This document shows positions 1 to 64,000 of a DNA stretch of 64,000 nt, in pieces; position 1 is the stretch's first letter, and each line of letters opens with the position of its first letter. The stretch covers positions 39,248,001 through 39,312,000 of the forward strand of contig NW_024704742.1 of NCBI RefSeq assembly GCF_018977255.1, read 5' to 3'. Origin of the DNA: Callorhinchus milii (lineage: Eukaryota). Both the position numbers and the translations under genes were made by a program. The notes under the pieces are model-generated. The model worked only from the letters and a program-made list of their open reading frames with translations, had not been told where the DNA came from and did not search any database.

Positions 1-200
1 CTTGTGTGATGGGGTTAGTATTAGATGTCGGCTTGTGTGATGGGGTTAGTATTAGATGTAGACTTGTTGCTGTGTTGAAGGGGTTAGTATTAGATGTAGA
101 ATTGTTGCTATGTTGATGGGTGAGTATTAGATGTAGACCCGTTGCTGTGTGATGGGGTGAGTATTAGATGTAGACCTGTTGCTGTGTGATGGGGTTGGTG
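1..200. repeat. Degenerate ~30-36 bp tandem repeat (GATGGGGTTAGTATTAGATGTAGAC...)
   Basis: About 5-6 recurring units of gatggggt(t/g)agtattagatgt. Confidence 0.85.
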
Positions 201-310
201 TCAGTTGTCGGTTTGCTGTTGGCTGTCGGTAGATTTCTACTCTGTTGCTGACAACCGATGGGAGTTGTCGGTGGATGGTGATGTGAAAGTGATCGCCGTG
301 TGGCCATGAA

Positions 311-535
311 GAGTGTGTGTGTGAGAGAGAGAGAGAGGGAGTGTGAGAGAGAGAGATGGAGTGTGAGAGACAGAGGGAGTGTGTGTGTGAGAGAGAGGGA
401 GAGAGGGAGTGTGTGAGAGAGAGATGGAGTGTGAGAGACAGAGGGAGTGTGCGTGTGAGAGAGAGGGAGAGAGGGAGTGTGTGAGAGAGAGATGGAGTGT
501 GAGAGACAGAGGGAGTGTGTGAGAGAGAGAGAGGG
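311..535. repeat. Compound GA/GT microsatellite with ~60-bp higher-order unit
   Basis: gagatggagtgtgagagacagagggagtgtg recurs three times within GA/GT runs. Confidence 0.9.
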
Positions 536-786
536 GGTGGGGGGGGGGCGCTCATCACATCCCAGCTGAACACATGCAGTAAAGGAGCAGCTGACAGCAG
601 CCCCCGCACTCTTATTGTACCCAATAACAATCCTAAAATCAACACCTGGGAAGTGAACTGTGTTTAGTATCTGAGGGTTGCAAACACTGGGTACGTTTTT
701 TTCTCTCTCCATCGACCTCTCTCCTCTTCCTCTCTCTGGTTGTTGAATCGGGGACTGTAACTTTTATTAGTTGTGTGAAGATGGCT

Positions 787-1447
787 GCGCTGGGCTGAGC
801 TGGGCTGGGTTTAGCTGGGCTGACATGGGCTGATCTGAGCTAGGCTGGGCTGTGCTGATCTGAGCTAGGCTGGGCTGTGCTGATCTGAGCTAGGCTGGGC
901 TGTGCTGATCTGAGCTAGGCTGGGCTGTGCTGATCTGAGCTAGGCTGGGCTGTGCTGATCTGAGCTAGGCTGGGCTGTGCTGATCTGAGCTAGGCTGGGC
1001 TGTGCTGATCTGAGCTAGGCTGGGCTGTGCTGATCTGAGCTAGGCTGGGCTGTGCTGATCTGAGCTAGGCTGGGCTGTGCTGATCTGAGCTAGGCTGTGC
1101 TGATCTGAGCTAGGCTGGGCTGTGCTGATCTGAGCTAGGCTGGGCTGTGCTGATCTGAGCTAGGCTGGGCTGTGCTGATCTGAGCTCGGCTTATCTGACC
1201 TAGGCTAAGCTGGGCTCGGTTTAGCTGGGCTTGGCTGGTGTGGGCTGGGCTGGTGTGGGCTGGGCTGGTGTGGGCTGGGCTGGTGGCTGGGCTGGTGGCT
1301 GGGCTGGTGTGGCTGGCTGGTGTGGGCTGGGCTGGTGTGGGCTGGGCTGGTGTGGGCTGGGCTGGTGTGGGCTGGGCTGGTGTGGGCTGGGCTGGTGTGG
1401 GCTGGGCTGGTGTGGGCTGGGCTGGTGTGGGCTGGGCTGGGCTGAAC
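787..1447. repeat. Pentamer-based G-rich tandem array: ~14 x 25-mer GCTGATCTGAGCTAGGCTGGGCTGT, then 15-mer GGCTGGTGTGGGCTG
   Basis: Direct reading: 25-mer at 829-1185 (one unit lacks a pentamer), 15-mer at ~1233-1440. Confidence 0.95.
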
Positions 1448-1534
1448 TGCTCTCTGGTTTTCCATTGCCACCAGTAAAGCACCTCGGCTGGGGCCGGTGT
1501 GGACGTTCTGTACAGGAGCGCGGGGGAGTGGGAA

Positions 1535-2027
1535 GCACAAAGCCCTCCCCCCCCCCCGTGCACAAAGCCCTCCCCCCCCGCGCACAAAGCCCTCCCCCCC
1601 GCGCGCAGTGCCCGCCCCTCCCCACGCGCAAAGTCCACCCTCCCCACGCGCAAAGTCCACCCTCCCCACACACAAAGTCCACCCTCCCCATGCACAAAGT
1701 CCACCCTCCCCACGCACAAAGCCCCCTCCCCACGCACAAAGCCCACCGCCCCATGCACAAAGCCCACCCCCCCACGCACAAAGCCCACCCCCGCGCGCAC
1801 AAAGCCCACCCCCCCGCGCGCAAAGTCCACTTTCCCCCCCCGCGCACAAAGCCTACCTTCCCCCCCGCACACAAAGCCCACCCCCCCACGCACAAAGCCC
1901 ACCCCCCACGCACAAAGCCCACCCCCCCACGCACAAAGCCCACCCCCCCATGCACAAAGCCCACCCCCCACCACGCACAAAGCCCACCCCCCCCCATGCA
2001 CAAAGCCCACCCCCCGCGCACAAAGTC
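1535..2027. repeat. C-rich minisatellite, ~21-23 bp unit GCACAAAGCCCACCCCCCCAC
   Basis: About 20 units; G-runs on the minus strand. Confidence 0.95.
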
Positions 2028-2794
2028 AGTAAAAGAGCAGGATAAGTCTTCTTTAAGAACCAGTAATCTTCTTCCATAGTAGGCTTGAGACAGGCATCAC
2101 CGAGTGAACCAGAGGAAGAAATTGTGTGGCAAAGAAGAGCAAAGCTTCCTTTGTGGATGAGGATAAGATTTGGAACCAACATTTGTACATTGGGTTTCAG
2201 GTTAAGTTGGTATTTTTGAAGTTAGAATTATTTATTTATACAGAGGGTAACCAATGGCTGGAACAGGTTATTTAGAAGAATAGTTTAGGTTAAGATTCTG
2301 GATGCATTTTTTAAAAAAAATGGCTGATGTTATAATAGGAACAAAGATATTCTTGAAAGAAAAGATCAAATAAGCTAAAGGACCTTCTTCATCCAAACCT
2401 CTCAAGATGATTTGAAAAAATTGCAAACCCTTGTACACGACTCAGAGATAACATAGGCCATAGGCCAGTGTAGGGTATAGATTTTCTAATTTTAATTGTA
2501 GCAAATAACGTGTTCTGCTGTCTTTTGTTATTCACAGTATATAAACAATCATAAAGTCTCATCTCACAATATTAGCCTTATCTGATCTTTGCGAACTCGC
2601 AAATCACAAAATTAGTCCCTTTGGCCCATCTGATCTCATCCTTCCAGAATACCCACCCATATGATCACAAGATTAGTTCAAATGAAAATTAATATTTTGC
2701 TTGCTATCTAAAATGACTTCTGGTTAAATTTTGTTACCAAAATATCAGTGTCAAAGATCTCATTTTTTTCCCGTGGTCAGCCTGGTGTCAACCT

Positions 2795-3050
2795 ATGACT
2801 ATGCTTATCAGTGCCCAACCTAGACTGAAAGTTGAATGCATGCCACTTCCATGTGGAAGTTTCTGTGTCTGGAATATAATATGCACTCTCCCTGGAGGGA
2901 TGCACACTGCTTATCTTATCTTGGAGACATGTAGTTGCAAATTGGCAAGGCTTGGGGATCCTAGAGTGTTGCATTGGGATACTACTGGAGTTTAACCAGC
3001 TAAAATTGTATAGCTTGCCATTGAAAGCACTGTCTGGCAAGTTTCCTGCC
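2795..3050 (+). repeat. Old unclassified dispersed repeat, copy 1 (others at ~46620-46880 and ~49850-50075)
   Basis: Shared blocks ctctccctggaggg, caaggcttggggatc, gtt(t/c)aaccagctaaa, tagcttgcc. Confidence 0.7.
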
Positions 3051-3926
3051 TGTCCGAGCTAGAACCACTTACCCATTAGGGCTTTGGCTTTGAGGGTTAA
3101 CTGGAACTGAGTGGGAACCTCAATGTCCTGCTGATGAGGTAGACTGGCTGATCTGTCGTTTGTGGGCCCACCTGGTTCAGGAATCAGACTACTGAGGCTG
3201 TCACAAAGATGTGACTCAATTCTGACATTCTTTGCCATGTCACCTTGGAGAAAGTTCAGCTGCAACGAGACCCCGCTTACTCCCCTCCACCCCCCCACCC
3301 CCCGGAGGATAGATACTAGTTGGTTATTTGACATCCAACAAGCGCAGGTTTTAGCCCCCACTAAGTAGATGGCAGGTACCAGGAATTTCCTGCGAGCTGC
3401 ATGGTGAGTAGCATAGTTCAGCATGAAATATGTGAGAGCCAGAATTATCATCATCTTCTTGTCCGCAGCTCAGATACACATCCTACCCATTGAACGATGA
3501 TTCCACCAAGTTAAGGTGTGGCCTCTGCCTACCAATAAAGGTGGATGCCAAGCCCTGAATAGATGGACATGCATTCACAAACTGGACTCAAGGTAACACC
3601 TTCCAGTAGCTGTCACCCAAGCCTCAGACTTTCTTTATCCGCTGTTCGCTGGACATTATTTTCATATATGAAGGGTGGAATCCATGTCAGACATGATATT
3701 TTCCATTGAACCTGAAATGTTTAACAACTGTAGAAGTTGAGAAGTGGTTTTGATTCCTGGGTAGGGTGAAATGTATTTTCCCCCCTGCTCCGGTCATGAC
3801 CCAACTGTGCAGCGCCTTGGGACGTCCTCCTGACGTGAAAGGCGCTTTATAAATGGAATCTTGTTGTTGTTGTTGTATTTATAAAGTGAAAGGCCTTTTA
3901 TAAATGCAATCTTGTTGTTGGGCAAG

Positions 3927-4453
3927 TTTCAGAACTCTGCAGCTCGTGTACTGTCCCGCACCAGGCTTCACGACCACATCACTCCCACTCCACTGGCTCC
4001 CCATCCCCCAGAGGATTGAATTCAAGTCCTCATCCTCACCTACAAGGCCATTCACGGCCTTGCTCCCTCCTACCTCTCCGACCTACTATCCCCCTACTTA
4101 CCTGCCCGTACCCTCCGTTCCTCTGGCTCCGATATGCTCCACATCCCCCGCCCCAACTGCTCTACTATCGGTGGCTGGGCCTTCAGCCTCTCAGCCCCTA
4201 GGCCCTGGAACTCCATCCCCCAGTGCCTTCGCCTTGCTTCCTCCCTTTCCTCCTTCAAGGCCGGTCTCAAGACCTTTCTCTTCAACCGTGCCTTCAGCTC
4301 CCCTCTCGACTCTCTACCCCCTCCTCGCTCCTTCCCTCCCCTCACCCTGACCTTTTCCCCCCCTGCTCGGGTCCCGAACCAATTGTCCAGCGCCTTGGGA
4401 CGTCCTCCCGACATGAAAGGTGCTCTATAAATGAAATCTTGTTGTTGTTGTTG
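3927..4453 (+). mobile_element. L2-clade LINE 3' fragment
   Basis: Translates to QNSAARV..HIT..LHWLPIPQRIEFK and FSLSAPRPWNSIP..LRLASSLSSFKAGLKTFLF; ends in hairpin plus (TTG)n tail; a second tail copy at ~3786-3876. Confidence 0.85.
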
Positions 4454-4718
4454 TTTCCTTACTCCACACACCTCTGTTTACCTAGCATTTAGTAGGAACC
4501 TGGTTGTTAGTCGATTGGAGGATCGCTTTTCCGGGGATAATAATCCTTCAAAAACAATAATAATCCATGACTCTTTGTGGGACACTACTGTCTACAATTG
4601 GCTGCCACGTTTCGCTCACAAATATACAGACAATTCACTTTATAGTATATTCTGTGAAGCGCTTTGAGATGTTTAAAAGATGTGAAAAGCACTAAATTGA
4701 ATGCAAGGTTTATTATTA
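4452..4718 (+). mobile_element. tRNA/Deu-SINE, 5'-truncated
   Basis: Deu-like core tgtgggacactactgtctacaattggctgcc and ATT tail. Confidence 0.8.
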
Positions 4719-5145
4719 CTCCAGTTTAAGTAAAAGATAGGTAACAGTAAGGTTAAAGTGCCAAATTTTAAAAGGAAGAGGAAAGGATGAGAGTGCAGGA
4801 AACAAAAGAAAAGTACTCGTAACAAATTCTTATACCTACTGGGATACATTCATGGGACTCTATTCCTCAAAGTTTTGTTACCAGGAGGAGACGCACTGTT
4901 CCAGAGCAACTTCATTTAGTTAACATTAGCGCTTTAGCATACTTTGGATTGACATAGGAGTTCCTTTGGATCCAGTCAATCCAGGCATGGCACAATATTG
5001 TCTCACACCTTGCTGTTTGGAAGAGTTGGGTGGCTCTAGATTAAATGATGGAACTAACTTTTCATAAACAACGTTCATAAACTATGGGCATATATTTATA
5101 AATTATGGAGTTAAAAGTAACTTTGATATTTCTTTCTCATTATAG

Positions 5146-5470
5146 GTTGAGGAGCCTCTTGTCCCTGTGTAAGCTGCTCTCGAATGGTACTTGTTTCCAA
5201 GGAATACATGCAGTTTTAATTTAGAGAGGAAATCCTTTTTTTCTATTCCTGCTTTTTGAGGAAGTGCACAACAGTAACTGGAAGTGATGAAAATCTGCTT
5301 TTAATCTGCTTTCACTTATTGATTACTTGAGAATTGCAGAACTAGATTTCTATATCGAAATTGATATTGATATTGGGAAAGGGTTTCGTTGATGTATAAG
5401 AAGAAGAAATACATCTCCAGAAATCAAATTGCTTGAAGAGTATTGAAATTGCGAAGCATTTTTAAACAAA
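5146..5470 (+). other. ZNF518B: 5' UTR part of the ZNF518B coding exon; splice acceptor at 5144-5145
   Basis: Polypyrimidine tract tctttctcattatag|gttg upstream of the long ORF. Confidence 0.6.
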
Positions 5471-8400
5471 ATGCAGCTGAAATGGTTACGAGTGCTGTTG
5501 CCTAAAATGGAAGATATTGCAGGGAAAGAGAGTTTTGCCAATGCTGCGTCAAACGTCTCTATGAAATCTGGTACTGGAAGAAGGCAGACTGCAAGGAAGA
5601 CTGCAGGATTGAAGAAGTCTACTTTGGATCATTCTAGCGCAAAGAGACAACATTTTGCCTCAAACCAGCATTTGGGTAAAAATAAAGAGCCAACAGAGAT
5701 ATGTGGTGATTTTGAAGGATACAGAAAGGACATAAATGAAATGTTAATGTTTTGTGTTAAATGTAAAGATATCCAGCAATTTAGTTTTACAGAATTACAA
5801 CAGCACTGCCGACAAAACCATCCTGAAGATAAGCCTTTATTTGTTTGTAGCCAATGTGGGTTTACTATTGATGATGCAGAACAAATGAATGCACATGCAA
5901 TTTCGCATGAAATGGATAACGTATTGAATACAATGCAGAGTGAAAATAAGGAAGATCAATCCTCAATTGTAGAGGGAAAGCTACCAAAAAGGAGACATTT
6001 GAAGCCCAATACAATGTATTGTAATAAATGTAGATTTTCAACAAAAGATCCATTACAGTTTCAAAAACATATTCTGAGACATGAAGAAATTCAGTACAAG
6101 TGTGGACGATGTGAACGGGTCTGCTATACGAGGGGAGAATTTCAGCGCCACTCCGTGCAACATACAGGAACATTTCCCTTCAAATGTAGGTATTGTGATT
6201 ATGGTGCAGTCCGAAAGGATTATGTTGTAAAACACACTAAGGGTGTACATCGTGACATCATAAAAANCGGTGGGTCTGTACTTGTACTACCAATGAGAAA
6301 AGGCAGCAAGAAGAAAGCTGTCTCCAAAATGAAGAATGTATTGAAAGTTAAACGAACAGCAATGGAACAAAGTGAGAATTCGGCTAATGTTGGTTTTCAG
6401 AATCTGGAGGGATTTTCATTGCCTTTAGGACTGAAATCTATTAATGGATCTTCTGAAATGAAGGATTTGGATAATGCTGCTTCTCTGGAAGCTTGTGTGA
6501 ACACCTGTGATATTGTAAGTTTGGAAAACTCTATGGTAGAAAATACTAATATTTTGAATTGCTCTTCTATGGAGGCCAGCAAAGTCCAGCTGAAGCTGCA
6601 GACATCTTCCAACCACACAGTCCAACCTGGTGCTCCATTAACTCTGGTTGCTCCAGCACAGATGGTTATTCCTTCCAACTGCTTGGCTCAGCTCATAGAA
6701 ATAAAAACAGTTAATGAGAAACAACAATTGGTATTCAAAATAATACCATCGACTGCTGTCCCTATGTTAGAAGCTAATGCATCTGGAGTGATTGCAAAGC
6801 CATCACAAGAACTGAATAATGCCCACATTGTACAACCGCAGAATCGCAGAGTCTTAAATCAATCATGTACACTGCTGACAAACCATGTGGATCCCACAAA
6901 TGAACTGCTCCAGTTAGATCCTATAAATAAAATTGCAGATACTAAACAGAATAGAATGGGCCTAAATGCTAACTTTATCATTTCAAGGCCACTCTCTACG
7001 ATTGATGCAGAATCGGTATCAAACAAAAAGGGTGTATTAGAGTGTAGAAGTGAAGACAGTTCAAAAACAAATGGAAGAGAAGAAAATCTAACTTCAATAA
7101 GAGAGTCTAGTGAAAATCAGCTAAAAGATGAAGGTCTTGCTTATGAACAACTGGAAAAAGTTACAGAACACAGCAATTATGGAAAAATGACCTCTGGCAA
7201 AGGTTCATTTACAAAACCATTTGCTGAAAGTGTATATGTGACAAATAAAACTAAAATGATTTTTTGTAATGCTCAAATAGCAAAAGACGACAGTTGTAAA
7301 AGTTTTAGCAAAGCAGTTGTATCATTCCCCTCGTATAGGACTCAGCAAAATATGCAACTTAGCATCACATCTCCTCGTACTTTACTCACTGTTGACAAAG
7401 ATTCAGAATTACAGACTAAGTCATCCACCAACTGCACAACTCGGGCTGCTAAAAATAGTGATAAGCAAATTACCCCTAATTTATGTATAGAACAGACTGG
7501 ATTTATATCTAACAAGATGTTTCACACAGATTATTCAAAAAAGCAAAGACTTACTGAGCAATCTATTGGTATGGAAACTTGCAATAGTTCTAAAATTCAC
7601 AGTAAGTGTTCTGTTGCTTTAAAGGAATGTAGTAACATAACTCAATTCAATTCTGAGGATTGTAGTGTGAAGTGTGTTAACAATCCGTATCCTGCATTGG
7701 AGCTAGGGGTCAACAGCAGGAATAAGCTATATTTGTCCGTTCAGGACTCTGATGCATCTAAGCACAAACAAATTAATGACAGTACAGATAAAACTAAATC
7801 AAGCTGCAATCATATTTTGATTACACAGGCACAAAGTCAGAGTCCAAAAAGTACAGCAGATGTTTATGCAAATGGGTCATCTATATCTACATTCTTGAAT
7901 GAATTATTAGTGCCTGTGGGTGACAAAACTGAAAACAAACACTCATTGTCTCTTTCCAGTATGCAGCCTGCACAGGACTCCAAAGTATCTCGATCACAAG
8001 ATGCAGCAATAAATGCAGAGGTGGTTCCTGATTTTAGAAACCAGTGTGACTTAATTAGAGCTGAGACTATTGATGATCCTTCTGTCAGTATACAATGGCC
8101 TATCATTTCTTCTGTATTTTCTCTTAGCTGTGGTTCTAACGATGTGCCAGAAGCTATTCGATGGGATAATGAGCACGAGAATACTTGCTCTCCATCCAAT
8201 TCTGCACAAGAAACATCAATAGGTAGTAATTTGCAAACTAAATCAGATTCCCAGTTTGTAAAAAATGGAGATGGAAAGGAATATCAAAGAAACTGCTTAT
8301 TTGCATCATCTGAGCATACTGTAAAACCAGTTGATCACTTTTACGCTATTCAGACAAAGGCTGAGAATGTCATAACTAATTCTGGGCAAAAGGAGCTGAA

Positions 8401-10873
8401 CAAAAACTACCATTTTGGAGAGCCAAGTCAAAAAAATCCACCATGTGTGTCAACATGTGGAAATATAGACCTCAATACAACGTCGGTTCAATTAGTAACA
8501 ATGCTAAATGGAAACCCATTTCACCTGCACAATGGCAGTAACATCTTAGCTGAACATTCTTCACTACAACCATCTCTCCCGTCTCCAATATCACCTGTGG
8601 AAATTGATGATCATTCTTCTCCATGTCATTCCCAACAGTTACCTGATAATGTCAGTGTGTACAGGGATGTATCCCATATATCAAGTGGATATTCTAAAAA
8701 ATCAAGCAGTTCTAATGTCTCCTTGGGATCTTCTGTCACAAGCAGTACAGAAGGGAAGTGTGCTACAAAAATGGATAGCATTGTACAGAGAATAGAAACC
8801 AGTGATATGTCTGATACCAATGTGATTCCATTAAGCACTGTCACCCGAAACGATGAAACTAATTGCCCCTCAGTCTTGGGTCTTAAAACATTTCCACTTC
8901 TGTCCTCAGAACCTGGAACTTTTCAAAACAAAGTAATGCCGAGGACTCTATCTTCAACTGTAAGTGAACTCGGGATAGCTTCAGTTTCACCTAATTATAG
9001 CGACACCACTTTAGTTGCATCAATGCCTTGTGGAATTTCGCCATGTGGTTTGAAACCACACAAGTTATCTTCAGTAAATCCACATTTTACAATTGAAAAT
9101 CAATTGGTAATGCCACTTTCAAACAATTCTGAATCAACAACAATTCCAAATTCAAGAGGAAATTATTTTTTCCGGAATGTTTGCTCTTCTCCAGAGGAAG
9201 TACAAGAAGGCAAAACTGGGGTAGCATCCTCATCCGTCCATGGGCTTAGCTTGCAAGGTAATATTTCATCATTTGTTTCAAATTATATTCCAAGTGCAGG
9301 TTCCACAAGTGCCAATTCTGCTTCTAATCATACTGTTCAAGAACTTGGTGAAGAGTCTTACAGTTTTGATGAAACCATGCAGCTCATAGAAAAGATCACC
9401 GTTTCAACCAGAGCAAAACAACAAAGTTCTATATTGTCAAGCGCATCTGCTGTATGTAACCAAAGTAACCATAACAAAAGTCAATTGAGCATAAACAAAA
9501 CTACGTCTATCATACCTCTTGACATTGAACAAAGTAAACTTAAATCTGAAGTATCAGAGAACGTCTCTGAACAACCTGAACACGCCACAAAGATTCTAGT
9601 ATCACAGAGCACAGTTGAAAATGGATCTGTAAATTATGTTCAGGGACAGAAGGTATCAAATCCACATCAGCAGTCCAGCTCTGGAAACTCATGTGTTTCA
9701 CGACTGTTGAGTTCTACAAAATGCTGTATTGATTTTGACAATGCATCTTCACATTTCCTAGTAAAGCGTATTTTAGGCCCTGGGAATTCTAAACAAGGAA
9801 CTACCTACAGAGTTGTTCCCAGTGGTATTGTACTTAAAGTGTTGAATCCTGTTGATGACTCCAAGCAGGAGAAAATAACTGCTGCAACTGTACATTGCCA
9901 ATCCCTCCCTCAGTTAAAAAACCTTCACAGAGTATTGTGTCCCACACCAGTGACATTTAGCATGGCAGCAAAATCAGTGTTGAAAACACCATCTATGACA
10001 AAGAAGCAAAAAGCTTCTGCCAAAACTCAATCACAAAACAATCGCTCAGCTGAAGCAAAAGCCCAAGAAACCAACCTCTGTGATCAATCTTTTGTTTCCA
10101 CAGTGGGTCCAAATTCAACTGTATGTGGCACTGCTTCAGTTAAGACAGTTGCTCATCATAAATCTCAACTGTTAAAATCTGGGAGGAAAATGCCCCTGAA
10201 TCGCAGGAATATGAGAAAAAGAAAATTTGATCAGGTGCAGGATAATGTCACATTAAAAAAGACCCAAAAAAGGGATATTTGTCCTGTTTTTGCTGGTAGC
10301 CATGAGTTATTGAAAACAGCCCGCAGACTGAGGCTCAGACCCTTTAATGAAGATCAGTTGGTCAAATGTCCTCGTCGCAATCAGCCCGTAGTTGTGTTAA
10401 ACCATCCAGATGTGGATGCATCAGAGGTAATTAATGTAATGCAAACTATAGGCAAGTATAAAGGACATGTTCTCAAGGTGGTTTTATCTCAAAGAACTGT
10501 TATTTCTCTTAGGCTAAAAGAGAAACACCAAAGACGGGAGCTAAGAAACCGAAGCAAATCCATTGACAAAAGGAAGAACTGTAGGGTAGTCAGTCCGGTA
10601 AAAGAAAGACACATGTTGAAGATGAAATTAAAAAAGATCCATAAAAATAATTATCAAATAGTGAAAAATGTTCAAAATGAATTTCTGCAGATCAAATTCC
10701 ACTGTTGGTTTTGTGGACGAATGTTTTGCAATCAGGAAGAATGGATTGCTCATGGACAACGTCACTTAATGGAAGCCACCAGGGACTGGAATGATGTTAC
10801 CACCATTCAGGAAAGTGTAGTAGGTGAAAGCAAAGACTTGAACATGAAAAAAGGAGAAAGAAATCCTATATAG
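5471..10873 (+). CDS. ZNF518B: Zinc finger protein 518B (single coding exon, 1800 aa; alternative start M13 at 5507, aaaATGG)
   Basis: Finger cluster YCNKCRFSTKDPLQFQKH..YTRGEFQRH..HTGTFPFKCRYCDYGAVRKDYVVKHTKGVH matches human ZNF518B as recalled; C-terminal ZNF518 signatures QLVKCPRRNQPVVVLNHPD and HCWFCGRMFCNQEEWIAHGQRH; adjacent to CLNK. One N at 6267 (codon ANC, cannot be a stop). Confidence 0.92.
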   Translation: MQLKWLRVLLPKMEDIAGKESFANAASNVSMKSGTGRRQTARKTAGLKKSTLDHSSAKRQHFASNQHLGKNKEPTEICGDFEGYRKDINEMLMFCVKCKDIQQFSFTELQQHCRQNHPEDKPLFVCSQCGFTIDDAEQMNAHAISHEMDNVLNTMQSENKEDQSSIVEGKLPKRRHLKPNTMYCNKCRFSTKDPLQFQKHILRHEEIQYKCGRCERVCYTRGEFQRHSVQHTGTFPFKCRYCDYGAVRKDYVVKHTKGVHRDIIKXGGSVLVLPMRKGSKKKAVSKMKNVLKVKRTAMEQSENSANVGFQNLEGFSLPLGLKSINGSSEMKDLDNAASLEACVNTCDIVSLENSMVENTNILNCSSMEASKVQLKLQTSSNHTVQPGAPLTLVAPAQMVIPSNCLAQLIEIKTVNEKQQLVFKIIPSTAVPMLEANASGVIAKPSQELNNAHIVQPQNRRVLNQSCTLLTNHVDPTNELLQLDPINKIADTKQNRMGLNANFIISRPLSTIDAESVSNKKGVLECRSEDSSKTNGREENLTSIRESSENQLKDEGLAYEQLEKVTEHSNYGKMTSGKGSFTKPFAESVYVTNKTKMIFCNAQIAKDDSCKSFSKAVVSFPSYRTQQNMQLSITSPRTLLTVDKDSELQTKSSTNCTTRAAKNSDKQITPNLCIEQTGFISNKMFHTDYSKKQRLTEQSIGMETCNSSKIHSKCSVALKECSNITQFNSEDCSVKCVNNPYPALELGVNSRNKLYLSVQDSDASKHKQINDSTDKTKSSCNHILITQAQSQSPKSTADVYANGSSISTFLNELLVPVGDKTENKHSLSLSSMQPAQDSKVSRSQDAAINAEVVPDFRNQCDLIRAETIDDPSVSIQWPIISSVFSLSCGSNDVPEAIRWDNEHENTCSPSNSAQETSIGSNLQTKSDSQFVKNGDGKEYQRNCLFASSEHTVKPVDHFYAIQTKAENVITNSGQKELNKNYHFGEPSQKNPPCVSTCGNIDLNTTSVQLVTMLNGNPFHLHNGSNILAEHSSLQPSLPSPISPVEIDDHSSPCHSQQLPDNVSVYRDVSHISSGYSKKSSSSNVSLGSSVTSSTEGKCATKMDSIVQRIETSDMSDTNVIPLSTVTRNDETNCPSVLGLKTFPLLSSEPGTFQNKVMPRTLSSTVSELGIASVSPNYSDTTLVASMPCGISPCGLKPHKLSSVNPHFTIENQLVMPLSNNSESTTIPNSRGNYFFRNVCSSPEEVQEGKTGVASSSVHGLSLQGNISSFVSNYIPSAGSTSANSASNHTVQELGEESYSFDETMQLIEKITVSTRAKQQSSILSSASAVCNQSNHNKSQLSINKTTSIIPLDIEQSKLKSEVSENVSEQPEHATKILVSQSTVENGSVNYVQGQKVSNPHQQSSSGNSCVSRLLSSTKCCIDFDNASSHFLVKRILGPGNSKQGTTYRVVPSGIVLKVLNPVDDSKQEKITAATVHCQSLPQLKNLHRVLCPTPVTFSMAAKSVLKTPSMTKKQKASAKTQSQNNRSAEAKAQETNLCDQSFVSTVGPNSTVCGTASVKTVAHHKSQLLKSGRKMPLNRRNMRKRKFDQVQDNVTLKKTQKRDICPVFAGSHELLKTARRLRLRPFNEDQLVKCPRRNQPVVVLNHPDVDASEVINVMQTIGKYKGHVLKVVLSQRTVISLRLKEKHQRRELRNRSKSIDKRKNCRVVSPVKERHMLKMKLKKIHKNNYQIVKNVQNEFLQIKFHCWFCGRMFCNQEEWIAHGQRHLMEATRDWNDVTTIQESVVGESKDLNMKKGERNPI

Positions 10874-11089
10874 CGTGTCTTGCTGAGGAAAGTTACAGAT
10901 ATTGAGAAGGTCCTGAGTTGTCTTTTTGCGTAAACAGGCTCAATGTAAACAAAGGAACAACACACAAGTAATTCATTGTGGGACCGTTTTTGTTTGTAAT
11001 TTATGGAAATCCTATTTGCGCTCTTGCCCACTTGCATAAATTCCAACTATCTCAGCTGTCGTGATAGTAGGGTGCTACCATGGTCCTTA

Positions 11090-11343
11090 ATATATCTAGA
11101 CTGCTGAGGGTAAAAAATAATCCTGGTTTCCACTTCTAATTACTATCTGGAACCAGTGCTATAAAAACTGGATATTGGATGTAGATGATTGGCTGGTTGT
11201 GATACCTTTTATGTCAAGTAGCCTGCTGACATTTGTGGCCTAGACTCATACAGGAACAATAGATACATTGGCGCAATCCCAGTGGCTGCTTGAAATATAT
11301 TCTAGCACGTTTCTTCAGGCCAGGAGCGGTGGACAAAAAAATT
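11090..11343 (+). mobile_element. Ancient LF-SINE-like fragment in the probable ZNF518B 3' UTR
   Basis: Blocks aaaaataatcctggtttcc, gtcaagtagcctgctgaca, ctagactcataca resemble the LF-SINE consensus as recalled and the other copies in this window. Confidence 0.5.
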
Positions 11344-11703
11344 TAACATGGCAGGAAGAGAACTACAAGCTGCAATTTGTTGGAGAAGTGAGTTGGTAAA
11401 AGTGATGCAAAAATAAACCATTGTGGTAGTCAACTGACATCAAAAATGAATAAATGCAGGGGAAAGCTGAATGTTCTGACATAAGACTGTACAAATTAGG
11501 AGGAAATTATTTTGGCAAATACAAATTGCGGAAGAAACGTAAACATGCTTTTTCTAACATTCACATTTGTGACTTCTGTAAGAAGTAAAATTTTTTAGTG
11601 GTTAAAGGTTTGCAGAAATGCAGCTGAACAATTTTAGTAACTTGAAAAAAAAGAGCTATTTTGTGTAAATATTTTAAAACATCGCTTTATAATTTAACTC
11701 ATT

Positions 11704-11777
11704 TAATATTCTTGACTGAAGGTTGGTAACATTTTTAATGTAATATTCTTGACTGAAGGTTGGTAACATTTTTAATG
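11704..11777. repeat. Perfect 37-bp tandem duplication
   Basis: taatattcttgactgaaggttggtaacatttttaatg x2. Confidence 0.95.
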
Positions 11778-11912
11778 TATTTCCATATATTAGACCAGTT
11801 TGTAGTAAATTCATATTTTATCAAGTAGATTAAGCACTAAAATGCATACTAATTGTATTCCAAATGCTGACTATTTGTTGCATACTGTTTGATATTTTGG
11901 AATGTTTCTTTT

Positions 11913-11918
11913 AATAAA
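11913..11918 (+). terminator. Candidate poly(A) signal for ZNF518B
   Basis: AATAAA at the end of an AU-rich 3' region; other AATAAA hexamers at ~11412 and ~11449. Confidence 0.45.
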
Positions 11919-12139
11919 ATTAAAACCTATGAAATTTTCACCATTTTAAAAAATTGTCATTTACTTAACTGTGAATGTCTCATATTCTTAAAGAGCAGTC
12001 ATGTGTAACTATTGCTTATTTCTGTCAGCATATTGATTTTGGAAGTTCTTCATTGAAGTCAATTTTTAATACTGAAGTTTTAGCTCCACTGATGGCCATT
12101 CAGTAAATGTAATGATTGGTGCCTTATTACACCATAATA

Positions 12140-12470
12140 ATGTAAGCTTGCAGCTTTGATTGTTGCTGAAGAAATCAATCTCAGATGGAGCAATAGTTTG
12201 GGGGCGCTGCAATTGGTTTCTGTGCCCTTGGGTTAGGAAGGGGAAAATTATCTAGAGTTCCTACTCAATTTTTATCTCATAACTCTTTCTAAAAAATGTT
12301 CATGTAATGTTCTTCTCTTCTCCTAATTGAATACAGTTCCAATACACTGAGCTCACATATGAAGAATGGTTTCTTGGATGAGTCATTAGGAAGTTATTCT
12401 GCCTGTAGAATGATACCTCAGTAGGAACTTAGTATTTTCAGATAAGGGAAGGATGACAGGAGAAATATGA
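12140..12470 (+). mobile_element. LF-SINE-like fragment
   Basis: gtgcccttgggttaggaaggggaaaatt, gctcacatatgaagaatgg, gcctgtagaatgatacctcag; reverse-complement match to 42270-42700. Confidence 0.55.
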
Positions 12471-12659
12471 AGGGAATGTATTCAAAGCAAAGTTATCTCT
12501 TCAATTTTTGAGTTGTTTTCAAAATTCATTATATTTAGGAGTCAATTTTTAAAAACTTTTTATATACCCATTCTTCGAGTGCTTTCAGAACATACCTAAC
12601 TCAGGCTAGCTGGAAAAGTTTTCTGCATTAGTTTGCCTTAACCTAACCATGAAAAACAG

Positions 12660-14743
12660 AGTTGGCTAAACGCCAACTCTCTGACGACTCCTCCTACATC
12701 CCCCTGGACCATGACCCCACAACTGAACACCAAGCCATCATCACCGCGACAGTCAATGACCTCATCTCCTCTGAAGAGCTTCCTCCCACAGCCTCCAATC
12801 TCATAACCCCCCAGCGACGAGCAGCCCGCCTCTACCTTCTCCCCACGATCCACAAACAGGACTGTCCCGGAAGACCTATTGTTTCAGCCTGTTCCTGCCC
12901 CACCGAACTGATCTCCTCGTATCTGGACTCCATTTTTGCTCCTCTTGTCCCATGCCCTACCAACTTACGTAAGTGACTCTTCTAACGCCCTCCGCCACTT
13001 CAACAGTTTCCAGTTCCCGGGCCCTGACCGTCTCTTATTCACAATGGAAGTTCAGTCCCTCTACACCTCCATCCCCTACTAGGACGGCCTGCAGGCCCTC
13101 TGCTTTCACCTCGAACAGCGGTCTAACCAGTCTCCATCCACCACCACCCTCCTCCCCTGGCGTCTGACATTGAACAACTTCACCTTCAACTCCAACAACT
13201 TCATCCAAGTAAAAGGTGTCGCTATGGGAACCCGCATGGGTCCCAGCTGCGCCTGTCTGTTTGTTGGCCACCTGGAACACTCTTTGTTCTGGGCCTATCC
13301 AGGTCCGCTCCCTGACCTGTTCCTCAGGTACATCGATGGCTGCTTCTTGGTCTCGCAGTGAGCTGGAAAAATTCACCAATTTCGCTTCCACCTTCCACCC
13401 CTCCTTAACATTCATGTGGTCCATCTCCAACTCTTCCCTTCCCTTCTTCGACTTCACCATTTCCATCTTGGGGCATAGATTATCAACAAATATCTTTACA
13501 AGCCCAACAACTCCCACAGCTACCTGGACCACATCTCCTCCCACCCCACCTCCTGTAAAGACTCCATTCCCTTTTTCTAGTTTCTCTACCTCCAGCGTAT
13601 CTACTCTGACGATGCCACCTTTCACGCCGGAGCAGCTGACATGTCTTCCTTTTTCCTCAACTGAGGATTCACATCCACTGTGGTGGACAGGGCCCTTGAC
13701 CGTGTCCGCCTATTTCCCGCAACTCTGCCCTCACCCCTTCCCCCTCTTCCCAGAACCATAATAGGGTACCCTAGTCCTCACTTTCCACCCCGCCAGCCTC
13801 AACATCCAAAAAATAATTCTCCGCCATTTCCTGCGTGATCCAACCACTAAGCATATCTTTTCCTCCCCTCCCCTCTCAGTATTCCGAAGAGACCATTCCC
13901 TCCATGATTCCCTGGTTCATTCCTCCATCACCACCAACAGTTCTTCTCCTCTCCTGGCACCTTCCTATGCAAGCGCAGGAGATGCAATATCTACCCTTTC
14001 ACCTCCTCCCATAACAATGTCCAGGATCCCAAACACAGATTTCAAGTGAGACAGTGATTTACGTGTACTACCACCAATGTAGTTCACTGCATTTGCTGCT
14101 CACAATGTGGTCGTCTCTACATTGGGGAGACGAAATATAGATTGGGTGACCGATTTGACTGATCCGTTCTGTCCACAAGCACAACCCTGAGCTTCTGGTT
14201 TCTTGCCATTTCGACTCTTCCTCCCACTAGCACTCTGACCTCTCCATCCACGGTCTCCTACACTGTTCCAATGAGCCACAAGGCAAGCTCAAGGAACAGC
14301 ACCTCATTTGTCTGCTAGGGACCTTACAGCCTCCTGGCCTCAATATTGATTTCAACAATTTCAGACCATAACAGTTCACATTCCCCCTTCCCCTCTTCTG
14401 TGACCAATACCACATCATCTTGGTCCTAGACACACTTATTCTCTCTCTTTCTGCCTAATTTGTTACAATCTTTCCCCCCCTTTGTCCTGCAGTATTAACA
14501 CCTCTTTAACCCGTCATCTTCTACCCCATTTTCTCCTTTGTCTTCCTTGTCCTACTTCCCCCCTCTCTGTTAACTCTTAAAAGCCTCTCCTTCCCAACAT
14601 GCTTTAGTTCTGACGAAGGGTTGTGGACCCAAAACATTGACTCACTTTCCTTTCTCCATAGATGCTGCCTGACCTGCTGAGTGTTCCCAGCGATTTCTGT
14701 TTTTGTTTTCAGATTTCCAGCATCTGCAGCATTTGAGTTTTGT
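12660..14743 (+). mobile_element. Penelope-like retroelement (RT + GIY-YIG endonuclease), 5'-truncated and frameshifted, with 3' pLTR
   Basis: LYLLPTIHKQDCPGRPIVS, QVKGVAMGTRMGPS, FLRYIDG (RT); NVVHCICCSQCGRLYIGETKYRLGDRF (GIY-YIG) at ~14076-14156. Confidence 0.9.
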
Positions 14744-16119
14744 ACGAAAAATAATGTTGAGACCCAATTACAGAAGAGAGCACTGAGAATGATCCCCAAT
14801 GTTAGAGGAATGAGCTAATAGCACCGGTTAGTCAAACTAGGGAATCTTCAGTCTTGAGGAAAGATTCAGGTCACTGAATATAATTGTATTTAATTAATTT
14901 TTTTACTACAATTGGTTAATTATATATTTTCGGATACCAAGATAATCAAGCTCACAGCTCACAGAGCAATGTGCATGATATAGAAAGATTTAGTTACCAA
15001 TCTGGAGAACAGAATTAGTAGTTATAGGAGTTCTTATGCTTTATCTTTTCTTCTTTGTCTTCGTTTCTTTTCTTTGTGTATTCTTTATTTGTTAGCTTCT
15101 TCTTTCCAGGATCTGTTCCGACTTCGGGCTAATTAGTGCCCTATATTTATACCCATGAATAAACAAGTTTTTCTACTTTTCCTTGTTCTGGTCATTATCA
15201 CAAAGCCATCTGTGCATTGTTCCATGACCAGAAGTCCATCTGGTTATCACACACATTTGTACCATTTCCTTATCTTACCTCTACATACAAAGACTATCTA
15301 CTTACAGATCCTATTTTCGTACAGATCATCTGTTACACACTTTTTTCATCACAATTACAATGGACATGGTTAAGGATGTCAAAAGTATTTACAAGTCACA
15401 TTCACACATTACTCATTAAGAATGCTGACACTTAGGTTACCAACAGCAAAGGTTACACAGAGTTACAAATGATCAGCAGTTTTCCATTGTACTGCTTAGT
15501 AAAACGTGCATTCCCATGATACTTTATTCTTATGTCAAAAAACTCTTCCATGATGCTTCAACTGTGCACTCATCATTAATTAATCCTGTTCACTCTTCAC
15601 TGATTCCACTCTACTAACCTCTTTAAAATCACATATCCTTAGTGCACACAACTATATTCCTTTCACTGTTCATTAACTGAATAACTAAACCTTGATCTCC
15701 TTGGACTTTGATGGGGACAGTGATATTCTCGCCTCTTTCAAGTCTTCAAGGATATTATTTTCATGCCTCTTGCAAATGCAAGTAGCTTTTGCAAAAATTG
15801 TAACCGTTACCTTTTGGCTTAATTTCTAGTCTTTCTTCAGCCATTGGATTCTTGATTTTGCTATTTTCTTTGAGAAGAAATGGAACTCTTATGTCTTAAA
15901 TGTTAAAGATGCCTACCAAGAAATTCAGTTCTGATTCACTATAGTCCCACTGCCAGATATTGACCTGTCCATAGAATAAACAAAGCTGTTCATAGGATAT
16001 TGTGTGTATTGACTGTCGTATTTGCTAACAAATGTACAAACACTACACTTTGAAGTCACTACAGAAAACCTTGAGATGTTTCAACATGTTAAGGAGTTAC
16101 ATCAAATACAAAGAATATA

Positions 16120-16320
16120 ATGGAGAAAGGAAAGTGAGTCAATGTTTCGGGTCCACGACCCTTCGTCAGAACATTGACAAAGGGTTCTTACGAAGGGTCA
16201 TGGACACGAAACGTTGAATCACTTTCCTTTCTCCATAGATGTTGCCTGACCTGCTGGGTGTTTCCAGCGACCTCTGTTTTTTTTTCAGATTTCCAGCATC
16301 TGCAGTATCTTGCGTTTTGT
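16120..16320. mobile_element. Penelope pLTR-derived palindromic element
   Basis: 53-bp inverted arms 16120-16172 / 16184-16236, homologous to 14607-14743. Confidence 0.85.
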
Positions 16321-16490
16321 TTTTACAAGGAATATAATCATTGCAAATATTTCAGATATTCTTACGCATTATTAACTATATGAAGTCCAATGCATCCAAA
16401 ACACTGTTTCAATATCTGGGATGTACTAACACCTCTCGCATTCCTGAAAAAGGTGTAAGAACAGGCTTCAGATCTGATAGATCACTACCT

Positions 16491-16611
16491 TAATAATAAT
16501 AATAATAATAATCCTTGCATTTGATATAGCGCTTTTCACGTCGGGAGGACGTCCCAAAGCGCTTCACAGAACATACTGTAAAGTGAATTGACTGTATATT
16601 TGTGGGCGAAA
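16491..16611 (-). mobile_element. tRNA/Deu-SINE 3' fragment
   Basis: (AAT)n-ccttgcatttgatatagcgcttttcacgtc tail on +. Confidence 0.85.
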
Positions 16612-18049
16612 TACTTCCCCTTCTAACCTCCAATCTTTATTTTTTACAATCTTTCTTGTTTTCCTTCATTTTATCAATGGTACTATAGTCATTGCTCCTT
16701 TCCTCTGATGAGATTTACTACATTGAAAAATCTGTTGTTCCTCCCAAGCTCCAAATATCTCTTATCTACATACGCACTGCGTCAATATTTATTCCAAAAT
16801 CTATTTCAACTCTTTTTTCCCAAGGACCTCAATCCTTGGAACTTCTTTCCTTCCTACCTCCCATTAATCTGCTTGTCTTTATCTAACCACTACATTATGT
16901 ATCACCTCTCTGCTGGTCGTTCAACCATAGAATGTATTGCAATATGCAATATGGACATTGACTCCTTATGTGGTTCTATCACTTATTTTTTAAATGAAAG
17001 GTTGGATTTCACTTAAACTACTCTCTCAGGTCTAAAAATGAAATGCAAACATGTTATTCATTGTAATGACAGACTTTGGACCTTTACAAGAAAGACCTGT
17101 TTAAGATATTGTTGATTTCTAAGGAATTGGTGGTCCCAATCTAATTGAAAAAGAAACTCCAGAGTATTTTATAGATTACTTGCAAAGGTCATCAGCCATG
17201 GATCCTTCAACAAAACGAGTTATGTCTCTTGTCATTTCAGCTGGTATATTTTAGTCTTTAACACTTCCATTGTCTAGTTACCCATGGGAACAATATAAAT
17301 GCCAACATGACCCGAATTAATCACAAAGAGAGTTTCTTTACAAACCTGCATCTGAATGTAATAAATAGCCTTTCTTAGCTAATTAAAATGAGTAATTGTT
17401 TTTTTAATAACTTGCAGTAGGCTGTCACACTGCTTGGCAAAATCCATTTGTCCAAATGATAATTTATCCAAGTCCTTTGTTGACACCATTTGGTTATATT
17501 TCAGTTATGCTTACATAATCACTGTTATATGTAGCTAATAATAGTTCAATTAGCACAGGCATCTTTAAAAACCTCAGGAATATGCTGTTGTGATTTACAA
17601 TCTAACTTATCAGAAGGGGTATATGGTCTGCATTTTTTGGAAGAGGAGTAAGAGGAGATATTTGAGAATTTATTTCCTTTTAAAATGATTATAGTGGTAG
17701 ATGAAAGCCATGTAAATGAATTATTCTTGCTCAGTGTCCACCATTGCTATTGTTAAGATGATTTGAGTTGACCTTTAATGTGAATCCTTTCATATAAACA
17801 AAACTTATTTATGTGAGTATTCCACATTAGAGAAAAAAAAGCGCATTTTCCCCACAAAGTAAATGATCAACTAATCGATCAACTACATCAAAAATAACTG
17901 GATAAGTATTTTCTGAAGAGCAATATTGTATGATATAGGAATAGCTGCATACTGAAATAAACTGGGGCCAGGGGTTCTTCCCACCCAGCTCTTGTTAACC
18001 CAGCAAGCCAAAGTCCTAAAGGATAGAGTGATCCTAAAGGGTAGAGTGT

Positions 18050-18240
18050 GGAGTCCTGTAGCTCAGTAGTTAGAGCACTTGCCTTGCAAGCGAGACACCT
18101 GGGTTCAATTCCAGGCAGGGCGAAACCTTGGGCAACTTTCCTTACTCCAATCGCCTAATAATAATCCCTCCAAAACAATAACAAAAATTGGTCATTTTCA
18201 ATCCACGACTGTTTGTGGGACACTGCTGTGCGCAATTGGC
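18050..18240 (+). mobile_element. tRNA/Deu-SINE 5' half
   Basis: A box tagctcagtag, B box ggttcaattcc, Deu core ending at caattggc. Confidence 0.85.
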
Positions 18241-19138
18241 GGATGACACAAAACTAGGAGGAAGTGCCAACACAGAGGACGACATTAAAAAAATGCAGCG
18301 AGACATAGATAGGTTAGGTGATTGAGCAGGTAGGTGGCAGATGAAGTATAACGTAGGGAAGTGCGAAGTCATCCATCTAGGTAGCAAAAACAGTAGAGCG
18401 GGTTATTTTTTAGAAGGGGAGAGATTGGAATGCGTTAGCGTCCAGAGGGACTTGGGTGTCCTTGTACACCAATCATAGAAAGTTAGTCTGCAGGTGCAGC
18501 AGCAATTAGGAAGGCGAATGGTATGTTAGCATTCATTATGAAAGGATTAGAGTATAAGAGTAGGGAAGTCTTCTGCAACTGCATACTGTGTCCAGTTTGG
18601 TCTCCTCATTTAAGGAAGGACGTACTTGCCTTGGAGGGGCTGCAGCGTAGATTTACCAGGTTACTACCAGGGATGAAGGGGTTGAGTTACGAGGATAAGC
18701 TGACCAATTTGGGCCTATATTCTCTAGAATATAGAAGAAGTAGAGGGGATCTTATAGAAACCTATAAGATCATCAAAAGGCATGATAGAGTAGATAGTGG
18801 GAGATTGTTTCCCCTGGTTGGAGAAACTAAAACCAGGGGTCACAACCTTAAAATCAGAGGCCAGCCCTGTCGCACTGAGTTGAGGAAGAACTTCTTCACT
18901 CAAAGGGTGGTGAATGTATGGAACTCACTACTCCAAAGGGCTGTTGACGCTCAGTCCTTGAACATATTCAAGATTGTGATAGATAGATTTATTATTGCAA
19001 AAGGGATTAAGGGATATGGGGATAAGGCAGGGTCAGGTTATTAGCTGGAGTTAGATTAGAAGATCAGCTATGATTGAATGGCGGGGCAGGCTCGAAGGGC
19101 TGAATGGCCTACTCCTGCTCCTAAATGTTATGTTATGT
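18239..19138 (+). mobile_element. CR1 LINE 3' fragment
   Basis: ADDTKLGG..MQRDIDRL..WQMKYNVGKCEVIHLG; RGDLIETYKII; TRGHNLKI; FFTQRVVNVWNSL; (ATGTT)n tail. Confidence 0.9.
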
Positions 19139-22100
19139 TGCCATCCTGTGCCTAATACTCACCAGAATTGGGTAAGTGGGATGTGTTCCTCTAGGGAGAC
19201 AATGCAAAGGTTCATGAGTAGGTGGTATGCATGGAACTTTCAGTCTGATTTGGATTTTGCATGTGTCAGATGGCCGGCTGACCAAAACAAAGCAAATAAG
19301 CAAATGCTTCACGGGACATGATCATTTATGTGCTGCAGTAGCTGGAGTGAAGGTCAGGTGGGGAGGATGTAGCTTGTCTATGGAAAGAAGAAGGCCAGGG
19401 TTGAGTTGTGGAGATGTGGTGATAAAAGTATGCATATATCTCTTTTTTTCTCTCCCAGTTAACAGCAACATGGCCTGTTTTGCAACATAATATTCTGCTG
19501 AGTGTGGGAACAGTATTAATGCAGCAGACAAGCCAAATGAGTAACTGGAGAAATGGTGTGCAAGTGAAAATGCACTAATTAGAAAAGATATTGTGTTTCT
19601 TTTAAAGGAATATATCCTCTTATCCCAGTCTTCCAGGAGTTTCTTGCAATCTTAGACATTTATGACCATATAGGAAAGTACCTTTCTAAACTTCCAACAG
19701 CCTGGAAGTGTTTTTGCTTTTTTTCATAAATGTAAGTTGAAGATGCATGTAAATTAAATTAATGTTAATGTAAAGTTAATATTCTCTGGCATTATCTTGA
19801 ATTTAGTGAATAAAATATTACATTGCTGCAGACTAGTACATATAATTATGATGTGTTGTACATGCAATTGCCTTGTCCTGCACTATGGTAATTCTGTACA
19901 AGAAAAAGGAGACGCTGCACCACCTATTTTTTTTACGAGTCTGACCCTTGCCCTTTCCCTCTGGCAATCAGTGAGTTTGTTGACCTCGACTTATTTCTTT
20001 AATTGATTAACAAAGTAATTGCTGTCTTCTGTTACACTCATTGTTCTTCTCAAGCTTGTGCAATGGCACTAATACTGTGCTGAGATTTTATCAAAATGGC
20101 CACAGAAATGTTGCACAACTGTGGTAACTCTGCGAACAACTCTGGTATTAGTATAAAAGACATCACTACTTGGTTTCATAGCATCTTTGCTTAACACCAA
20201 CAAGAATAACTGCCGCTGTTGTTTATTGTCATGTACAATATTTCTGTTCATATATGGCTGTAACAGACTTCAATCATAAATATGACTCTTACCTTTCCCC
20301 CTATCCTGTAAGGATTAATTTAAATTTGTGACCCTGGGGTGAAGTAAGGACTAACACAAATGTTATACAAAAATATAGATGTTTATTAATTCAGATCAGT
20401 AATAGTCATAAGTAATTAAAAGATTGCATTATAATAATGCTTACTTATCGACGCATAGTTCACAATGATTTAGTTGACCTAACCAAATACTGCGGAAGAG
20501 ATTTAGTAGCAATGTCCAATTTAATGTCCATTTTAATGTGCCTTTTTAATCCATGTATACATATATATATCCATCCAAAGGTATCCAAGTATTGTTGTAC
20601 TTTTCTCAGTTCGATCACCCAAAAGTATCCAGGTATTATTATATGTTGAATTCGATCACTTGAAATTTCAGGTATGATGGCACGTCCAATTCTGTTAATG
20701 GCGCATCCAATTCGATCCTCTCCTTCTTGAATTCCTTCTTCTTATTCTCTTCTGAATCGATCTCCGCTTATACAGTTTGTTAAGTGGCCTTTCACCTCTT
20801 GTATTTTGCAAAATGGTTCCTTTGTGAAAAAAAATACAACACAGCTCTCTCCAGCCGCAGACCATTTTTCCATGAGAAAATGACTGATAAGGACTGAAAA
20901 CAGTTTGTTGTTTATAAAGAGTCTTTTGTTTCTCCTCCTTGAGAAAGGATTTTCTTCAAAGTTAGTCACAACCAACTCCCCTCATATGAGATTGATATGT
21001 TTCAAATAGATACTAACTTTGCAAATATAATTTGAGATATTATTTAATACATTAATTACAGAATCTTACAACCCCATTCAGGTAATGGGTAGCAGACACA
21101 GACTACAGGTGTAGTTTATATATTCATTATGCATATTACAACTTCATGATAGGTTTCAATAATATAATAGAACGTAATTCCACTGAACACAAATCAATGT
21201 ACAATACTATGTGCTGTAGCACCAACCAAAAGTTTGTGACTCAAAAATAAGCTCTTGTAACAGGCAGCTGGTGTGATTTGCAAGATTTTCAAAAAGATTT
21301 TTTATAGAGAGTTCCAAATGTGTCGCAGGTCACCCATCTGAAACTCCATTTTGACACAAATCTCAGTTTTGTGTTCCATTGAGTAGAGTTGAGTTCTAGA
21401 GAGTTGGCTATCACATCTCCAGGATTTGTTATCCACAAATCTTTTTCTGAGTCTTACAATTTAGATCCCACAGTTGTCAATGGTCTTGTTTTTGGTTGGT
21501 TTAATTTGCATTCTCATAGCAAAGTTTTGGAGAAAATGGTGAACCATAAGATTGAGCTGAATGAAAAATAGTCAAATGTGTGGATCAAGTGTCAGTAGGT
21601 AACGACAACTAAAGTGGGTGAACATGTGTTTGACATAACCATGAGATCATGGCTCAGATAGGGATATCAACAGTGTTATATTTAATAAAACCAAGAACAG
21701 TCCCTCGTGTGTCAAAAAAGGGAAACAATTGGAGATGAGGAGATAGGGGTGAAGCTTTGTTCTGGTTGACTGCAGCCAATTGGTAGAAATGTCCTTAACA
21801 ACTGCATCAACTATTTTACGTACTACAGTACATTGTTTCAACTTTACATCCGTATACGTTTGGAATAATTGATCTACGTGGTTGCATACATCGTGCTACA
21901 AAGATGCATTTCGCATCTGTGTACAGTGAAACAAATAACATAATAAACATATCTTCACTGACACATTAGAAATAAGTAAAGACCTTGGTTGAAATTAATC
22001 ACCGTACAATTCTGAACAGTTAAAAAAAATTGTGAAGAACATATAAATCAAAGTAAAGTTTCAAAGGAAACAATAACTTTTTTTAGCTAAGCAGACAATA

Positions 22101-23609
22101 TTGCATTATCAGTTAGGATCATTTGGAGCATGTTAGATATTGCATCCATACATGTTCTGTCTTCTGACAAAACACAAACTTGAGTTGAATACTTATATAT
22201 AGGCATCATCTGTGTCATAACAATGGACAGCATAGCGTAAGGTACATTCATATTCATTTGGATCACTGTTGCTGAGAAAATTTGTATTTCTCACATGGGA
22301 TATTGAAAATGGCATCACTTTTTGTAAGCTTTTGTGAGCTTTTTAGCGTTGGAGGTATCGCCAAAGGTTCCCACAGTTGGTGGTAGTTGCTGTGAGGTTC
22401 ACTAATGCTGAAAGGGGAAAAATGGCCAAAGCTAATATTCAAGGCATGAATTAGATGAATCAACACAGTTATTTAAATGAGAGCTACAGTTTGATAATGT
22501 GCAAATACCTAACTATTATTTACTTTGCCAGATAACCCAATACATACATTGCACAAAATTATTGATGGTCAACCAATGCCTGCCTAATCATTGATCATTC
22601 CCACTTTGGGTCAAAGAACAATGGTAATGCAATGGTACCTTATCTACTGTACCAATTTTTAGCAGAAATCTACACTTATCCACTGAAGCCATGTAAATGT
22701 CTTGAAGTTCTTTTTGGTACAAACTGAACTAGTGTGATGAGTGTCGACCTTACCACATGCACATGCCACCAGTTGCCCTTGACACACTAAGAAAATGTTT
22801 AGTCAATTATGACATCCCAGCTACCATATCTTGCTTAAGAGTACACACTAAAATTATGTGTCATGTTATGTGATTCTTTTCAGTACAGTATTTCCAATTT
22901 GAAAATAAATAATGCTTATTTAAAAAATGTTTAATTCTGTCTAGAAACATAACATTCTTTCTCCATTCTTTGTTTAAATTGCTGCTGCACCTGGTTTAGT
23001 TTGGAGTGCTACCATAAGGTTGTTTCGACATTCAAATATTTGGAATTGTAATCTGCACAGAAAGTCTAAATGAATTTCCACACAATTAGAATATATCACA
23101 GATTCTGGATGATTTATAAAAGGTTTGACTAAAGCTGACTAGAAACATTCAAATTATTAGAGAATTACATTAGAATCTGATTTGTGCTATGCCTTGAGGA
23201 TTTCATAATAAGGACTCTGGAATGTGCAAATGAAAATCTTTCTAAATCCCGTTGAATACAGCCCTGATTCTACTTCTAAATAGAATTCCCTCAAGTCTGA
23301 GTGAATGGGAACTTGAATTAGGAAATATTACAAGCTAGATCCCAATATTATAAGAAAATTCCAATATCATCAAAATTTCCTAAAATATTTGTTTGCAGAT
23401 ATTATTAGGATTGACTGACAAAACATAGAAGCTGCTGAAAAGGAGAGTACCCAAGTACACTATTGATTTACCTAAGGTATACTCTTAAACATTGTTGAAA
23501 ACTAATACAAGGCAAGCATTGCATGCAGGTCTATATTCACCAGCTAGGAATAGATCTTTTACTGGAATGTATCAAGATTATCTTTAGGACATGTCTCCAC
23601 AGGTCTATT

Positions 23610-23930
23610 GGAGTCCTATAGCTCAGTGGTTAGAGCACTCGCTTTGTAAGGGAGAGACGTGAGTTCAATTCCAGGCAGGTCAGGGTGAAACCTTGGGCAA
23701 GTTTCCTTACTCCACACAGAGCCTAATAATAATCCCTCCAAAACCAAAAACAATAATAAATTGGTCATTTTCAATCCACGACTGTTTGTGGGACATTGCT
23801 GTGCGCAATTGGCTGCCGCGCTCCCCCACAAATATACAGTCAATTCACTTTACAGTATATTCTGTGAAGCGCTTTGGGACGTCCTCCCGACGTGAAAAGC
23901 GCTATATCAAGTGCAACAATTATTATTATT
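23610..23930 (+). mobile_element. Full-length tRNA/Deu-SINE (SINE2-type)
   Basis: tRNA-like head with A/B boxes, Deu core, L2-like hairpin tail, (ATT)n. Confidence 0.9.
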
Positions 23931-24123
23931 AGTATCATTATAATAATGTTGATGTCAGTAAACAAGAAATGTATGTTTAGTTATAATATGAGAAAATGTT
24001 TTTTTCTTGAATTAGCAAATTGTATTTTTTCATTGCCTTTGAAAGTAATAAAAATTAAGCACAGCTATGAAACACACTCACAAATAGATGGACATAACAA
24101 TCGGTTTCCCCTAAACAAAATAA

Positions 24124-24440
24124 AGTCCTGTAGCTCAGTGGTTAGAGGACTTGCCTTGCAAGCGAGACACCTGGGTTCAATTCCAGGCAGGGCAAAACCA
24201 TGGGCAAGTTTCCTTACTGCAATCGCCCAATAATAATCCCTCCAAAACAATAACAAAAATTGGTCGTTTTCAATCCACGACTGTTTGTGGGACACTGCTG
24301 TGTGCAATTGGCTGCCGCGTTTCACCCACAAATATACGGTCAATTCACTTTACAGTCTATTCTGTAAAGCACTTTGAGACGTTGAGAAGGTGTGAAAAGC
24401 ACGAGATATCAAATGCAAGGATTATTATTATATTATTATT
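24124..24440 (+). mobile_element. Full-length tRNA/Deu-SINE
   Basis: Same structure as 23610-23930. Confidence 0.9.
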
Positions 24441-24458
24441 AAAATTAAAACATCAGGA

Positions 24459-24464
24459 TTTATT
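24459..24464 (-). terminator. Candidate poly(A) signal for CLNK
   Basis: TTTATT on + (AATAAA on -), ~280 nt past the stop. Confidence 0.45.
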
Positions 24465-24740
24465 GAATCTCACAAGTCTACAATTGTAGGAGAAATACAG
24501 AATCATATTTTCTATTTCAATACAATACTCTTCAATTATATTTTCTGGGTTATCTTGCTTTTTCTAAATAATAACTAACTGTATCATTATGTCTGCCTGA
24601 ACAATTTCAAATTTGTATGTTATAAAACAGGATAAACTGATGAATGTATTTTGAGCATGTATATATTTACATGAAAATAAATTATAGCACTTTAAATATT
24701 TAATATATACATATATAAGGAAAGCAAGTATACAATATTG

Positions 24741-24869
24741 TCAATATGGTCCCACTGGAGAAGTCAAGATGCAATGCTCCATTTGGATTCCAGTTTGATC
24801 TCTTCGATCGATCAATCGCAAGGGAATATTTCTATGGAATTGTATCATTTCAGACACTGAATCAAATAT
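24741..24869 (-). CDS. CLNK: CLNK last coding exon (SH2 C-terminus)
   Basis: tttctctacag|[42 protein letters not shown]. Confidence 0.9.
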   Translation of the reverse strand: MFDSVSEMIQFHRNIPLRLIDRRDQTGIQMEHCILTSPVGPY

Positions 24870-27800
24870 CTGTAGAGAAAGAAAAATGAGAGTGTTTCAC
24901 TATCTAATTCTAAACATATATACAAACTTGAAAAAGTATGTAATTTCTCGAACACAGTGACAATTTTCTCTTAAGTTGAAGTCTTATGACTTTGGAAACA
25001 GTGAGACCTGTTAAAAAGCAAGAATTATTTATCCATACACTCTTCTTGGTATCAATGTATATTGTTCTGAGCCAAAAAGTACTGCAATGTTTTAGAGTTT
25101 ATTTTTTTCTAAGTTTTGTTGTTTTATAATCTAATATGTAGATCTGACTTATTATTGAGTTCAGGTATAAACTAACTTTTAGATTAACTTATGCCCAGCA
25201 TTGGTTAATGATCATGATTATACATATTATACTGCCTATATAATTATCTGTTAATTTAAGTCAATTTCTTTTTCTGATGATTAATAATAATCCTTGCATT
25301 TGATAAAGCATGTCTTAACATATCTTCGAGGCATCTCAAAGTGCTTAACAGAAAATACTGTAAAGTGAATTGACTGAATATTTTGTCGGTGAAACGTGGT
25401 AGCCAATTGTGCATAGCAGTGTCCCACAAACTTCATGGATTGAGTGACCAAGGTTCCTACTTACTGTTAGGTAAACAGAGGCGTATGGAGTAAAAAAATT
25501 TGTCTAACATTTCACCCTATCTGGGAATCGAACCCAGGTTCTCTCGCTTGCGAGGTGACTGCTCTAACCAATGCGTTACAGGACTCCACAGACTCCAGTA
25601 AACCAAGTTGCACTTTTATCGTAGAGGATAAAAGTACAACTCGTTTTACTGTTTTGTTTAATTATGATAAAATTCCCATATGCTGATGTCAACTTTTGGT
25701 AGTCTAAACAGAAGTTTCCCTTTGCAAATTGTAAAAAAAAATCCAATCTGGTTTCAAACAAGTTCCACATGAGAGCATTGGTGCTTTTGTCCTGGGCCCA
25801 TGTTGCCTTTTTACATCTACAATTAACTAAAAACTGAAAACTGCTGCAGACAAATTTATTAGCAGTTCCATTGGCATCATAGTCTCCAGAACGGCTTGCA
25901 AATCAGAGAACTAACAGGCAATGTGTAATGGCACTGTTGCCTTGGCAACATTCTCAGCTGTTTTATTCCAGACACACGCCATCTGAATACAGGCTCTTCA
26001 GAATTACTTGAAAGCAAAAGGATCTGAATTTTCATCCTGTGATCTGACTGCTGGTTAAGGACATTCATGAATAGAAGCTCTATTAAGTTTGAATTCATAC
26101 TAAATTTAGCCTCTCCAAAATGTAATTGGAATTTTAGAAAAATAGCAGGTGTACAAATATTTAGTTCTTTTAAAAGGCAATTTCAACAGGATGAAACAAG
26201 GCTTGCACAGTTACATTAATAGTGTAATTAATTCTTACTTATTATCAACACACTGAGAGAAATTTAGAACCATTTTAAAAAACACAAGGAAAGCATTATT
26301 CAAAATAACATTTTATCTGAACTTCTATCTCTGAGGGAAGTAGAACAATAGTATATACTTTGCTCCAGGGGATAGTGGCTGTGAGTTAAAAGGTGATTTA
26401 CACCAAACCACTCCTGTTCAATATATAGTAATAATATAACCTGATATAATCCAAGCTAAGCTATAAGAATATATGGGAGCAGCAAGCAAACAAGCTTGTA
26501 TTTGAATGATATGAATAGAAAAGAAGGTCCATCTCTAAGTGTGGAGTCCTGTAGGTCAGTGGTTAGAACAATCACCTCGGAAGTGAGAGGACCTGGTTCG
26601 GTTCCTGGCAGGGCGAAAAGTTGGGCAAGTTTCCTTACTCCACACTCCTCTGTTTACCCAGCAGTAAGTAGGAACCCAGTTGTTAGTCGATTGGCGGATT
26701 GCTTTCCTGAGGATAATAATAATAATAATAATCCTTGCATTTTGATATAGTGCTTTTCACATCTTCTAGACTTCTCAACATTTTTCACAGAATATACTAT
26801 AAAGTGAATTGACCGCATATTTATGGGCGGAACACAGCAGCCAATTGCGCACAGCAGTGTCCCACAAACAGTCGTGGATTGAAGTGACCAATTTATTATT
26901 TTTGAGAGAATTAACATCAGGTGTATGGAATAAGGAAACTTGCCCAAGGTTTCCCCCTGCTGGGAATTGAAACCAGGTCTCTCGCTTGCAAGTCGAGTGC
27001 TCTAACCACTGAGCTACGGACTCCACCACAGGGATAATAATCCCTCAAAAAAAAATTTGGCCAGTCAATCCACAACTGTTTGCGGGACAGTGCTGTGTGT
27101 AATTGACTGCCGCGTTTCGTCCACAAATATACAGTCAATTCACTTTACAGTATATTCTGTGAAGCGCTTTGAGACATCTAGAAGACGTGAAAAGGCGCTG
27201 TATCAAATGCAAAGATTATTATTATAAAGGACATTGTAGCCTAGTAACACCTTGTTATATTGCAACTTTAGCACCAAATTCCTCCTGATAGGGAAATGTT
27301 ACACTGTAAGTCGGCAGCTGCAGCTCCAGTGAGATCATCATTGAGGTGTTGGGAGTAATGGAGTAATAGTGCAATGCCAATTCTAATAATAATTTCAGTA
27401 GTGCCATGGGATCTTTAACATCAAACTGAACAGGCGGAAAGGATCTTAGTTTAACAATTCATGTGAAGAACAGCAATTTTGACAATACAGCTCACCATCT
27501 AGCACTGCATTGGAGTATTAGCCAGAACTGTGAGTTCAAATTCACGATCTAGAACTTGAAACCACAACTTTTTAAACTTAGAGGCAACAGTGCTACCGAC
27601 TGAGCCAGGCTGATGGCACCCAAGTGTTGTTAAGCATTAGAATTTGATTTTTGTGAGCTTTGCATGTGGTAAGTATCCCAACTATAAAAAGTGCAAACAG
27701 AACACACATTTGATATTACAAATGCAGACTCAGTTGATAATGAAGACTTATTTACAATGAACAAATTATTGTATTCTCCAAAAGATGGAAGGAAAGGAAT

Positions 27801-30800
27801 TGAGGAAACTTACGTCATGTCCTCTGAGTCCAGTTCCCAAAGCATACTGTTTACTGTCCCCAAAGTATCGAATTTGAATGTTGTAAACTTTACTTCCATA
27901 ATATACAACCAATACGTATGGCTGATCTGGGGATTTTTTGGAACTGTCTCTGACCAAGAATGAACCATCCTAATTCAAGGAAAAGTGAGCGAATTCAACA
28001 GTTAATAATAGATTACATACAGAACTCTGCAACCCGTGTCTTCTCCCACACCAGGCTTTGTGACGCTATCACCCCCATCCTGACCCAACTCCACTGGCTT
28101 CCCATCACACAGATGATACAGTTCAAGATCCTGGTCCTCACCTTCAAAGCCCTCCATGGCCTTGCTCCCCACTACCTCCTAACCCCCTACTAACCTGCCC
28201 ACTTCCTCCGCTCAGCGGGCTCCGGCCTGCTTCACAACCTGATATAATAATAATAATAATAATTATTATAATCCTTGCATTTGATATAGCGCTTTACACG
28301 TCTTCTGGACGTCTCAAAGCGCTTTACAGAATATACTGTAAAGTGAATTGACCGTATATTTGTGGGCGAAACACAGCAGTCAATTGCGCACAGCAGTGTC
28401 CCACAAACAGTCGTGGATTGAGAATGATCAAGTTATTATTGTTTTGTTTTAGAGGTATCAGATATCTGACACAATTAAGATCACTGGCCTTTGAGATTTA
28501 CCCATAAATACAATTGCATGCCAAGGTAGCAGAACAGGTGGACACAGGTTCAGGGCTACAAAGTGCAATTTCAGGGAAGGCTTGATTCTGGTGGGGGTGG
28601 GTGTTGGTATTCTGGAAGGTTAAGACCAAATAGGCTTTTGAGTCTTTTTTATCCTAACCTGTAAGGTACTAGAGGGAAACCAATGCCTGTAGAACTGTAC
28701 CTTATCATACATCAGGACTTTGAGGAAGGGAGACAACTTTTAGGCAAAAAAATTACAACGTGGTGTAACTTGAAATTATTTTTACTGAAACATACCAGTT
28801 AGTACTACTGTAGAATGAATAAAGTAACATGATTGCAAAACAACATGTGCAATAAGCATAAAAACTTTATAAGCCTTTTAAAAATGTCTTGAGATTTCAT
28901 AGATTTTATTCATAAGCAGATACTTTATGTAAAATTATTTATTATGCATATTTGAATATTCAAGGTTTGGAGCATAACTGGTTACCTTATTGGTTTCTGT
29001 TAAAGCTCTTTCTGCTTCATAACGGTCATAGGAGCTAACATACCAATCGTTTCCTTCTAAATCCTGAAATATATTCATAATGGAAATGAATTTCTATTCA
29101 CATGCAAAATGAGAAATACTTTGAATAATCAGGCAATACAATTCAACATTTTGCTCTGTCCTCCCACTCACCAGAGACATGCATTGTGTGGACTAGGAAA
29201 GTATCTACTTACTTTTATCATCTCACCATCTTGCCTACAAAGCCTCCCAGTGGAAAGAAACATTTCTAACACCCCATTAAAACTCATAAATTGAGGTTGG
29301 ATTCATCCCAACTTTGATCTCAAATTTGCCACTACACATCAACTAAATTAAATGCTTGAAATTGACAGAGCCACTTCAGGTGTTAATTTCTATCAGTGCC
29401 AATTTGGAGATTCATGAATAAACTAATGGTGGACTTTGGACTCCGTTTCATTTTAATGATCAGTCTGTTCCTCAAATCATTCCTCTAAATTATCCTGCAA
29501 AACTGGCAATCTCCACTGTATGACACTAACCATCATTTTTTGTCATTGTCAAAGTAAAATACCTGTACATTTGTGGATACACAATTACAGCAATAAACTA
29601 TTACCATGCTTAAGAGTATCCAAACCATACTAAGAGTTCTACATACTGATGCCACTTACTCATGCAAATTTTGGTGAAACTGTAGTTAATGTGAATGCTG
29701 AACTTTCAACCCCAAGTCTTAGGTTTGGATCTCATTTCAAGAAATGGAGTTAATCATTTACCTTTGCAGAAAGTTTGGAAAAATGTTCAGCATTCTGTAC
29801 ACGAGGACTGGACTGCATTTCTGGTCTCCTGGGCATGTCTTGTGATGGCTTCACTGGAGATCATGAAAAATCCAAGGTACGTTAGTGATGTAAAACAAAC
29901 AGAATTAATATAACCCAAAGTAACTATGATGATTTTTAGTAGTAAGTTTATTTATAATTATAATTTGATAATGAAAAGATTCTGCAAAAACACTTTTATA
30001 ATTGTTTACGTTTAGGTAACGGAAATGGAACACAAACATTGATCTAGTAGATTTTAATATGTTAATATATTACATTAGATTATTAGAAGATGTTAATATA
30101 TTACAATATTTATTGCAAATATAAGTTAGACTATATATAGGTAAAAAATATGTTATACCTGGTATCTGTGATATTCTGTTAGAAGTGCTAGCATAAAAAC
30201 AAACATTGTTACAATCAGAAAAACATAAAGGAAACTTACAGCAGTATCATTTTAATGATTCGCATTTGTGTCCATTTTGAATTCTATTACTGCATGAAAA
30301 TTGTACAGCCTATTGTAATTCCTGCTCTGTGTCAATCTGAGGAATTCCCCATCTTAAAGATTTAGCAAAAAATATTTATTTTTAGGAGCTGAGTGGAAAG
30401 AATCTCTTCCCTCAGTAACTGCTTACCCAAGTCCAACAGATGTGTCAGACTGGTAGGTCCATCTTCATCAGTGCCCTGCAGTAGTGCAGACTCGCCTGGC
30501 ACACACATCAGACTACAAGACTGCCACAGAAGATTAACTCAGTTCTGATATTCCATATCAAGCATGTCACCTGGGACCCAGTTCAGCTCCAATGAGACCC
30601 CACTTATCTCTCCCAATGAGGATAATGCTTCTATTTTAAGTCTGAGGCCTTGGAAGTCTATTTTAAGATCATCCACCTGCCCCTCAGATACAATTGATGT
30701 GTGGCCCTGTGATACCAAGACAAGCTGGAAGAATCTTGTCTAATAAAACATACAGCCTCTATTTTTGGTATGGTGCATCACTGAGTTGAATGAATTTGTA

Positions 30801-33800
30801 CTAAATTCAATTTCCAGACAACTTTAAACATAAGTGTGTGCACATACACACACACACACACACACACATTTGTGATGTTTTTGTTGCAAAATGGCCAACA
30901 GCATTTGAGATGAAACGCTAGCTGTCTCCAACACTTTTAAAATGAACTTTCAGCTATTTATTTTAAGAAAGTTAACACCTTGTAGAATCTTACTTTCCAA
31001 AGTCTGTAATATCTTTTCTAAATAATCTTTTACACCACAAACAACTTGCATTTATATAGCTCACATTTGGGTAGGGTCTTGAGAGTGCTTTTAGCTTAAA
31101 TAACTAACACAGTGTTTATATGCACTTGGGATGTGCTCCCGACACGAAAGGCGCTATACAAATATAATCTTGTTGTTGTTGTTGAAGATGGCTTGAGAAG
31201 CATGGATCTTGATGGAAAATGACTGACTAAAGATTTTATTCTTTATTTTTAGTTGTACCTTGCTGACTGAGGGATCGGAGGTTTAGGTCGAAATGACAGT
31301 GGAAGCTGATCTCTGCTTGGTGAGTGCAAGTCTCTGCTCAGGAGGGGCGGGTCTCTGCTCAGGAGGGGCAGGTCTCTGCTCAGGATGGGTGGGCCTCTGC
31401 TTGGTATGGGTTGGCCTCTGCTTGGTATTGGCGGGTCTCTGTTCATGGGGGACAGGTCTCTGCTTGATGTGAGCTGGCCTTTACTTGGTGTGAGCTGGGC
31501 TCTGCTTGGTGTGGGCAGGTCTCTGCTTGGTGTGGGCGGGTCTCTTTTCGACAGGGGCGGGTCTCTGTTCAGTAGGGGCAGGTCTCTGTTCAGTAGGGGC
31601 GGGTCTCTGATCAGTAGGGGCGGGTCTCTGATCAGTAGGGGCGGGTCTCTTTTCAGTAGGGGCGGGTCTCTGTTCAGTAGGGGCGGGTCCCTGTTCAATA
31701 GGGGCGGGTCTCTGTTCAATAGGGGCGGGTCTCTGTTTATAAGGGGCGGGTCTCTGTTTAGTAGGGGCGGGTCTCTGTTCAGTAGGGGCGGGTTTCTGTT
31801 CAGTAGGGGCGGGTCTCTGTTCAGTAGGGGCGGGTCTCTGTTCAATAGGGGCGGGTCTCTGTTCAATAGGGGCGGGTCTCTGTTCAATAGGGGCGGGTCT
31901 CTGTTTATAAGGGGCGGGTCTCTGTTCAGTAGGGGCGGGTCTCTGTTCAGTAGGGGCGGGTCTCTGTTCAGTAGGGGCGGGTCTCTGTTCAGTAGGGGCG
32001 GGTCTCTGTTCAGTAGGGGCGGGTCTCTGTTCAGTAGGGGCGGGTCTCTGTTCAGTAGGGGCGGGTCTCTGTTCAGTAGGGGCGGGTCTCTGTTCAGTAG
32101 GGGCGGGTCTCTGTTCAGTAGGGGCGGGTTTCTGTTCAGTAGGGGCGGGTCTCTGTTCAGTAGGGGCGGGTCTCTGTTCAGTAGGGGCGGGTCTCTCTTC
32201 AGTAGGGGCGGGTCTCTGTTCGGTAGGGGCGGGTCTCTGTTCGGTAGCGGCGGGTCTCTGTTCGGTAGCGGCGGGTCTCTGTTCGGTAGGGGCGGGTCTC
32301 TGTTCGGTAGCGGCGGGTCTCTGCTCGGTAGCGGCGGGTCTCTGTATGGTGGGGGCGGATTCCTGGTTGGTGGATGAAGGTCTTTGGTTGGTGAAGGAAT
32401 GTCAGGCTGACATCTAAAATGAATGCCTAAATGAAAAAATCAAAATGAATACTTTTATGAATATAATATTTACAATGCTGTATAGCCATTTCTATTTAGT
32501 GTTCAATAATTTTCAGTAAATATGGACCGTGAAGTAAAGCATAAATACATTCATCTATTATTGTTTGCTTAATTTAAAAAAAAATCTGCTCTGAAGCTCC
32601 CCAATCCTGGTTGGCAATCTCCGGCTGAGACGATGGACAATGTACTGCTCCCAGTCCTCTGTCGCCTTTCACATTAGGAGGTGGTTATCTTTCCCCTCCC
32701 CACATTCCTCAAGTCCCACCCCTCAGCTTGGGTACCCAGCCAGTGCTTTGGGAGGTCCTCCCAATGTGAGAGGGCAATATTAATAATATAATATTCCTTG
32801 CATTTGATATAGCACTTTTCACGTCTTCTGGACATCTCAAAGCCCTTCACAGAATATACTGTAAAGTGAATTGACCGTATATTTGTGGACAAAACGCGGC
32901 AGCCAATTGCGCACAGCAGTGTCCCACAAACAGTCGTAGATTGAAAGTGACCAATTTATTACTGTTTTGATTTGGAGGGATTATTATTAGGCATGTGGAG
33001 TAAGGAAACTTGCCCAAGGTTTCACCCTGCCTGGAATTGAATCCAGGTGTCTCGTTTGCAAAGCGAATGCTCTAACCACTGAGATACAGGACGCCAATTA
33101 AATAATAATACAAAACACAAATTTGTCATATGTGGAATCACAGCAGTAACTTTATCCTAGCACCCATGCCATTAACATATTGCACCACCAGAACACATCT
33201 GCATTTACTCTTGCTCCCTCCCATTCACTAACATCAATTTTGGTCTCTTTTGGTGAATTCTCTTGGAATCCACCAGGTGGAGTAATTTACAACAGTTTCT
33301 CTGTGTCGGATAGAATTCATTAAAACAAAGAATATTTTTTGCCATTTATATTAAATATGGTGAACAAAGGAATATTTTTAATCCCTCTGTGTTCTACGGA
33401 CGGCATGGAAGTTCAGCTTCCTTTCCGAACATTTCAAAAATACTTGGTAATTTATTCTCAGCTGTCACAGCGCAATACATCTTGTATGTCTGAGGATTAA
33501 CTCTGTATATCTTGGCTATAAAATGGTTTAAATATTATCCCCGTTGTAACAGAGGAAACGACAAGGGAGTAAGGAAAGCTGTAATGGTTATGGAGGAGTA
33601 GGTATGTATTTGTCTGACAGATCAGGTAAGTACAGCATACATGTAAGAAAAAATATTTCCAGACACAAATGTTGAGGGTGTTGTAAGGGCACAGAGGTCC
33701 TGTATCATATACTCACCAGAGTCAGCTATCAACATCATGAATAGTATTTCAACATCACTAATGCCATATTGTACACTGGCTTTATTTGCTGACCAAAATG

Positions 33801-36800
33801 CCCCCCAAATCCAACAATTTATGGATTTTATAAATACATAAACTGCACTTTGCAGTAAATCATGTATAGTGCTTTAAAATGCCCTCCTGACATCGAAATG
33901 TCTGCATCAAGTGAAAGGATTATAATAAAAACTAATACAAAAAAACTTATTCGCAGGCAGAGGACAGGTATTCAGTATCCTCTAGCAACTGAGGCAAATA
34001 AAATCCCATTTTGCAGACCTTCATGTCGCACATTTGGAGCGTCAAAGTTGTATTTCTTTTTATCACATATCAAGGGTAATTAACAACTGGAACTGATTGT
34101 CAGGATGGGTAGTTTAGGCCAAGATCACAAAATTGGTTGGATGAAGAAGGCTCTTCAGCCCACCTAATCTCATTCTTCGAATAGAAAATATAGAGTCAAT
34201 TTATTCTGTGAAATGCTTTGAGACATCTCAACGATGTGATAATGTGCTAAATCAAATGGAAGTATTATTATTATTATTAATACTCAAGTTACCGTTCTCC
34301 CATCACAGTGCTGAGCTACCTTTCAAAATAGTCCTTTTAGAAACTCACTTGAAAGACAGCTTGAGTTTGGTGCTGTAATAGAAATGGTAGGGTGAGTATT
34401 CTGGAAAGATGAGATCAGATGGGCTGAACGTCCAAACCAATCTTGTGATCATGTGAAGTTACAATATATAATTAAATGTTATGAGAGTTACACCCACATA
34501 ATAATGTATATATACAATTTTTTTTAGAAAACAAGCTACAAAATGTAGAAATTTTCCAAATATCAAAGTATTAATCGAGTGTTAAGTGTCCTCTGCAATG
34601 TGCTAGATATGGAGGTATCAGTGTGGCTTAGCTTGCAGTACTCTCATATCTGGGTCAGAAGGCTGTGGGTTCAAGAACCATGTTGGGATTCTGAGCTCAC
34701 AGACTAAACCTACCCTGGGTGCAATGCTGGAGGAGTGCTGCATTGTTAGCAGTGCTGTCCAATCTACAGTCAAACTTTACAATTAACCCTATTCAAAAAG
34801 AAGCGAGTTTCTCCTGTTGTCCTGGCCAAAAATACTCAAAATAAATTGATCTTTCCCTTTCGTGTTTGTGGAACTTCGCCGATCACCAGTTGGCTGCCTT
34901 GTCCACCTACTTATACACTACACTTGATAGCCATTACCTGTGAAGTGTTTTGAAATTATAAACAGTACAAATGCAAAGATTATTATTACTCACCCTTTCT
35001 TGGTATTATCTGTTGAGGAAAAAGAAGCAGTAATAAGGATTGCAAGCATGTTATATACTCTCAAATACCTAAACTAAGTTTCCCCCATAGGATTATTATC
35101 AATTTCATTTTACAGCTGAGGAGGAGGCAGTTAGGCCATTGAACATAGGATGGTGATAGCTTCTTTACCCAAGCTAACTCCTCTCATTCCAATTCTATAC
35201 TCTCTCTTTGTATCATTTTATATTCTTCCTCTTGAAATGTTTATTCAAATTCTTTTAAAATGTTTTCATGGTCACAACTTCAAAGGCACGTGAAGGTAAG
35301 TATTCAGCCTGATTTTATATTTTGTTTAACCAATTTACTAAGCAGCAGGAATAATCTTTCATTATCTATCCTCTCAAGATTTTTTTTCTCTATTAGATCC
35401 TCTCTTAACTTCTCTGTTTCAAGGAACCATCCCAAAATTTGTATCCACATAACTCTAACCTTGGTACGATAGAGGGTATCCAAAACTAGACACAATGCTG
35501 TAACCGGTACAACCAATGTCTTGTGCAAACACTCAAGTGCTTTCATTTAATTTTACTGTGAAGTTGATTAAAACAAAGGTTGAATGTTCCTCGCAAAGTT
35601 CTTTGATTATTTCACAGAAAAAATGTTAGAAAATGAAAGGGTTTAAAAACATTAGATACCTCGTCATTTGTATTCTTCCAAGGAGATCTGAAAGAGAACA
35701 AGAAGGTGAACGATAGCAGTTGTGTGTGGTAAATGTTCATACAGATAGATGATTTATCAAACTATAAGAAAACGTTCTGAATATAGTATCCAATTCAACT
35801 TACACTGTGCCATTGCCACTCTGAGTTGTCACTGGACTTTTTCTAGAGTTCAACAATTTGTTGGGTTCTGAGGGACTTTGGCTACGACTTGGTTCGGGAG
35901 GAAGTGGCTTGAAATCCTTGGGTAAATGCTTAGGAGGCCTAGATATACATATACATAAAAAATCATTAAATTCAGCTTTCATAACAGGTTTCTTAACCAG
36001 AACCTGGTTTGGTGGATACCTTTCTCAGGCGTAATAATTCCATCAAAAATAATAAATTGGTCCCTCAAGAAAAAAAAACAATAATAAAATTGGTCACTTC
36101 AATCCACGACTGTTTGTGGGACACTGCTTTGTGCAATTGGCTGCCGGGTTTCGCCCACAAAATATACAGTCAATTCACTTTACAGTATATTCTGTGAAGT
36201 ATTTTGAGATGTCTCGAAGATGTGATAAGGCGCTATATCAAATGCAAAGCTTATTATATTATTATGAATATATCAGAGTGGGTGGGGAATTTTAAAAATG
36301 GACAAGCAAAAGCAGAGGAAATTTATTAGAAGATACAAGGAAAGAACAGGGAATTAAGAGTATGATGGACTGCTTGTATGAGAGCCAAACACTGACAGAA
36401 AATATTGGGCTGAATGGCCTCCTATTGGCATTCATTTCTATGGTTTTATATGATGTTTCATAACAGATTCAGTAATTCTTGAAATTGTTTTTTTCCCACA
36501 CAAAGGGCTGTGGAAACATGGAAGTTACTACTTCAAAACATTGTAGATGTTGGTTCAATTAAAGTATTTAAGAGGGAGGGAGATGGATATCTGGTGGGTG
36601 AAGGGATCAATGAATATAGTGAAAGGCTAGGGAAATTATATTAAGTTTCAGATCAGTCACGACCCAATAAAATGTGAAACAAGTTCGCCGGGCTGAATAG
36701 TCTACTGTTTTCTAATGTTATTTTTAGCAGCCAATTTGCACCCAGCAATATTCCACAAACAGTCATGAAGCAATTTTATCTGGGGGATTGTTGGATACCA

Positions 36801-39800
36801 GGAGAAACTCTCTTCTCTTTTCGAATAGTGCCATGGGATCTTTAACATCTACCTGAAAAGCAGACAGAATCTCAGTTTAACATCTCATTCGAAGGATGGC
36901 ACCTCTGACAATGCAACACATCCTCAACTGCATTGGAGTGTCAGCCCGCACTTGTCAATTCAAAGTCTTTATGTGGGACTTGAATTTACAATCTTTCTCA
37001 GAGCTGAGAGTCCCAGCTGAACAGAATGACACGCAAGATTCAAGTAGTGTGGTTATAACTACAACCCTATATGCCATAGTCCATAGGGCAAGATTAACAT
37101 AGTCAGATAAGTACATTAAACCCCCATCTTACCAGACTCCGGGTATCCGGAATTTGGAACGAGTCAGACAGGACCCGAAAGCGAAAAATTGATAAAAGTT
37201 CCGTGGACTGAGTGCAGACTCATGCCGGCCACTCTCCTAGAGCGCTCCCCTACATCACCATGATTGTTGGTCTTCAGTGGCCAGGGATATTGACTTTGAT
37301 TCAGTTTGAATCCCTCAAGCAGAAGACAGCTTATTCGCTATTCAACAATTACAGTGACAGTACTGGCATTTACCAGTATTTTGAGGCGTTTTGCAGAAAA
37401 AAATCCAACGCTAAGAAAAGCTGGTAAATGCTGGCATTGTAATTACATTTAACTGGAAATTCTGACTTGATGACCATTGGTCTACTGTACTATAAAAGTA
37501 GCCAGTGTTTCATGCAGTCATACCTTTACCAAGTGTATTTGATTTCATATTACCTGGGTGGTGGTGCTGGTTGCTGTGGGGAAAAAAACAGTTCAGCTGT
37601 TGATGATCCAAATACAACATTAATTATACATTGTTATGCCACGTAATAGACTAGTTAGCAAAATTGAACTCCATGGGATAAAAGGGTTAAAAGGCAGTGT
37701 GGATATGAAATTGTCTAGGAGATAGAAAGTCGTGAATGGTTGTTTTTCAGTCTGGAGGGAAGTATACAGTGGTGTCCCCAGGGGTCACTGTCAGGTCCAC
37801 TGCTCTTTTTGATATATGTGAGTGATTTGGACTTGGGTATAGAAAGCAAACTTTTAAAGCTTGCAGATGGCACAAAACTTGGGAATGTAGTAAACAGTGA
37901 GGAGTATGGTAGCAGACTGCAGGAGATAGACAGACTGATAAAATGGACAGACGCGTGGCAGATGAAGTTTAATGCAGAGAAGTGTGAGGTGCTACATTTT
38001 AGGAAGAATGAGAAGAGGTAATATACACTAAATGGTCCAATTTTAAAGGGGGTTCAAGAGCAGAGTGACCTGGGGGTTCACATACACAAGTCTTAGAAGA
38101 TGGCAGGACAGGTTGATAGAGCTGTTAAGAAAGCATATGGGATCCTTGATTTTATAAATAAAGGCATAGAGTACAAAAGCAAGAAAGTTTTGCTACACAA
38201 TAACAATGTAAACAAAATTAAATTTCTATAGCACCTTTCACGTCCGGAGGACATCACAACCTTTATAAGTCACTGGTTAGGTCTCAGCTGGAGTATTGTG
38301 TCCAATTCTATGCATGATAATCTAGGAATGATATCAAAACCTTGTGCAGAAGAGATTTACCAGAATGGTATCAGCGATGAAGGACTTTAGTTATGTGGAG
38401 AGACTAGAGAAGCTGTGATTGTTCTCCTTAGAGCAGAGAAGGTTAAGGGGTGATTTAATAGAGGTGTTCAAAATTATGAAGGGTTTTGATAGAGTAGATA
38501 GGAAGAAACTGTTTCCTCTGGCAGGTGGGTCAGTAACCATGGCACATAGATTCAAGATAATTGGCAATAAAACCAGAGGGGAGATGAGGCAAAATTGTTT
38601 TACACAGAGAGTTGTTATGGACTGGAATTCATTGCTTGAAATGGTTGTGAAAACAGATTCAGAACAACTTTCAAAAGGGAATCGGATAGGTACTTGAAAA
38701 GGAAAGATTTGCAAGGATTTAGGGAAAGAGTGGGGGAGTGGGACTGATTGGAATATTACAGCACTCTATGCTATAATATTCTATGATTCTATGATTAAAT
38801 CGTGTGAAGCAGAGAGCTCTTGTGTTTTACTTGTGTTTGTAGCTTTACTCCAATTACTCTCAAAACAAAAAGAACCTTCTGTAACAAAACAAGAAAATAG
38901 AAGTGACCACGCCTTCTCCAGACCATGGGAAAGTTTGTCTGAGGCTTGTTCATTGAACCTGTCTCCTCAAGTTCTGTCCTTGGTCCAATTTAATATCACA
39001 AACATGATCCAAGCTTTGAAAACACTGAGAAGCCTAAATGAAACAGATGTCTATGATTCTCAAGCGTTTTCAAGGCTGGGATCATGTTCCTGATCATACT
39101 GAAGAACTAGATAAATAGAATAAAGTTTGCGGGCTTTTAAGTCTACAGCTGCTAAAATTATTTCAGCGAAAAATGATTCTTGTGAAAGGTGATAGATTCC
39201 TTCAAGGTAATAACAAAAAATGGCAATCGAGAACTAAAGGAAGATTCTACTTCCCGAGAGGAATGAACTGCCATCTAGCGACTGCTGGTGTTTTTTACAC
39301 AGTGACAGGCTTAAACATTGTAATCTCCACTTCCAATTTTTAACTAAACATTTTTAGCAACAAACTGAGTGACAGACTGATTATTAAAATCTGCTTGTGA
39401 GAAAATGAAATGATGAGAACAAAGATGTGATATAATTCAACAAAAGCATCCTTTTCATGGATTGCCAAACATAATGAACAATTTGAGATATCCTTACCCT
39501 GATTTCAAGGATCGAACTTTTCTCTGACAAACAAAAAGAAAAGTAGTATTGTTATAGCTTTTTCACAAACATGAAGTCAAGCTTAACCTACTCACAGCAC
39601 TACTAAATTTATTGCTAATTTGTTATGTTAAAATAGTACAGAAGTTGCAGTATAAATATTTTTCACATCTGGAACAGTTTCAGCAACATTGAGATTGATG
39701 AATTGCTGGGTCAAGGCCGTATAGTAACTGTTAAGAAATAAATATGCATATAAATGAAACCTAAACAAAACATCAGAAGATTGTGAGTTCAACGACATCA

Positions 39801-42800
39801 GTACTTTGAATTCATATAGTCCAGCCCAGTTCATTGCAAAGTGTTGCATTGTTTGAGTTACCATCCTTTGGATGAGATGTTAAACCAAGGTTAGTTTATC
39901 TGTCCAGGTGGCCATAAAAGATCCCATGGCACTATTTGAAAAGAGAAGGGAGTTTCTTCTGTGTCCTGACCAACAAACTCCCAAATAAAATTGGTCACTT
40001 ACTCCATGATTGTTTGTGGGATATTGCTTTGGGTAAATGGGTTGCTGCATTTGCCTCCAAAACACACAGTCACTACACTTTACAGTATATCATATGAAGT
40101 GCTTTGATATGTCTTTCGAACATGAAAGGCACTATATCAAATGCGATGATTATTATTGAAGATCATAGAAATCCCTTTTCAAGAGTAATGCTCATTGCCA
40201 AGAATAACTCTACTTCATTATTTTAATACTGGGAGTAATTTCCAGGTTCGCTTAGGCTATCCATAGAATTTGCCTTTGTGCCAACATGTGTACAGCAGTA
40301 ATGAAGGTGTCTATTTAGATAATTAAGAACTGATGGAAACGATTCATGAGTTTCTATAAATCTTTTCAACGGTTGTTAATTACACATGGTTAACTCAACT
40401 TCACAATTGTGCACGAGGTGTTAACCAAACCAATAAATTATACTCTACTGTAACTGAAACCAGCTATTTTTAATTCATTTGACATATAGGAAAATTATAT
40501 AGTTGGTCATGATACATATGCACCAGCACAGGCGACGGATAATATTGCAGTTACACTGTTGGGAAGGAATCAGCTTCACTCTTATGTGACTTGCACTTCC
40601 CCCTCCACATCACTTACAATAATGTCAGGAAAAAAAAGGGGTTGAGATTTTAAGTTTATTAACATGCTATTTGCTCATCAATAACACTAAAAGTACTCTG
40701 TTAAAGAACCAATAGCTTTGAATTGAGGATCAAGCCCAGGATAATATGTATTTACCATGTGTACACTGTGCAGTTACAAATTGTAGCCTAGAACTTATCT
40801 TAACCTCACAATAAACCAACAGTTGTATTATACTTTGGTTTTCTGAGACCTGCAATTATTACACTAACTAACCATGGCATCTTATTCTTAGATATGGTAC
40901 AGAAAAGATAGTTATCTCTTTGGATCTCTTTGAGACAAAAGCATAGTTCAATTTTTTTAAATTGGACATTAGGTGATTATACAGATGATTAGAGAAGAGT
41001 AAGATTCGTTTAAATCTAAGGTCTGTTTAATATAACTTGACGTGTTGTTTATTCCAAAACTTTCTCTTCAGCGAAAAGATTAATATGATGCAAAGTTGCA
41101 AATAATCAATCTTAAAATAAATATTTGCAAAGTAAAAGAAAAATCTCTCATCCAAATCATCAAATAAATCATAGCAGATTCATAATCCAGCCAAAAGTTT
41201 AACTGTCAAAATGAATCATGCCTAGAGATTACAGTAGGGCAGGTTGGAACTATCCATCCAGGCTTCTGAAGCATTAAACAAAACAGCAGACTAGGTACAC
41301 TGTAACTATCTGCCATTTAACTGTTAACCATAACTCTGTTCGTAACTCTGTCTGTTCAGCACCTTAGGAAGTCCTCCCGATGTGAAAGACGCTTTACAAA
41401 TGTAATTTTGTTGTTGTTGTTGTAACCAATAGTCCTTTTAGGCCTCAAGCAGGGAATCACCTTCAAGTTACATGGTCTCACGTTCTCCAGTCATTCTGAA
41501 GCCTTTGATTTTTCTTCGGTCCAAGTATTGACAGAAGGGCAAAGCCATTCAAGCCAGCAAATGTTTCTTGCCAGTCCCCAGGTAGGTTGTGACCTACCTG
41601 GGGACTGGCATACTACTGGTCATTTTTCCCCTTCCCACCCCATTCTGCTCCCACTCCCAGGTTGGATACCCAGCCAGCAGTGCCAAATGTTTTGTGATGT
41701 TCTCCCATGCAAAAGCTGCTATATAAATATAAATTGTATTGTATTTCTTCAGCCTTTTTTTGTAATCCTTCCATAATATTGCAAAGTTTTTTTTTTCAAT
41801 ATACAATCTTTCAAAATACAAAATCTTCTGAGCTCAATGGAGACTGAAAACTGCAAATTAATTACATGCTTATTGATAGAAGTGAACCAAACTTTCACTG
41901 TTTTTTTAAAAAAATATAACACATTAAGAGCCTACCTGGGGACTGGTGAGAAACATTTGCTGGCTTGAATGGCTTTGCCCTTCTGTCAACACTTGGACCT
42001 AAGAAAAATCAAAGGCTTCAGAATGACTGGAGTGTAATCCTCTATTATCACACATGGAATAGTTATAATAGTCTTCTTTATTTACTTTGAGTAAACATTG
42101 TAACTCGAAGATCATAATCGCACAAGAGGCTTGGTTGAAGATGGCTCTTGGACTATACAATCTCATTGTTCTGGAATCTCAACCTGATTGTCTTCCAATT
42201 ATAACATCAAGCTATTTATAAAACAAGTACAGTGTCTTGTCATTGGAATTGGACCAAGCTCAACCATAATTTGCATAAATTTGTCTCTCTTCCGCTCCTC
42301 CATTCCAGAAATAATTTCAAATCCTCTTTCTCCCACTGGAGTATGGTTCTATGATTGCTGTACACCAATAAAGAGGAAACGGAATTGAAATCATCAGTGT
42401 TCCTCATCTAAGTGGCCATTACTCATGTGTGAATGTTAACAGTGAGCACTGACAGGCTATCAAATGGCTGGAGCAGCAAAGCGGAGTCCGATCCAGTACT
42501 TTCACTCCACAAAATGCAAATCCCAGCAGACATATCTGGATAAGGATTGGGAACCCTGGCTGATTCTCCCCTCCCTTAAACCAAGGAGCACTGAAGTAAA
42601 TTGTAGTATCCAGACTGCTGTCAGGCTGAGATTAGCAAACTCAATACAATTATATTGTATTTAACTCAGCGCAGATCTGGATTCAAACCCAGACGTTCTG
42701 TTTTTTTAATAGTTAGATTCTCTTCTGATATTGTGTGTTATTCACAGATCTTTTATGAGTAGAAAAATATCATCTCGATAAAAATGCACTGGGTATATAG

Positions 42801-45800
42801 TCCCCAAAGGTAATGGGGGGTTGGGGGTAAGGGGGGGTGGGGGAGAAATTGTCTTTTGTAAAATTAAAGGTATTTGTAAGGGTCTCTATCGGAAGGGGCA
42901 GATGACCAGGCAGTTTAGATTTATAGAGTTAGAGTTTTAAGTTCTCTAAAACTTAAGGATATTTTTGAGATAAATCTTTATCAGAAGCGCAAAATACTGA
43001 TATAAGATCTTAATTCCCCTTTGACTACTTTAGTCAGAGGGTAGTAAAAATGTAGAATGGATTGCCTAAGAAAGTAATTGAGGCAAGTGTTAGCTACAAC
43101 AAAACATAACTAAATTGGTAGATGATGGCATTGGAATTGATGTGTACGAGAGCTTTATAAAATGGGACTGATAATAATAATAATCCTTGCATTTGATATA
43201 GTGCCTGACTGACAGACAGACTGACAGAATATGTTTCCACATGAGCCAGATACTCGGCCTACCCCACCCCACAAAAAGCTACACATTTCTCAAAGAGCCC
43301 TGTATAAAATGGCATCATTACAGTTTTACCAAAATACCGGAAAGCATACTACTAAACAGAAAACAGGAAACTGTTCTGAGTCCTTGCAGTCAGCTCTACA
43401 AGAGACTAACAAGTAAGCCTCAAAAGAAATGTCAAGTACAGGAAAACCACAAATAATTGAGTTTCAGTTTTTGAAGAAATTGGTGCGTTTGCTAAGAATG
43501 GAAGCCAAACCTTCAGAAGGTTGGTGAAGAGTTTCAGGGCCAGGAAACTGAATAACCGAACGTGAGTTGGATTCAGAAATATTCTTGCCTCTCTGCATTG
43601 AGAAAAAGAACATATATTGAAAAATAAATTACAAAATCAAGGCATCGGATGCATAGATTAAAAGTAACTTTTAACTAAGAGTAAAAGCAAAAGGACAATA
43701 GATTTAATTACTATAAACTAATGTAGAACGGCTAAACTATAATTATTAATCTGGGCAATATTACAACAACCATTGCCAATCTCATGTTTTAATAAATGTT
43801 CTGTGTTTGTTTCTAAAGTTCCGTTAAGGACAAGACAACGGCTGCTTTGGTTGTGAGGTACGGACAGAGGCAGACAATGTGACGGAGGCAGTTATGATCA
43901 GATACAATTAAAGAAGCTGCTTACATTGTTATTGTTCCCGCAGTATGTGTTGGGTTGAACATTCAACATTGAATGTTGTCTAATAACCCCTGAAGGTTGT
44001 TGAAACAGGGCTGGTCTATCCATTGGAACGCGTGTAGGTGGCAAAGATGGTAAACAATTCTTGTCTGTTATGATAAAGAAAACAAAATTCCAAGGGGTTT
44101 CTTTGTTCAATTCATGAGCCTTTATAATAACTCTGAAGCCTTATTCAACTGTAATACAATTCCAAATGTGTTAGTCAGGCTGTACAATGCTTATTATGTT
44201 TAAAAAAGGAGCACATTTCATATTCATATCACTTTCTGCAATGTATCTGAATATTACAGCAGAAACTGAAGTGGTGAATAAAAATAATTGCTTTTCAATC
44301 AAAACTGAGAAAAATGTATTCAAGCATAGCTACACAGTAATCTGATATCTAGCTTTATAAGCATCAATACCTTGTGAATTGTTTTTGATATGTAACAGTG
44401 GGTTAAACACAGACTATAAACTAGTTTCCTTGTTGTCATATGGACTTTGTTAGATGAGGTAGTAAACTATTGAGAGCACAACACAGCACAATAAAATTGA
44501 AATACGGTAACTTGAAGTTAATCATTTCCTAACCGTCGTACAAGCAAATCATAATCTTTGCAGTGAGTTCAAATTATAGTTGAGCTTTTTAAAAATATAC
44601 AATAAATCTTCAATGGTTTTGGAGTAGTTACGTCACAAATATTTAGCAATGTGAAGAATGATCTGGGTGTTTAGAAGTTTGTGTTCACTGTAAGAAAGAA
44701 ACAAGCAGAAACAATTTCATTTGGAGCTGACTTCAGAATCTTCCAATACACATACACTCAGCATTAGCTGCAGCCGATCAGTAGAGGGCAAGAATGTTCA
44801 ATCTTCATGTATTGGTTCAACTGTACGAGAAAAATATTTCTCGAGAGCTGTAAATCTTTCCAGCTGTACAAAGCCTGAAAGCTCTAATGTTACATTTTCC
44901 ATCTTTTTTTTCCTCTCGTGTTCCCAACTTCTTTTTCCTCTCTTAAAGATGTATGGGATTTATCCCATGAGCATTCTCAGCGCTATAGTGACTCATTGAT
45001 ATGATCATTCTTTACGTGTGAATCTAGTCAATGAGTGGTTATGGGGTATTCAACCACAAAGGACATCACAGCTAAATTCTGTCCTCAGCTAATGTCATGT
45101 ACATGGACTTTCCAGGAATTACATTATATTAACAATCAGAAACAGGGCTGGGCTGATTCCACCACCACCCACCCTCCGCCACTACCCACCACACACACGT
45201 ACCTATGATTAGATTTTGAGCCTGGGTGAAGCACTCCTATTACTCATTTGGCTGCTGTCAGTAAGACATGCACAGAGTAGTGATCTAATTCTGATTGACA
45301 AGGCTCATTAACATATAAAATAATCCTTGCATTCACCCAAAGAAACATAGGAGGAGTAATGTTTCATATTTAATAACACTCAGACACACATCAGAGAGCT
45401 GAAATTTCTCCTGGTCTTTGTCCTAGGACCATTGTTTTAAAATTTATAATTGTGCAAAATATTGCAAAATTCTTAAATTCAGGTTTTAACATAACATAAC
45501 ATGTAGGACAGGAGTAGGCCATTCGGCCCTTCGAGCCTGCCCTGCCATTCAATCATGGCTGATCTTCTAATCTAACTTCAGCTAACAACCTAACCCTGCC
45601 TTATCCCCATATCCCTTAATTTGTTTTCCACACATTGATTTAAAAAAATTGGGTCTGAAAATTTTTTTGTAGGTCTTATCAATAAAAATAATACTCCTTG
45701 CATATGATATAGTACTTTTCACGTCTTTGAGACGTTTCAAAGCATTTCACGGAATATAAGAATAATAATAATCCTTGCATTTGATATAGCGCTTTTCACC

Positions 45801-46464
45801 TCTTCTAGACGTCCCAAAGCACTTCACAGAATATACTGTAAAGTGAATTGATTGTATATTTGTGGGCAAAATGTGGCAGCCAATTGCATATAGCAGCATC
45901 CCACAAACAGTCGTGGATTGAGTGACCAAATTATTATTGTTTTTTTTCTTGAAGGATTATTATCAGGTGTGTGGCGTAAGGAAACTTGCTCAAGGTTTTG
46001 CCCTGCTGGGAATCGAACCCAGGTCTCTCACATGTGAGGTAAGTGCTCTAACCACTGAGCTACAGGACTCCAAGTCCTGCTGATATTGATCACAAAAATA
46101 GCAATTGTTTTACTGCTTCTTTATAATGGGCCTAAGCATAAAATATTCCTCTTAACTTCAGCAAAACAATGATCCATGCTCTGTGTTTAACCTTAAGAAT
46201 GTTTTATAGTTAGTATCCTAAAATAATAATAATAATTATCCTTGAATTTTGATATAGCCAAATATTACTATCAGTGCATGAATAAAATCTCACCTGCATA
46301 AACTGACTGCATGTTTATTGGCTTTGCAGGACAAATTTTCACATGTCGCAGATCGTCCAGGCTGGATGAAACTACATAATCATAGCTAAGTTCCTGATCA
46401 CTATCCTCAATAGGGATTTCGTATTCAGATTCATCTTCAATCATCATCCTTGTGTTGCATCCAT
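24741..46464 (-). CDS. CLNK: CLNK/MIST (SLP-76 family adaptor), span of 15 well-supported coding exons (~776 codons)
   Basis: All exons have AG/GT boundaries and compatible phases. [42 protein letters not shown] and the C-terminal SH2 match human CLNK as recalled (KILPARPIKESEYAD, PLPPPRP..LPKKYQPLPPEP, RCQP); synteny with ZNF518B. Confidence 0.88.
25281..25588 (-). mobile_element. tRNA/Deu-SINE
   Basis: Head ggagtcctgtaacgcattggttagagc on -, ATT tail. Confidence 0.85.
26543..27225. mobile_element. Nested SINEs: + copy (26543-26720 and 27031-27225) split by an inverted full copy (26714-27025)
   Basis: ggataataat occurs on both sides of the inner copy and the outer halves are contiguous in the consensus. 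Confidence 0.85.
27385..27610 (-). mobile_element. Older DeuSINE (SacSINE1/AmnSINE-like); related copies ~34615-34985(+), 36725-37025(-), 39830-40160(+)
   Basis: agtgccatgggatctttaacatc..gtttaac..ctgcattggagt..gtgctaccgactgagcca blocks shared between copies. Confidence 0.6.
27814..27969 (-). CDS. CLNK: CLNK SH2 core exon
   Basis: [52 protein letters not shown]|gtaagt; FLVR motif; phase 0-0. Confidence 0.95.
28014..28445. mobile_element. L2 fragment (+, 28014-28240) followed by SINE 3' part (-, 28248-28445)
   Basis: [44 protein letters not shown] tail and Deu core. Confidence 0.8.
28986..29063 (-). CDS. CLNK: CLNK SH2 first exon
   Basis: atttcag|[26 protein letters not shown]|gtaacc; phase 0-0. 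Confidence 0.93.
29762..29853 (-). CDS. CLNK: CLNK exon
   Basis: (V)[30 protein letters not shown]|gtaaat; phase 1-0. Confidence 0.8.
30159..30187 (-). CDS. CLNK: CLNK 29-nt microexon
   Basis: tttttatgctag|(S)TSNRISQIP|gtataa; phase 2-1, needed to join the flanking exons. Confidence 0.7.
30839..30868. repeat. (CA)n microsatellite
   Basis: Direct reading. Confidence 0.9.
31259..32426 (-). CDS. CLNK: CLNK 1168-nt exon containing the 21-bp coding VNTR
   Basis: ttttttcatttag|(G)[35 protein letters not shown]..(NRDPPLL)n..[11 protein letters not shown]|gtacaa; phase 1-2, no stops. Confidence 0.8.
31300..32370. repeat. 21-bp minisatellite, ~50 units (AGTAGGGGCGGGTCTCTGTTC)
   Basis: Direct reading; all units 21 nt. 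Confidence 0.97.
32779..33094 (-). mobile_element. Full-length tRNA/Deu-SINE
   Basis: Head, core and tail present. Confidence 0.9.
34994..35009 (-). CDS. CLNK: CLNK 16-nt microexon
   Basis: tttttcctcaacag|IIPRK(G)|gtgagt; phase 0-1; strong splice sites. Confidence 0.7.
35660..35687 (-). CDS. CLNK: CLNK 28-nt microexon
   Basis: ttctctttcag|(V)SPWKNTNDE|gtatct; phase 2-0. Confidence 0.7.
35804..35938 (-). CDS. CLNK: CLNK proline-rich exon
   Basis: (R)[44 protein letters not shown]|gtaagt; phase 2-2. Confidence 0.9.
36030..36265 (+). mobile_element. tRNA/Deu-SINE 3' two-thirds
   Basis: Deu core and tail. Confidence 0.8.
37554..37573 (-). CDS. CLNK: CLNK 20-nt microexon
   Basis: tttttttccccacag|QPAPPP(R)|gtaata; phase 0-2. 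Confidence 0.85.
37640..38790 (+). mobile_element. CR1 LINE 3' fragment, with a short inverted L2-type tail inserted at ~38198-38260
   Basis: [58 protein letters not shown]; (ATTCTATG)n-like tail. Confidence 0.9.
39498..39523 (-). CDS. CLNK: CLNK 26-nt microexon
   Basis: tttttgtttgtcag|(E)KSSILEIR|gtaagg; phase 1-0. Confidence 0.75.
41485..41586 (+). repeat. Inverted copy of the CLNK exon region 41931-42032
   Basis: 102 nt, 4 mismatches against the reverse complement of 41931-42032. Confidence 0.97.
41612..41745 (+). mobile_element. LINE (L2-type) 3' tail fragment
   Basis: gttggatacccagccag..gctatataaatataaattgtattgtatt; related to 32686-32780. Confidence 0.55.
41936..41998 (-). CDS. CLNK: CLNK 63-nt symmetric exon with RxxK motif
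   Basis: gatttttcttag|(G)[20 protein letters not shown]|gtaggc; phase 1-1. Confidence 0.88.
42270..42700 (-). mobile_element. LF-SINE-like fragment (further candidates ~28480-28740 +, ~44915-45160 -)
   Basis: aagtggccattactcatgtgtga, gaaccctggctgattctcccctccc, ctcagcgcagatctggattcaaaccc. Confidence 0.55.
43511..43592 (-). CDS. CLNK: CLNK exon
   Basis: tttttctcaatgcag|[27 protein letters not shown]|gtttgg; phase 0-1. Confidence 0.75.
43925..44064 (-). CDS. CLNK: CLNK exon
   Basis: (D)[46 protein letters not shown]|gtaagc; phase 1-0. Confidence 0.8.
45497..45620 (-). mobile_element. CR1 3' terminal fragment
   Basis: Near reverse complement of 19005-19138. Confidence 0.85.
45761..46071 (-). 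mobile_element. Full-length tRNA/Deu-SINE
   Basis: Head, core and tail present. Confidence 0.9.
46294..46464 (-). CDS. CLNK: CLNK acidic tyrosine-motif exon (alternative acceptor would start at 46468)
   Basis: (D)[56 protein letters not shown]|gtgaga; YEIP = YxxP phospho-motif. Confidence 0.88.
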
Positions 46465-48192
46465 CTGGCTGCAAATGTGCACACAAACACAGATATTTTA
46501 ACACAATTTTAGCAACATATAAGAAAATCAGTCATTTATAAGTAGATTTCTAGGCAATCTGCGATTAAAACCCTTGAAGCAGTTTGTTTTCTGGTCAGCT
46601 GGCTGTCCAAAACATGCAGAAACCCATCACCATGCTTAACAATGTCCAAACTAAACTGAGAATTCCACATATATGGCATCCACACCTTAAACTTTCTCTG
46701 TGTCTGCACTCTCTCCCTGTAAGGATGCACCCTGCTCACTAATTCTGGAGTGTATTAAATGCAGTTTGGTGAAAGTGAAGACTTATGAAACCCAGAGTGT
46801 GCATTGGTACTCTGCTAAAACCTCATAGCTTGCCTTTAAGAGTATTATCAGATAAGAGTACTGTATGGCAAGCTTCCTGTTCAGTTAGAACCAAACCTAC
46901 CTATTAATTTGCAGGCTTAACACAAACTCAGTGACTGTCCCTCCAAGTCCTGCAGTGCTTTGGAGAACTGTGGATACACCTGGTTCAGCAAACAGATGAC
47001 CAGAACCATCACAGAGAACTGCCTTACTTCAAACTTTCCAATGCTAAGTACTTTGGAGCCAATTTAGCTTTAAGAAGACCCAGTTTAACTCCTCCCTCCA
47101 CCCCAATAAAAAAGAATAATGAAATATACTGAAATATACCTTCAACTACTATATTCAATTTGTCTTTATTATTGTCTGTATTTGGCTAAAAGAATATGAT
47201 TTAAATACATATCTATAACACTATATGGGCAACACAATGCAGTATTTCATAAGTCTAAGACATGGCCACTATCTTTATAATAATAAAAAATACTTTCATT
47301 TGATACAGTGCCTTTTTATGTCGGGAAAAGATTTTATAGGAAAATGCAGCAGCCAATTTGTACGCAGCAATGTCCCACAAATAGCCATGAAGTCAATTAT
47401 AATAGCATTGTTGCAGAAATCAGGCCCATTTTTACCAAAGGTTCATTACAAATAAACTTAATACTTTCTTCATAAAATTGCCATACACAGTAAAAAACAT
47501 TTTTGGAATGAGACTATCTTGCAGGAAAACATACAGTAATTGCTACATTACAGGAAAACCAAACAATAATACCACACGTATGAATTGTGATGCAGTCCTG
47601 CAAAGCTTTGATCTAAATTATGCAACATGAAGCAAGCTCTATCTTGCAATACTGACTGTAGAATAAGATGTAATCCTTTAAAGGTTACACTTGAATAGTT
47701 TGACACTTCCTGTGCATCATATCAGGTGCTGTATTTTTAGATGTACTTTAGTGAGTCGTAACAAGGAAGCAATTGCCACAGGAAGGATGCTTTTTGATCG
47801 CTTTGTGGCATCTCTTTTAGAAGTTAAGATCATAAGACCACACGAGAGGTTAGAATGAAGAAGGCCCTCTGGTCAATCTGATCTTATCCTTCCAGCAACC
47901 CACCCTGGAAGAAAAATTTTGAACAGCTTGTTTTCCCATGTCTGTGGGAGATAAATACAAGAGATGCCAGAATTAAGGTAACTTTATATATTGACTTAAA
48001 TTGTAACTGTGGTTGTTTTAGTATTCTCACTAACAACAAAATATATTTCAAACAGCATTACCCTTTGCACATTTAAACCTTAAATGATATTTATGCACAA
48101 TATCTGCACAAAGCATCTGATAACCAATAACAAAGCATGATATAATTTTCCTTCTTAAAATAAACTTTATCATCCAAAGAGATGTTCATCAC

Positions 48193-48211
48193 CTTCAAAG
48201 TATAATTTCCT
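48193..48211 (-). CDS. CLNK: Probable CLNK 19-nt microexon
   Basis: tttatctttgcag|RKLYFE|gtgatg; phase 0-1 fits. Confidence 0.5.
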
Positions 48212-48669
48212 CTGCAAAGATAAAGGACATGTTGCAGAGCAACTCTTCAGTCTCCATTTATGTGAGGTGAAAAAGAATGATTGCAAATTCTTATCTTTCA
48301 AACAGGATTATTGGCACAGGATTTGTGCTTCTTTAATTCTGGTCTCTGGCTGCGCCTTGAGGTGGTGAACCTGCAATTTGTCACTCGCAGTGCAGACCTA
48401 GACTTTTAGATTCCAATATCCCTGCAATGTCCAGGTTTTGCTCATCTTATCTCATATGCGATTTGATAACACTATACATTCTATGACAATTCCTATTATT
48501 TTTCTCGATCACTGACCTCCAAATAGCAAAATATCAGACAAATTTAATCCACCCTTTTCATAGTTTTGCCAAATAAAATTGGTTACTCACTTCATGGCTG
48601 TTTGTGGGACATTACTGTGGGCAAATTGGCTGCTGCAGTCAAACAACAAATCCACAGTCACTACACTTT

Positions 48670-48880
48670 ATAATAATAATAATCCTTGCATTTGATATAG
48701 CACTTTTCACGTCTTCTAGACATCTCAAAGCGCTTCATAGAGTAGATTGTCAAGTGAATTGACTGTATATTTGTGGGAGAAAATGCGGCAGCCAATTGTA
48801 CACAGCAGTGTCCCACAAACAGTTGTGGATTGAAGTGACCAATTTATTATTGTTTTGTTTTCTTGAGGGATTATTATGAA
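48670..48880 (-). mobile_element. tRNA/Deu-SINE 3' part
   Basis: Tail and Deu core. Confidence 0.8.
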
Positions 48881-49800
48881 GCTCTTTGAGACATCCCTTG
48901 ATGTGAAAGTTGCTGTATCAAATGGAAAGATTCTTAATATTGTCAATCAGAATTTTGTTTAAAACTTGTGGAATCACTGCATTGTGCAGGTAATGATATA
49001 CTGTATTTTGTATGCACAAAACAAATATCCATCACTGCTGCATTTTGGCCAATGAAAGCAGCATTAACCGTGTCTGAAAGTGTTCTGCCACAGGCACCAC
49101 AAGGTGGGTTGTCAGCAGATCTGTAGTGTAATGGTAGCATTAGTCACGGTTCATGTCATGAAAAGTTTTTCCAAAGAAAGTGACAAATACCAGACTCAGT
49201 CATGCTTCCCATCCTAAGGCTGAACTATTCAGATTCCAGTTGCAGTAAGGTTTGACATTTTATCTAAGTAACAATGGGGTGATTTCCCACTTGTCTTTCA
49301 ACGCAGTGACATTGACAATGTTTACAGCTGAGACTTTTCCATTGGACATGAACTTCATCAATGTCACTGAAAGTCACCCACAATGAACTGTTAGCAAGCA
49401 TGTGGCCAACAGCTAAACAATGAATAGGCAAACAACATTTGAGCATCCTTTTGGAAAATAGAGGGCTCCTATGCACAAATAATAAAACAATCTGAAAATT
49501 AAAGTGAATAATGTTTACTTATCAGCTGTTGATATAATTATTGACATGAATTAATTTAATTTATCTGCAGAAACAAAAGGATTTTTTAAGCAAAGCTGTA
49601 AAAAATGGATTCATGATTTTATAAATTATTCTCCTTCACTGTCTGAAGTTACATACACTTAAGGAAACAGCTACAAGTGATACATTCCCCATTTTACTAA
49701 CTGTAGGGTCTTTTCTGCAATGTAACATTCTGCTAAGACACACTATTGAATGCTCCTGCCAGGCACATCGGTCCAGAGATGTTGGTATTTGCTACCTTAC

Positions 49801-49832
49801 ATGGACTTTTTCTTCTTTGGTCAGTCGGGTGT
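49801..49832 (-). CDS. CLNK: Probable CLNK 32-nt exon
   Basis: catgtatcag|(D)TRLTKEEKVH|gtaagg; phase 1-0. Confidence 0.45.
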
Positions 49833-51526
49833 CTGATACATGTGGAAATGCATCACCATGCTTATCACAATCCAAACCTTGACTGGGAGTTCCACAATTG
49901 CCTGGAAATTTCACTTTAGCTGGAATGGAATGCGTACTCTCTCCCTGGAGGGCTTTACCCAGCTCACTGAATTCTGGAAAGCATTAGGTGCAGGATAGCA
50001 AGAGACAAGGCTTGGGGATCTGAAATGTGCATTAGTGTGCTTGTAGAGTTCAACCAGCTAAAGCGAACACTTAATAGAGAGCAGATTGCATACCACCGAA
50101 ATTCATATGCAGTAGCTCCCCATATAACAGTCTCCATATTCAATGCTAAGCAATATTCAACCCTTTTTTATCAATTGGTAAAACCAATGCCCATCTTACA
50201 TTGTTGAAATTATTTTTAAAAATGGAGACAGTAAGATTGAGAAATTGCTCAAGAATGCTTTTGCTTAGCTGAAAAGAGTTCTGCACAAGCGCAACAAAGT
50301 TCGCTTTTAGTGTTGTTACTGAAGATGCAGTCATACAACCAGCTCTTTAAATACATTAAAAAGAGCACCCAAGACATTCAAAGCACTATTTCTGTGCACA
50401 GGCTGAAATGATTTGCAATGTCTGAATTTATTTTGCAATGGAGTGAATGGATGTCCTGTTGAGACTACTGTCAGAAGGTAGTCTTAGCAGCTGGGCTCCA
50501 ATGTGAATCACTTCTTTTTTATGTATCTCACATCTAATATGTACAGTTTTAGTAGCACTGAATCACTAAGAAAGGAACTCAGTAGAATTTCGAGCACAAA
50601 TCACCTTTTAACACCTTTTTCTGATCTTAAACAACTGAGGAACAAAAACATTGGCTGATTTATGGATGCAATAATCATGACTTGTCACAGAACCACTCAG
50701 TCAATATGAGATTTTCAGAATGAGGTTACGTGATTTAATTACCTGACAGTACTGCACCTAGTAGCATATCGTGATAATAACTTGTGTTGACATGACCTTG
50801 TCTAATAGACCTTTCAGAGTGCAGGCTGCACATTATTCCATTTTCATTCACAAATTGACCTTATTTGGATGATCGTAGGAGCACAGATACATTTTAGAAA
50901 CAACAGAATAAAACAAAATTATTTTATAATGTTTCACCAGGATTTATGGATTGCAAACATTTTCTCAATTCTGTTGGTAAATGTTGCATATAAAAGGAAG
51001 TGTCCATTTGACAATGATGTGCTGCTGTTCTAATGAAACTATTTGAAGGAAAGTTACAGCCTCTGGCAGATATTTACTCTCAACAAACTGGAAGCCAGAT
51101 GCAATGAAAACTAGACACCTTCTACGTGGATATCTTTCCTGGAGTTTGATTGATTTCAGGTTTGAGATCAATATTTATTTGATGCATAGTCATAGAAAAC
51201 TGAAAGCACTTTTCTGCTCAAGTACCTGTTAGGCAGTGCTATTATGGACAGCTTTGTCAAGTCCGGGGCAATGATGTGCACTGGTGAATTTCTAAATGTG
51301 TTCTACTGCTGTCAGAATTTTAAAAGGATGCTGTCTTCACACATGTACTGTATATAAAAGGGTTTGACAAAAGTAAATTGAAGGAATGAGACAAAAAGGG
51401 ACAGAAGAGCCATGCCAAACATTGTGCCATGATACTGTAGCAACAATTGCCTTTATGTTGCCATGATTTATGTAATTTTTTATTATAGATCAGTTCTACT
51501 TTATAATTTGGGTTAATTCCATGCAC

Positions 51527-51574
51527 CAGCTTTGGAATGCAGTGATCCAAGGGGCAGCAGATTCGAAGGTGGTT
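51527..51574 (-). CDS. CLNK: Possible CLNK 48-nt exon
   Basis: gaatag|(E)PPSNLLPLGSLHSKA|gtgcat; phase 1-1, weak donor. Confidence 0.35.
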
Positions 51575-52628
51575 CTATTCATGATAAAAAATGTGTAATT
51601 TATTGTATTCTTGCTTTAGGAGAGAGAAGAGTCAAAGGAGCTATGTGTTAATTTTGGCATAATTGAAATAAAGATGTAGTTCAATATAAACTTGAATCCA
51701 CATAACTTCTTCCTTCTACATTTACCAGGAATCTGGGTATCATATTAACAAAGTTGGAGTGGAGGTGTGGAGGGGAAGTAAGTTATCTGTAGCCATTAAT
51801 CACCTGGGACATTGGTATGAGCAGAATGTCGAATGATGTGATAATTTTGACATCCAATATTGGATTTTTGAGAAAATTGCAATTGATTAAGAATTATGTA
51901 TTGCAGATCGAACATTGAATAGTTAAATTGAAACAGTAATTGATGATGCACACTTTGATTGAATAACCTGAAATATCAAGTAAATGTTAAAGATCCCATA
52001 GCACTATTCTAAAAAAGAACAGTTTCTCCAGGTGTCACAAGATCACAAGATAAGTTTGGATGAAGAATGCCTTTGGCCTGTCGAATCCCATTCTTCCAGA
52101 ATACCCACCTTGCATTCTTCCCATTACAGCACCGAGCTAGTTTTGAAATAAATCCCATTTACTGGCCTCAACCATCTTTCGTGGCAACCTGTTCCAGTTG
52201 TTAATTACCCCTGGGTAAAGAAAAACTTCCTAGCATCTGTCCTGAAATTGCTGTTTCAAACTCCAAATCTATCTCCTAGGCCAATAATGCCCCAGACAAC
52301 AACGATAATTCACTTCCTAGCTGTGTGTGGGACATTGATGTGTGCAAATTGCCTAAAAATATCCAGTCACTACACTTTACAATAAAATCCTGTGAAGCAC
52401 TTTGAGATGTCTCAATGACATGATTAGGCACTGTATCACATGCGATGATTATTATTATACATGTAACTCTCTTCCTAATAATGGCCAATTAAATTCTGAG
52501 ATGATTTAAACAGATGCTCCCAGCAATTCAAATCATCAACTACACAGGACCTATCTGTGTTCTGGGGACCAGTCTAGTTTTTTTGTTCCACCATCCACCT
52601 TCACATAGATTTGAAGTTTTCAATGTAC

Positions 52629-52682
52629 CTTCTCTTCTCAAATAAGTAGAAGATTTTTCAGACTTAAAAGAATGTTCTCTAC
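52629..52682 (-). CDS. CLNK: Probable CLNK 54-nt exon
   Basis: atttttctcag|REHSFKSEKSSTYLRRE|gtacat; phase 1-1. Confidence 0.45.
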
Positions 52683-53071
52683 CTGAGAAAAATATGTAAT
52701 AAATTGTGTTCTTGCTTTAGGAGCGAAAAGAATCAAAATGTGTTAACTGTGGCATAATAGAAGTGAAGATGTAGTTCAATATAAGCTTGAATCCACATAA
52801 CGCCCCTTGTTTTACATTTACCAGGAATCAGTGCATACAGTTGAATAGAATGTGATCAAATAAAATTGGTTTGTGGGGGGGAGGAGGAAATCAGTGAAAC
52901 TGCTCTTCAAAAGCTCCTGTTCATATATATGTTTGGAAGCATACAATCCTTACCACTTACACTTTGATATATTGCATATAAAGTTAAGAGTAGGCTGACT
53001 ACAGGATATTGCAATAATACAGGAATCCAGATACAGTATTACTTTCAAAGTGTGAAACGAATAATACTTAC

Positions 53072-53115
53072 AAATGTTTTGGATGTCCACCGATGGTTGT
53101 TTCTTGCAGTTGGCT
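53072..53115 (-). CDS. CLNK: Possible CLNK 44-nt exon (frame unresolved)
   Basis: tttcaatttccag|...|gtaagt, strong sites; open in all three frames. Confidence 0.45.
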
Positions 53116-54272
53116 CTGGAAATTGAAACAAATTGGGCCATATAAGCAAATATAAAATTAAAATGATTTGTTAAGAGTAAATTATAAGAATGGCTTGCAG
53201 TTGTTAATCCTGACATTCTCCAATTTAAGCAGCATAGTATTGTTCCACGAACAAGGCACTTTCCCTGGAGGCTTGGGCACTCATGATAAAATGCTGACAG
53301 CTCAGAACATCTTGTACACGTTATACACCTCATTGTATAATTGAAGAAAGACACTCGAGTATATAAAATATAGCATCAAATATTTCTGAGTTGCTGAAAG
53401 GCTGGAACCAGTTCTCGGGTCCTATTGCTGAACTATAAACAAGATTATTCATGTCATCAAATATTCTTCTTCAGGATTTTCATTGCTCAGATAATTCCAC
53501 AAGACTAAATTCAAAGTAAAATAATTAATCAAATAAGGATTGAAATGTTTGACAGAGAGACACCTTATTTATCAGCTTTCTAGGCTGATATTCATTGCAG
53601 GTCCCACCTTAAGCCAAGGTCCTCTTTCCCTGCCATGTTAAAAATCCCATCATATTATTTCTAAAGAGAAACAATTTCTCCTTATGTCCTGGCCAATAAT
53701 CCTCCAGTTAGATTGATCATCCACTTCAATAGCTGTTTGCAGAACTTTATTTGCACAAATTGTTTCAACGTTTGTTTACAAATACGGTCACTACACTAGA
53801 CAATAACCGACTTTCACACCTTTCAAGTTGATAAGATGCTATAAAGATACAATCTTACTACTTTTTGCTGTTATAACCACACAGTGAAATTCCACTGTAT
53901 GAAGTATGGTCAAGAAGGACAAGAAACCTTCTCTAGGTGACCAGACTTGTTTTATAACTGGAAAGATAAGACTGTTATTTATTCCATTGTATTTTTCTAA
54001 TATATATAAATTTTATTGTAAGCATAGATTTTCCATCTTTCTGTTATTCTTTCTATTAAACGGTATCTAAAATCAATCCATAATTTACTTGTGGGTGACT
54101 TGAGACATTGCTTACAGTATAACACCGGGCAAAGAAATTAGAATGAAATAAATTTAAAATGTAAAATGAAACTTTGGAGGTAAATTAAGTTAATACATAT
54201 TGGGATGAAATTTGAAGCATTTCATAACATGTTTCTTGAGAGAAATGCAATATAAAGTGTCACAAATTTCAC

Positions 54273-54318
54273 CCTATTATTGGATCTATTTGACTTTGAT
54301 GAGTTTGGAGCAGTTTCC
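54273..54318 (-). CDS. CLNK: Possible CLNK 46-nt exon
   Basis: ttgtaaatag|ETAPNSSKSNRSNNR|gtgaaa; phase 2-0. Confidence 0.3.
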
Positions 54319-56199
54319 CTATTTACAAGGAACTCAAAACATCTGCTGACCAGCGTGGCAACACAACTATGTGGGACAACTTGTGTTAAAAAGGACATTA
54401 CGTGAATATTGGGAATGCTGATTTATTGTAAAGAAGAAACAAAGCAAAGGCAAACTGCAGGAGCAACAATGAAAACTCAGTAGAATCTGCTATCATATTC
54501 ATTAGGAGAGGAGCTGCTCTATCTATAATAATCCTTGCATTTGATATAATGGTTTATCACGTTGAGATGTCTCAAAGCGCTCAACAAATAGATACAATCC
54601 AAATGCAACAACACGACAACAACATTTATATAGAGCCGTTCAAGCTGGGCAGCGTCTTGGAGCACTGAATTACAGAATGTACTGCAGCTGAATTAAATTT
54701 TTATTTTTTAAAAATTAGGAAGTACAATTTTAAAGTTTGATTTAAAAAAAGTGTGTGTGTAATGTCTAACAATAGTTTAAAGAGGAAGGGTCCTACATTC
54801 TTTCATGTACTGCTCTGGGGGTGGAGGGCAGCATTTCATTATTTCAAACTTTAGTTGCGTATTATGTATTTTTGACATTTGGAAAGTCACTGAAAGTTTA
54901 ACGGAACTAACAATTTGCATCCATTATTCAAATTTTCGTCACAAGTCATTTGGTGAAACATACCATTTCCACAAATGCATTTTCCCTTATAATTATATAC
55001 ATGTCATAATTTTGTTTCAATAAATGTGAACTTCATCCAATTTAGTGAAACCATGTACTGAAGCAATGGTGAAGTGTCATTTCAGATGATAATCCATATC
55101 AGAATGAATCCATTAACAATTGAATGTCCTCATGATGTAGAGACTTATATAATCGGATAATTATACTGGAAACTAAATAATGTATTCAGGAAAATCAAAG
55201 CACCACATATTATATAAAAGAATGGAAATCATATTTGGAATACATGGATTGTTTTAAAGAATCTGATAAAATACATCTTTTGAACAGTAGTGTTGGATTA
55301 CTCCTTGTCGAAATGACAATGCTTAAAAATAGTGCATGAAACAGACTCCACACCAAGAATGTATATATTCAAGTTGGCAATGTTACAATGAAATCAAATC
55401 TCTTAGTCTATCAATTTATTATACTGTCTGTACCCAGTATTTGAATGCTTTTTTTTCATTTATTCCATTATATGCAATAAGTAGAGACGTACCACAAGTT
55501 TCAGAATGGAGAAGAATAAAGACTCACTGCAAAGTGCTGCAAAGACTGATAAGCGCTATGGGACACCATCCTGTGTGAGGGGTGCTGTATAAATGCAAGT
55601 TATTTGTTGGTGAAGTTGTTGTTAATACATCAATATAATATAGCCAAGGTCTGAGAATCTGGGTGCAAATGCATAGTTTGTAAGTGGAAATAGTATGTTT
55701 TCCACTGCCTACACCAGGCCAAGAGATAGTGAATCTAAAGATCGTTTGTGCCACAGGTGATATTTTGGGAATAGAATTATAACAAATAATAATAATTTGG
55801 TAACTCAATTCATGATTGTTTGTGAGACACTGCTGTGCCCTACCGTGTATCACCCTCAAAATATATAGTCAAACCACTTCATAGTAGATTCTGTGCAGCG
55901 TTTTGAGATGTCTCAATGATGTGATAAGGTGCAAATGCAAGATATCAAATGCAAGGATTATTTCTATATTATCATTATATGACTGGTACAATTTAAATTT
56001 CTGTGATGCTCCTGGTAGGCAGATGGTCCAATCATCCAGAAAAGACAGCAGATTATATCTAAACTGTTGTTTGTATTTACTGTAATTATTGATTCATAGA
56101 AACCTCATGTGTCTATTATTATTTAAGTATATGTGTGCACACATACAGTACTAACTGGCAACACTGTTAAACCTCCTGACATGTTAGGCCCAAAATAAC

Positions 56200-57570
56200 C
56201 CCGAGTGCTGTAATCCACCGTTCATCACCTCCACCGCAAGCCCCTCACATCCTCACATCTAACGCCAAGTGCGAAGAAGTCCTGGACTTTTTCATCTCAC
56301 AGATAGAAAGCATCCACCTGGCTGCCTTCTCTTCCTCCGACATGTCCTTTAGCATCTCCCCCACCCTTTCCTTCTACATCACTCTCTCTTTCCGCTATAG
56401 CTTCTACCACTGCCCCCACCTTATATTCTTTTGGGACACTGCTGTGCGCAATTGGCTGCCACATTTTCGCCCACAAATATACAGTCAATTCAATTTACAG
56501 TATATTCTGTGAAGCGCTTTAAAGACACCTAGAAGATGTGAAAAGTGCTATATCAAATGCAAAAATTATTATTTTGCCCCCATCTCTCCTTTCTCCTTCT
56601 CAACCATCATCACCCATATGAAGCCCACCACCTGCTACCTCGACTCCCTCCCCACCCAGCTGCTGGTCACTCAACTCTGACTCCTCTGGTCCTTGCTGGC
56701 AGAACACAGTCAACTGGTTCCTCTCCTCAGGCTCCATTTCACTCCCCTTCAAAACCGCTGTCATAATAATAATAATAATTGTTGCATTTGATATAGCGCT
56801 TTTCACGTCTTCTAGATGTCTCAAAGCACTTCACAGAATAGACTGTAAAGTGAATTGACTGTATATTTGTGGGCAAAACGTGGCAGCCAATTGCACACAG
56901 CATTGTCCCACAAACAGTCGTGGATTGAGTGACCAAATTGTTATTGTTTTTTGTTGAGGGATTCTTATCAGGCGTGTGGAGTAAGGAAACTTGCCCAAGG
57001 TTTTACCCTGCTGGGAATCAAACCCAGGTCTCTTGTTTGCAAAACGAGTGCTCTAACTACTGAGCTACAGGACTCTACTCCCACTCCCCTACTCAAAAAA
57101 CTCATCCTTGATCCCTCTAACCTTACAAACTACCATCCCATTTCTAACTTGCCCCTTTCCTTGCTAAAGTTCTGGAATCCGTTGTTGCAAATCAATTTTG
57201 GTCTCAACTGACCCTCCACAAGCCCCTCAAATCCAGTTTCTGCCCTGCCCACAGCACGGAGTTAGCAGTTGTCAAAGTCACAAATAAAATCCTCTTCCTC
57301 TTTGTCCTCCTGGATTTCTCCACTGTGTTCAACACAATCAATCATGCCATCCTACACTACCTCTCCTCTCCATCTCATTTGGATCGTATTTGTGTGGTTC
57401 AAGTCATACTTAACCACCATCACTTCATCTCTACGAATGATTTTTCCATGCTTTTGGTCATCTTTCCTATCCCCACCCCTCTTCAGCTCTCATCACCCCA
57501 GCCAGAGTGTGTAAGCTTTTTCCATATCCTCCCAAAGCCACTATAAAAATGTAAATTGTATTGTATCAAA
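56200..57570. mobile_element. Decayed L2 fragments interrupted by two SINEs (56422-56572 +, 56763-57075 -)
   Basis: TPLLKKLILDPSNLTNYHPISNLP (L2 RT); SINE head, core and tail. Confidence 0.75.
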
Positions 57571-57784
57571 ATAGCACTTTCTCATTTCACGATTTCTTAT
57601 ATTCTTAATGAAAATGGACTAAAGGTGAAGGTTTAAGTAACATAGAGAGACAGGCATAAGTGAACCTGTATAATCGAATTGATGAGTTCATTGGATTAGA
57701 AGTGTCATCTGTAATGCTTACTTGTACCACACAAGTACCACCGTGTGTGTAGCAATAACGGATACAGAACTGAAGCCTTTTTTT

Positions 57785-59040
57785 AATAATAATCCTTGCA
57801 TTTGATATAGTACCTTATCATATCTTCGATACTTTGTGGCAGCCAATTGCACACGAACAGTCATGGATTGAGTGCCCAAGTATTTTTTAAAAGAGATTAT
57901 TATCCCCCTCCAATCGACTAACAACAGGGTTTCTAATTACTGCTAGGTAAACAGAGGCATGTGAAGTAAGGAAACTTACTCCACACTACTCTTTTGCCTA
58001 TTGCTTTGCCCTGCCCGGGAATCATTACAATTATGGAATTATCCAGAACAGAAGGAGGCCATACGGTTAATCGTATCCGTGCCAGTTCTTTGAAAAGAGC
58101 TTCCAAATCAATCCCATTCCCCCGCTCTCTCTTCATAGCCCTGCAAACTTGTCCTCCCCAAATAAGTATCTACTTGTCTCTTAAAAGTTGTTATCGATTA
58201 TTGGCTTCCTTTCAGGCAATGCATTCCAGATATGAAAAACTTGGTGTATGAAAACATTTCTCTTCACCTCCCCTCTGTTTCTTTTAACAACTGTTTTAAA
58301 TTGGTGTCCTCGGGTTACAGACCCATGCACCAGTGGAAATAGTTTCTCCTTGTTCACCCTATCGAATCCCCTCATAATTTTGAAAACTTCTATTAAGTCT
58401 CCTCTTAACCATTTCTGCTCCAAGGAGAATAATCCTATTTTCCAGCCTCTCCTGATAACTGAAGTCCCTCATTCCTGGTACCGTCCTGGTAAATATCCTT
58501 TGCATCCTCTCCAATGCCTTGACATCCTTCCTAAAGTGTGATGCCCAGAATGAACACAGTAGTCTCGCTGAGGCCTAACCAGTGTTTTATAAAGGTTCAT
58601 CATAACTTTCTGACTTTTGTATTCTATGCCCCTATTTATGAAGCCTAGTATCCCATATGCTTTTTTAACAGCTTTATCTACCTGTCCTGCCACCTTCAAA
58701 GATTTACTTATATGAATCCATAGGTCTCTCTGTTCCTTCACCCCCTTTAAGATTTACCATCAGCTTATATTGCTTCTCCTTATTTTTCGTTCCAAAATGC
58801 ATCATTTTGCATTTCTCCACATTAAACTTCATCTGCCACGTGTCTGCCCATTTTACAAGTCTGTCTATCTCCCCTTGCAGTCTGCTACTATTCTCCTCAC
58901 TGTTTACTACATTTCCTAGCTTAGTATCATCTGCAAACTTGGAAATTGTACTCCCTATACCCAAGTCTGGGTCATTTATATCGAGCCCAGGTCCTTTAGC
59001 TTGCGAAGCCAGTGCTCTAATCAATACACTACAGGACTCC
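57785..59040 (-). mobile_element. SINE split within its B box by a CR1 3' fragment (58024-58979)
   Basis: On -: head..gggctcGAT [[35 protein letters not shown]..tail] GATtcccgggcagggc..SINE body. Confidence 0.88.
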
Positions 59041-60329
59041 ACTTTTTGTAAGTAAAACAGCCAAGTTTTTATCCCCCACTCCTTCCATCTGTATCATTCA
59101 AATTAAATGTAAGGATTATTATTTCCCTCTGCGGTGCTGCGGTTTGTGGTGTTAAAGGACTCGCCAGTGAACCAGCAACTCTGCAGAAAGCCTTCACTTG
59201 GGTTATGTTATGATCCTCTGTGCAGTGCATGACCCTACTATCTGCTTATTTGCTCTCACCCAGCCTGGACAGAGAAGAATATTCAACCTATTTTACCAAA
59301 TTAACCTTCGCACCAAAATATTAACATTTTCACAGTATAATGTGAGCCTTGAAATTATGTGACAGTTGCTTTTATTTGTTTTAGGGGTCTATTATTTAAA
59401 GAAAACACAATGAAGTCTAATATTCACATTAACATAACAACAGATTTCTACCTCCTATCTTTTGAAAAATAGCAGGTTTATCTGTAACCAAGCTTAGTAT
59501 GTTTGAGAAAGATTTTTGTGAAAATATTCAAAAATGTATTTTAAATCCTAAGAGATTATAAAATTCCTTTGGGGGTTAAATTTGTTGTGGTTCGACACTT
59601 CTAAAATGAATGAGAAAGGACAGTGAAAAATTGTAGTCATTGGAGTGTAAACCACTTTAATGCACAGTCATATAGCTTTAAATAATTGCGCAATATTTTA
59701 ATAATGTGCTGACATACCTCGGCAGTGCAACACCTTAAACTGGAGACAGCCTCGAGGTGTTGAAGATTTATTATTGCGGATAGAGACATACACGCTAGAA
59801 AAAAACATGAAATCCTTATTGTCCCACTCAGGCACCTTAGGGGTGATTCTCTGGTAGTCAGGAAATTTACAGACCTTGGGAAATCCATTATAAACTCAGA
59901 CCGCTGAGCTCTGTAAATTTATGGGCCAGCGGAGAATACCACACTCTCATCTGCCATGGACTTTAAATTTACTGATGACTGGAGAATTATCTCCTTTGTG
60001 ATAGTGCAGCACCACAGCACTCTCCAAGGCTACCTACATAGCATAGTCACCTTCTTAAAGCATGGATACATAGATCTTTGAAAAATACTACTTTGTGTGT
60101 GTTTTTGGATCAAATAGAACAATAGATTTGTCAATCAAAATAAAACTTGTTGAAAAGCAAGTGGAATAAGTAGCAAACTTAAAATAATATATAAGTATTA
60201 AATATCTGATCTCATTTCACTAAACAAAATCAGAATTACATTTCTTTGTCTAGCGGCTGGGAGAAAAATGAGGGCAAAATGTTTTGTAATCCTGTGCACT
60301 CTCTCTTTTCAGGATTTATAATGGAGGAT

Positions 60330-61040
60330 AGAGTATCTATAGCGACTATTTGTGAGACACTGCTGTTCACAATTGGCTGTCGCGTTTTTTTTGGCTGGAT
60401 TATTAGTATCGGATAGCAATCTGCCAATTGACTAACAACTGGGTTTCTACTTACTGCTAGATCAACAGAGTAGTGTGGAGTAAGGAAATGTGTCTGAAGG
60501 TTTCACCCTGCCTGGGAAATCTGGGTTCGCACCTCATGTGGTTCAAGTGACTGAGTAATGGTGTTAGAGGTTCTGCATTAAGAAGTGATGGTACCTTTCT
60601 GCCCTTCACCTTTTTGATGTCAATAGATTATTATCATGTCCAATAGTAAATATCCTTCTGGTGAATGCAAGGAAAGGTAAGTGGGATCTCCATGGGCTTG
60701 TACTATAATACTAATATTATAATCCTTGCATTTGATATAGCACCTTATCAAGTCTCTGAGATGTCTCAAAGCGCTTCACATAATATACTGTAAAGTGAAT
60801 TGACTGTATATTTTGTGGGTGAAACGTGGCAGCCAATTGCACACAGCAGTGTCTCACAAACTGTGGATTGAGTGACCAGTATTTTTTAAAGAATTTCTAA
60901 GGGAAATGAATCATGACATTTGGAACAGAAATAAATACTTACTTTAATTCCACCCACAAATATACAGTCAATTCACTTTACAGTTTATTCTGTGAAGTGC
61001 TTTGAGATGTCTAGAAGACATGAAAAGCACTATATTAAAT
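60330..61040. mobile_element. Three partial tRNA/Deu-SINE copies (60330-60530 -, 60715-60880 -, 60950-61040 +)
   Basis: Deu core and/or tail motifs. Confidence 0.75.
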
Positions 61041-62274
61041 GCAAGGATTATTATTATTATTCTTGCAGCCTCTGTATGTTATTACAGGAAATCCTATATT
61101 TCAAATTGCATGCTTTATGGGCTTTAAAATAACTCCAAAAGAATGTCTATAAGCTTTGGACTTTTTACCTATACTGTACCACAAATTGCATAGACATTTG
61201 CCTGGGCTTCATTCCAGCCCAATGATCTTTTCAGAAATCTGATATATTGCTGAGATAGACCAGTTAGATACTCATTAAACAGCAACAATCCCTTTCCAAC
61301 TGGAAATGTGTGTGAATTTTATCAAAGTCAAATCCTTCTACGCAGACAACATTAAAAAAAATGGAATCACGAGAATAGTGTTTCATGGTTTGCAATTAAC
61401 TTGGCAATAAATTGATAAAAAGAAAGCATTTTAAATGGGAAACTGCTGCTTACACATAAGGGAAATATCGAACAAAGCTCATTGCTGGTTCATTGCAACC
61501 ATCTTATTAGCATTGGGGGAAACAGTTGCTCCCCCAGTTTCCCCAAACTTGACATCTTTGTCACTTTACTGACAAATTTCTATCACAATGCTGGGCTGTG
61601 TTTCCATATCAGTAACATTCAGATGCCTAGAAGTCATGCAAAACAAGACAAAGAAAATAATATGGAAGTCTAAAAGGGATTATGAACAAAGAACTTGCAG
61701 ATGGTATCAAGCATAACAGCATTTTATTAAATAAATAAAGAGAACGCAAATACAGGTGTGACCGTAGCCCTGCTAGTTTGCTGATTCCTCTTCTTTTCAG
61801 TGAGAATGTGCAGGATTGTTGCAGATCCTGGGAAGTTTCTCAGAATTGCTAATTTACAGAATTTTCAAGGCAGAGTAGTACATACTCCAGAGTGACACTT
61901 TTATCAGTTTAAGTTCTGAAATTTCTCCCACTAACTTCTCAATACTGCAATTCTATCAACACCCCAGCAGGAGGAGCATACAGAATCAAGCTCCATCGTT
62001 TAGACCACTTTTGATATGTTGCTTCCAAAGCGATTTATGTGCAAGTTTGTCAGTTGTGATTTGCAAGGGGTCACCTACCTGCAGAATATGCTGGAACTGC
62101 AGGATGTAGCTGTGGTCTGGATCTGGTAAAGTACAAAATAATGTACAATTAGGATACAAGAATTAGAATCTACTGGACTAGAAAAGACCTCTAAAAAATT
62201 CCAAATGTAAATAAACCGATTCTTGGTACGAAAGGAAAATGGTAATGTTTTAGTGTGGAGTTAAAATGGCTTAC

Positions 62275-62297
62275 CCCTGGGTCATCATCGATGTCAT
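62275..62297 (-). CDS. CLNK: Candidate CLNK start-codon exon (MTSMMTQG)
   Basis: gaaATGACATCGATGATGACCCAGGG|gtaagc; strong donor; phase 2 fits 54318; mouse Clnk begins MTSQG as recalled. Confidence 0.3.
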
Positions 62298-62674
62298 TTC
62301 CTATTCTGCACAAGTGCAAGAAAGCAGGAAGTGGCATAGATGGTGACCCAATCACCCAGAAGCCAGCCATTTAGGCGCAAGGCAACCTGCATGTGGGAAG
62401 ATTGTGCACATGTTCAGGGAATGAAGTCTACACTACAATAACACTGCACTGTGCTCGATTTCCTGTGTGCAAATTGGCTTTGTGTTCATCCCCCAAAATA
62501 CCGTCACATCACTTAACAGTAAATCTTGTGAAGTACTTTGAGATGTTCTCCCGAAGTGAAAGGTGCAATACCAAATTTAACAATTATTATTATAACCATG
62601 TTAGAACAAAATTCGCACTATAAAGAACCATGTTATTATGGGGTTGCACTTTAGATATGTTTACTCTAGACTGT

Positions 62675-62990
62675 GGAGTCCTGTAGCTCAGTGGTTAGAA
62701 AACTCGCTTTGCAAGCGAGACACCTGGGTTCAATTCCAGGCAGGTCAGGGCGAAACCTTGAGCAAGTTTCCTTATTCCACACACCTAATAATAATCCCTC
62801 CAAAACAATAATAAATTGGTCATTTTCAATCCACAACTGTTTGTGGGACACTGCTGTGCGCAATTGGCTGCCGCGTTTCGCCCACAAATATACGATCAAT
62901 TCACTTTACAGTCTATTCTGTGAAGCGCTTTGAGACGTCGAGAATACGTGAAAAAACGTTATATCAAATGCAAGAATTATTATTATTATT
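62675..62990 (+). mobile_element. Full-length tRNA/Deu-SINE
   Basis: ggagtcctgtagctcagtggttag..ttgcaa..ggttcaattcc head, Deu core, (ATT)n. Confidence 0.9.
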
Positions 62991-64000
62991 TATTAAAGAT
63001 ATCTATTTTTCTGTTAAATTTACTGATACAATCTGCCTCCAGCACTTCCTGGATATTTCATTCTACTCATTCACCACTCTCCATATAACGTAATTAAATC
63101 TAAACTGTCCTCTTTGCCTTCTTTCTTCAGAGGCTGTGTGCAAGTCCCCTTGCTGTATATTTATTTGACTACGTAAGATGTATTATAAAGCATTAATCGA
63201 GTAAAGTTGCTCTCTGTCAACAGCTATTATTCAAACATAACAGTAGATGTTAAATTTAGCTGGAATAATCCAATATCCCATTCTGGTTCCTGCTTCCAAT
63301 CCCATGGAATTCACAAATATTGATTCATTGGCTTGTCACATTAATAAGAGTATACAATGTGTCTTCTGCACATTCTCCAGCCTTTAATGTGCTATTTTCA
63401 AAGGTGACAGCTCTTTGAAGAGTTCCCAGGTTTGGACTGGAATGTGCACTTCAAGCCTTCAGCTTTCCGTGTCACTTCAGGAATGTGAAGTCATTTTTCA
63501 ACTACATTGTTTTTAAATGCTTAATTTTATACAATCCCATTATTTATGGTGAATGTTTTACTTCCTGGTTCGCCGTCAGTCTATTCTTGGTGACTCCTCA
63601 CCTCCCACTCCCCACTGCTCTCGCTGTTACTCCTCACCTCTCGTGTCTCTCTATTTAACCATTGCACCAAAACATGAGGGCTTCTATATTCCTTTTTTCA
63701 AGTATTTTATAGCATTGCTTGCATTTCATATTTTGCCTTTTACGTAAGGAGGATGTCTCAAAGCACTTCACACGATCCGCTCTAATCTGGTGTTACTGTG
63801 TATTTTGGATTGTGTGAACTCGACAGCCAAGCGAAATTTAGTCTCTGGATGGTCCAAAATCTGATGGCTAATCTGAAACCATTTTCAGAATGGAGCTCTA
63901 AAGCTACTTCAATGAACACAGCAAGATAATAATTATGTGCGGGATGTGTGCGAGATGAGAGTGGGGACGGGGACAATTGACAAGAAGGGTGTGAGTGTGT

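Follow-up and report, generated by a model that had tools for sequence, protein, structure and literature searches.

A lineage-specific, in-frame array of 52 heptads in CLNK of the elephant shark, hidden by a split gene annotation

CLNK/MIST is an adaptor of the SLP-76 family, characterised by cytokine-dependent expression in haematopoietic cells. In mouse Clnk the front half and the SH2 domain are laid out within 435 aa, as given in the accessible part of PMC2195705, and shark CLNK proteins have 431-489 aa. The elephant shark (Callorhinchus milii) protein analysed here has the same order of a basic front, a tyrosine- and proline-rich region, an SH2 domain and a short tail, but it carries 51 extra heptads before the SH2 region, with no comparable periodicity in the non-Callorhinchus proteins among 144 screened. 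In the paralogous adaptor SLP65/BLNK, too, a disordered region that precedes the SH2 domain carries several proline-rich motifs. According to the part of PMC10923291 available to us, six PxxxPR-type motifs drive SLP65 condensates with CIN85, whereas the C. milii array exon contains none and the core of its array lacks PxxP.

Disordered regions built of coding tandem repeats are already known as a class, and no new kind of mechanism is shown here. Human protein-coding VNTRs include the 19-aa repeat of ACAN, present in 13-44 copies, as well as repeats in MUC1, TENT5A and TCHH (bioRxiv 10.1101/2021.01.19.427332, accessible portion). Like these, the C. milii array consists of tens of in-frame tandem units in a coding exon; it differs in lying in a cytosolic immune adaptor and in having a single ancestral heptad that can be traced. 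A literature search found no paper on a CLNK array in the elephant shark or in Callorhinchus; subscription journals fell mostly outside the coverage of the search, and an earlier mention is possible.

On sequence evidence, the 64,000-nt stretch of C. milii DNA that was analysed (the window) is the CLNK locus. The middle exon of the SH2 region (27969-27814, minus strand) matched Pfam SH2 at 25.2 bits against a cut-off of 21, and the closest solved structure was the SH2 domain of BLNK (PDB 2eo6). Its translation was 100% identical to C. milii CLNK XP_007887175.1 and 72-77% identical to shark proteins, and the best database matches were named CLNK (best 120 of 320 hits). The gene thus has a C-terminal SH2 domain of the SLP-76/BLNK/CLNK type, and N-terminal acidic tyrosine motifs and a proline-rich region share its reading frame. 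Mapping of shark and C. milii proteins onto the window gave a minus-strand chain of 17 coding exons, all with GT-AG introns, running from 62122 to a stop at 24741 with no internal stop codon (Table 1). The chain corresponds to RefSeq 5' model P0142 up to the first array units and contains the RefSeq 3' model entire. It encodes 807 aa read from the window, or approximately 837 aa when 30 N-terminal residues are borrowed from P0142, the first coding exon or exons being taken from that model.

A sequence-only reading of the window had assigned the gene to CLNK, and the Pfam match, the identity to XP_007887175.1 and the exon-by-exon correspondence with sharks bear this out. Two of its statements on layout needed adjustment. 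The array does lie upstream of the SH2 domain, but not just before it, as two exons (41 codons) separate the array exon from the exon that opens the SH2 region. The growth of the protein is large, but at ~837 aa against 431-489 aa for full-length shark proteins it amounts to 1.7-1.9-fold, somewhat less than the rough doubling proposed.

Table 1 Features of the CLNK locus in the window
Feature	Position	Strand	Evidence
Eight upstream CLNK coding exons	62122-62079, 53115-53072, 46468-46294, 44064-43925, 43592-43511, 41998-41936, 39523-39498, 37573-37554	minus	GT-AG chain matching RefSeq P0142
135-nt CLNK exon with conserved proline-rich RPPK..LPP motif	35804..35938	minus	Exon mapping; covered by X5 record 17
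28-nt CLNK micro-exon, phase 2->0	35660..35687	minus	Exon chain
16-nt CLNK micro-exon, phase 0->1, upstream neighbour of the array exon	34994..35009	minus	Exon chain; part of the 44 counted letters in X5 record 17
Internal CLNK coding exon with the array, 1168 nt, phase 1->2, 389 codons	31259..32426	minus	Splice sites, open frame, X5 record 17 at the acceptor, RefSeq at both ends
52 in-register 21-nt units (heptads, commonest DPPLLNR)	31312..32403	minus	Tandem Repeats Finder and codon-register parse
Seven consecutive heptads, each with a class II SH3-type motif PxxPx[RK] (PPPPYR, PPLPSR, five PPLPNR)	32215..32361	minus	Motif scan
Core of 31 young, homogeneous heptads (units differ by 1.2 nt on average), lacking PxxP and Tyr	31564..32214	minus	Unit comparison, motif scan
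12 degenerate older heptads, two class II motifs, in-frame ATG at 31446	31312..31563	minus	Unit comparison, motif scan
29-nt CLNK exon, phase 2->1, downstream neighbour of the array exon	30159..30187	minus	Exon chain
92-nt CLNK exon, phase 1->0	29762..29853	minus	Exon chain
Three exons of the SH2 region and tail	29063-28986, 27969-27814, 24869-24741 (with stop)	minus	Pfam SH2 on the middle exon; 100% identity to XP_007887175.1

The array exon has TAG at its acceptor and GTACAA at its donor, and it is open throughout in the frame set by its neighbours. Tandem Repeats Finder reported a period of 21 at 31330-32345, with 48.4 copies, 91% matches and 0% indels. Parsed in codon register, the exon consists of 8 residues, 52 heptads and 17 residues, all in the 21-nt register, and both flanks correspond to shark sequence. 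Units divisible by three, held in frame within one exon, are the anatomy of a protein-coding VNTR. The earlier claims of about 50 heptads, of units of exactly 21 nt, of non-repetitive ends and of exon phases that fit those of the adjoining exons all stood. Units of the core differ from one another by 1.2 of 21 nt on average and the end units by 6-8 nt, a pattern consistent with an early duplication, after which a derived unit expanded or was homogenised recently. The only tyrosine of the exon falls in the block of seven heptads with consecutive SH3-type motifs, within a PPxY.

An intron hidden within the array was considered and ruled out. The exon contains a GT dinucleotide at 32411 and then none until 31552 (that is, none from 32410 to 31553), with no match to a GC-type donor. 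The 12 best internal acceptors were all of phase 2 and out of frame with the upstream donor. By a rough scoring matrix the donor at 31258 was weak (1.0, compared with 3.9-6.2 for the upstream donors scored), and skipping of the array exon together with the next exon (1197 nt) would keep the frame. The array also contains two TATAAA and one AGTAAA hexamers and 36 GGGCGG boxes, against four in the rest of the window. Its GC content is 61% and its CpG observed/expected ratio 0.60, against 0.33 in the window at 11-64 kb; it may act as an intragenic CpG-island-like element.

One strand of the array is G-rich, with runs of four and three G in each unit (G4Hunter-style mean 0.95, maximum 1.68), a property shared with CEB1-type minisatellites; the human G-rich minisatellite CEB1 is said to be unstable through G-quadruplexes. 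The canonical short-loop quadruplex motif had no match in the array, and the resemblance is a lead only.

We examined how far the open frame reflects constraint. The earlier reading had stressed that the array has no stops, which is correct for its frame but is weak evidence, as two of the six frames are stop-free and a third has one stop. In the array's frame a stop would arise from approximately 2% of single changes, so that with ~65 changes an array would by our arithmetic stay stop-free anyway with a chance of 20-30%. Given the two open frames and the small share of changes that make stops, the stop-free frame means little alone. The absence of indels is more telling: at least 63-66 substitutions and no indel have accumulated among the units, compared with 2-15% indels in seven other Tandem Repeats Finder rows (at least five copies, period of at least 10; about four arrays near the window start), rates that sequencing error may have inflated. 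These control arrays form a GC-rich minisatellite cluster at 3-2025 (periods 37, 68, 25, 45 and 21), upstream of a zinc-finger reading frame.

The amino-acid sequence of the array gave no such signal. The synonymous share of unit substitutions was 17/54 (0.31), against 0.26-0.31 expected, so the substitutions look neutral at the amino-acid level, although in an array this young such a result carries little statistical power. Selection on array length may be compatible with this pattern. An arginine or lysine occupies one column in 52 of 52 heptads, and the deficit of changes there was not significant (p 0.10-0.14).

Comparison with other cartilaginous fishes pointed to the origin of the array. 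All 12 elasmobranch proteins compared (11 sharks and one ray) have a single heptad, of the type DIIPPVR, at the place of the array, and the sequences on either side of it correspond to the 8 and 17 residues that flank the array in the window. Ungapped alignment to the shark segment, scored against shuffles, gave a match for the 5' end of the exon in all 11 comparisons (p<=0.0015); the 3' end reached p<0.05 in seven of 11 and failed in four. The sequences compared are related, and the tests are thus not independent of one another. Counted from the micro-exon to DLEG, this part of the protein has 430 aa in C. milii, 73 aa in eight of 15 shark and ray rows and 58-68 aa in the other seven, and the excess over 73 aa is 357, exactly 51x7. 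Strong periodicity was confined to the five C. milii models among the 144 proteins screened, and the longest of 139 SH2-bearing proteins compared had 532 aa. Because elasmobranchs have one heptad and the periodicity is seen in C. milii only, the expansion is placed on the chimaera side. None of the shark, ray and bird orthologues compared has the array; the sequence-only reading had described it as missing from human CLNK. The RCQP motif that this reading had also placed in the human protein occurred only in the four C. milii 5' models among 168 proteins, a set without human CLNK. The first 13 residues of the segment are missing from one Heptranchias isoform, perhaps through an alternative acceptor or a separate exon; the window has no donor at that point.

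Wider searches returned little else of the kind. No other chimaera sequence was present among the SH2-exon matches (best 120 of 320) or in a search of P0142 against 50% representatives. The latter gave 12 hits, namely C. milii, two sharks, a skate, two birds and six look-alikes, which proved to be unrelated heptad repeats of similar composition only. The repeat exon compared with proteins of 680-2000 aa had 5856 candidates, none at E<=0.001, and the ESM Atlas gave a best score of 0.86 and no usable lead. The 52-unit CLNK array is real, in frame, lineage-specific and hidden by a split annotation.

RefSeq divides the locus into two genes at the array, whereas the window gives one open chain. The 5' gene (XP_007887171-4 and XP_042197350, extensin-like, LOC103175790) and the 3' gene (XP_007887175, CLNK, 223 aa) contain the first and the last units in the same frame as the window and omit the core. 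The older 5' models (P0140 and P0142-P0144, extensin-like) run into the first array units, slip frame and end; the newer P0141 ends in a different exon at 39033, and the locus is still two genes. The exon has a single in-frame ATG, at 31446 among its degenerate 3' units; the CLNK-named model starts there and is spliced from the donor at 31258. The 5' exon end is thus present in P0140 and P0142-44, and the 3' end with its donor in P0001, in one frame from both sides. After SRDPPLP the earlier 5' models carry two NRDPPLP units where the window has four, and they then enter another frame; the earlier sequence therefore differed from the window at this point, possibly as a different allele and possibly through misassembly. 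It is known that tandem repeats disrupt both assembly and annotation (PMC6868369, accessible part), and the array has probably led annotation to split CLNK in two.

Transcript evidence came from one contig. Of four runs examined over 32325-36040, a region that stops short of the array core, X5 gave spliced CLNK cover, and X8, X10 and X12 gave no cover of CLNK exons there. We took X5 to be RNA by guess; its contig is spliced, and most intron bins away from interspersed repeats had no cover. The contig (X5 record 17; 469 nt, depth 14.3) aligned without mismatches in pieces on 32325-32427 and 35804-35940. It connects 35804 with 32426 through 44 letters, the number predicted for the 28- and 16-nt micro-exons, and extends 49 letters beyond 32325, past the early GT at 32411, both stretches being known by letter count. 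The sole CLNK contig among the rows listed therefore includes the array exon and enters it in frame from the upstream exons. As it passes 32411, and as the next GT is at 31552 with no GC donor, a transcript that enters the exon should include the core unless it ends inside. The expectation that the array is transcribed without internal splicing was thus supported on the entry side, by one contig from one run, but no contig spans the array, and passage through the core is deduced from the missing donors. Short-read contigs are not expected to span it, since repeated 31-mers begin at 32323. Sampled words of the exon were present at 0.47-0.61 in four unlabelled runs, 0.34 and 0.24 in two runs guessed to be DNA and 0.14 in X8, shares that we do not take as evidence of polymorphism or expression. 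Among the runs listed as containing the exon, none was registered as RNA.

We next consider what the insert encodes. Its composition is 29% proline, 21% leucine, 13% arginine and 12% aspartate, with one tyrosine; Pfam had no match on the array exon. A single-sequence AlphaFold model had a pLDDT of 44, weak evidence as it used no alignment and too poor for a fold search, and the proposed disordered linker is probably disordered. SH3 ligands follow +xxPxxP or PxxPx+, and SH3 binding can occur without PxxP (PMC3379994, accessible part). The exon has three class I matches and nine class II matches to PxxPx[RK]; of the latter, seven follow one another close to the 5' end and two lie close to the 3' end, compared with one class II match each in the complete proteins of H. 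francisci and H. perlo. All matches in the exon lie outside the core, in which the 31 units have neither PxxP nor tyrosine, and canonical SH3 motifs repeated across the array, as in a scaffold of the SLP65-CIN85 type, were not found. The suggestion that the array is multivalent was consequently not supported: the core has no PxxP, PxxxPR or tyrosine, amino-acid changes are not depleted, and the motifs are confined to the older end units.

DxxLL is a sorting-type motif. It occurs 29 times in the exon.

We propose, with moderate confidence, that the array is a lineage-specific coding minisatellite whose frame has been kept and which is tolerated as a disordered spacer or tether. The ancestral exon would have been of the shark type, in which a single segment of 21 nt encoded a D-x-x-x-P-x-R heptad. 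Along the line leading to C. milii this segment would have been duplicated in tandem and the copies would have diverged, after which a derived unit would have expanded again to 52 copies by unequal exchange or slippage; the pattern of units is visible in the window and the process is our reading of it. Old divergent units would have been left at both ends with a young uniform core between them. The whole exon would be retained on splicing, and translation would yield ~357 extra residues, rich in proline and leucine, charge-neutral and presumably disordered, placed between the tyrosine/proline-rich front half of CLNK and its SH2 domain so as to lengthen the distance between them. Selection would keep the reading frame and not the amino-acid sequence, which is why the array could work as a tolerated long tether; the core without SH3 motifs, the neutral substitutions and the non-significant R/K column suggest this reading. 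The few SH3-type motifs of the end units may be a side effect and not the main content. Tolerance is plausible because mouse Clnk is reported to be dispensable for T cell function, according to the available part of a review (PMC6603179).

A different account would make the array adaptive, by multiplying SH3 sites, or a non-canonical motif of the core, and so easing the cross-linking of SH3 adaptors into condensates as for SLP65 with CIN85. The nine class II motifs, seven of them consecutive, where a whole shark protein has one, and the invariant R/K column speak for it; valency governs SLP65-CIN85 phase separation in the accessible part of PMC10923291, and the possibility of SH3 binding without PxxP would extend the idea to the core. 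Against these, the most-expanded part of the array (31 units) has lost its second proline and with it PxxP, the exon offers no PxxxPR and one tyrosine, synonymous change is not in excess, and the condensates in the part of that report available to us are described for SLP65 and not for CLNK. We find this account quite unlikely. It is similarly doubtful that seven back-to-back class II SH3 ligands with a ~220-residue tether of variable length after them set how readily CLNK clusters SH3 partners at immune receptors; were that true, repeat length in a valency-amplified CLNK would tune lymphocyte or mast-cell signalling thresholds between individuals. A condensate role may be possible for the end motifs, but the core does not bear it out.

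Full-length CLNK might instead be a minor product, if the exon pair is often skipped in frame, if transcripts are polyadenylated at weak signals within the array, or if an internal GC-box promoter makes a short SH2-only form from the ATG at 31446. The weak donor, the length of the internal exon (1168 nt), the frame-preserving double skip, the TATAAA and AGTAAA hexamers, and the GGGCGG boxes with their high GC and CpG content would all suit such an arrangement, as would the 223-aa RefSeq model from the internal ATG, the 227-aa 5' model and the Heptranchias isoform, which indicates that splicing here varies in a shark. Yet the sole CLNK contig among the rows listed includes the array exon, and none of the 12 best internal acceptors is in frame. 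The annotation split falls where short reads must break, in keeping with the known effect of repeats on assemblies and annotation (PMC6868369, accessible part). We regard a minor full-length product as unlikely. It is also conceivable that the unit number or the clean frame belongs to this assembly or allele, other alleles being much shorter or frameshifted and the gene decaying. The two NRDPPLP units and the frame slip of the earlier RefSeq models favour this, but the slip falls in a run of C where these models break off within the array, and reads more readily as a broken short-read contig. The 17-exon chain is canonical and free of internal stops, the SH2 exon retains 72-77% identity to shark CLNK (best 120 of 320 hits), and assembly errors would be likely to add indels, of which none was seen; we hold a decaying or assembly-specific gene to be very unlikely. 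This leaves the frame-kept, tolerated tether as the reading that we favour.

The gene model can be repaired accordingly: what is annotated as two elephant-shark genes is most likely a single CLNK of ~837 aa, which matters where the elephant shark serves as a reference for early vertebrate immunity. The array also records the birth of a coding minisatellite, with the ancestral heptad, the diverged ends and the young core all readable. It also allows one to ask, in a natural setting, how long a disordered insert an SLP-76-family adaptor can tolerate and whether clustering changes with motif number or with tether length.

Several other features of the locus were observed. Four micro-exons (16, 20, 26 and 28 nt) lie within 34994-39523 on the minus strand, upstream of the 1168-nt exon, with canonical splice sites and a RefSeq match. 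The stretch at 41931-42032, which contains CLNK exon 41998-41936, has a 102-nt inverted copy at 41485-41586 (98/102 identical), ~350 nt from the exon in the next intron, and the copy may pair with the exon in pre-mRNA. This exon is skipped in RefSeq isoform P0144, and also in a Heptranchias isoform with no known inverted copy. An alternative last exon with a stop at 39033-38953 (minus strand), used by the newer RefSeq 5' model XP_042197350, would yield an N-terminal-only CLNK of 227 aa. Convergent with CLNK, a single open frame of 1808 codons at 5447-10873 on the plus strand encodes C2H2 zinc fingers at both ends and contains the only N of the window, at 6267; we take it to be ZNF518B-like, ZNF518B being the neighbour of CLNK in human.

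Follow-up and report, generated by a model that had tools for sequence, protein, structure and literature searches.

Does an intronic, inverted copy of an exon govern the use of that exon, or does it lie beside it without much consequence? The question is raised by the CLNK gene of Callorhinchus milii, where such a copy takes in one entire exon together with its acceptor and the start of its donor. A preliminary description of the window (the whole 64,000-nt stretch of contig NW_024704742.1 analysed here) had proposed that the pre-mRNA folds into a stem which masks exactly this exon, so that CLNK is toggled between isoforms with and without a Gads/Grb2-binding motif, and had given a recent neutral accident as the alternative. 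Here we examine the layout and origin of the copy, the exon and its use in gene models, and the predicted fold.

The inverted repeat of CLNK and its probable origin

The gene had been named CLNK in the preliminary description, and this is borne out. The best protein match, CLNK [Callorhinchus milii], is 100% identical; the same name, and not LCP2 or BLNK, is borne by nearly all of the 120 matches listed (of 320 with E<=0.001); and the exon chain of shark CLNK maps collinearly onto the window. An SH2 domain (Pfam PF00017; E 3.2e-5, 24.4 bits against a cut-off of 21) lies at 27769-27969(-) and is the sole SH2 match in the 150 frames scanned. The features are collected in the Table.

Table. Features of the CLNK locus of C. 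milii, in window coordinates
Feature	Position	Strand	Remarks
CLNK coding exons recognised in the window	24744..53116	-	first 53116-53072; SH2 exon 27969-27814; last coding 24869-24744
Upstream CLNK exon	43511..43592	-	82 nt, 27 residues, ends in phase 1
Cassette exon	41936..41998	-	63 nt, phase 1-1, (G) + 20 residues, RxxK-type motif; tblastn 100% to public C. milii models
Downstream CLNK exon	39498..39523	-	26 nt, (E)KSSILEIR
Right arm (source segment)	41931..42032	-	34 nt intron + exon + donor GTAGG
Left arm (copy)	41485..41586	+	+ as sense, hence antisense in the CLNK pre-mRNA; tblastn match on + strand
Loop ttgtga	41587..41592	.	6 nt, between antisense arm and snap-back piece
Snap-back sense "decoy"	41593..41610	- (CLNK orientation)	18 nt; copies last 13 exon nt + donor GTAGG
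Dispersed-repeat copy inside the spacer	41617..41753	.	74-84% identity to 39 genomic copies among the matches listed

Positions 41485-41586 are the reverse complement of 41931-42032 at 98 of 102 nt (96%), with a spacer of 344 nt; these figures, and the make-up of the copied segment (34 nt of intron, the 63-nt exon and 5 nt of donor), came out on recomputation as first described. The intronic part of the right arm (42032-41999) includes the polypyrimidine tract and the acceptor AG at 42000-41999, and the donor part, GTAGG, occupies 41935-41931. The left arm departs from it at four positions: the copied acceptor AG is now CG at 41517, a G>A change at 41527 turns Val into Ile in the copy and makes a G.U pair in the RNA duplex, and TG stands in place of CA at 41569-41570. 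Beyond the loop at the end of the left arm the sequence snaps back. The decoy is identical (100%) over the 16 nt of 41593-41608 to 41931-41946, and its local pairing partner is the end of the antisense arm (41569-41586), with which it forms a 42-nt hairpin, the loop included. The whole block, 41485-41610, thus measures 126 nt and lies about 320 nt downstream of the CLNK exon in the same intron. Neither the decoy nor its hairpin figured in the preliminary description.

Chance is excluded as the source of the repeat: the probability of at least 98 matches in 102 is about 1e-53 per placement, and about 4e-41 such pairs are expected genome-wide. When 41400-42120 was searched against the 0.99-Gb genome (40 of 474 first-look candidates scored, 43 matches listed), neither arm was found elsewhere among the matches listed, parts of the arms having matched each other only; of the other matches listed 39 were to the dispersed repeat in the spacer and one to a small palindrome. 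The window has 24 inverted pairs of at least 40 nt lying no more than 3 kb apart, and the CLNK pair alone reaches at least 100 nt at 95% identity or better. A scan of 264 kb, made up of the window and 20 x 10 kb taken from contig C1, gave 26 pairs of at least 60 nt, again with the CLNK pair alone at 95% or above; the 200 kb sampled outside the window gave no inverted pair of at least 60 nt at 90% or above.

Fold-back reads can create inverted duplications, and a chimeric or fold-back read might have produced a false palindrome at this site. We consider this highly improbable. The arms differ at 4 of 102 positions, more than a perfect assembly palindrome would allow; they stand 344 nt apart, with an old dispersed repeat in the sequence between them; and the site lies inside a 139-Mb contig. 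Furthermore, four other runs contain 83-88% of the sampled words of 39300-43700, and a contig from run X1 covers spacer position 41788. As an observation that we do not count as evidence, the pieces of run X1, among those listed, end at 41400 and start again at 42003; a word-graph assembler would break at the edge of the words common to two arms if both exist.

Three other identities were considered for these sequences and rejected. A MITE with 102-nt terminal repeats, one of them exonised, is incompatible with arms that are single-copy among the matches listed and with an exon orthologous to that of shark CLNK. A single dispersed repeat split by an insertion would not account for 41351-41411 and 41617-41753, which overlap the same part of the family unit. 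Lastly, an Rfam search of 41000-42600 gave sub-threshold miRNA-like matches on the small hairpin only, the best at 29.1 bits against a gathering score of 64, and we read these as generic hairpin resemblance and not as a miRNA.

The layout points to templated repair or replication as the origin of the block. In such an event the growing strand would change template at the nearby exon, copy 102 nt from the opposite strand there and then snap back to use 18 nt of its own sequence as template before rejoining, much as in MMBIR/FoSTeS or a polymerase-theta-type templated insertion; no microhomology was seen at the block junctions. The decoy has the TG of the left arm and not the CA of the exon, as expected if it was copied from the new arm, and the CA change (Cys to His) is therefore assigned to the exon lineage. 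The Ile of the copy corresponds to Val in sharks, so that this change is assigned to the copy. With 0.5-2e-9 changes per site per year assumed, the 4% divergence of the arms suggests an age of about 10-40 Myr; gene conversion between the arms, by keeping them similar, could hide a greater age. The dispersed-repeat copy in the spacer may be 5'-truncated close to the decoy.

The RxxK-type motif and the use of its exon

The exon encodes PSVDRRAKP, which fits P-x-[VI]-[DN]-R-x-x-K-P as does PSIDRSTKP of SLP-76 (LCP2); we take this pattern to be the consensus of RxxK-type SH3 ligands (Gads/Grb2 C-SH3). The likeness to SLP-76 had already been remarked upon, as had the symmetry of the exon (phase 1-1), and both hold: with 43511 joined to 39523 the reading frame is kept. 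P.[VIL]DR..KP is found in 28 of 32 chondrichthyan CLNK models, the shark orthologue reading GPAVDRTVKPF..., and the strict motif in 54 of 142 family representatives, including the CLNK of sturgeon, gar, teleosts and frogs, as well as LCP2 and BLNK. At the [DN] position cartilaginous-fish CLNK and SLP-76 carry D, and bony-vertebrate CLNK carries N. Judged by these comparisons the exon is ancient, its motif being common to CLNK, SLP-76 and BLNK across vertebrates, and by its motif the CLNK exon is a putative ligand of the C-terminal SH3 domain of Gads or Grb2. The RxxK motif of SLP-76 is described as binding Gads at 9-20 nM, and Grb2 about 500-fold more weakly, in the passage cited (PMC6669380). 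For mouse Clnk the motif is called "not strictly conserved", and the possibility that Gads is not bound was raised by Cao et al. 1999, in the corresponding passage of PMC2195705.

The isoform evidence in both species examined consists of computed gene models. Four of the five public C. milii models include exon 41936-41998, and the fifth (P0126) lacks exactly its 21 residues; the only C. milii CLNK model with a current NCBI accession includes the exon, and P0126 comes from an older annotation set. The sevengill shark Heptranchias perlo includes the orthologous exon in seven of its eight CLNK isoforms, and compared with X1 (489 aa) its isoform X3 (P0142, 468 aa) is missing exactly the orthologous 21 aa. 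A protein search with 43928-44074(-) for transcript-derived proteins covering the exon returned one cluster only, all annotation models. When three presumed RNA runs (X8, X9 and X12) and the DNA-like run X1 were compared with 32001-52000, dispersed repeats dominated and none of the junctions 43511>41998, 41936>39523 and 43511>39523 stood among the matches listed, a result that bears neither on inclusion or skipping nor on editing. That gene models of two distant cartilaginous fishes omit exactly this one exon suggests that the isoforms with and without it are an old on/off pair. Since the H. perlo isoform skips the orthologous 21 residues, cassette behaviour is probably ancestral and the copy is not needed for it; skipping thus probably arose before the copy and can do without it, with the caveat that the H. 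perlo intron may have an independent exon-complementary element of its own. Whatever the copy does, the exact omission of the exon in models of both fishes stands, and so does the finding that cartilaginous-fish CLNK carries an RxxK-type motif on its own 63-nt symmetric exon.

Predicted fold and possible effect of the copy

The long stem anticipated for the pre-mRNA is indeed predicted, with a minimum free energy (MFE) of -269.0 kcal/mol (z = -19). The long duplex of the MFE fold joins 42032-41949 to 41485-41568, about 84 positions, and contains the acceptor region in full. The proposal that the stem masks exactly the exon with both of its splice sites therefore stands only in part: the predicted long duplex encloses the acceptor and the first 50 of the exon's 63 nt but stops short of its last 13 nt and of the donor, since pairing of the end of the antisense arm with the decoy is favoured by 12.4 kcal/mol. 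The full 102-position duplex forms only if the decoy is held unpaired (-256.6 kcal/mol), and with the antisense arm blocked the energy is -109 kcal/mol, i.e. about 160 kcal/mol is lost. In the pre-mRNA, then, the acceptor region and the start of the exon (50 nt) would be paired with the copy, and the decoy hairpin would leave the donor free. At its maximum the effect of the copy would be to bias inclusion downward or to attract ADAR.

The arm might act as a splicing modulator. Transcribed about 450 nt after the acceptor, the antisense arm would base-pair over the polypyrimidine tract and AG and over the greater part of the exon, compete with U2AF and exon definition, and raise skipping, moving CLNK to an isoform without the RxxK motif, with the decoy hairpin tuning the extent to which the donor is masked. 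Modulation of this kind is rather unlikely in our judgement. The isoforms that it calls for exist as public gene models, with the exon and with its exact omission in C. milii, but a shark model skips the same exon, and four of the five C. milii models include it, so that inclusion takes place in spite of the duplex. The acceptor region is fully within a very stable predicted duplex, as the z score and the energy lost on blocking the arm indicate, but the donor is predicted to be free, the exon has a good pyrimidine tract and the donor CAG/GTAGG, and a spacer of 344 nt lets splicing factors bind first. There are precedents for RNA stems that alter exon use: in the passages cited, inverted Alu pairs favour exon skipping (PMC13019027), conserved complementary regions are associated with pre-mRNA processing (PMC8052449) and secondary structure can attenuate a 5' splice site (PMC2794156).

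Alternatively, the left arm may be a newborn exon complementary sequence (ECS), the exon-intron duplex being A-to-I edited by ADAR before splicing. The exon would then be recoded, since adenosines lie in the Arg and Lys codons of the RxxK core, and editing could also weaken the duplex. The geometry, an edited exon with an intronic ECS, is that of known sites as described in the passage cited (PMC4053846), the duplex is long and nearly perfect, and several genes with an ADAR-type deaminase domain are encoded in the genome, where PF02137 scores above the cut-off at 20 exon-level places on five contigs. The genomic exon is matched at 100% by all four of the public protein models that include it, which is a weak objection as models follow the genome. 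Long perfect duplexes are, however, edited promiscuously and not site-specifically, so that recoding would be noisy, and we hold the editing explanation to be unlikely. Both possibilities can be combined in an ECS caught at birth, in which one templated inverted duplication would have given a duplex that measurably lowers inclusion of the RxxK exon in C. milii immune cells or recodes its Arg/Lys core, the decoy setting the degree of donor masking. This also seems doubtful; if true, it would show the origin of regulatory exon-intron duplexes.

On balance we favour, as the probable account of the locus as a whole, a templated inverted duplication some 10-40 Myr old beside an old cassette exon, with a copy that is neutral or nearly so. 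The choice between inclusion and skipping most likely predates the copy and is independent of it, and the copy itself is most likely neutral or nearly so; the preliminary description is in this sense partly supported, with its alternative of a recent neutral accident on the side that we consider most likely. By what is known of splice-site sequestration and of ADAR substrates, a near-perfect intramolecular duplex of 84 positions over an acceptor is large enough to have some effect. Neutrality is thus assumed, and it is plausible that splicing or A-to-I editing is affected. The neutral reading must also accept a coincidence, namely that a young inverted repeat, rare in the sequence sampled, fell on exactly this cassette exon with its motif. 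A neutral copy would be no more than an ordinary repair scar. Should the duplex influence splicing or editing, the locus would be a dated natural case of an exon-intron regulatory stem arising in one mutational step, acting on an exon that keeps or removes the sole motif expected to couple CLNK to Grb2-family adaptors.

Comparison with known systems

The block resembles the templated inverted insertions attributed to MMBIR/FoSTeS or polymerase-theta end joining in that a neighbouring segment has served as template for an inverted copy, one end of which carries a short fold-back palindrome. It differs in that its mechanism is deduced from the layout and its junctions lack visible microhomology, and 126 nt exceeds the usual length of polymerase-theta inserts.

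Known ECS duplexes are conserved across vertebrates, short and imperfect, whereas that of CLNK is a 102-nt near-perfect copy, apparently young, which includes the splice sites and is a candidate for editing. What is common to the CLNK duplex and ECS of ADAR sites, e.g. those of glutamate-receptor pre-mRNAs in the passage cited (PMC4053846), is that an exon pairs with its complement in the downstream intron and that the duplex exists before splicing only.

With loop-out skipping by inverted Alu pairs, where a stem favours skipping of a cassette exon in the passage cited (PMC13019027), the locus shares an inverted repeat in the pre-mRNA that would form a stem. That system has transposons for arms, one in each flanking intron, and the exon lies in the loop between them; in CLNK the exon and its acceptor are one arm, and the sequence is unique among the genome matches listed and no transposon. 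Stems that sequester splice sites, and long-range complementary regions, likewise lower the use of a splice site by pairing over it (PMC2794156 and PMC8052449, passages cited); they are short and conserved, whereas the CLNK stem is much longer and its donor is predicted to escape by way of the decoy hairpin. At the protein level the comparison is with the RxxK motif of SLP-76, which binds the C-terminal SH3 of Gads and, weakly, that of Grb2: the CLNK exon has the same pattern in PSVDRRAKP. For SLP-76 the binding of Gads is measured; for the CLNK exon it is putative, and mouse Clnk is possibly non-binding.

The CLNK gene and its exon with a putative SH3-binding motif

The gene is CLNK, as the preliminary description had named it. 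One of the 150 minus-strand frames scanned gave a Pfam SH2 match (27769-27969; E 3.2e-5, above the cut-off), and this SH2 exon agrees at 100% identity with the Callorhinchus milii protein entered as cytokine-dependent hematopoietic cell linker, almost all its remaining listed matches being named CLNK. Shark CLNK proteins and public C. milii models align collinearly with the minus strand between 53116 and 24744, and the flanking exons 43592-43511 and 39523-39498 lie where that description had placed them. The public annotation divides the gene into a C-terminal 223-aa "CLNK" (model P0002) and N-terminal models (P0122-P0126) named "extensin-like" or "uncharacterized LOC103175790". The split falls at an array inside the minus-strand coding exon ca. 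32427-31260, where 48.4 copies of a 21-bp unit (31330-32345; 91% matches, no indels) read in frame as the heptad NRDPPLL and variants, the frame having no stop over 396 codons. No such array occurs in shark CLNK proteins (431-489 aa); if translated, it would make the protein about twice the usual length. P0123, the current NCBI N-terminal model (227 aa), does not run on to 35940 but closes with an alternative terminal coding exon (38953-39033, minus strand; ASQCFQSL...RRQVQ), and may be a truncated isoform with the RxxK motif exon and without the SH2 domain, or an annotation artefact.

Convergent to the CLNK 3' end, 1808 codons form one uninterrupted open frame (5447-10870, plus strand) with C2H2 zinc-finger matches near both ends (PF13465, residues 232-254; PF00096, 1751-1773), which may be the ZNF518-like neighbour found beside CLNK in other vertebrates. 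Long open frames at 1138-2096 and 130-763, in several frames on both strands and with proline-rich low-complexity translations (by-hits of tblastn), are probably simple-repeat DNA.

The exon under study encodes (G) and 20 further residues, including PSVDRRAKP. P.[VIL]DR..KP occurs at the aligned place in 28 of the 32 chondrichthyan CLNK models examined, mostly as GPAVDRTVKP. An exhaustive family search with full-length shark CLNK newly returned 142 representatives, of which 54 contain P..[DN]R..KP and 65 the looser P...R..KP. In CLNK it reads PSVNRNLKP (sturgeon), PAVNRDLKP (gar), PAVNRNLKP or PAVNRACKP (teleosts) and PAVNRSLKP (frogs), in LCP2/SLP-76 PSIDRSTKP (felids) and PSIDRSKKP (bichir), and in a BLNK cluster PMVNRSTKP. 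This family-wide pattern bears out the SLP-76-like motif named in the preliminary description and, since CLNK, LCP2/SLP-76 and BLNK all possess it, the motif is ancestral to the whole adaptor family. Cartilaginous-fish CLNK has Asp before the motif Arg (P-x-V-D-R), as does SLP-76; sturgeon, gar, teleost and frog CLNK have Asn (P-x-V-N-R), as does BLNK. No such motif was seen by eye in three bird CLNK proteins (P0027, P0032, P0042). According to the accessible part of PMC6669380, the SLP-76 motif is bound by the Gads C-terminal SH3 at 9-20 nM and by Grb2 ca. 500-fold more weakly; for mouse Clnk the motif was described as "not strictly conserved" and the possibility was raised that Gads is not bound (PMC2195705), which the review PMC6603179 restates. 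Judged by its sequence, shark CLNK would bind Gads/Grb2 in this manner.

One 90% cluster contains five C. milii models. Four include the 21 exon residues while P0126 (XP_007887174.1, 335 aa) lacks exactly these; P0126 and three of the including models belong to an older annotation set, and P0123, the sole listed member with a current NCBI source, includes the exon. In Heptranchias perlo the orthologous 21 residues are present in isoform X1 (489 aa), and X3 (P0142, 468 aa) is without precisely these; of eight isoforms examined, seven have them. The isoforms of both species are computed gene models. Such model isoforms are as a rule produced only given transcript support. The three other motif-less chondrichthyan models are short or partial, and in herring, gar, sturgeon and surfperch all full-length models keep the motif. 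Exon and motif are old, and the cassette behaviour probably is too. A motif-bearing cassette exon is testable biology.

Anatomy and origin of the antisense copy

The reported inverted repeat is present, its arms matching at 98 of 102 positions across a 344-nt spacer; the feature at 41587-41610, directly beside the copy, had been overlooked.

Features of the inverted repeat (window positions)
Feature	Position	Strand or orientation	Content
Right arm	41931-42032		102 nt
Right arm, intron part	42032-41999	-	34 nt, ends in pyrimidine tract and acceptor AG
Right arm, exon	41998-41936	-	63 nt
Right arm, donor start	41935-41931	-	GTAGG
Left arm (antisense copy)	41485-41586		102 nt
Loop	41587-41592		6 nt, directly after left arm
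Snap-back piece	41593-41610	real exon's orientation	18 nt, last 13 exon nt and GTAGG

The snap-back piece (16 nt identical to 41931-41946) and the left arm's end together form a 42-nt hairpin. Antisense copy, loop and snap-back sense piece thus make the inserted unit a 126-nt block. The hairpin at 41567-41612 was rejected as a miRNA precursor, its matches to several precursor models being below threshold (highest for mir-28, at 29.1 bits where the gathering score is 64) and of a generic hairpin kind.

About 4e-41 such arm matches are expected by chance genome-wide; chance is excluded. When 41400-42120 was searched against its own genome (40 of 474 first-look candidates scored, 43 rows listed), the arm parts matched nothing but each other among the matches listed, of which 39 belong to a dispersed repeat occupying part of the spacer (41617-41753; identity 74-84%) and one is a small palindrome. 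Of 24 inverted pairs in the window (at least 40 nt, at most 3 kb apart) this is the sole one of at least 100 nt at at least 95%, and a scan of 264 kb gave 26 pairs of at least 60 nt, no other of which reaches 95%; the 200 kb scanned outside the window, a small sample, held none of at least 90%. Young local inverted repeats are uncommon in the DNA sampled.

The arms differ at four positions. At the acceptor AG, the copy has C in place of A (42000). Position 41990 is G in the exon and A in the copy (Val/Ile); sharks have Val here, and therefore this change arose in the copy. The adjacent remaining two are CA in the exon (41948-41947) versus TG in the copy, and the snap-back piece has TG. Most simply, the new arm would have served as template for the snap-back piece and the exon would later have mutated from Cys to His. 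The block layout suggests that the copy arose as a templated inverted insertion with snap-back. This layout, the 4% divergence and the single-copy state among the matches listed point to an event later than exon, motif and cassette behaviour, and lineage-restricted; assumed rates of 0.5-2e-9 would place it at 10-40 Myr, or earlier if gene conversion acts.

Predicted fold and bearing on splicing

For the minus-strand RNA 42045-41470 the folding energy is -269 kcal/mol (shuffled -146 +/- 6, z = -19), or -109 with the antisense arm blocked, all values being thermodynamic predictions for naked RNA, without transcription order or bound proteins. In the minimum-energy structure 42032-41949 pairs with 41485-41568, so that the long duplex takes in the pyrimidine tract and AG together with the exon's first 50 nt, the acceptor-AG A being the sole unpaired mismatch in that part. 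Because the antisense arm's end is taken up by the snap-back piece, neither the donor nor the exon's last 13 nt lie in the long duplex; the full 102-position duplex forms only with that piece held unpaired, at a cost of 12.4 kcal/mol. Of the proposed ca. 100-bp stem masking the whole exon, the stable long stem is thus upheld by the prediction and the masking of the donor is not.

A duplex of this size over the acceptor could reduce inclusion, as the proposal of a splicing switch requires. That proposal is weakened since a shark isoform skips the same exon, exon-including models predominate in C. milii and the donor is predicted to be free; we regard a real effect on CLNK splicing as unlikely. 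The four arm differences and the old repeat between the arms argue against a false palindrome of assembly, which is highly improbable. The structure is real and unusual, and the reading we favour, with some reserve, is that of a scar, neutral or nearly so, next to an old cassette exon.

Stems between exon and intron, or within and between introns, with an effect on splicing or editing are already known as a kind; among the titles and abstracts listed by literature searches aimed elsewhere, none mentions an entire exon copied in antisense, splice sites included, into the neighbouring intron. As far as the accessible part of PMC4053846 goes, the CLNK repeat shares its exon-intron duplex geometry with ADAR exon-complementary-sequence pairs, and several genes for ADAR-type deaminases are present in the genome; that the duplex is edited A-to-I seems to us quite doubtful. 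Elsewhere in the window, where several further inverted repeat pairs lie within 23.8-28.4 kb, a dispersed-repeat pair (27065-27194 and 28292-28421; 130 nt, 90% complementary) encloses the 156-nt SH2 exon (27969-27814) and matches the "loop-out" layout of inverted Alu pairs.

Follow-up and report, generated by a model that had tools for sequence, protein, structure and literature searches.

The perfect 19-bp hairpin at positions 41569-41610 of the window (the whole 64-kb stretch of DNA analysed here) probably marks the place where copying turned round in a young, templated inverted insertion of about 124 nt (41485-41608). Such an event would have left a whole CLNK exon copied in antisense within the intron that follows it, with the hairpin as the cap; the hairpin itself is most likely a tolerated mutational by-product and not an evolved regulator. 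Read in this way, the locus is an unusually legible record of multi-step template switching: one can still make out the segment that was copied, its inverted copy, the point of return and a neighbouring repeat that can be dated. The stretch that was hit is also functional, an entire in-frame exon together with both splice sites.

A perfect hairpin in a CLNK-like gene

The hairpin is made of a left arm, TGCCAGTCCCCAGGTAGGT (41569-41587, plus strand), a tgtg loop (CACA in the pre-mRNA; 41588-41591) and a right arm, ACCTACCTGGGGACTGGCA (41592-41610, minus strand), hereafter e', recognized from a direct repeat, from folding and from alignment with a SINE family (see below). A preliminary description of this DNA had reported a perfect 19-bp stem with a 4-nt loop, and both the sequence itself and a repeat finder, which returned a 19-nt inverted repeat with 100% complementarity and 4 nt between the arms, bear this out. 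The whole 64-kb window was scanned for perfect hairpins with stems of at least 10 bp and loops of 3-10 nt. Of the five rows in the output, four are the 41569-41610 palindrome with varied loop sizes; the other, at 18748, has a 10-bp stem. The palindrome is the sole perfect hairpin in the window with a stem longer than 10 bp. The longest stem in 20 block shuffles of the window measured 13 bp. Folding of the minus strand as RNA (61 nt) gave -41.0 kcal/mol (z -8.7) and folding of the hairpin as DNA gave -25.1 kcal/mol (z -9.1), values equalled in neither case by any of 200 shuffles. The 19-bp palindrome is real and lies well past chance expectation.

The gene context was established through an ORF on the minus strand (46271-46531) that matches a predicted Callorhinchus milii protein (P0001) with 100% identity and, with 67% identity, the catshark "cytokine-dependent hematopoietic cell linker" (CLNK; P0002), a protein with an SH2 domain. 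Tblastn searches with P0001 and P0002 revealed a minus-strand gene spanning the window, with exons near 62.1, 53.1, 46.4, 44.0, 43.55, 41.97, 35.9 and 32.4 kb; the SH2-coding exons of this CLNK-like gene were found by tblastn at 29.0, 27.9 and 24.8 kb. The exon near 41.97 kb is a 63-nt in-frame coding exon of this immune adaptor gene (41936-41998, minus strand), located with P0001 by tblastn and peptide mapping. Read from 41998 to 41936, it encodes residues 176-196 of P0001 (21 amino acids). Its acceptor is ttcttag/GT at 42000-41999 and its donor CAG/GTAGGC at 41936/41935 on the minus strand, so that the exon and donor postulated in the preliminary description proved to be genuine. The upstream flanking exon ends at 43511 and the downstream one occupies 39523-39498. 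An orthologous exon is present in all five of the longer Scyliorhinus (catshark) CLNK models, the alignment having left out three partial members of the cluster (132, 46 and 209 amino acids). An ORF at 41426-41776, which gave no Pfam match, is ascribed to chance.

The left arm of the hairpin is complementary, in RNA, to the 3' end of this exon and its donor. As had been proposed, it represents the part of the antisense copy able to pair with the last 13 nt of the exon plus the donor. The right arm does carry the anticipated second donor-like site: on the minus strand e' reads CAG/GUAGGU at 41600-41592, a decoy donor with its cut after 41598. A direct-repeat search identified positions 41593-41608 as a 16-nt sense copy of the exon/intron junction, matching 41931-41946 exactly.

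Segment A, its inverted copy and the neighbouring repeats

The hairpin's left arm belongs to the inner tip of a larger inverted repeat. The segment denoted A (41931-42032, minus strand) includes 34 nt of the upstream intron, with the polypyrimidine tract and the acceptor, the whole exon and 5 nt of the downstream intron. Its inverted copy, A' (41485-41586, plus strand), which also appeared as a tblastn match on the plus strand, sits 350-450 nt inside the downstream intron (2.4 kb) and carries the exon with both splice sites backwards, hence antisense in the pre-mRNA. The two form a 102-nt inverted repeat, 96% complementary, with 344 nt in between. A' is the reverse complement of A at 98 of the 102 positions (3.9% difference), the four mismatches falling at 41947, 41948, 41990 and 42000. 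In the animal's own genome (about 991 Mb), A and A' are the only copies of the arm sequence; a search with A alone at E up to 10 returned two candidates, A itself and A'. This confinement to two copies argues that A and A' are not the inverted ends of a transposon.

Several observations bear on which of the two came first. A DNA contig from a relative covers 41870-42264 unbroken, with 43 differing letters and 8 gaps; among the pieces listed, none of this contig lies to the left of 41870, the insertion site being outside its coverage. Since the exon is shared with catsharks and the relative's contig has A in place, A is taken as the ancestral copy. At the two isolated differences, moreover, A retains the functional state (the A of the AG acceptor in one case, a Val codon shared with catshark in the other), which indicates that these changes happened in A'. 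We infer both the polarity and the age of A' from such sequence comparisons, and gene conversion between the arms could make A' look younger than it truly is.

A yardstick for this age is provided by the adjoining repeat. Immediately to the right of the hairpin lies an old, 5'-truncated SINE-like copy (41611-41749, plus strand; nhmmer E 1.9e-43, family model positions 90-229 of 235), recognized with a profile built from 25 other genomic copies of a family that has many members in the genome at 75-84% identity. Its 5' truncation point coincides with the edge of the hairpin. Of the 138 aligned positions of this copy, 24 (17.4%) depart from the family consensus, from which the 25 other copies differ by a median of 17.1% (range 10.4-22.9%). 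Against this figure, the 3.9% separating A from A' indicates that the SINE is far older than the inverted copy. A spacer (41750-41930), of which 41755-41930 is single-copy in the own genome, separates the SINE tail from segment A. To the left, genome matches identified the tail of a second, very abundant SINE at 41334-41432. Homology of A, A' or the left flank to the SINE was sought with nhmmer, filters off, and no match was obtained at E up to 10; shuffle tests of SINE likeness were likewise not significant (1524, 517 and 777 of 2000).

Probable origin of the hairpin

Evidence on the origin comes from comparing the two hairpin arms with each other and with the exon. The arms match at 19 of 19 positions, whereas each of them matches the exon segment at 16 of 19. 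Position 41592 is A where 41930 is G, and 41609-41610 read CA where 41947-41948 read TG; at these places (41587/41592 and 41569-41570/41609-41610) the left arm complements the right arm and not A. Arms that agree better with each other than with the exon point to one having been copied from the other, the signature of snap-back synthesis. In the family alignment, the CA at 41609-41610 falls on the C(G/A) with which the aligned SINE portion begins, and it probably belongs to the SINE; plausibly, it was there beforehand and the TG at 41569-41570 is its copy. If TG was copied from the SINE's CA, two of the four differences between A and A' would have been born with the event. The possibility that the preliminary description had mentioned in passing, namely that the hairpin is the footprint of a fold-back or template-switch event, is the one that best fits the sequence.

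A series of template jumps by DNA synthesis, during replication or break repair, would account for this arrangement. On the new minus strand, a 3' end lying in the old SINE would have copied 16 nt of the nearby exon/intron junction, after which a few untemplated bases would have been added. The strand would then have snapped back and copied 19 nt of itself, including 2 nt of SINE. Through the newly made 16-nt identity it could have re-annealed on the exon segment, copying 84 nt more through the exon and the acceptor, and the new strand would finally have been joined to the left flank. The order of these jumps is a reconstruction, built on an anatomy, a gene context and relative ages that are observed. 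The insertion requires at least three template jumps and goes beyond a model of single switch and return, which accounts for neither the loop nor the 16-nt sense copy at 41593-41608; both need further jumps.

Template switching has been described as a source of perfect hairpins (PMC8794818, PMC5453318). As in the four-point template switch of these accounts, a reverse-complement copy of nearby sequence yields a perfect stem in a single event, without selection. The present copy differs from the switches described there in its length of 102 nt, in the distance of its source (345 nt) and in the short sense copy at the turn, and the authors of the four-point model state that it does not cover multiple successive switches (PMC5453318). 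Fold-back synthesis is in turn a described source of inverted insertions, in SD-MMEJ (PMC5728401) and in the fold-back insertions of yeast (PMC11724301). The likeness to the snap-back and SD-MMEJ insertions of these reports lies in a 3' end that folds back to copy its own strand, so that a short, perfect inverted repeat enclosing a small loop marks the repair junction. A perfect inverted repeat, a short loop and arms templated on each other are all found at 41569-41610. The events in those two reports mostly involve about 5-34 bp; here, a snap-back of 19 bp would have gone together with 84 nt of further copying from a template close by. At the DNA level, then, the locus reads as a well-preserved new case of template-switch or fold-back insertion.

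The extra complementarity of the arms could also have arisen after the insertion. According to this scenario, A was copied in one inverted template switch, the 16-nt sense copy had an origin of its own, and the T:A and TG:CA pairs came about later, as an ancestral CpG decayed at the corresponding positions of the three copies (41569-41570, 41609-41610 and 41947-41948). TG against CA is indeed the classic pair of CpG decay products and, given decay in both arms, complementarity would be expected to survive in half of the cases. However, the scenario calls for CpG transitions on three independent occasions and for a matching change at the inner pair (41587/41592), and it leaves unexplained why the 16-nt sense copy sits exactly at the tip. 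We consider this scenario unlikely.

Alternatively, the locus might descend from an older 103-bp perfect palindrome (A'-tgtg-A) that was split by the SINE and the spacer, the 16-nt direct repeat being a target-site duplication. A perfect 16-nt direct repeat does flank a 322-nt insert, and the SINE-like element starts at the left repeat. Yet the SINE has diverged by 17.4% from its consensus, against 3.9% between the arms and a repeat that matches at 16 of 16 positions; the SINE is truncated at position 90 of the 235-position family model; 176 nt of single-copy sequence lie between its tail and the second repeat; and the relative's contig joins the right part of the spacer to A. A split palindrome is accordingly highly improbable. 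Retroposon insertion with target-site duplication was also considered as such and rejected, the SINE being incomplete, older than the arms and not directly flanked by the repeats.

Predicted folding of the pre-mRNA

The preliminary description had gone further and envisaged two mutually exclusive folds, one freeing and one hiding the donor, in a switch-like arrangement. This was examined in silico by ensemble folding of a 701-nt pre-mRNA stretch (42100 to 41400). The two pairings do exclude each other, the tip of the arm being able to pair with e' or with the donor region and not with both, but they are far from balanced: the tip pairs with e' with a probability of 0.98 and with the true donor region with a probability of 0.001. 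The donor itself (-3 to +6) pairs with the arm with a probability of 0.001, as against 0.98 for the polypyrimidine tract and 0.79 for the exon, and the decoy donor is unpaired with a probability of 0.017. Shuffling e' (mean of five shuffles) raised donor-to-arm pairing from 0.001 to 0.89, at an ensemble cost of 4.9 kcal/mol; the cost was 13.3 kcal/mol when e' was forced to remain unpaired. Computed duplex energies were -41.0 kcal/mol for e' with the tip and -36.5 kcal/mol (16 bp) for the donor region with the tip. Stepwise folding of growing transcripts gave a consistent picture. All 19 hairpin pairs were in place from 41569 onward and were never displaced, none of the nine donor bases was paired to the arm at any length, and 83 of the 84 acceptor-plus-exon bases ended up in the long duplex.

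The predicted structure is therefore an 83-bp duplex that would bury the acceptor, its polypyrimidine tract and some 50 nt of exon sequence, together with a hairpin that would keep the last 13 nt of the exon and the true donor outside this duplex while hiding the decoy donor. The suggestion that the hairpin frees the donor stands insofar as the donor lies outside the duplex in silico; it falls short in that acceptor, polypyrimidine tract and about 50 nt of exon stay inside. In the model, the structure is a one-sided clamp sparing only the donor and not a bistable switch, and a second fold state would need an outside factor to become populated. The switch-like arrangement finds no support in either the equilibrium figures or the stepwise folding.

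These results weigh against the view that the element evolved as an anti-antisense splice switch, in which the tip alternates between the hairpin and the true donor and so sets exon inclusion. Such a switch would find some backing in the mutual exclusivity of the two pairings, in the shift of the tip to the donor when e' is disabled in silico, and in the exon itself, which is in frame (63 nt) and whose 21 amino acids are exactly what one predicted isoform lacks (see below). But the alternative state is all but empty in the model, the hairpin forms first during transcription, and wherever the tip pairs, most of the exon stays masked along with its acceptor. Being also young and seen in one genome only, the element shows neither conservation nor covariation. 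As to the perfection of the stem, we calculate that with about 2% change on the branch, 38 unchanged bases are expected in roughly half of the cases, so that this perfection is no evidence of selection. An evolved switch is very unlikely on these grounds.

At the RNA level, the arrangement recalls long-range, exon-masking structures and also bears some resemblance to the docking/selector structures described for mutually exclusive splicing (PMC6071210) and in ATE1 (PMC7797038), where two sequences compete for one complementary site within an architecture made by duplication. Here too, two sites are complementary to one sequence. The docking/selector systems of those papers, however, are conserved, choose among exons and make use of all the alternatives, whereas one competitor wins in silico in the present case and the alternatives are not both populated. 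Moreover, what competes here is the donor region of the exon itself against a copy of 16 nt; unlike the elements in those papers, these come without conservation, having been seen in one genome.

It might also be asked whether this is a small-RNA gene, with either the hairpin or the long duplex serving as precursor of a miRNA or of endo-siRNAs. The hairpin does give weak, generic matches to miRNA precursor models. Still, all six Rfam matches at E up to 1 are far below their gathering scores, the best being mir-28 with 29.1 bits against 64, and the stem of a typical miRNA precursor is longer than a 19-bp stem with a 4-nt loop. A small-RNA gene at this site is hardly credible.

Possible consequences for splicing

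The annotated protein models provide an indication that the exon may be skipped. Among the five Callorhinchus models in the cluster, all of which are predictions, four contain the 21 residues of the exon. The remaining one, P0006 (335 amino acids versus 356 for P0004), is missing precisely this stretch of 21, which is what clean exon skipping would produce; 0 of the 5 catshark models lack the orthologous residues. The skipping isoform is suggestive, being compatible with the predicted duplex lowering exon recognition, and the long duplex may play a part in the skipping annotated for the 63-nt exon. Given this difference between the models of the two fishes, an effect on splicing, and even selection on such an effect, is conceivable.

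Two presumed-RNA runs and two DNA runs from relatives were compared with the interval 36000-48000 at a likeness setting of 80. SINE and LINE copies swamped the matches. Among the matches listed, neither the exon nor the hairpin was covered by an RNA piece, and none of the joints fell at the true donor or at the decoy, which makes this comparison uninformative about expression, skipping and use of the decoy.

A parallel is offered by inverted Alu pairs, for which long intramolecular double-stranded RNA near or around an exon has been associated with skipping (PMC13019027, PMC2533698). In the cases described there, the two arms sit in both flanking introns and loop the exon out, whereas here one of the arms is the exon itself with its splice sites. 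Should the duplex lower inclusion, the locus would be a natural case of alternative splicing made in one mutation by RNA structure. Taken to its full extent, this idea would have a single multi-jump error give a constitutive CLNK exon its own built-in antisense and turn it into a cassette exon in the chimaera lineage, with the hairpin sparing the donor and setting the rate of escape. We regard this more ambitious version as doubtful; if true, it would amount to the one-step birth of structure-controlled alternative splicing. If, on the other hand, the duplex has no effect, then a near-perfect 83-bp duplex that includes the acceptor is tolerable in a pre-mRNA.

Sequence features at the junctions

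At the right end of the insertion, the CA at 41609-41610 may be common to the SINE and the new strand; at the left junction (41484/41485) none was seen. Within the right arm and the adjacent loop base, GACCTACCT at 41591-41599 lies 1 nt off the place where the SINE's own GACATACCT would be expected. In a position-free shuffle test the likeness of CCTACCT to the SINE was unremarkable (517 of 2000). The near-coincidence of GACCTACCT and GACATACCT may reflect a microhomology that guided one of the jumps, or chance.

The CLNK-like gene and its predicted proteins

The CLNK-like gene, which encodes an immune adaptor, lies on the minus strand and takes up most of the window (24753-62142). None of the C. 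milii predicted proteins found here for this gene (227-356 aa) contains an SH2 domain; the models are named "extensin-like" or uncharacterized, and the four longer ones (335-356 aa) end C-terminally in a proline-rich repeat. Yet exons coding for an SH2 domain are present in the window, at 29066-28986, 27975-27781 and 24869-24753, where the sequence matches catshark CLNK (cytokine-dependent hematopoietic cell linker). The C. milii gene models look incomplete. Also within the gene is a long coding minisatellite (31249-32439) with a 21-nt unit specifying NRDPPLL-like heptads, through which several reading frames are open.

The introns flanking the 63-nt in-frame coding exon each carry one arm of a 31-nt inverted pair, I3 (40127-40157 and 43176-43206; 94% complementary). 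Pairing of these arms could loop out the exon independently of A', the inverted copy, in the downstream intron, of the segment holding the exon. Both arms lie inside highly repeated SINE sequence, as judged from the depth bins of sequencing runs aligned to 36000-48000. LINE reverse-transcriptase fragments (RVT_1, E 2.2e-05) occupy 37719-38021 and 38419-38697 in a CLNK intron, and a similar fragment is found at 58181-59093.

Contigs from run X7, guessed to be an RNA run, cover 46328-48000 at 100% identity. They extend from within the exon at 46468-46295 into the upstream intron with no splice between the two; the contigs may derive from RNA that had not been spliced, or the library may contain DNA.

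Other features of the window

On the plus strand, an uninterrupted ORF of 1808 codons (5447-10873), including one ambiguous base, encodes C2H2 zinc fingers at both ends. It is probably a single-exon gene of the ZNF518 type, positioned tail to tail with CLNK. At the start of the window, a GC-rich (60%) minisatellite (1135-2100) is open in all six frames.
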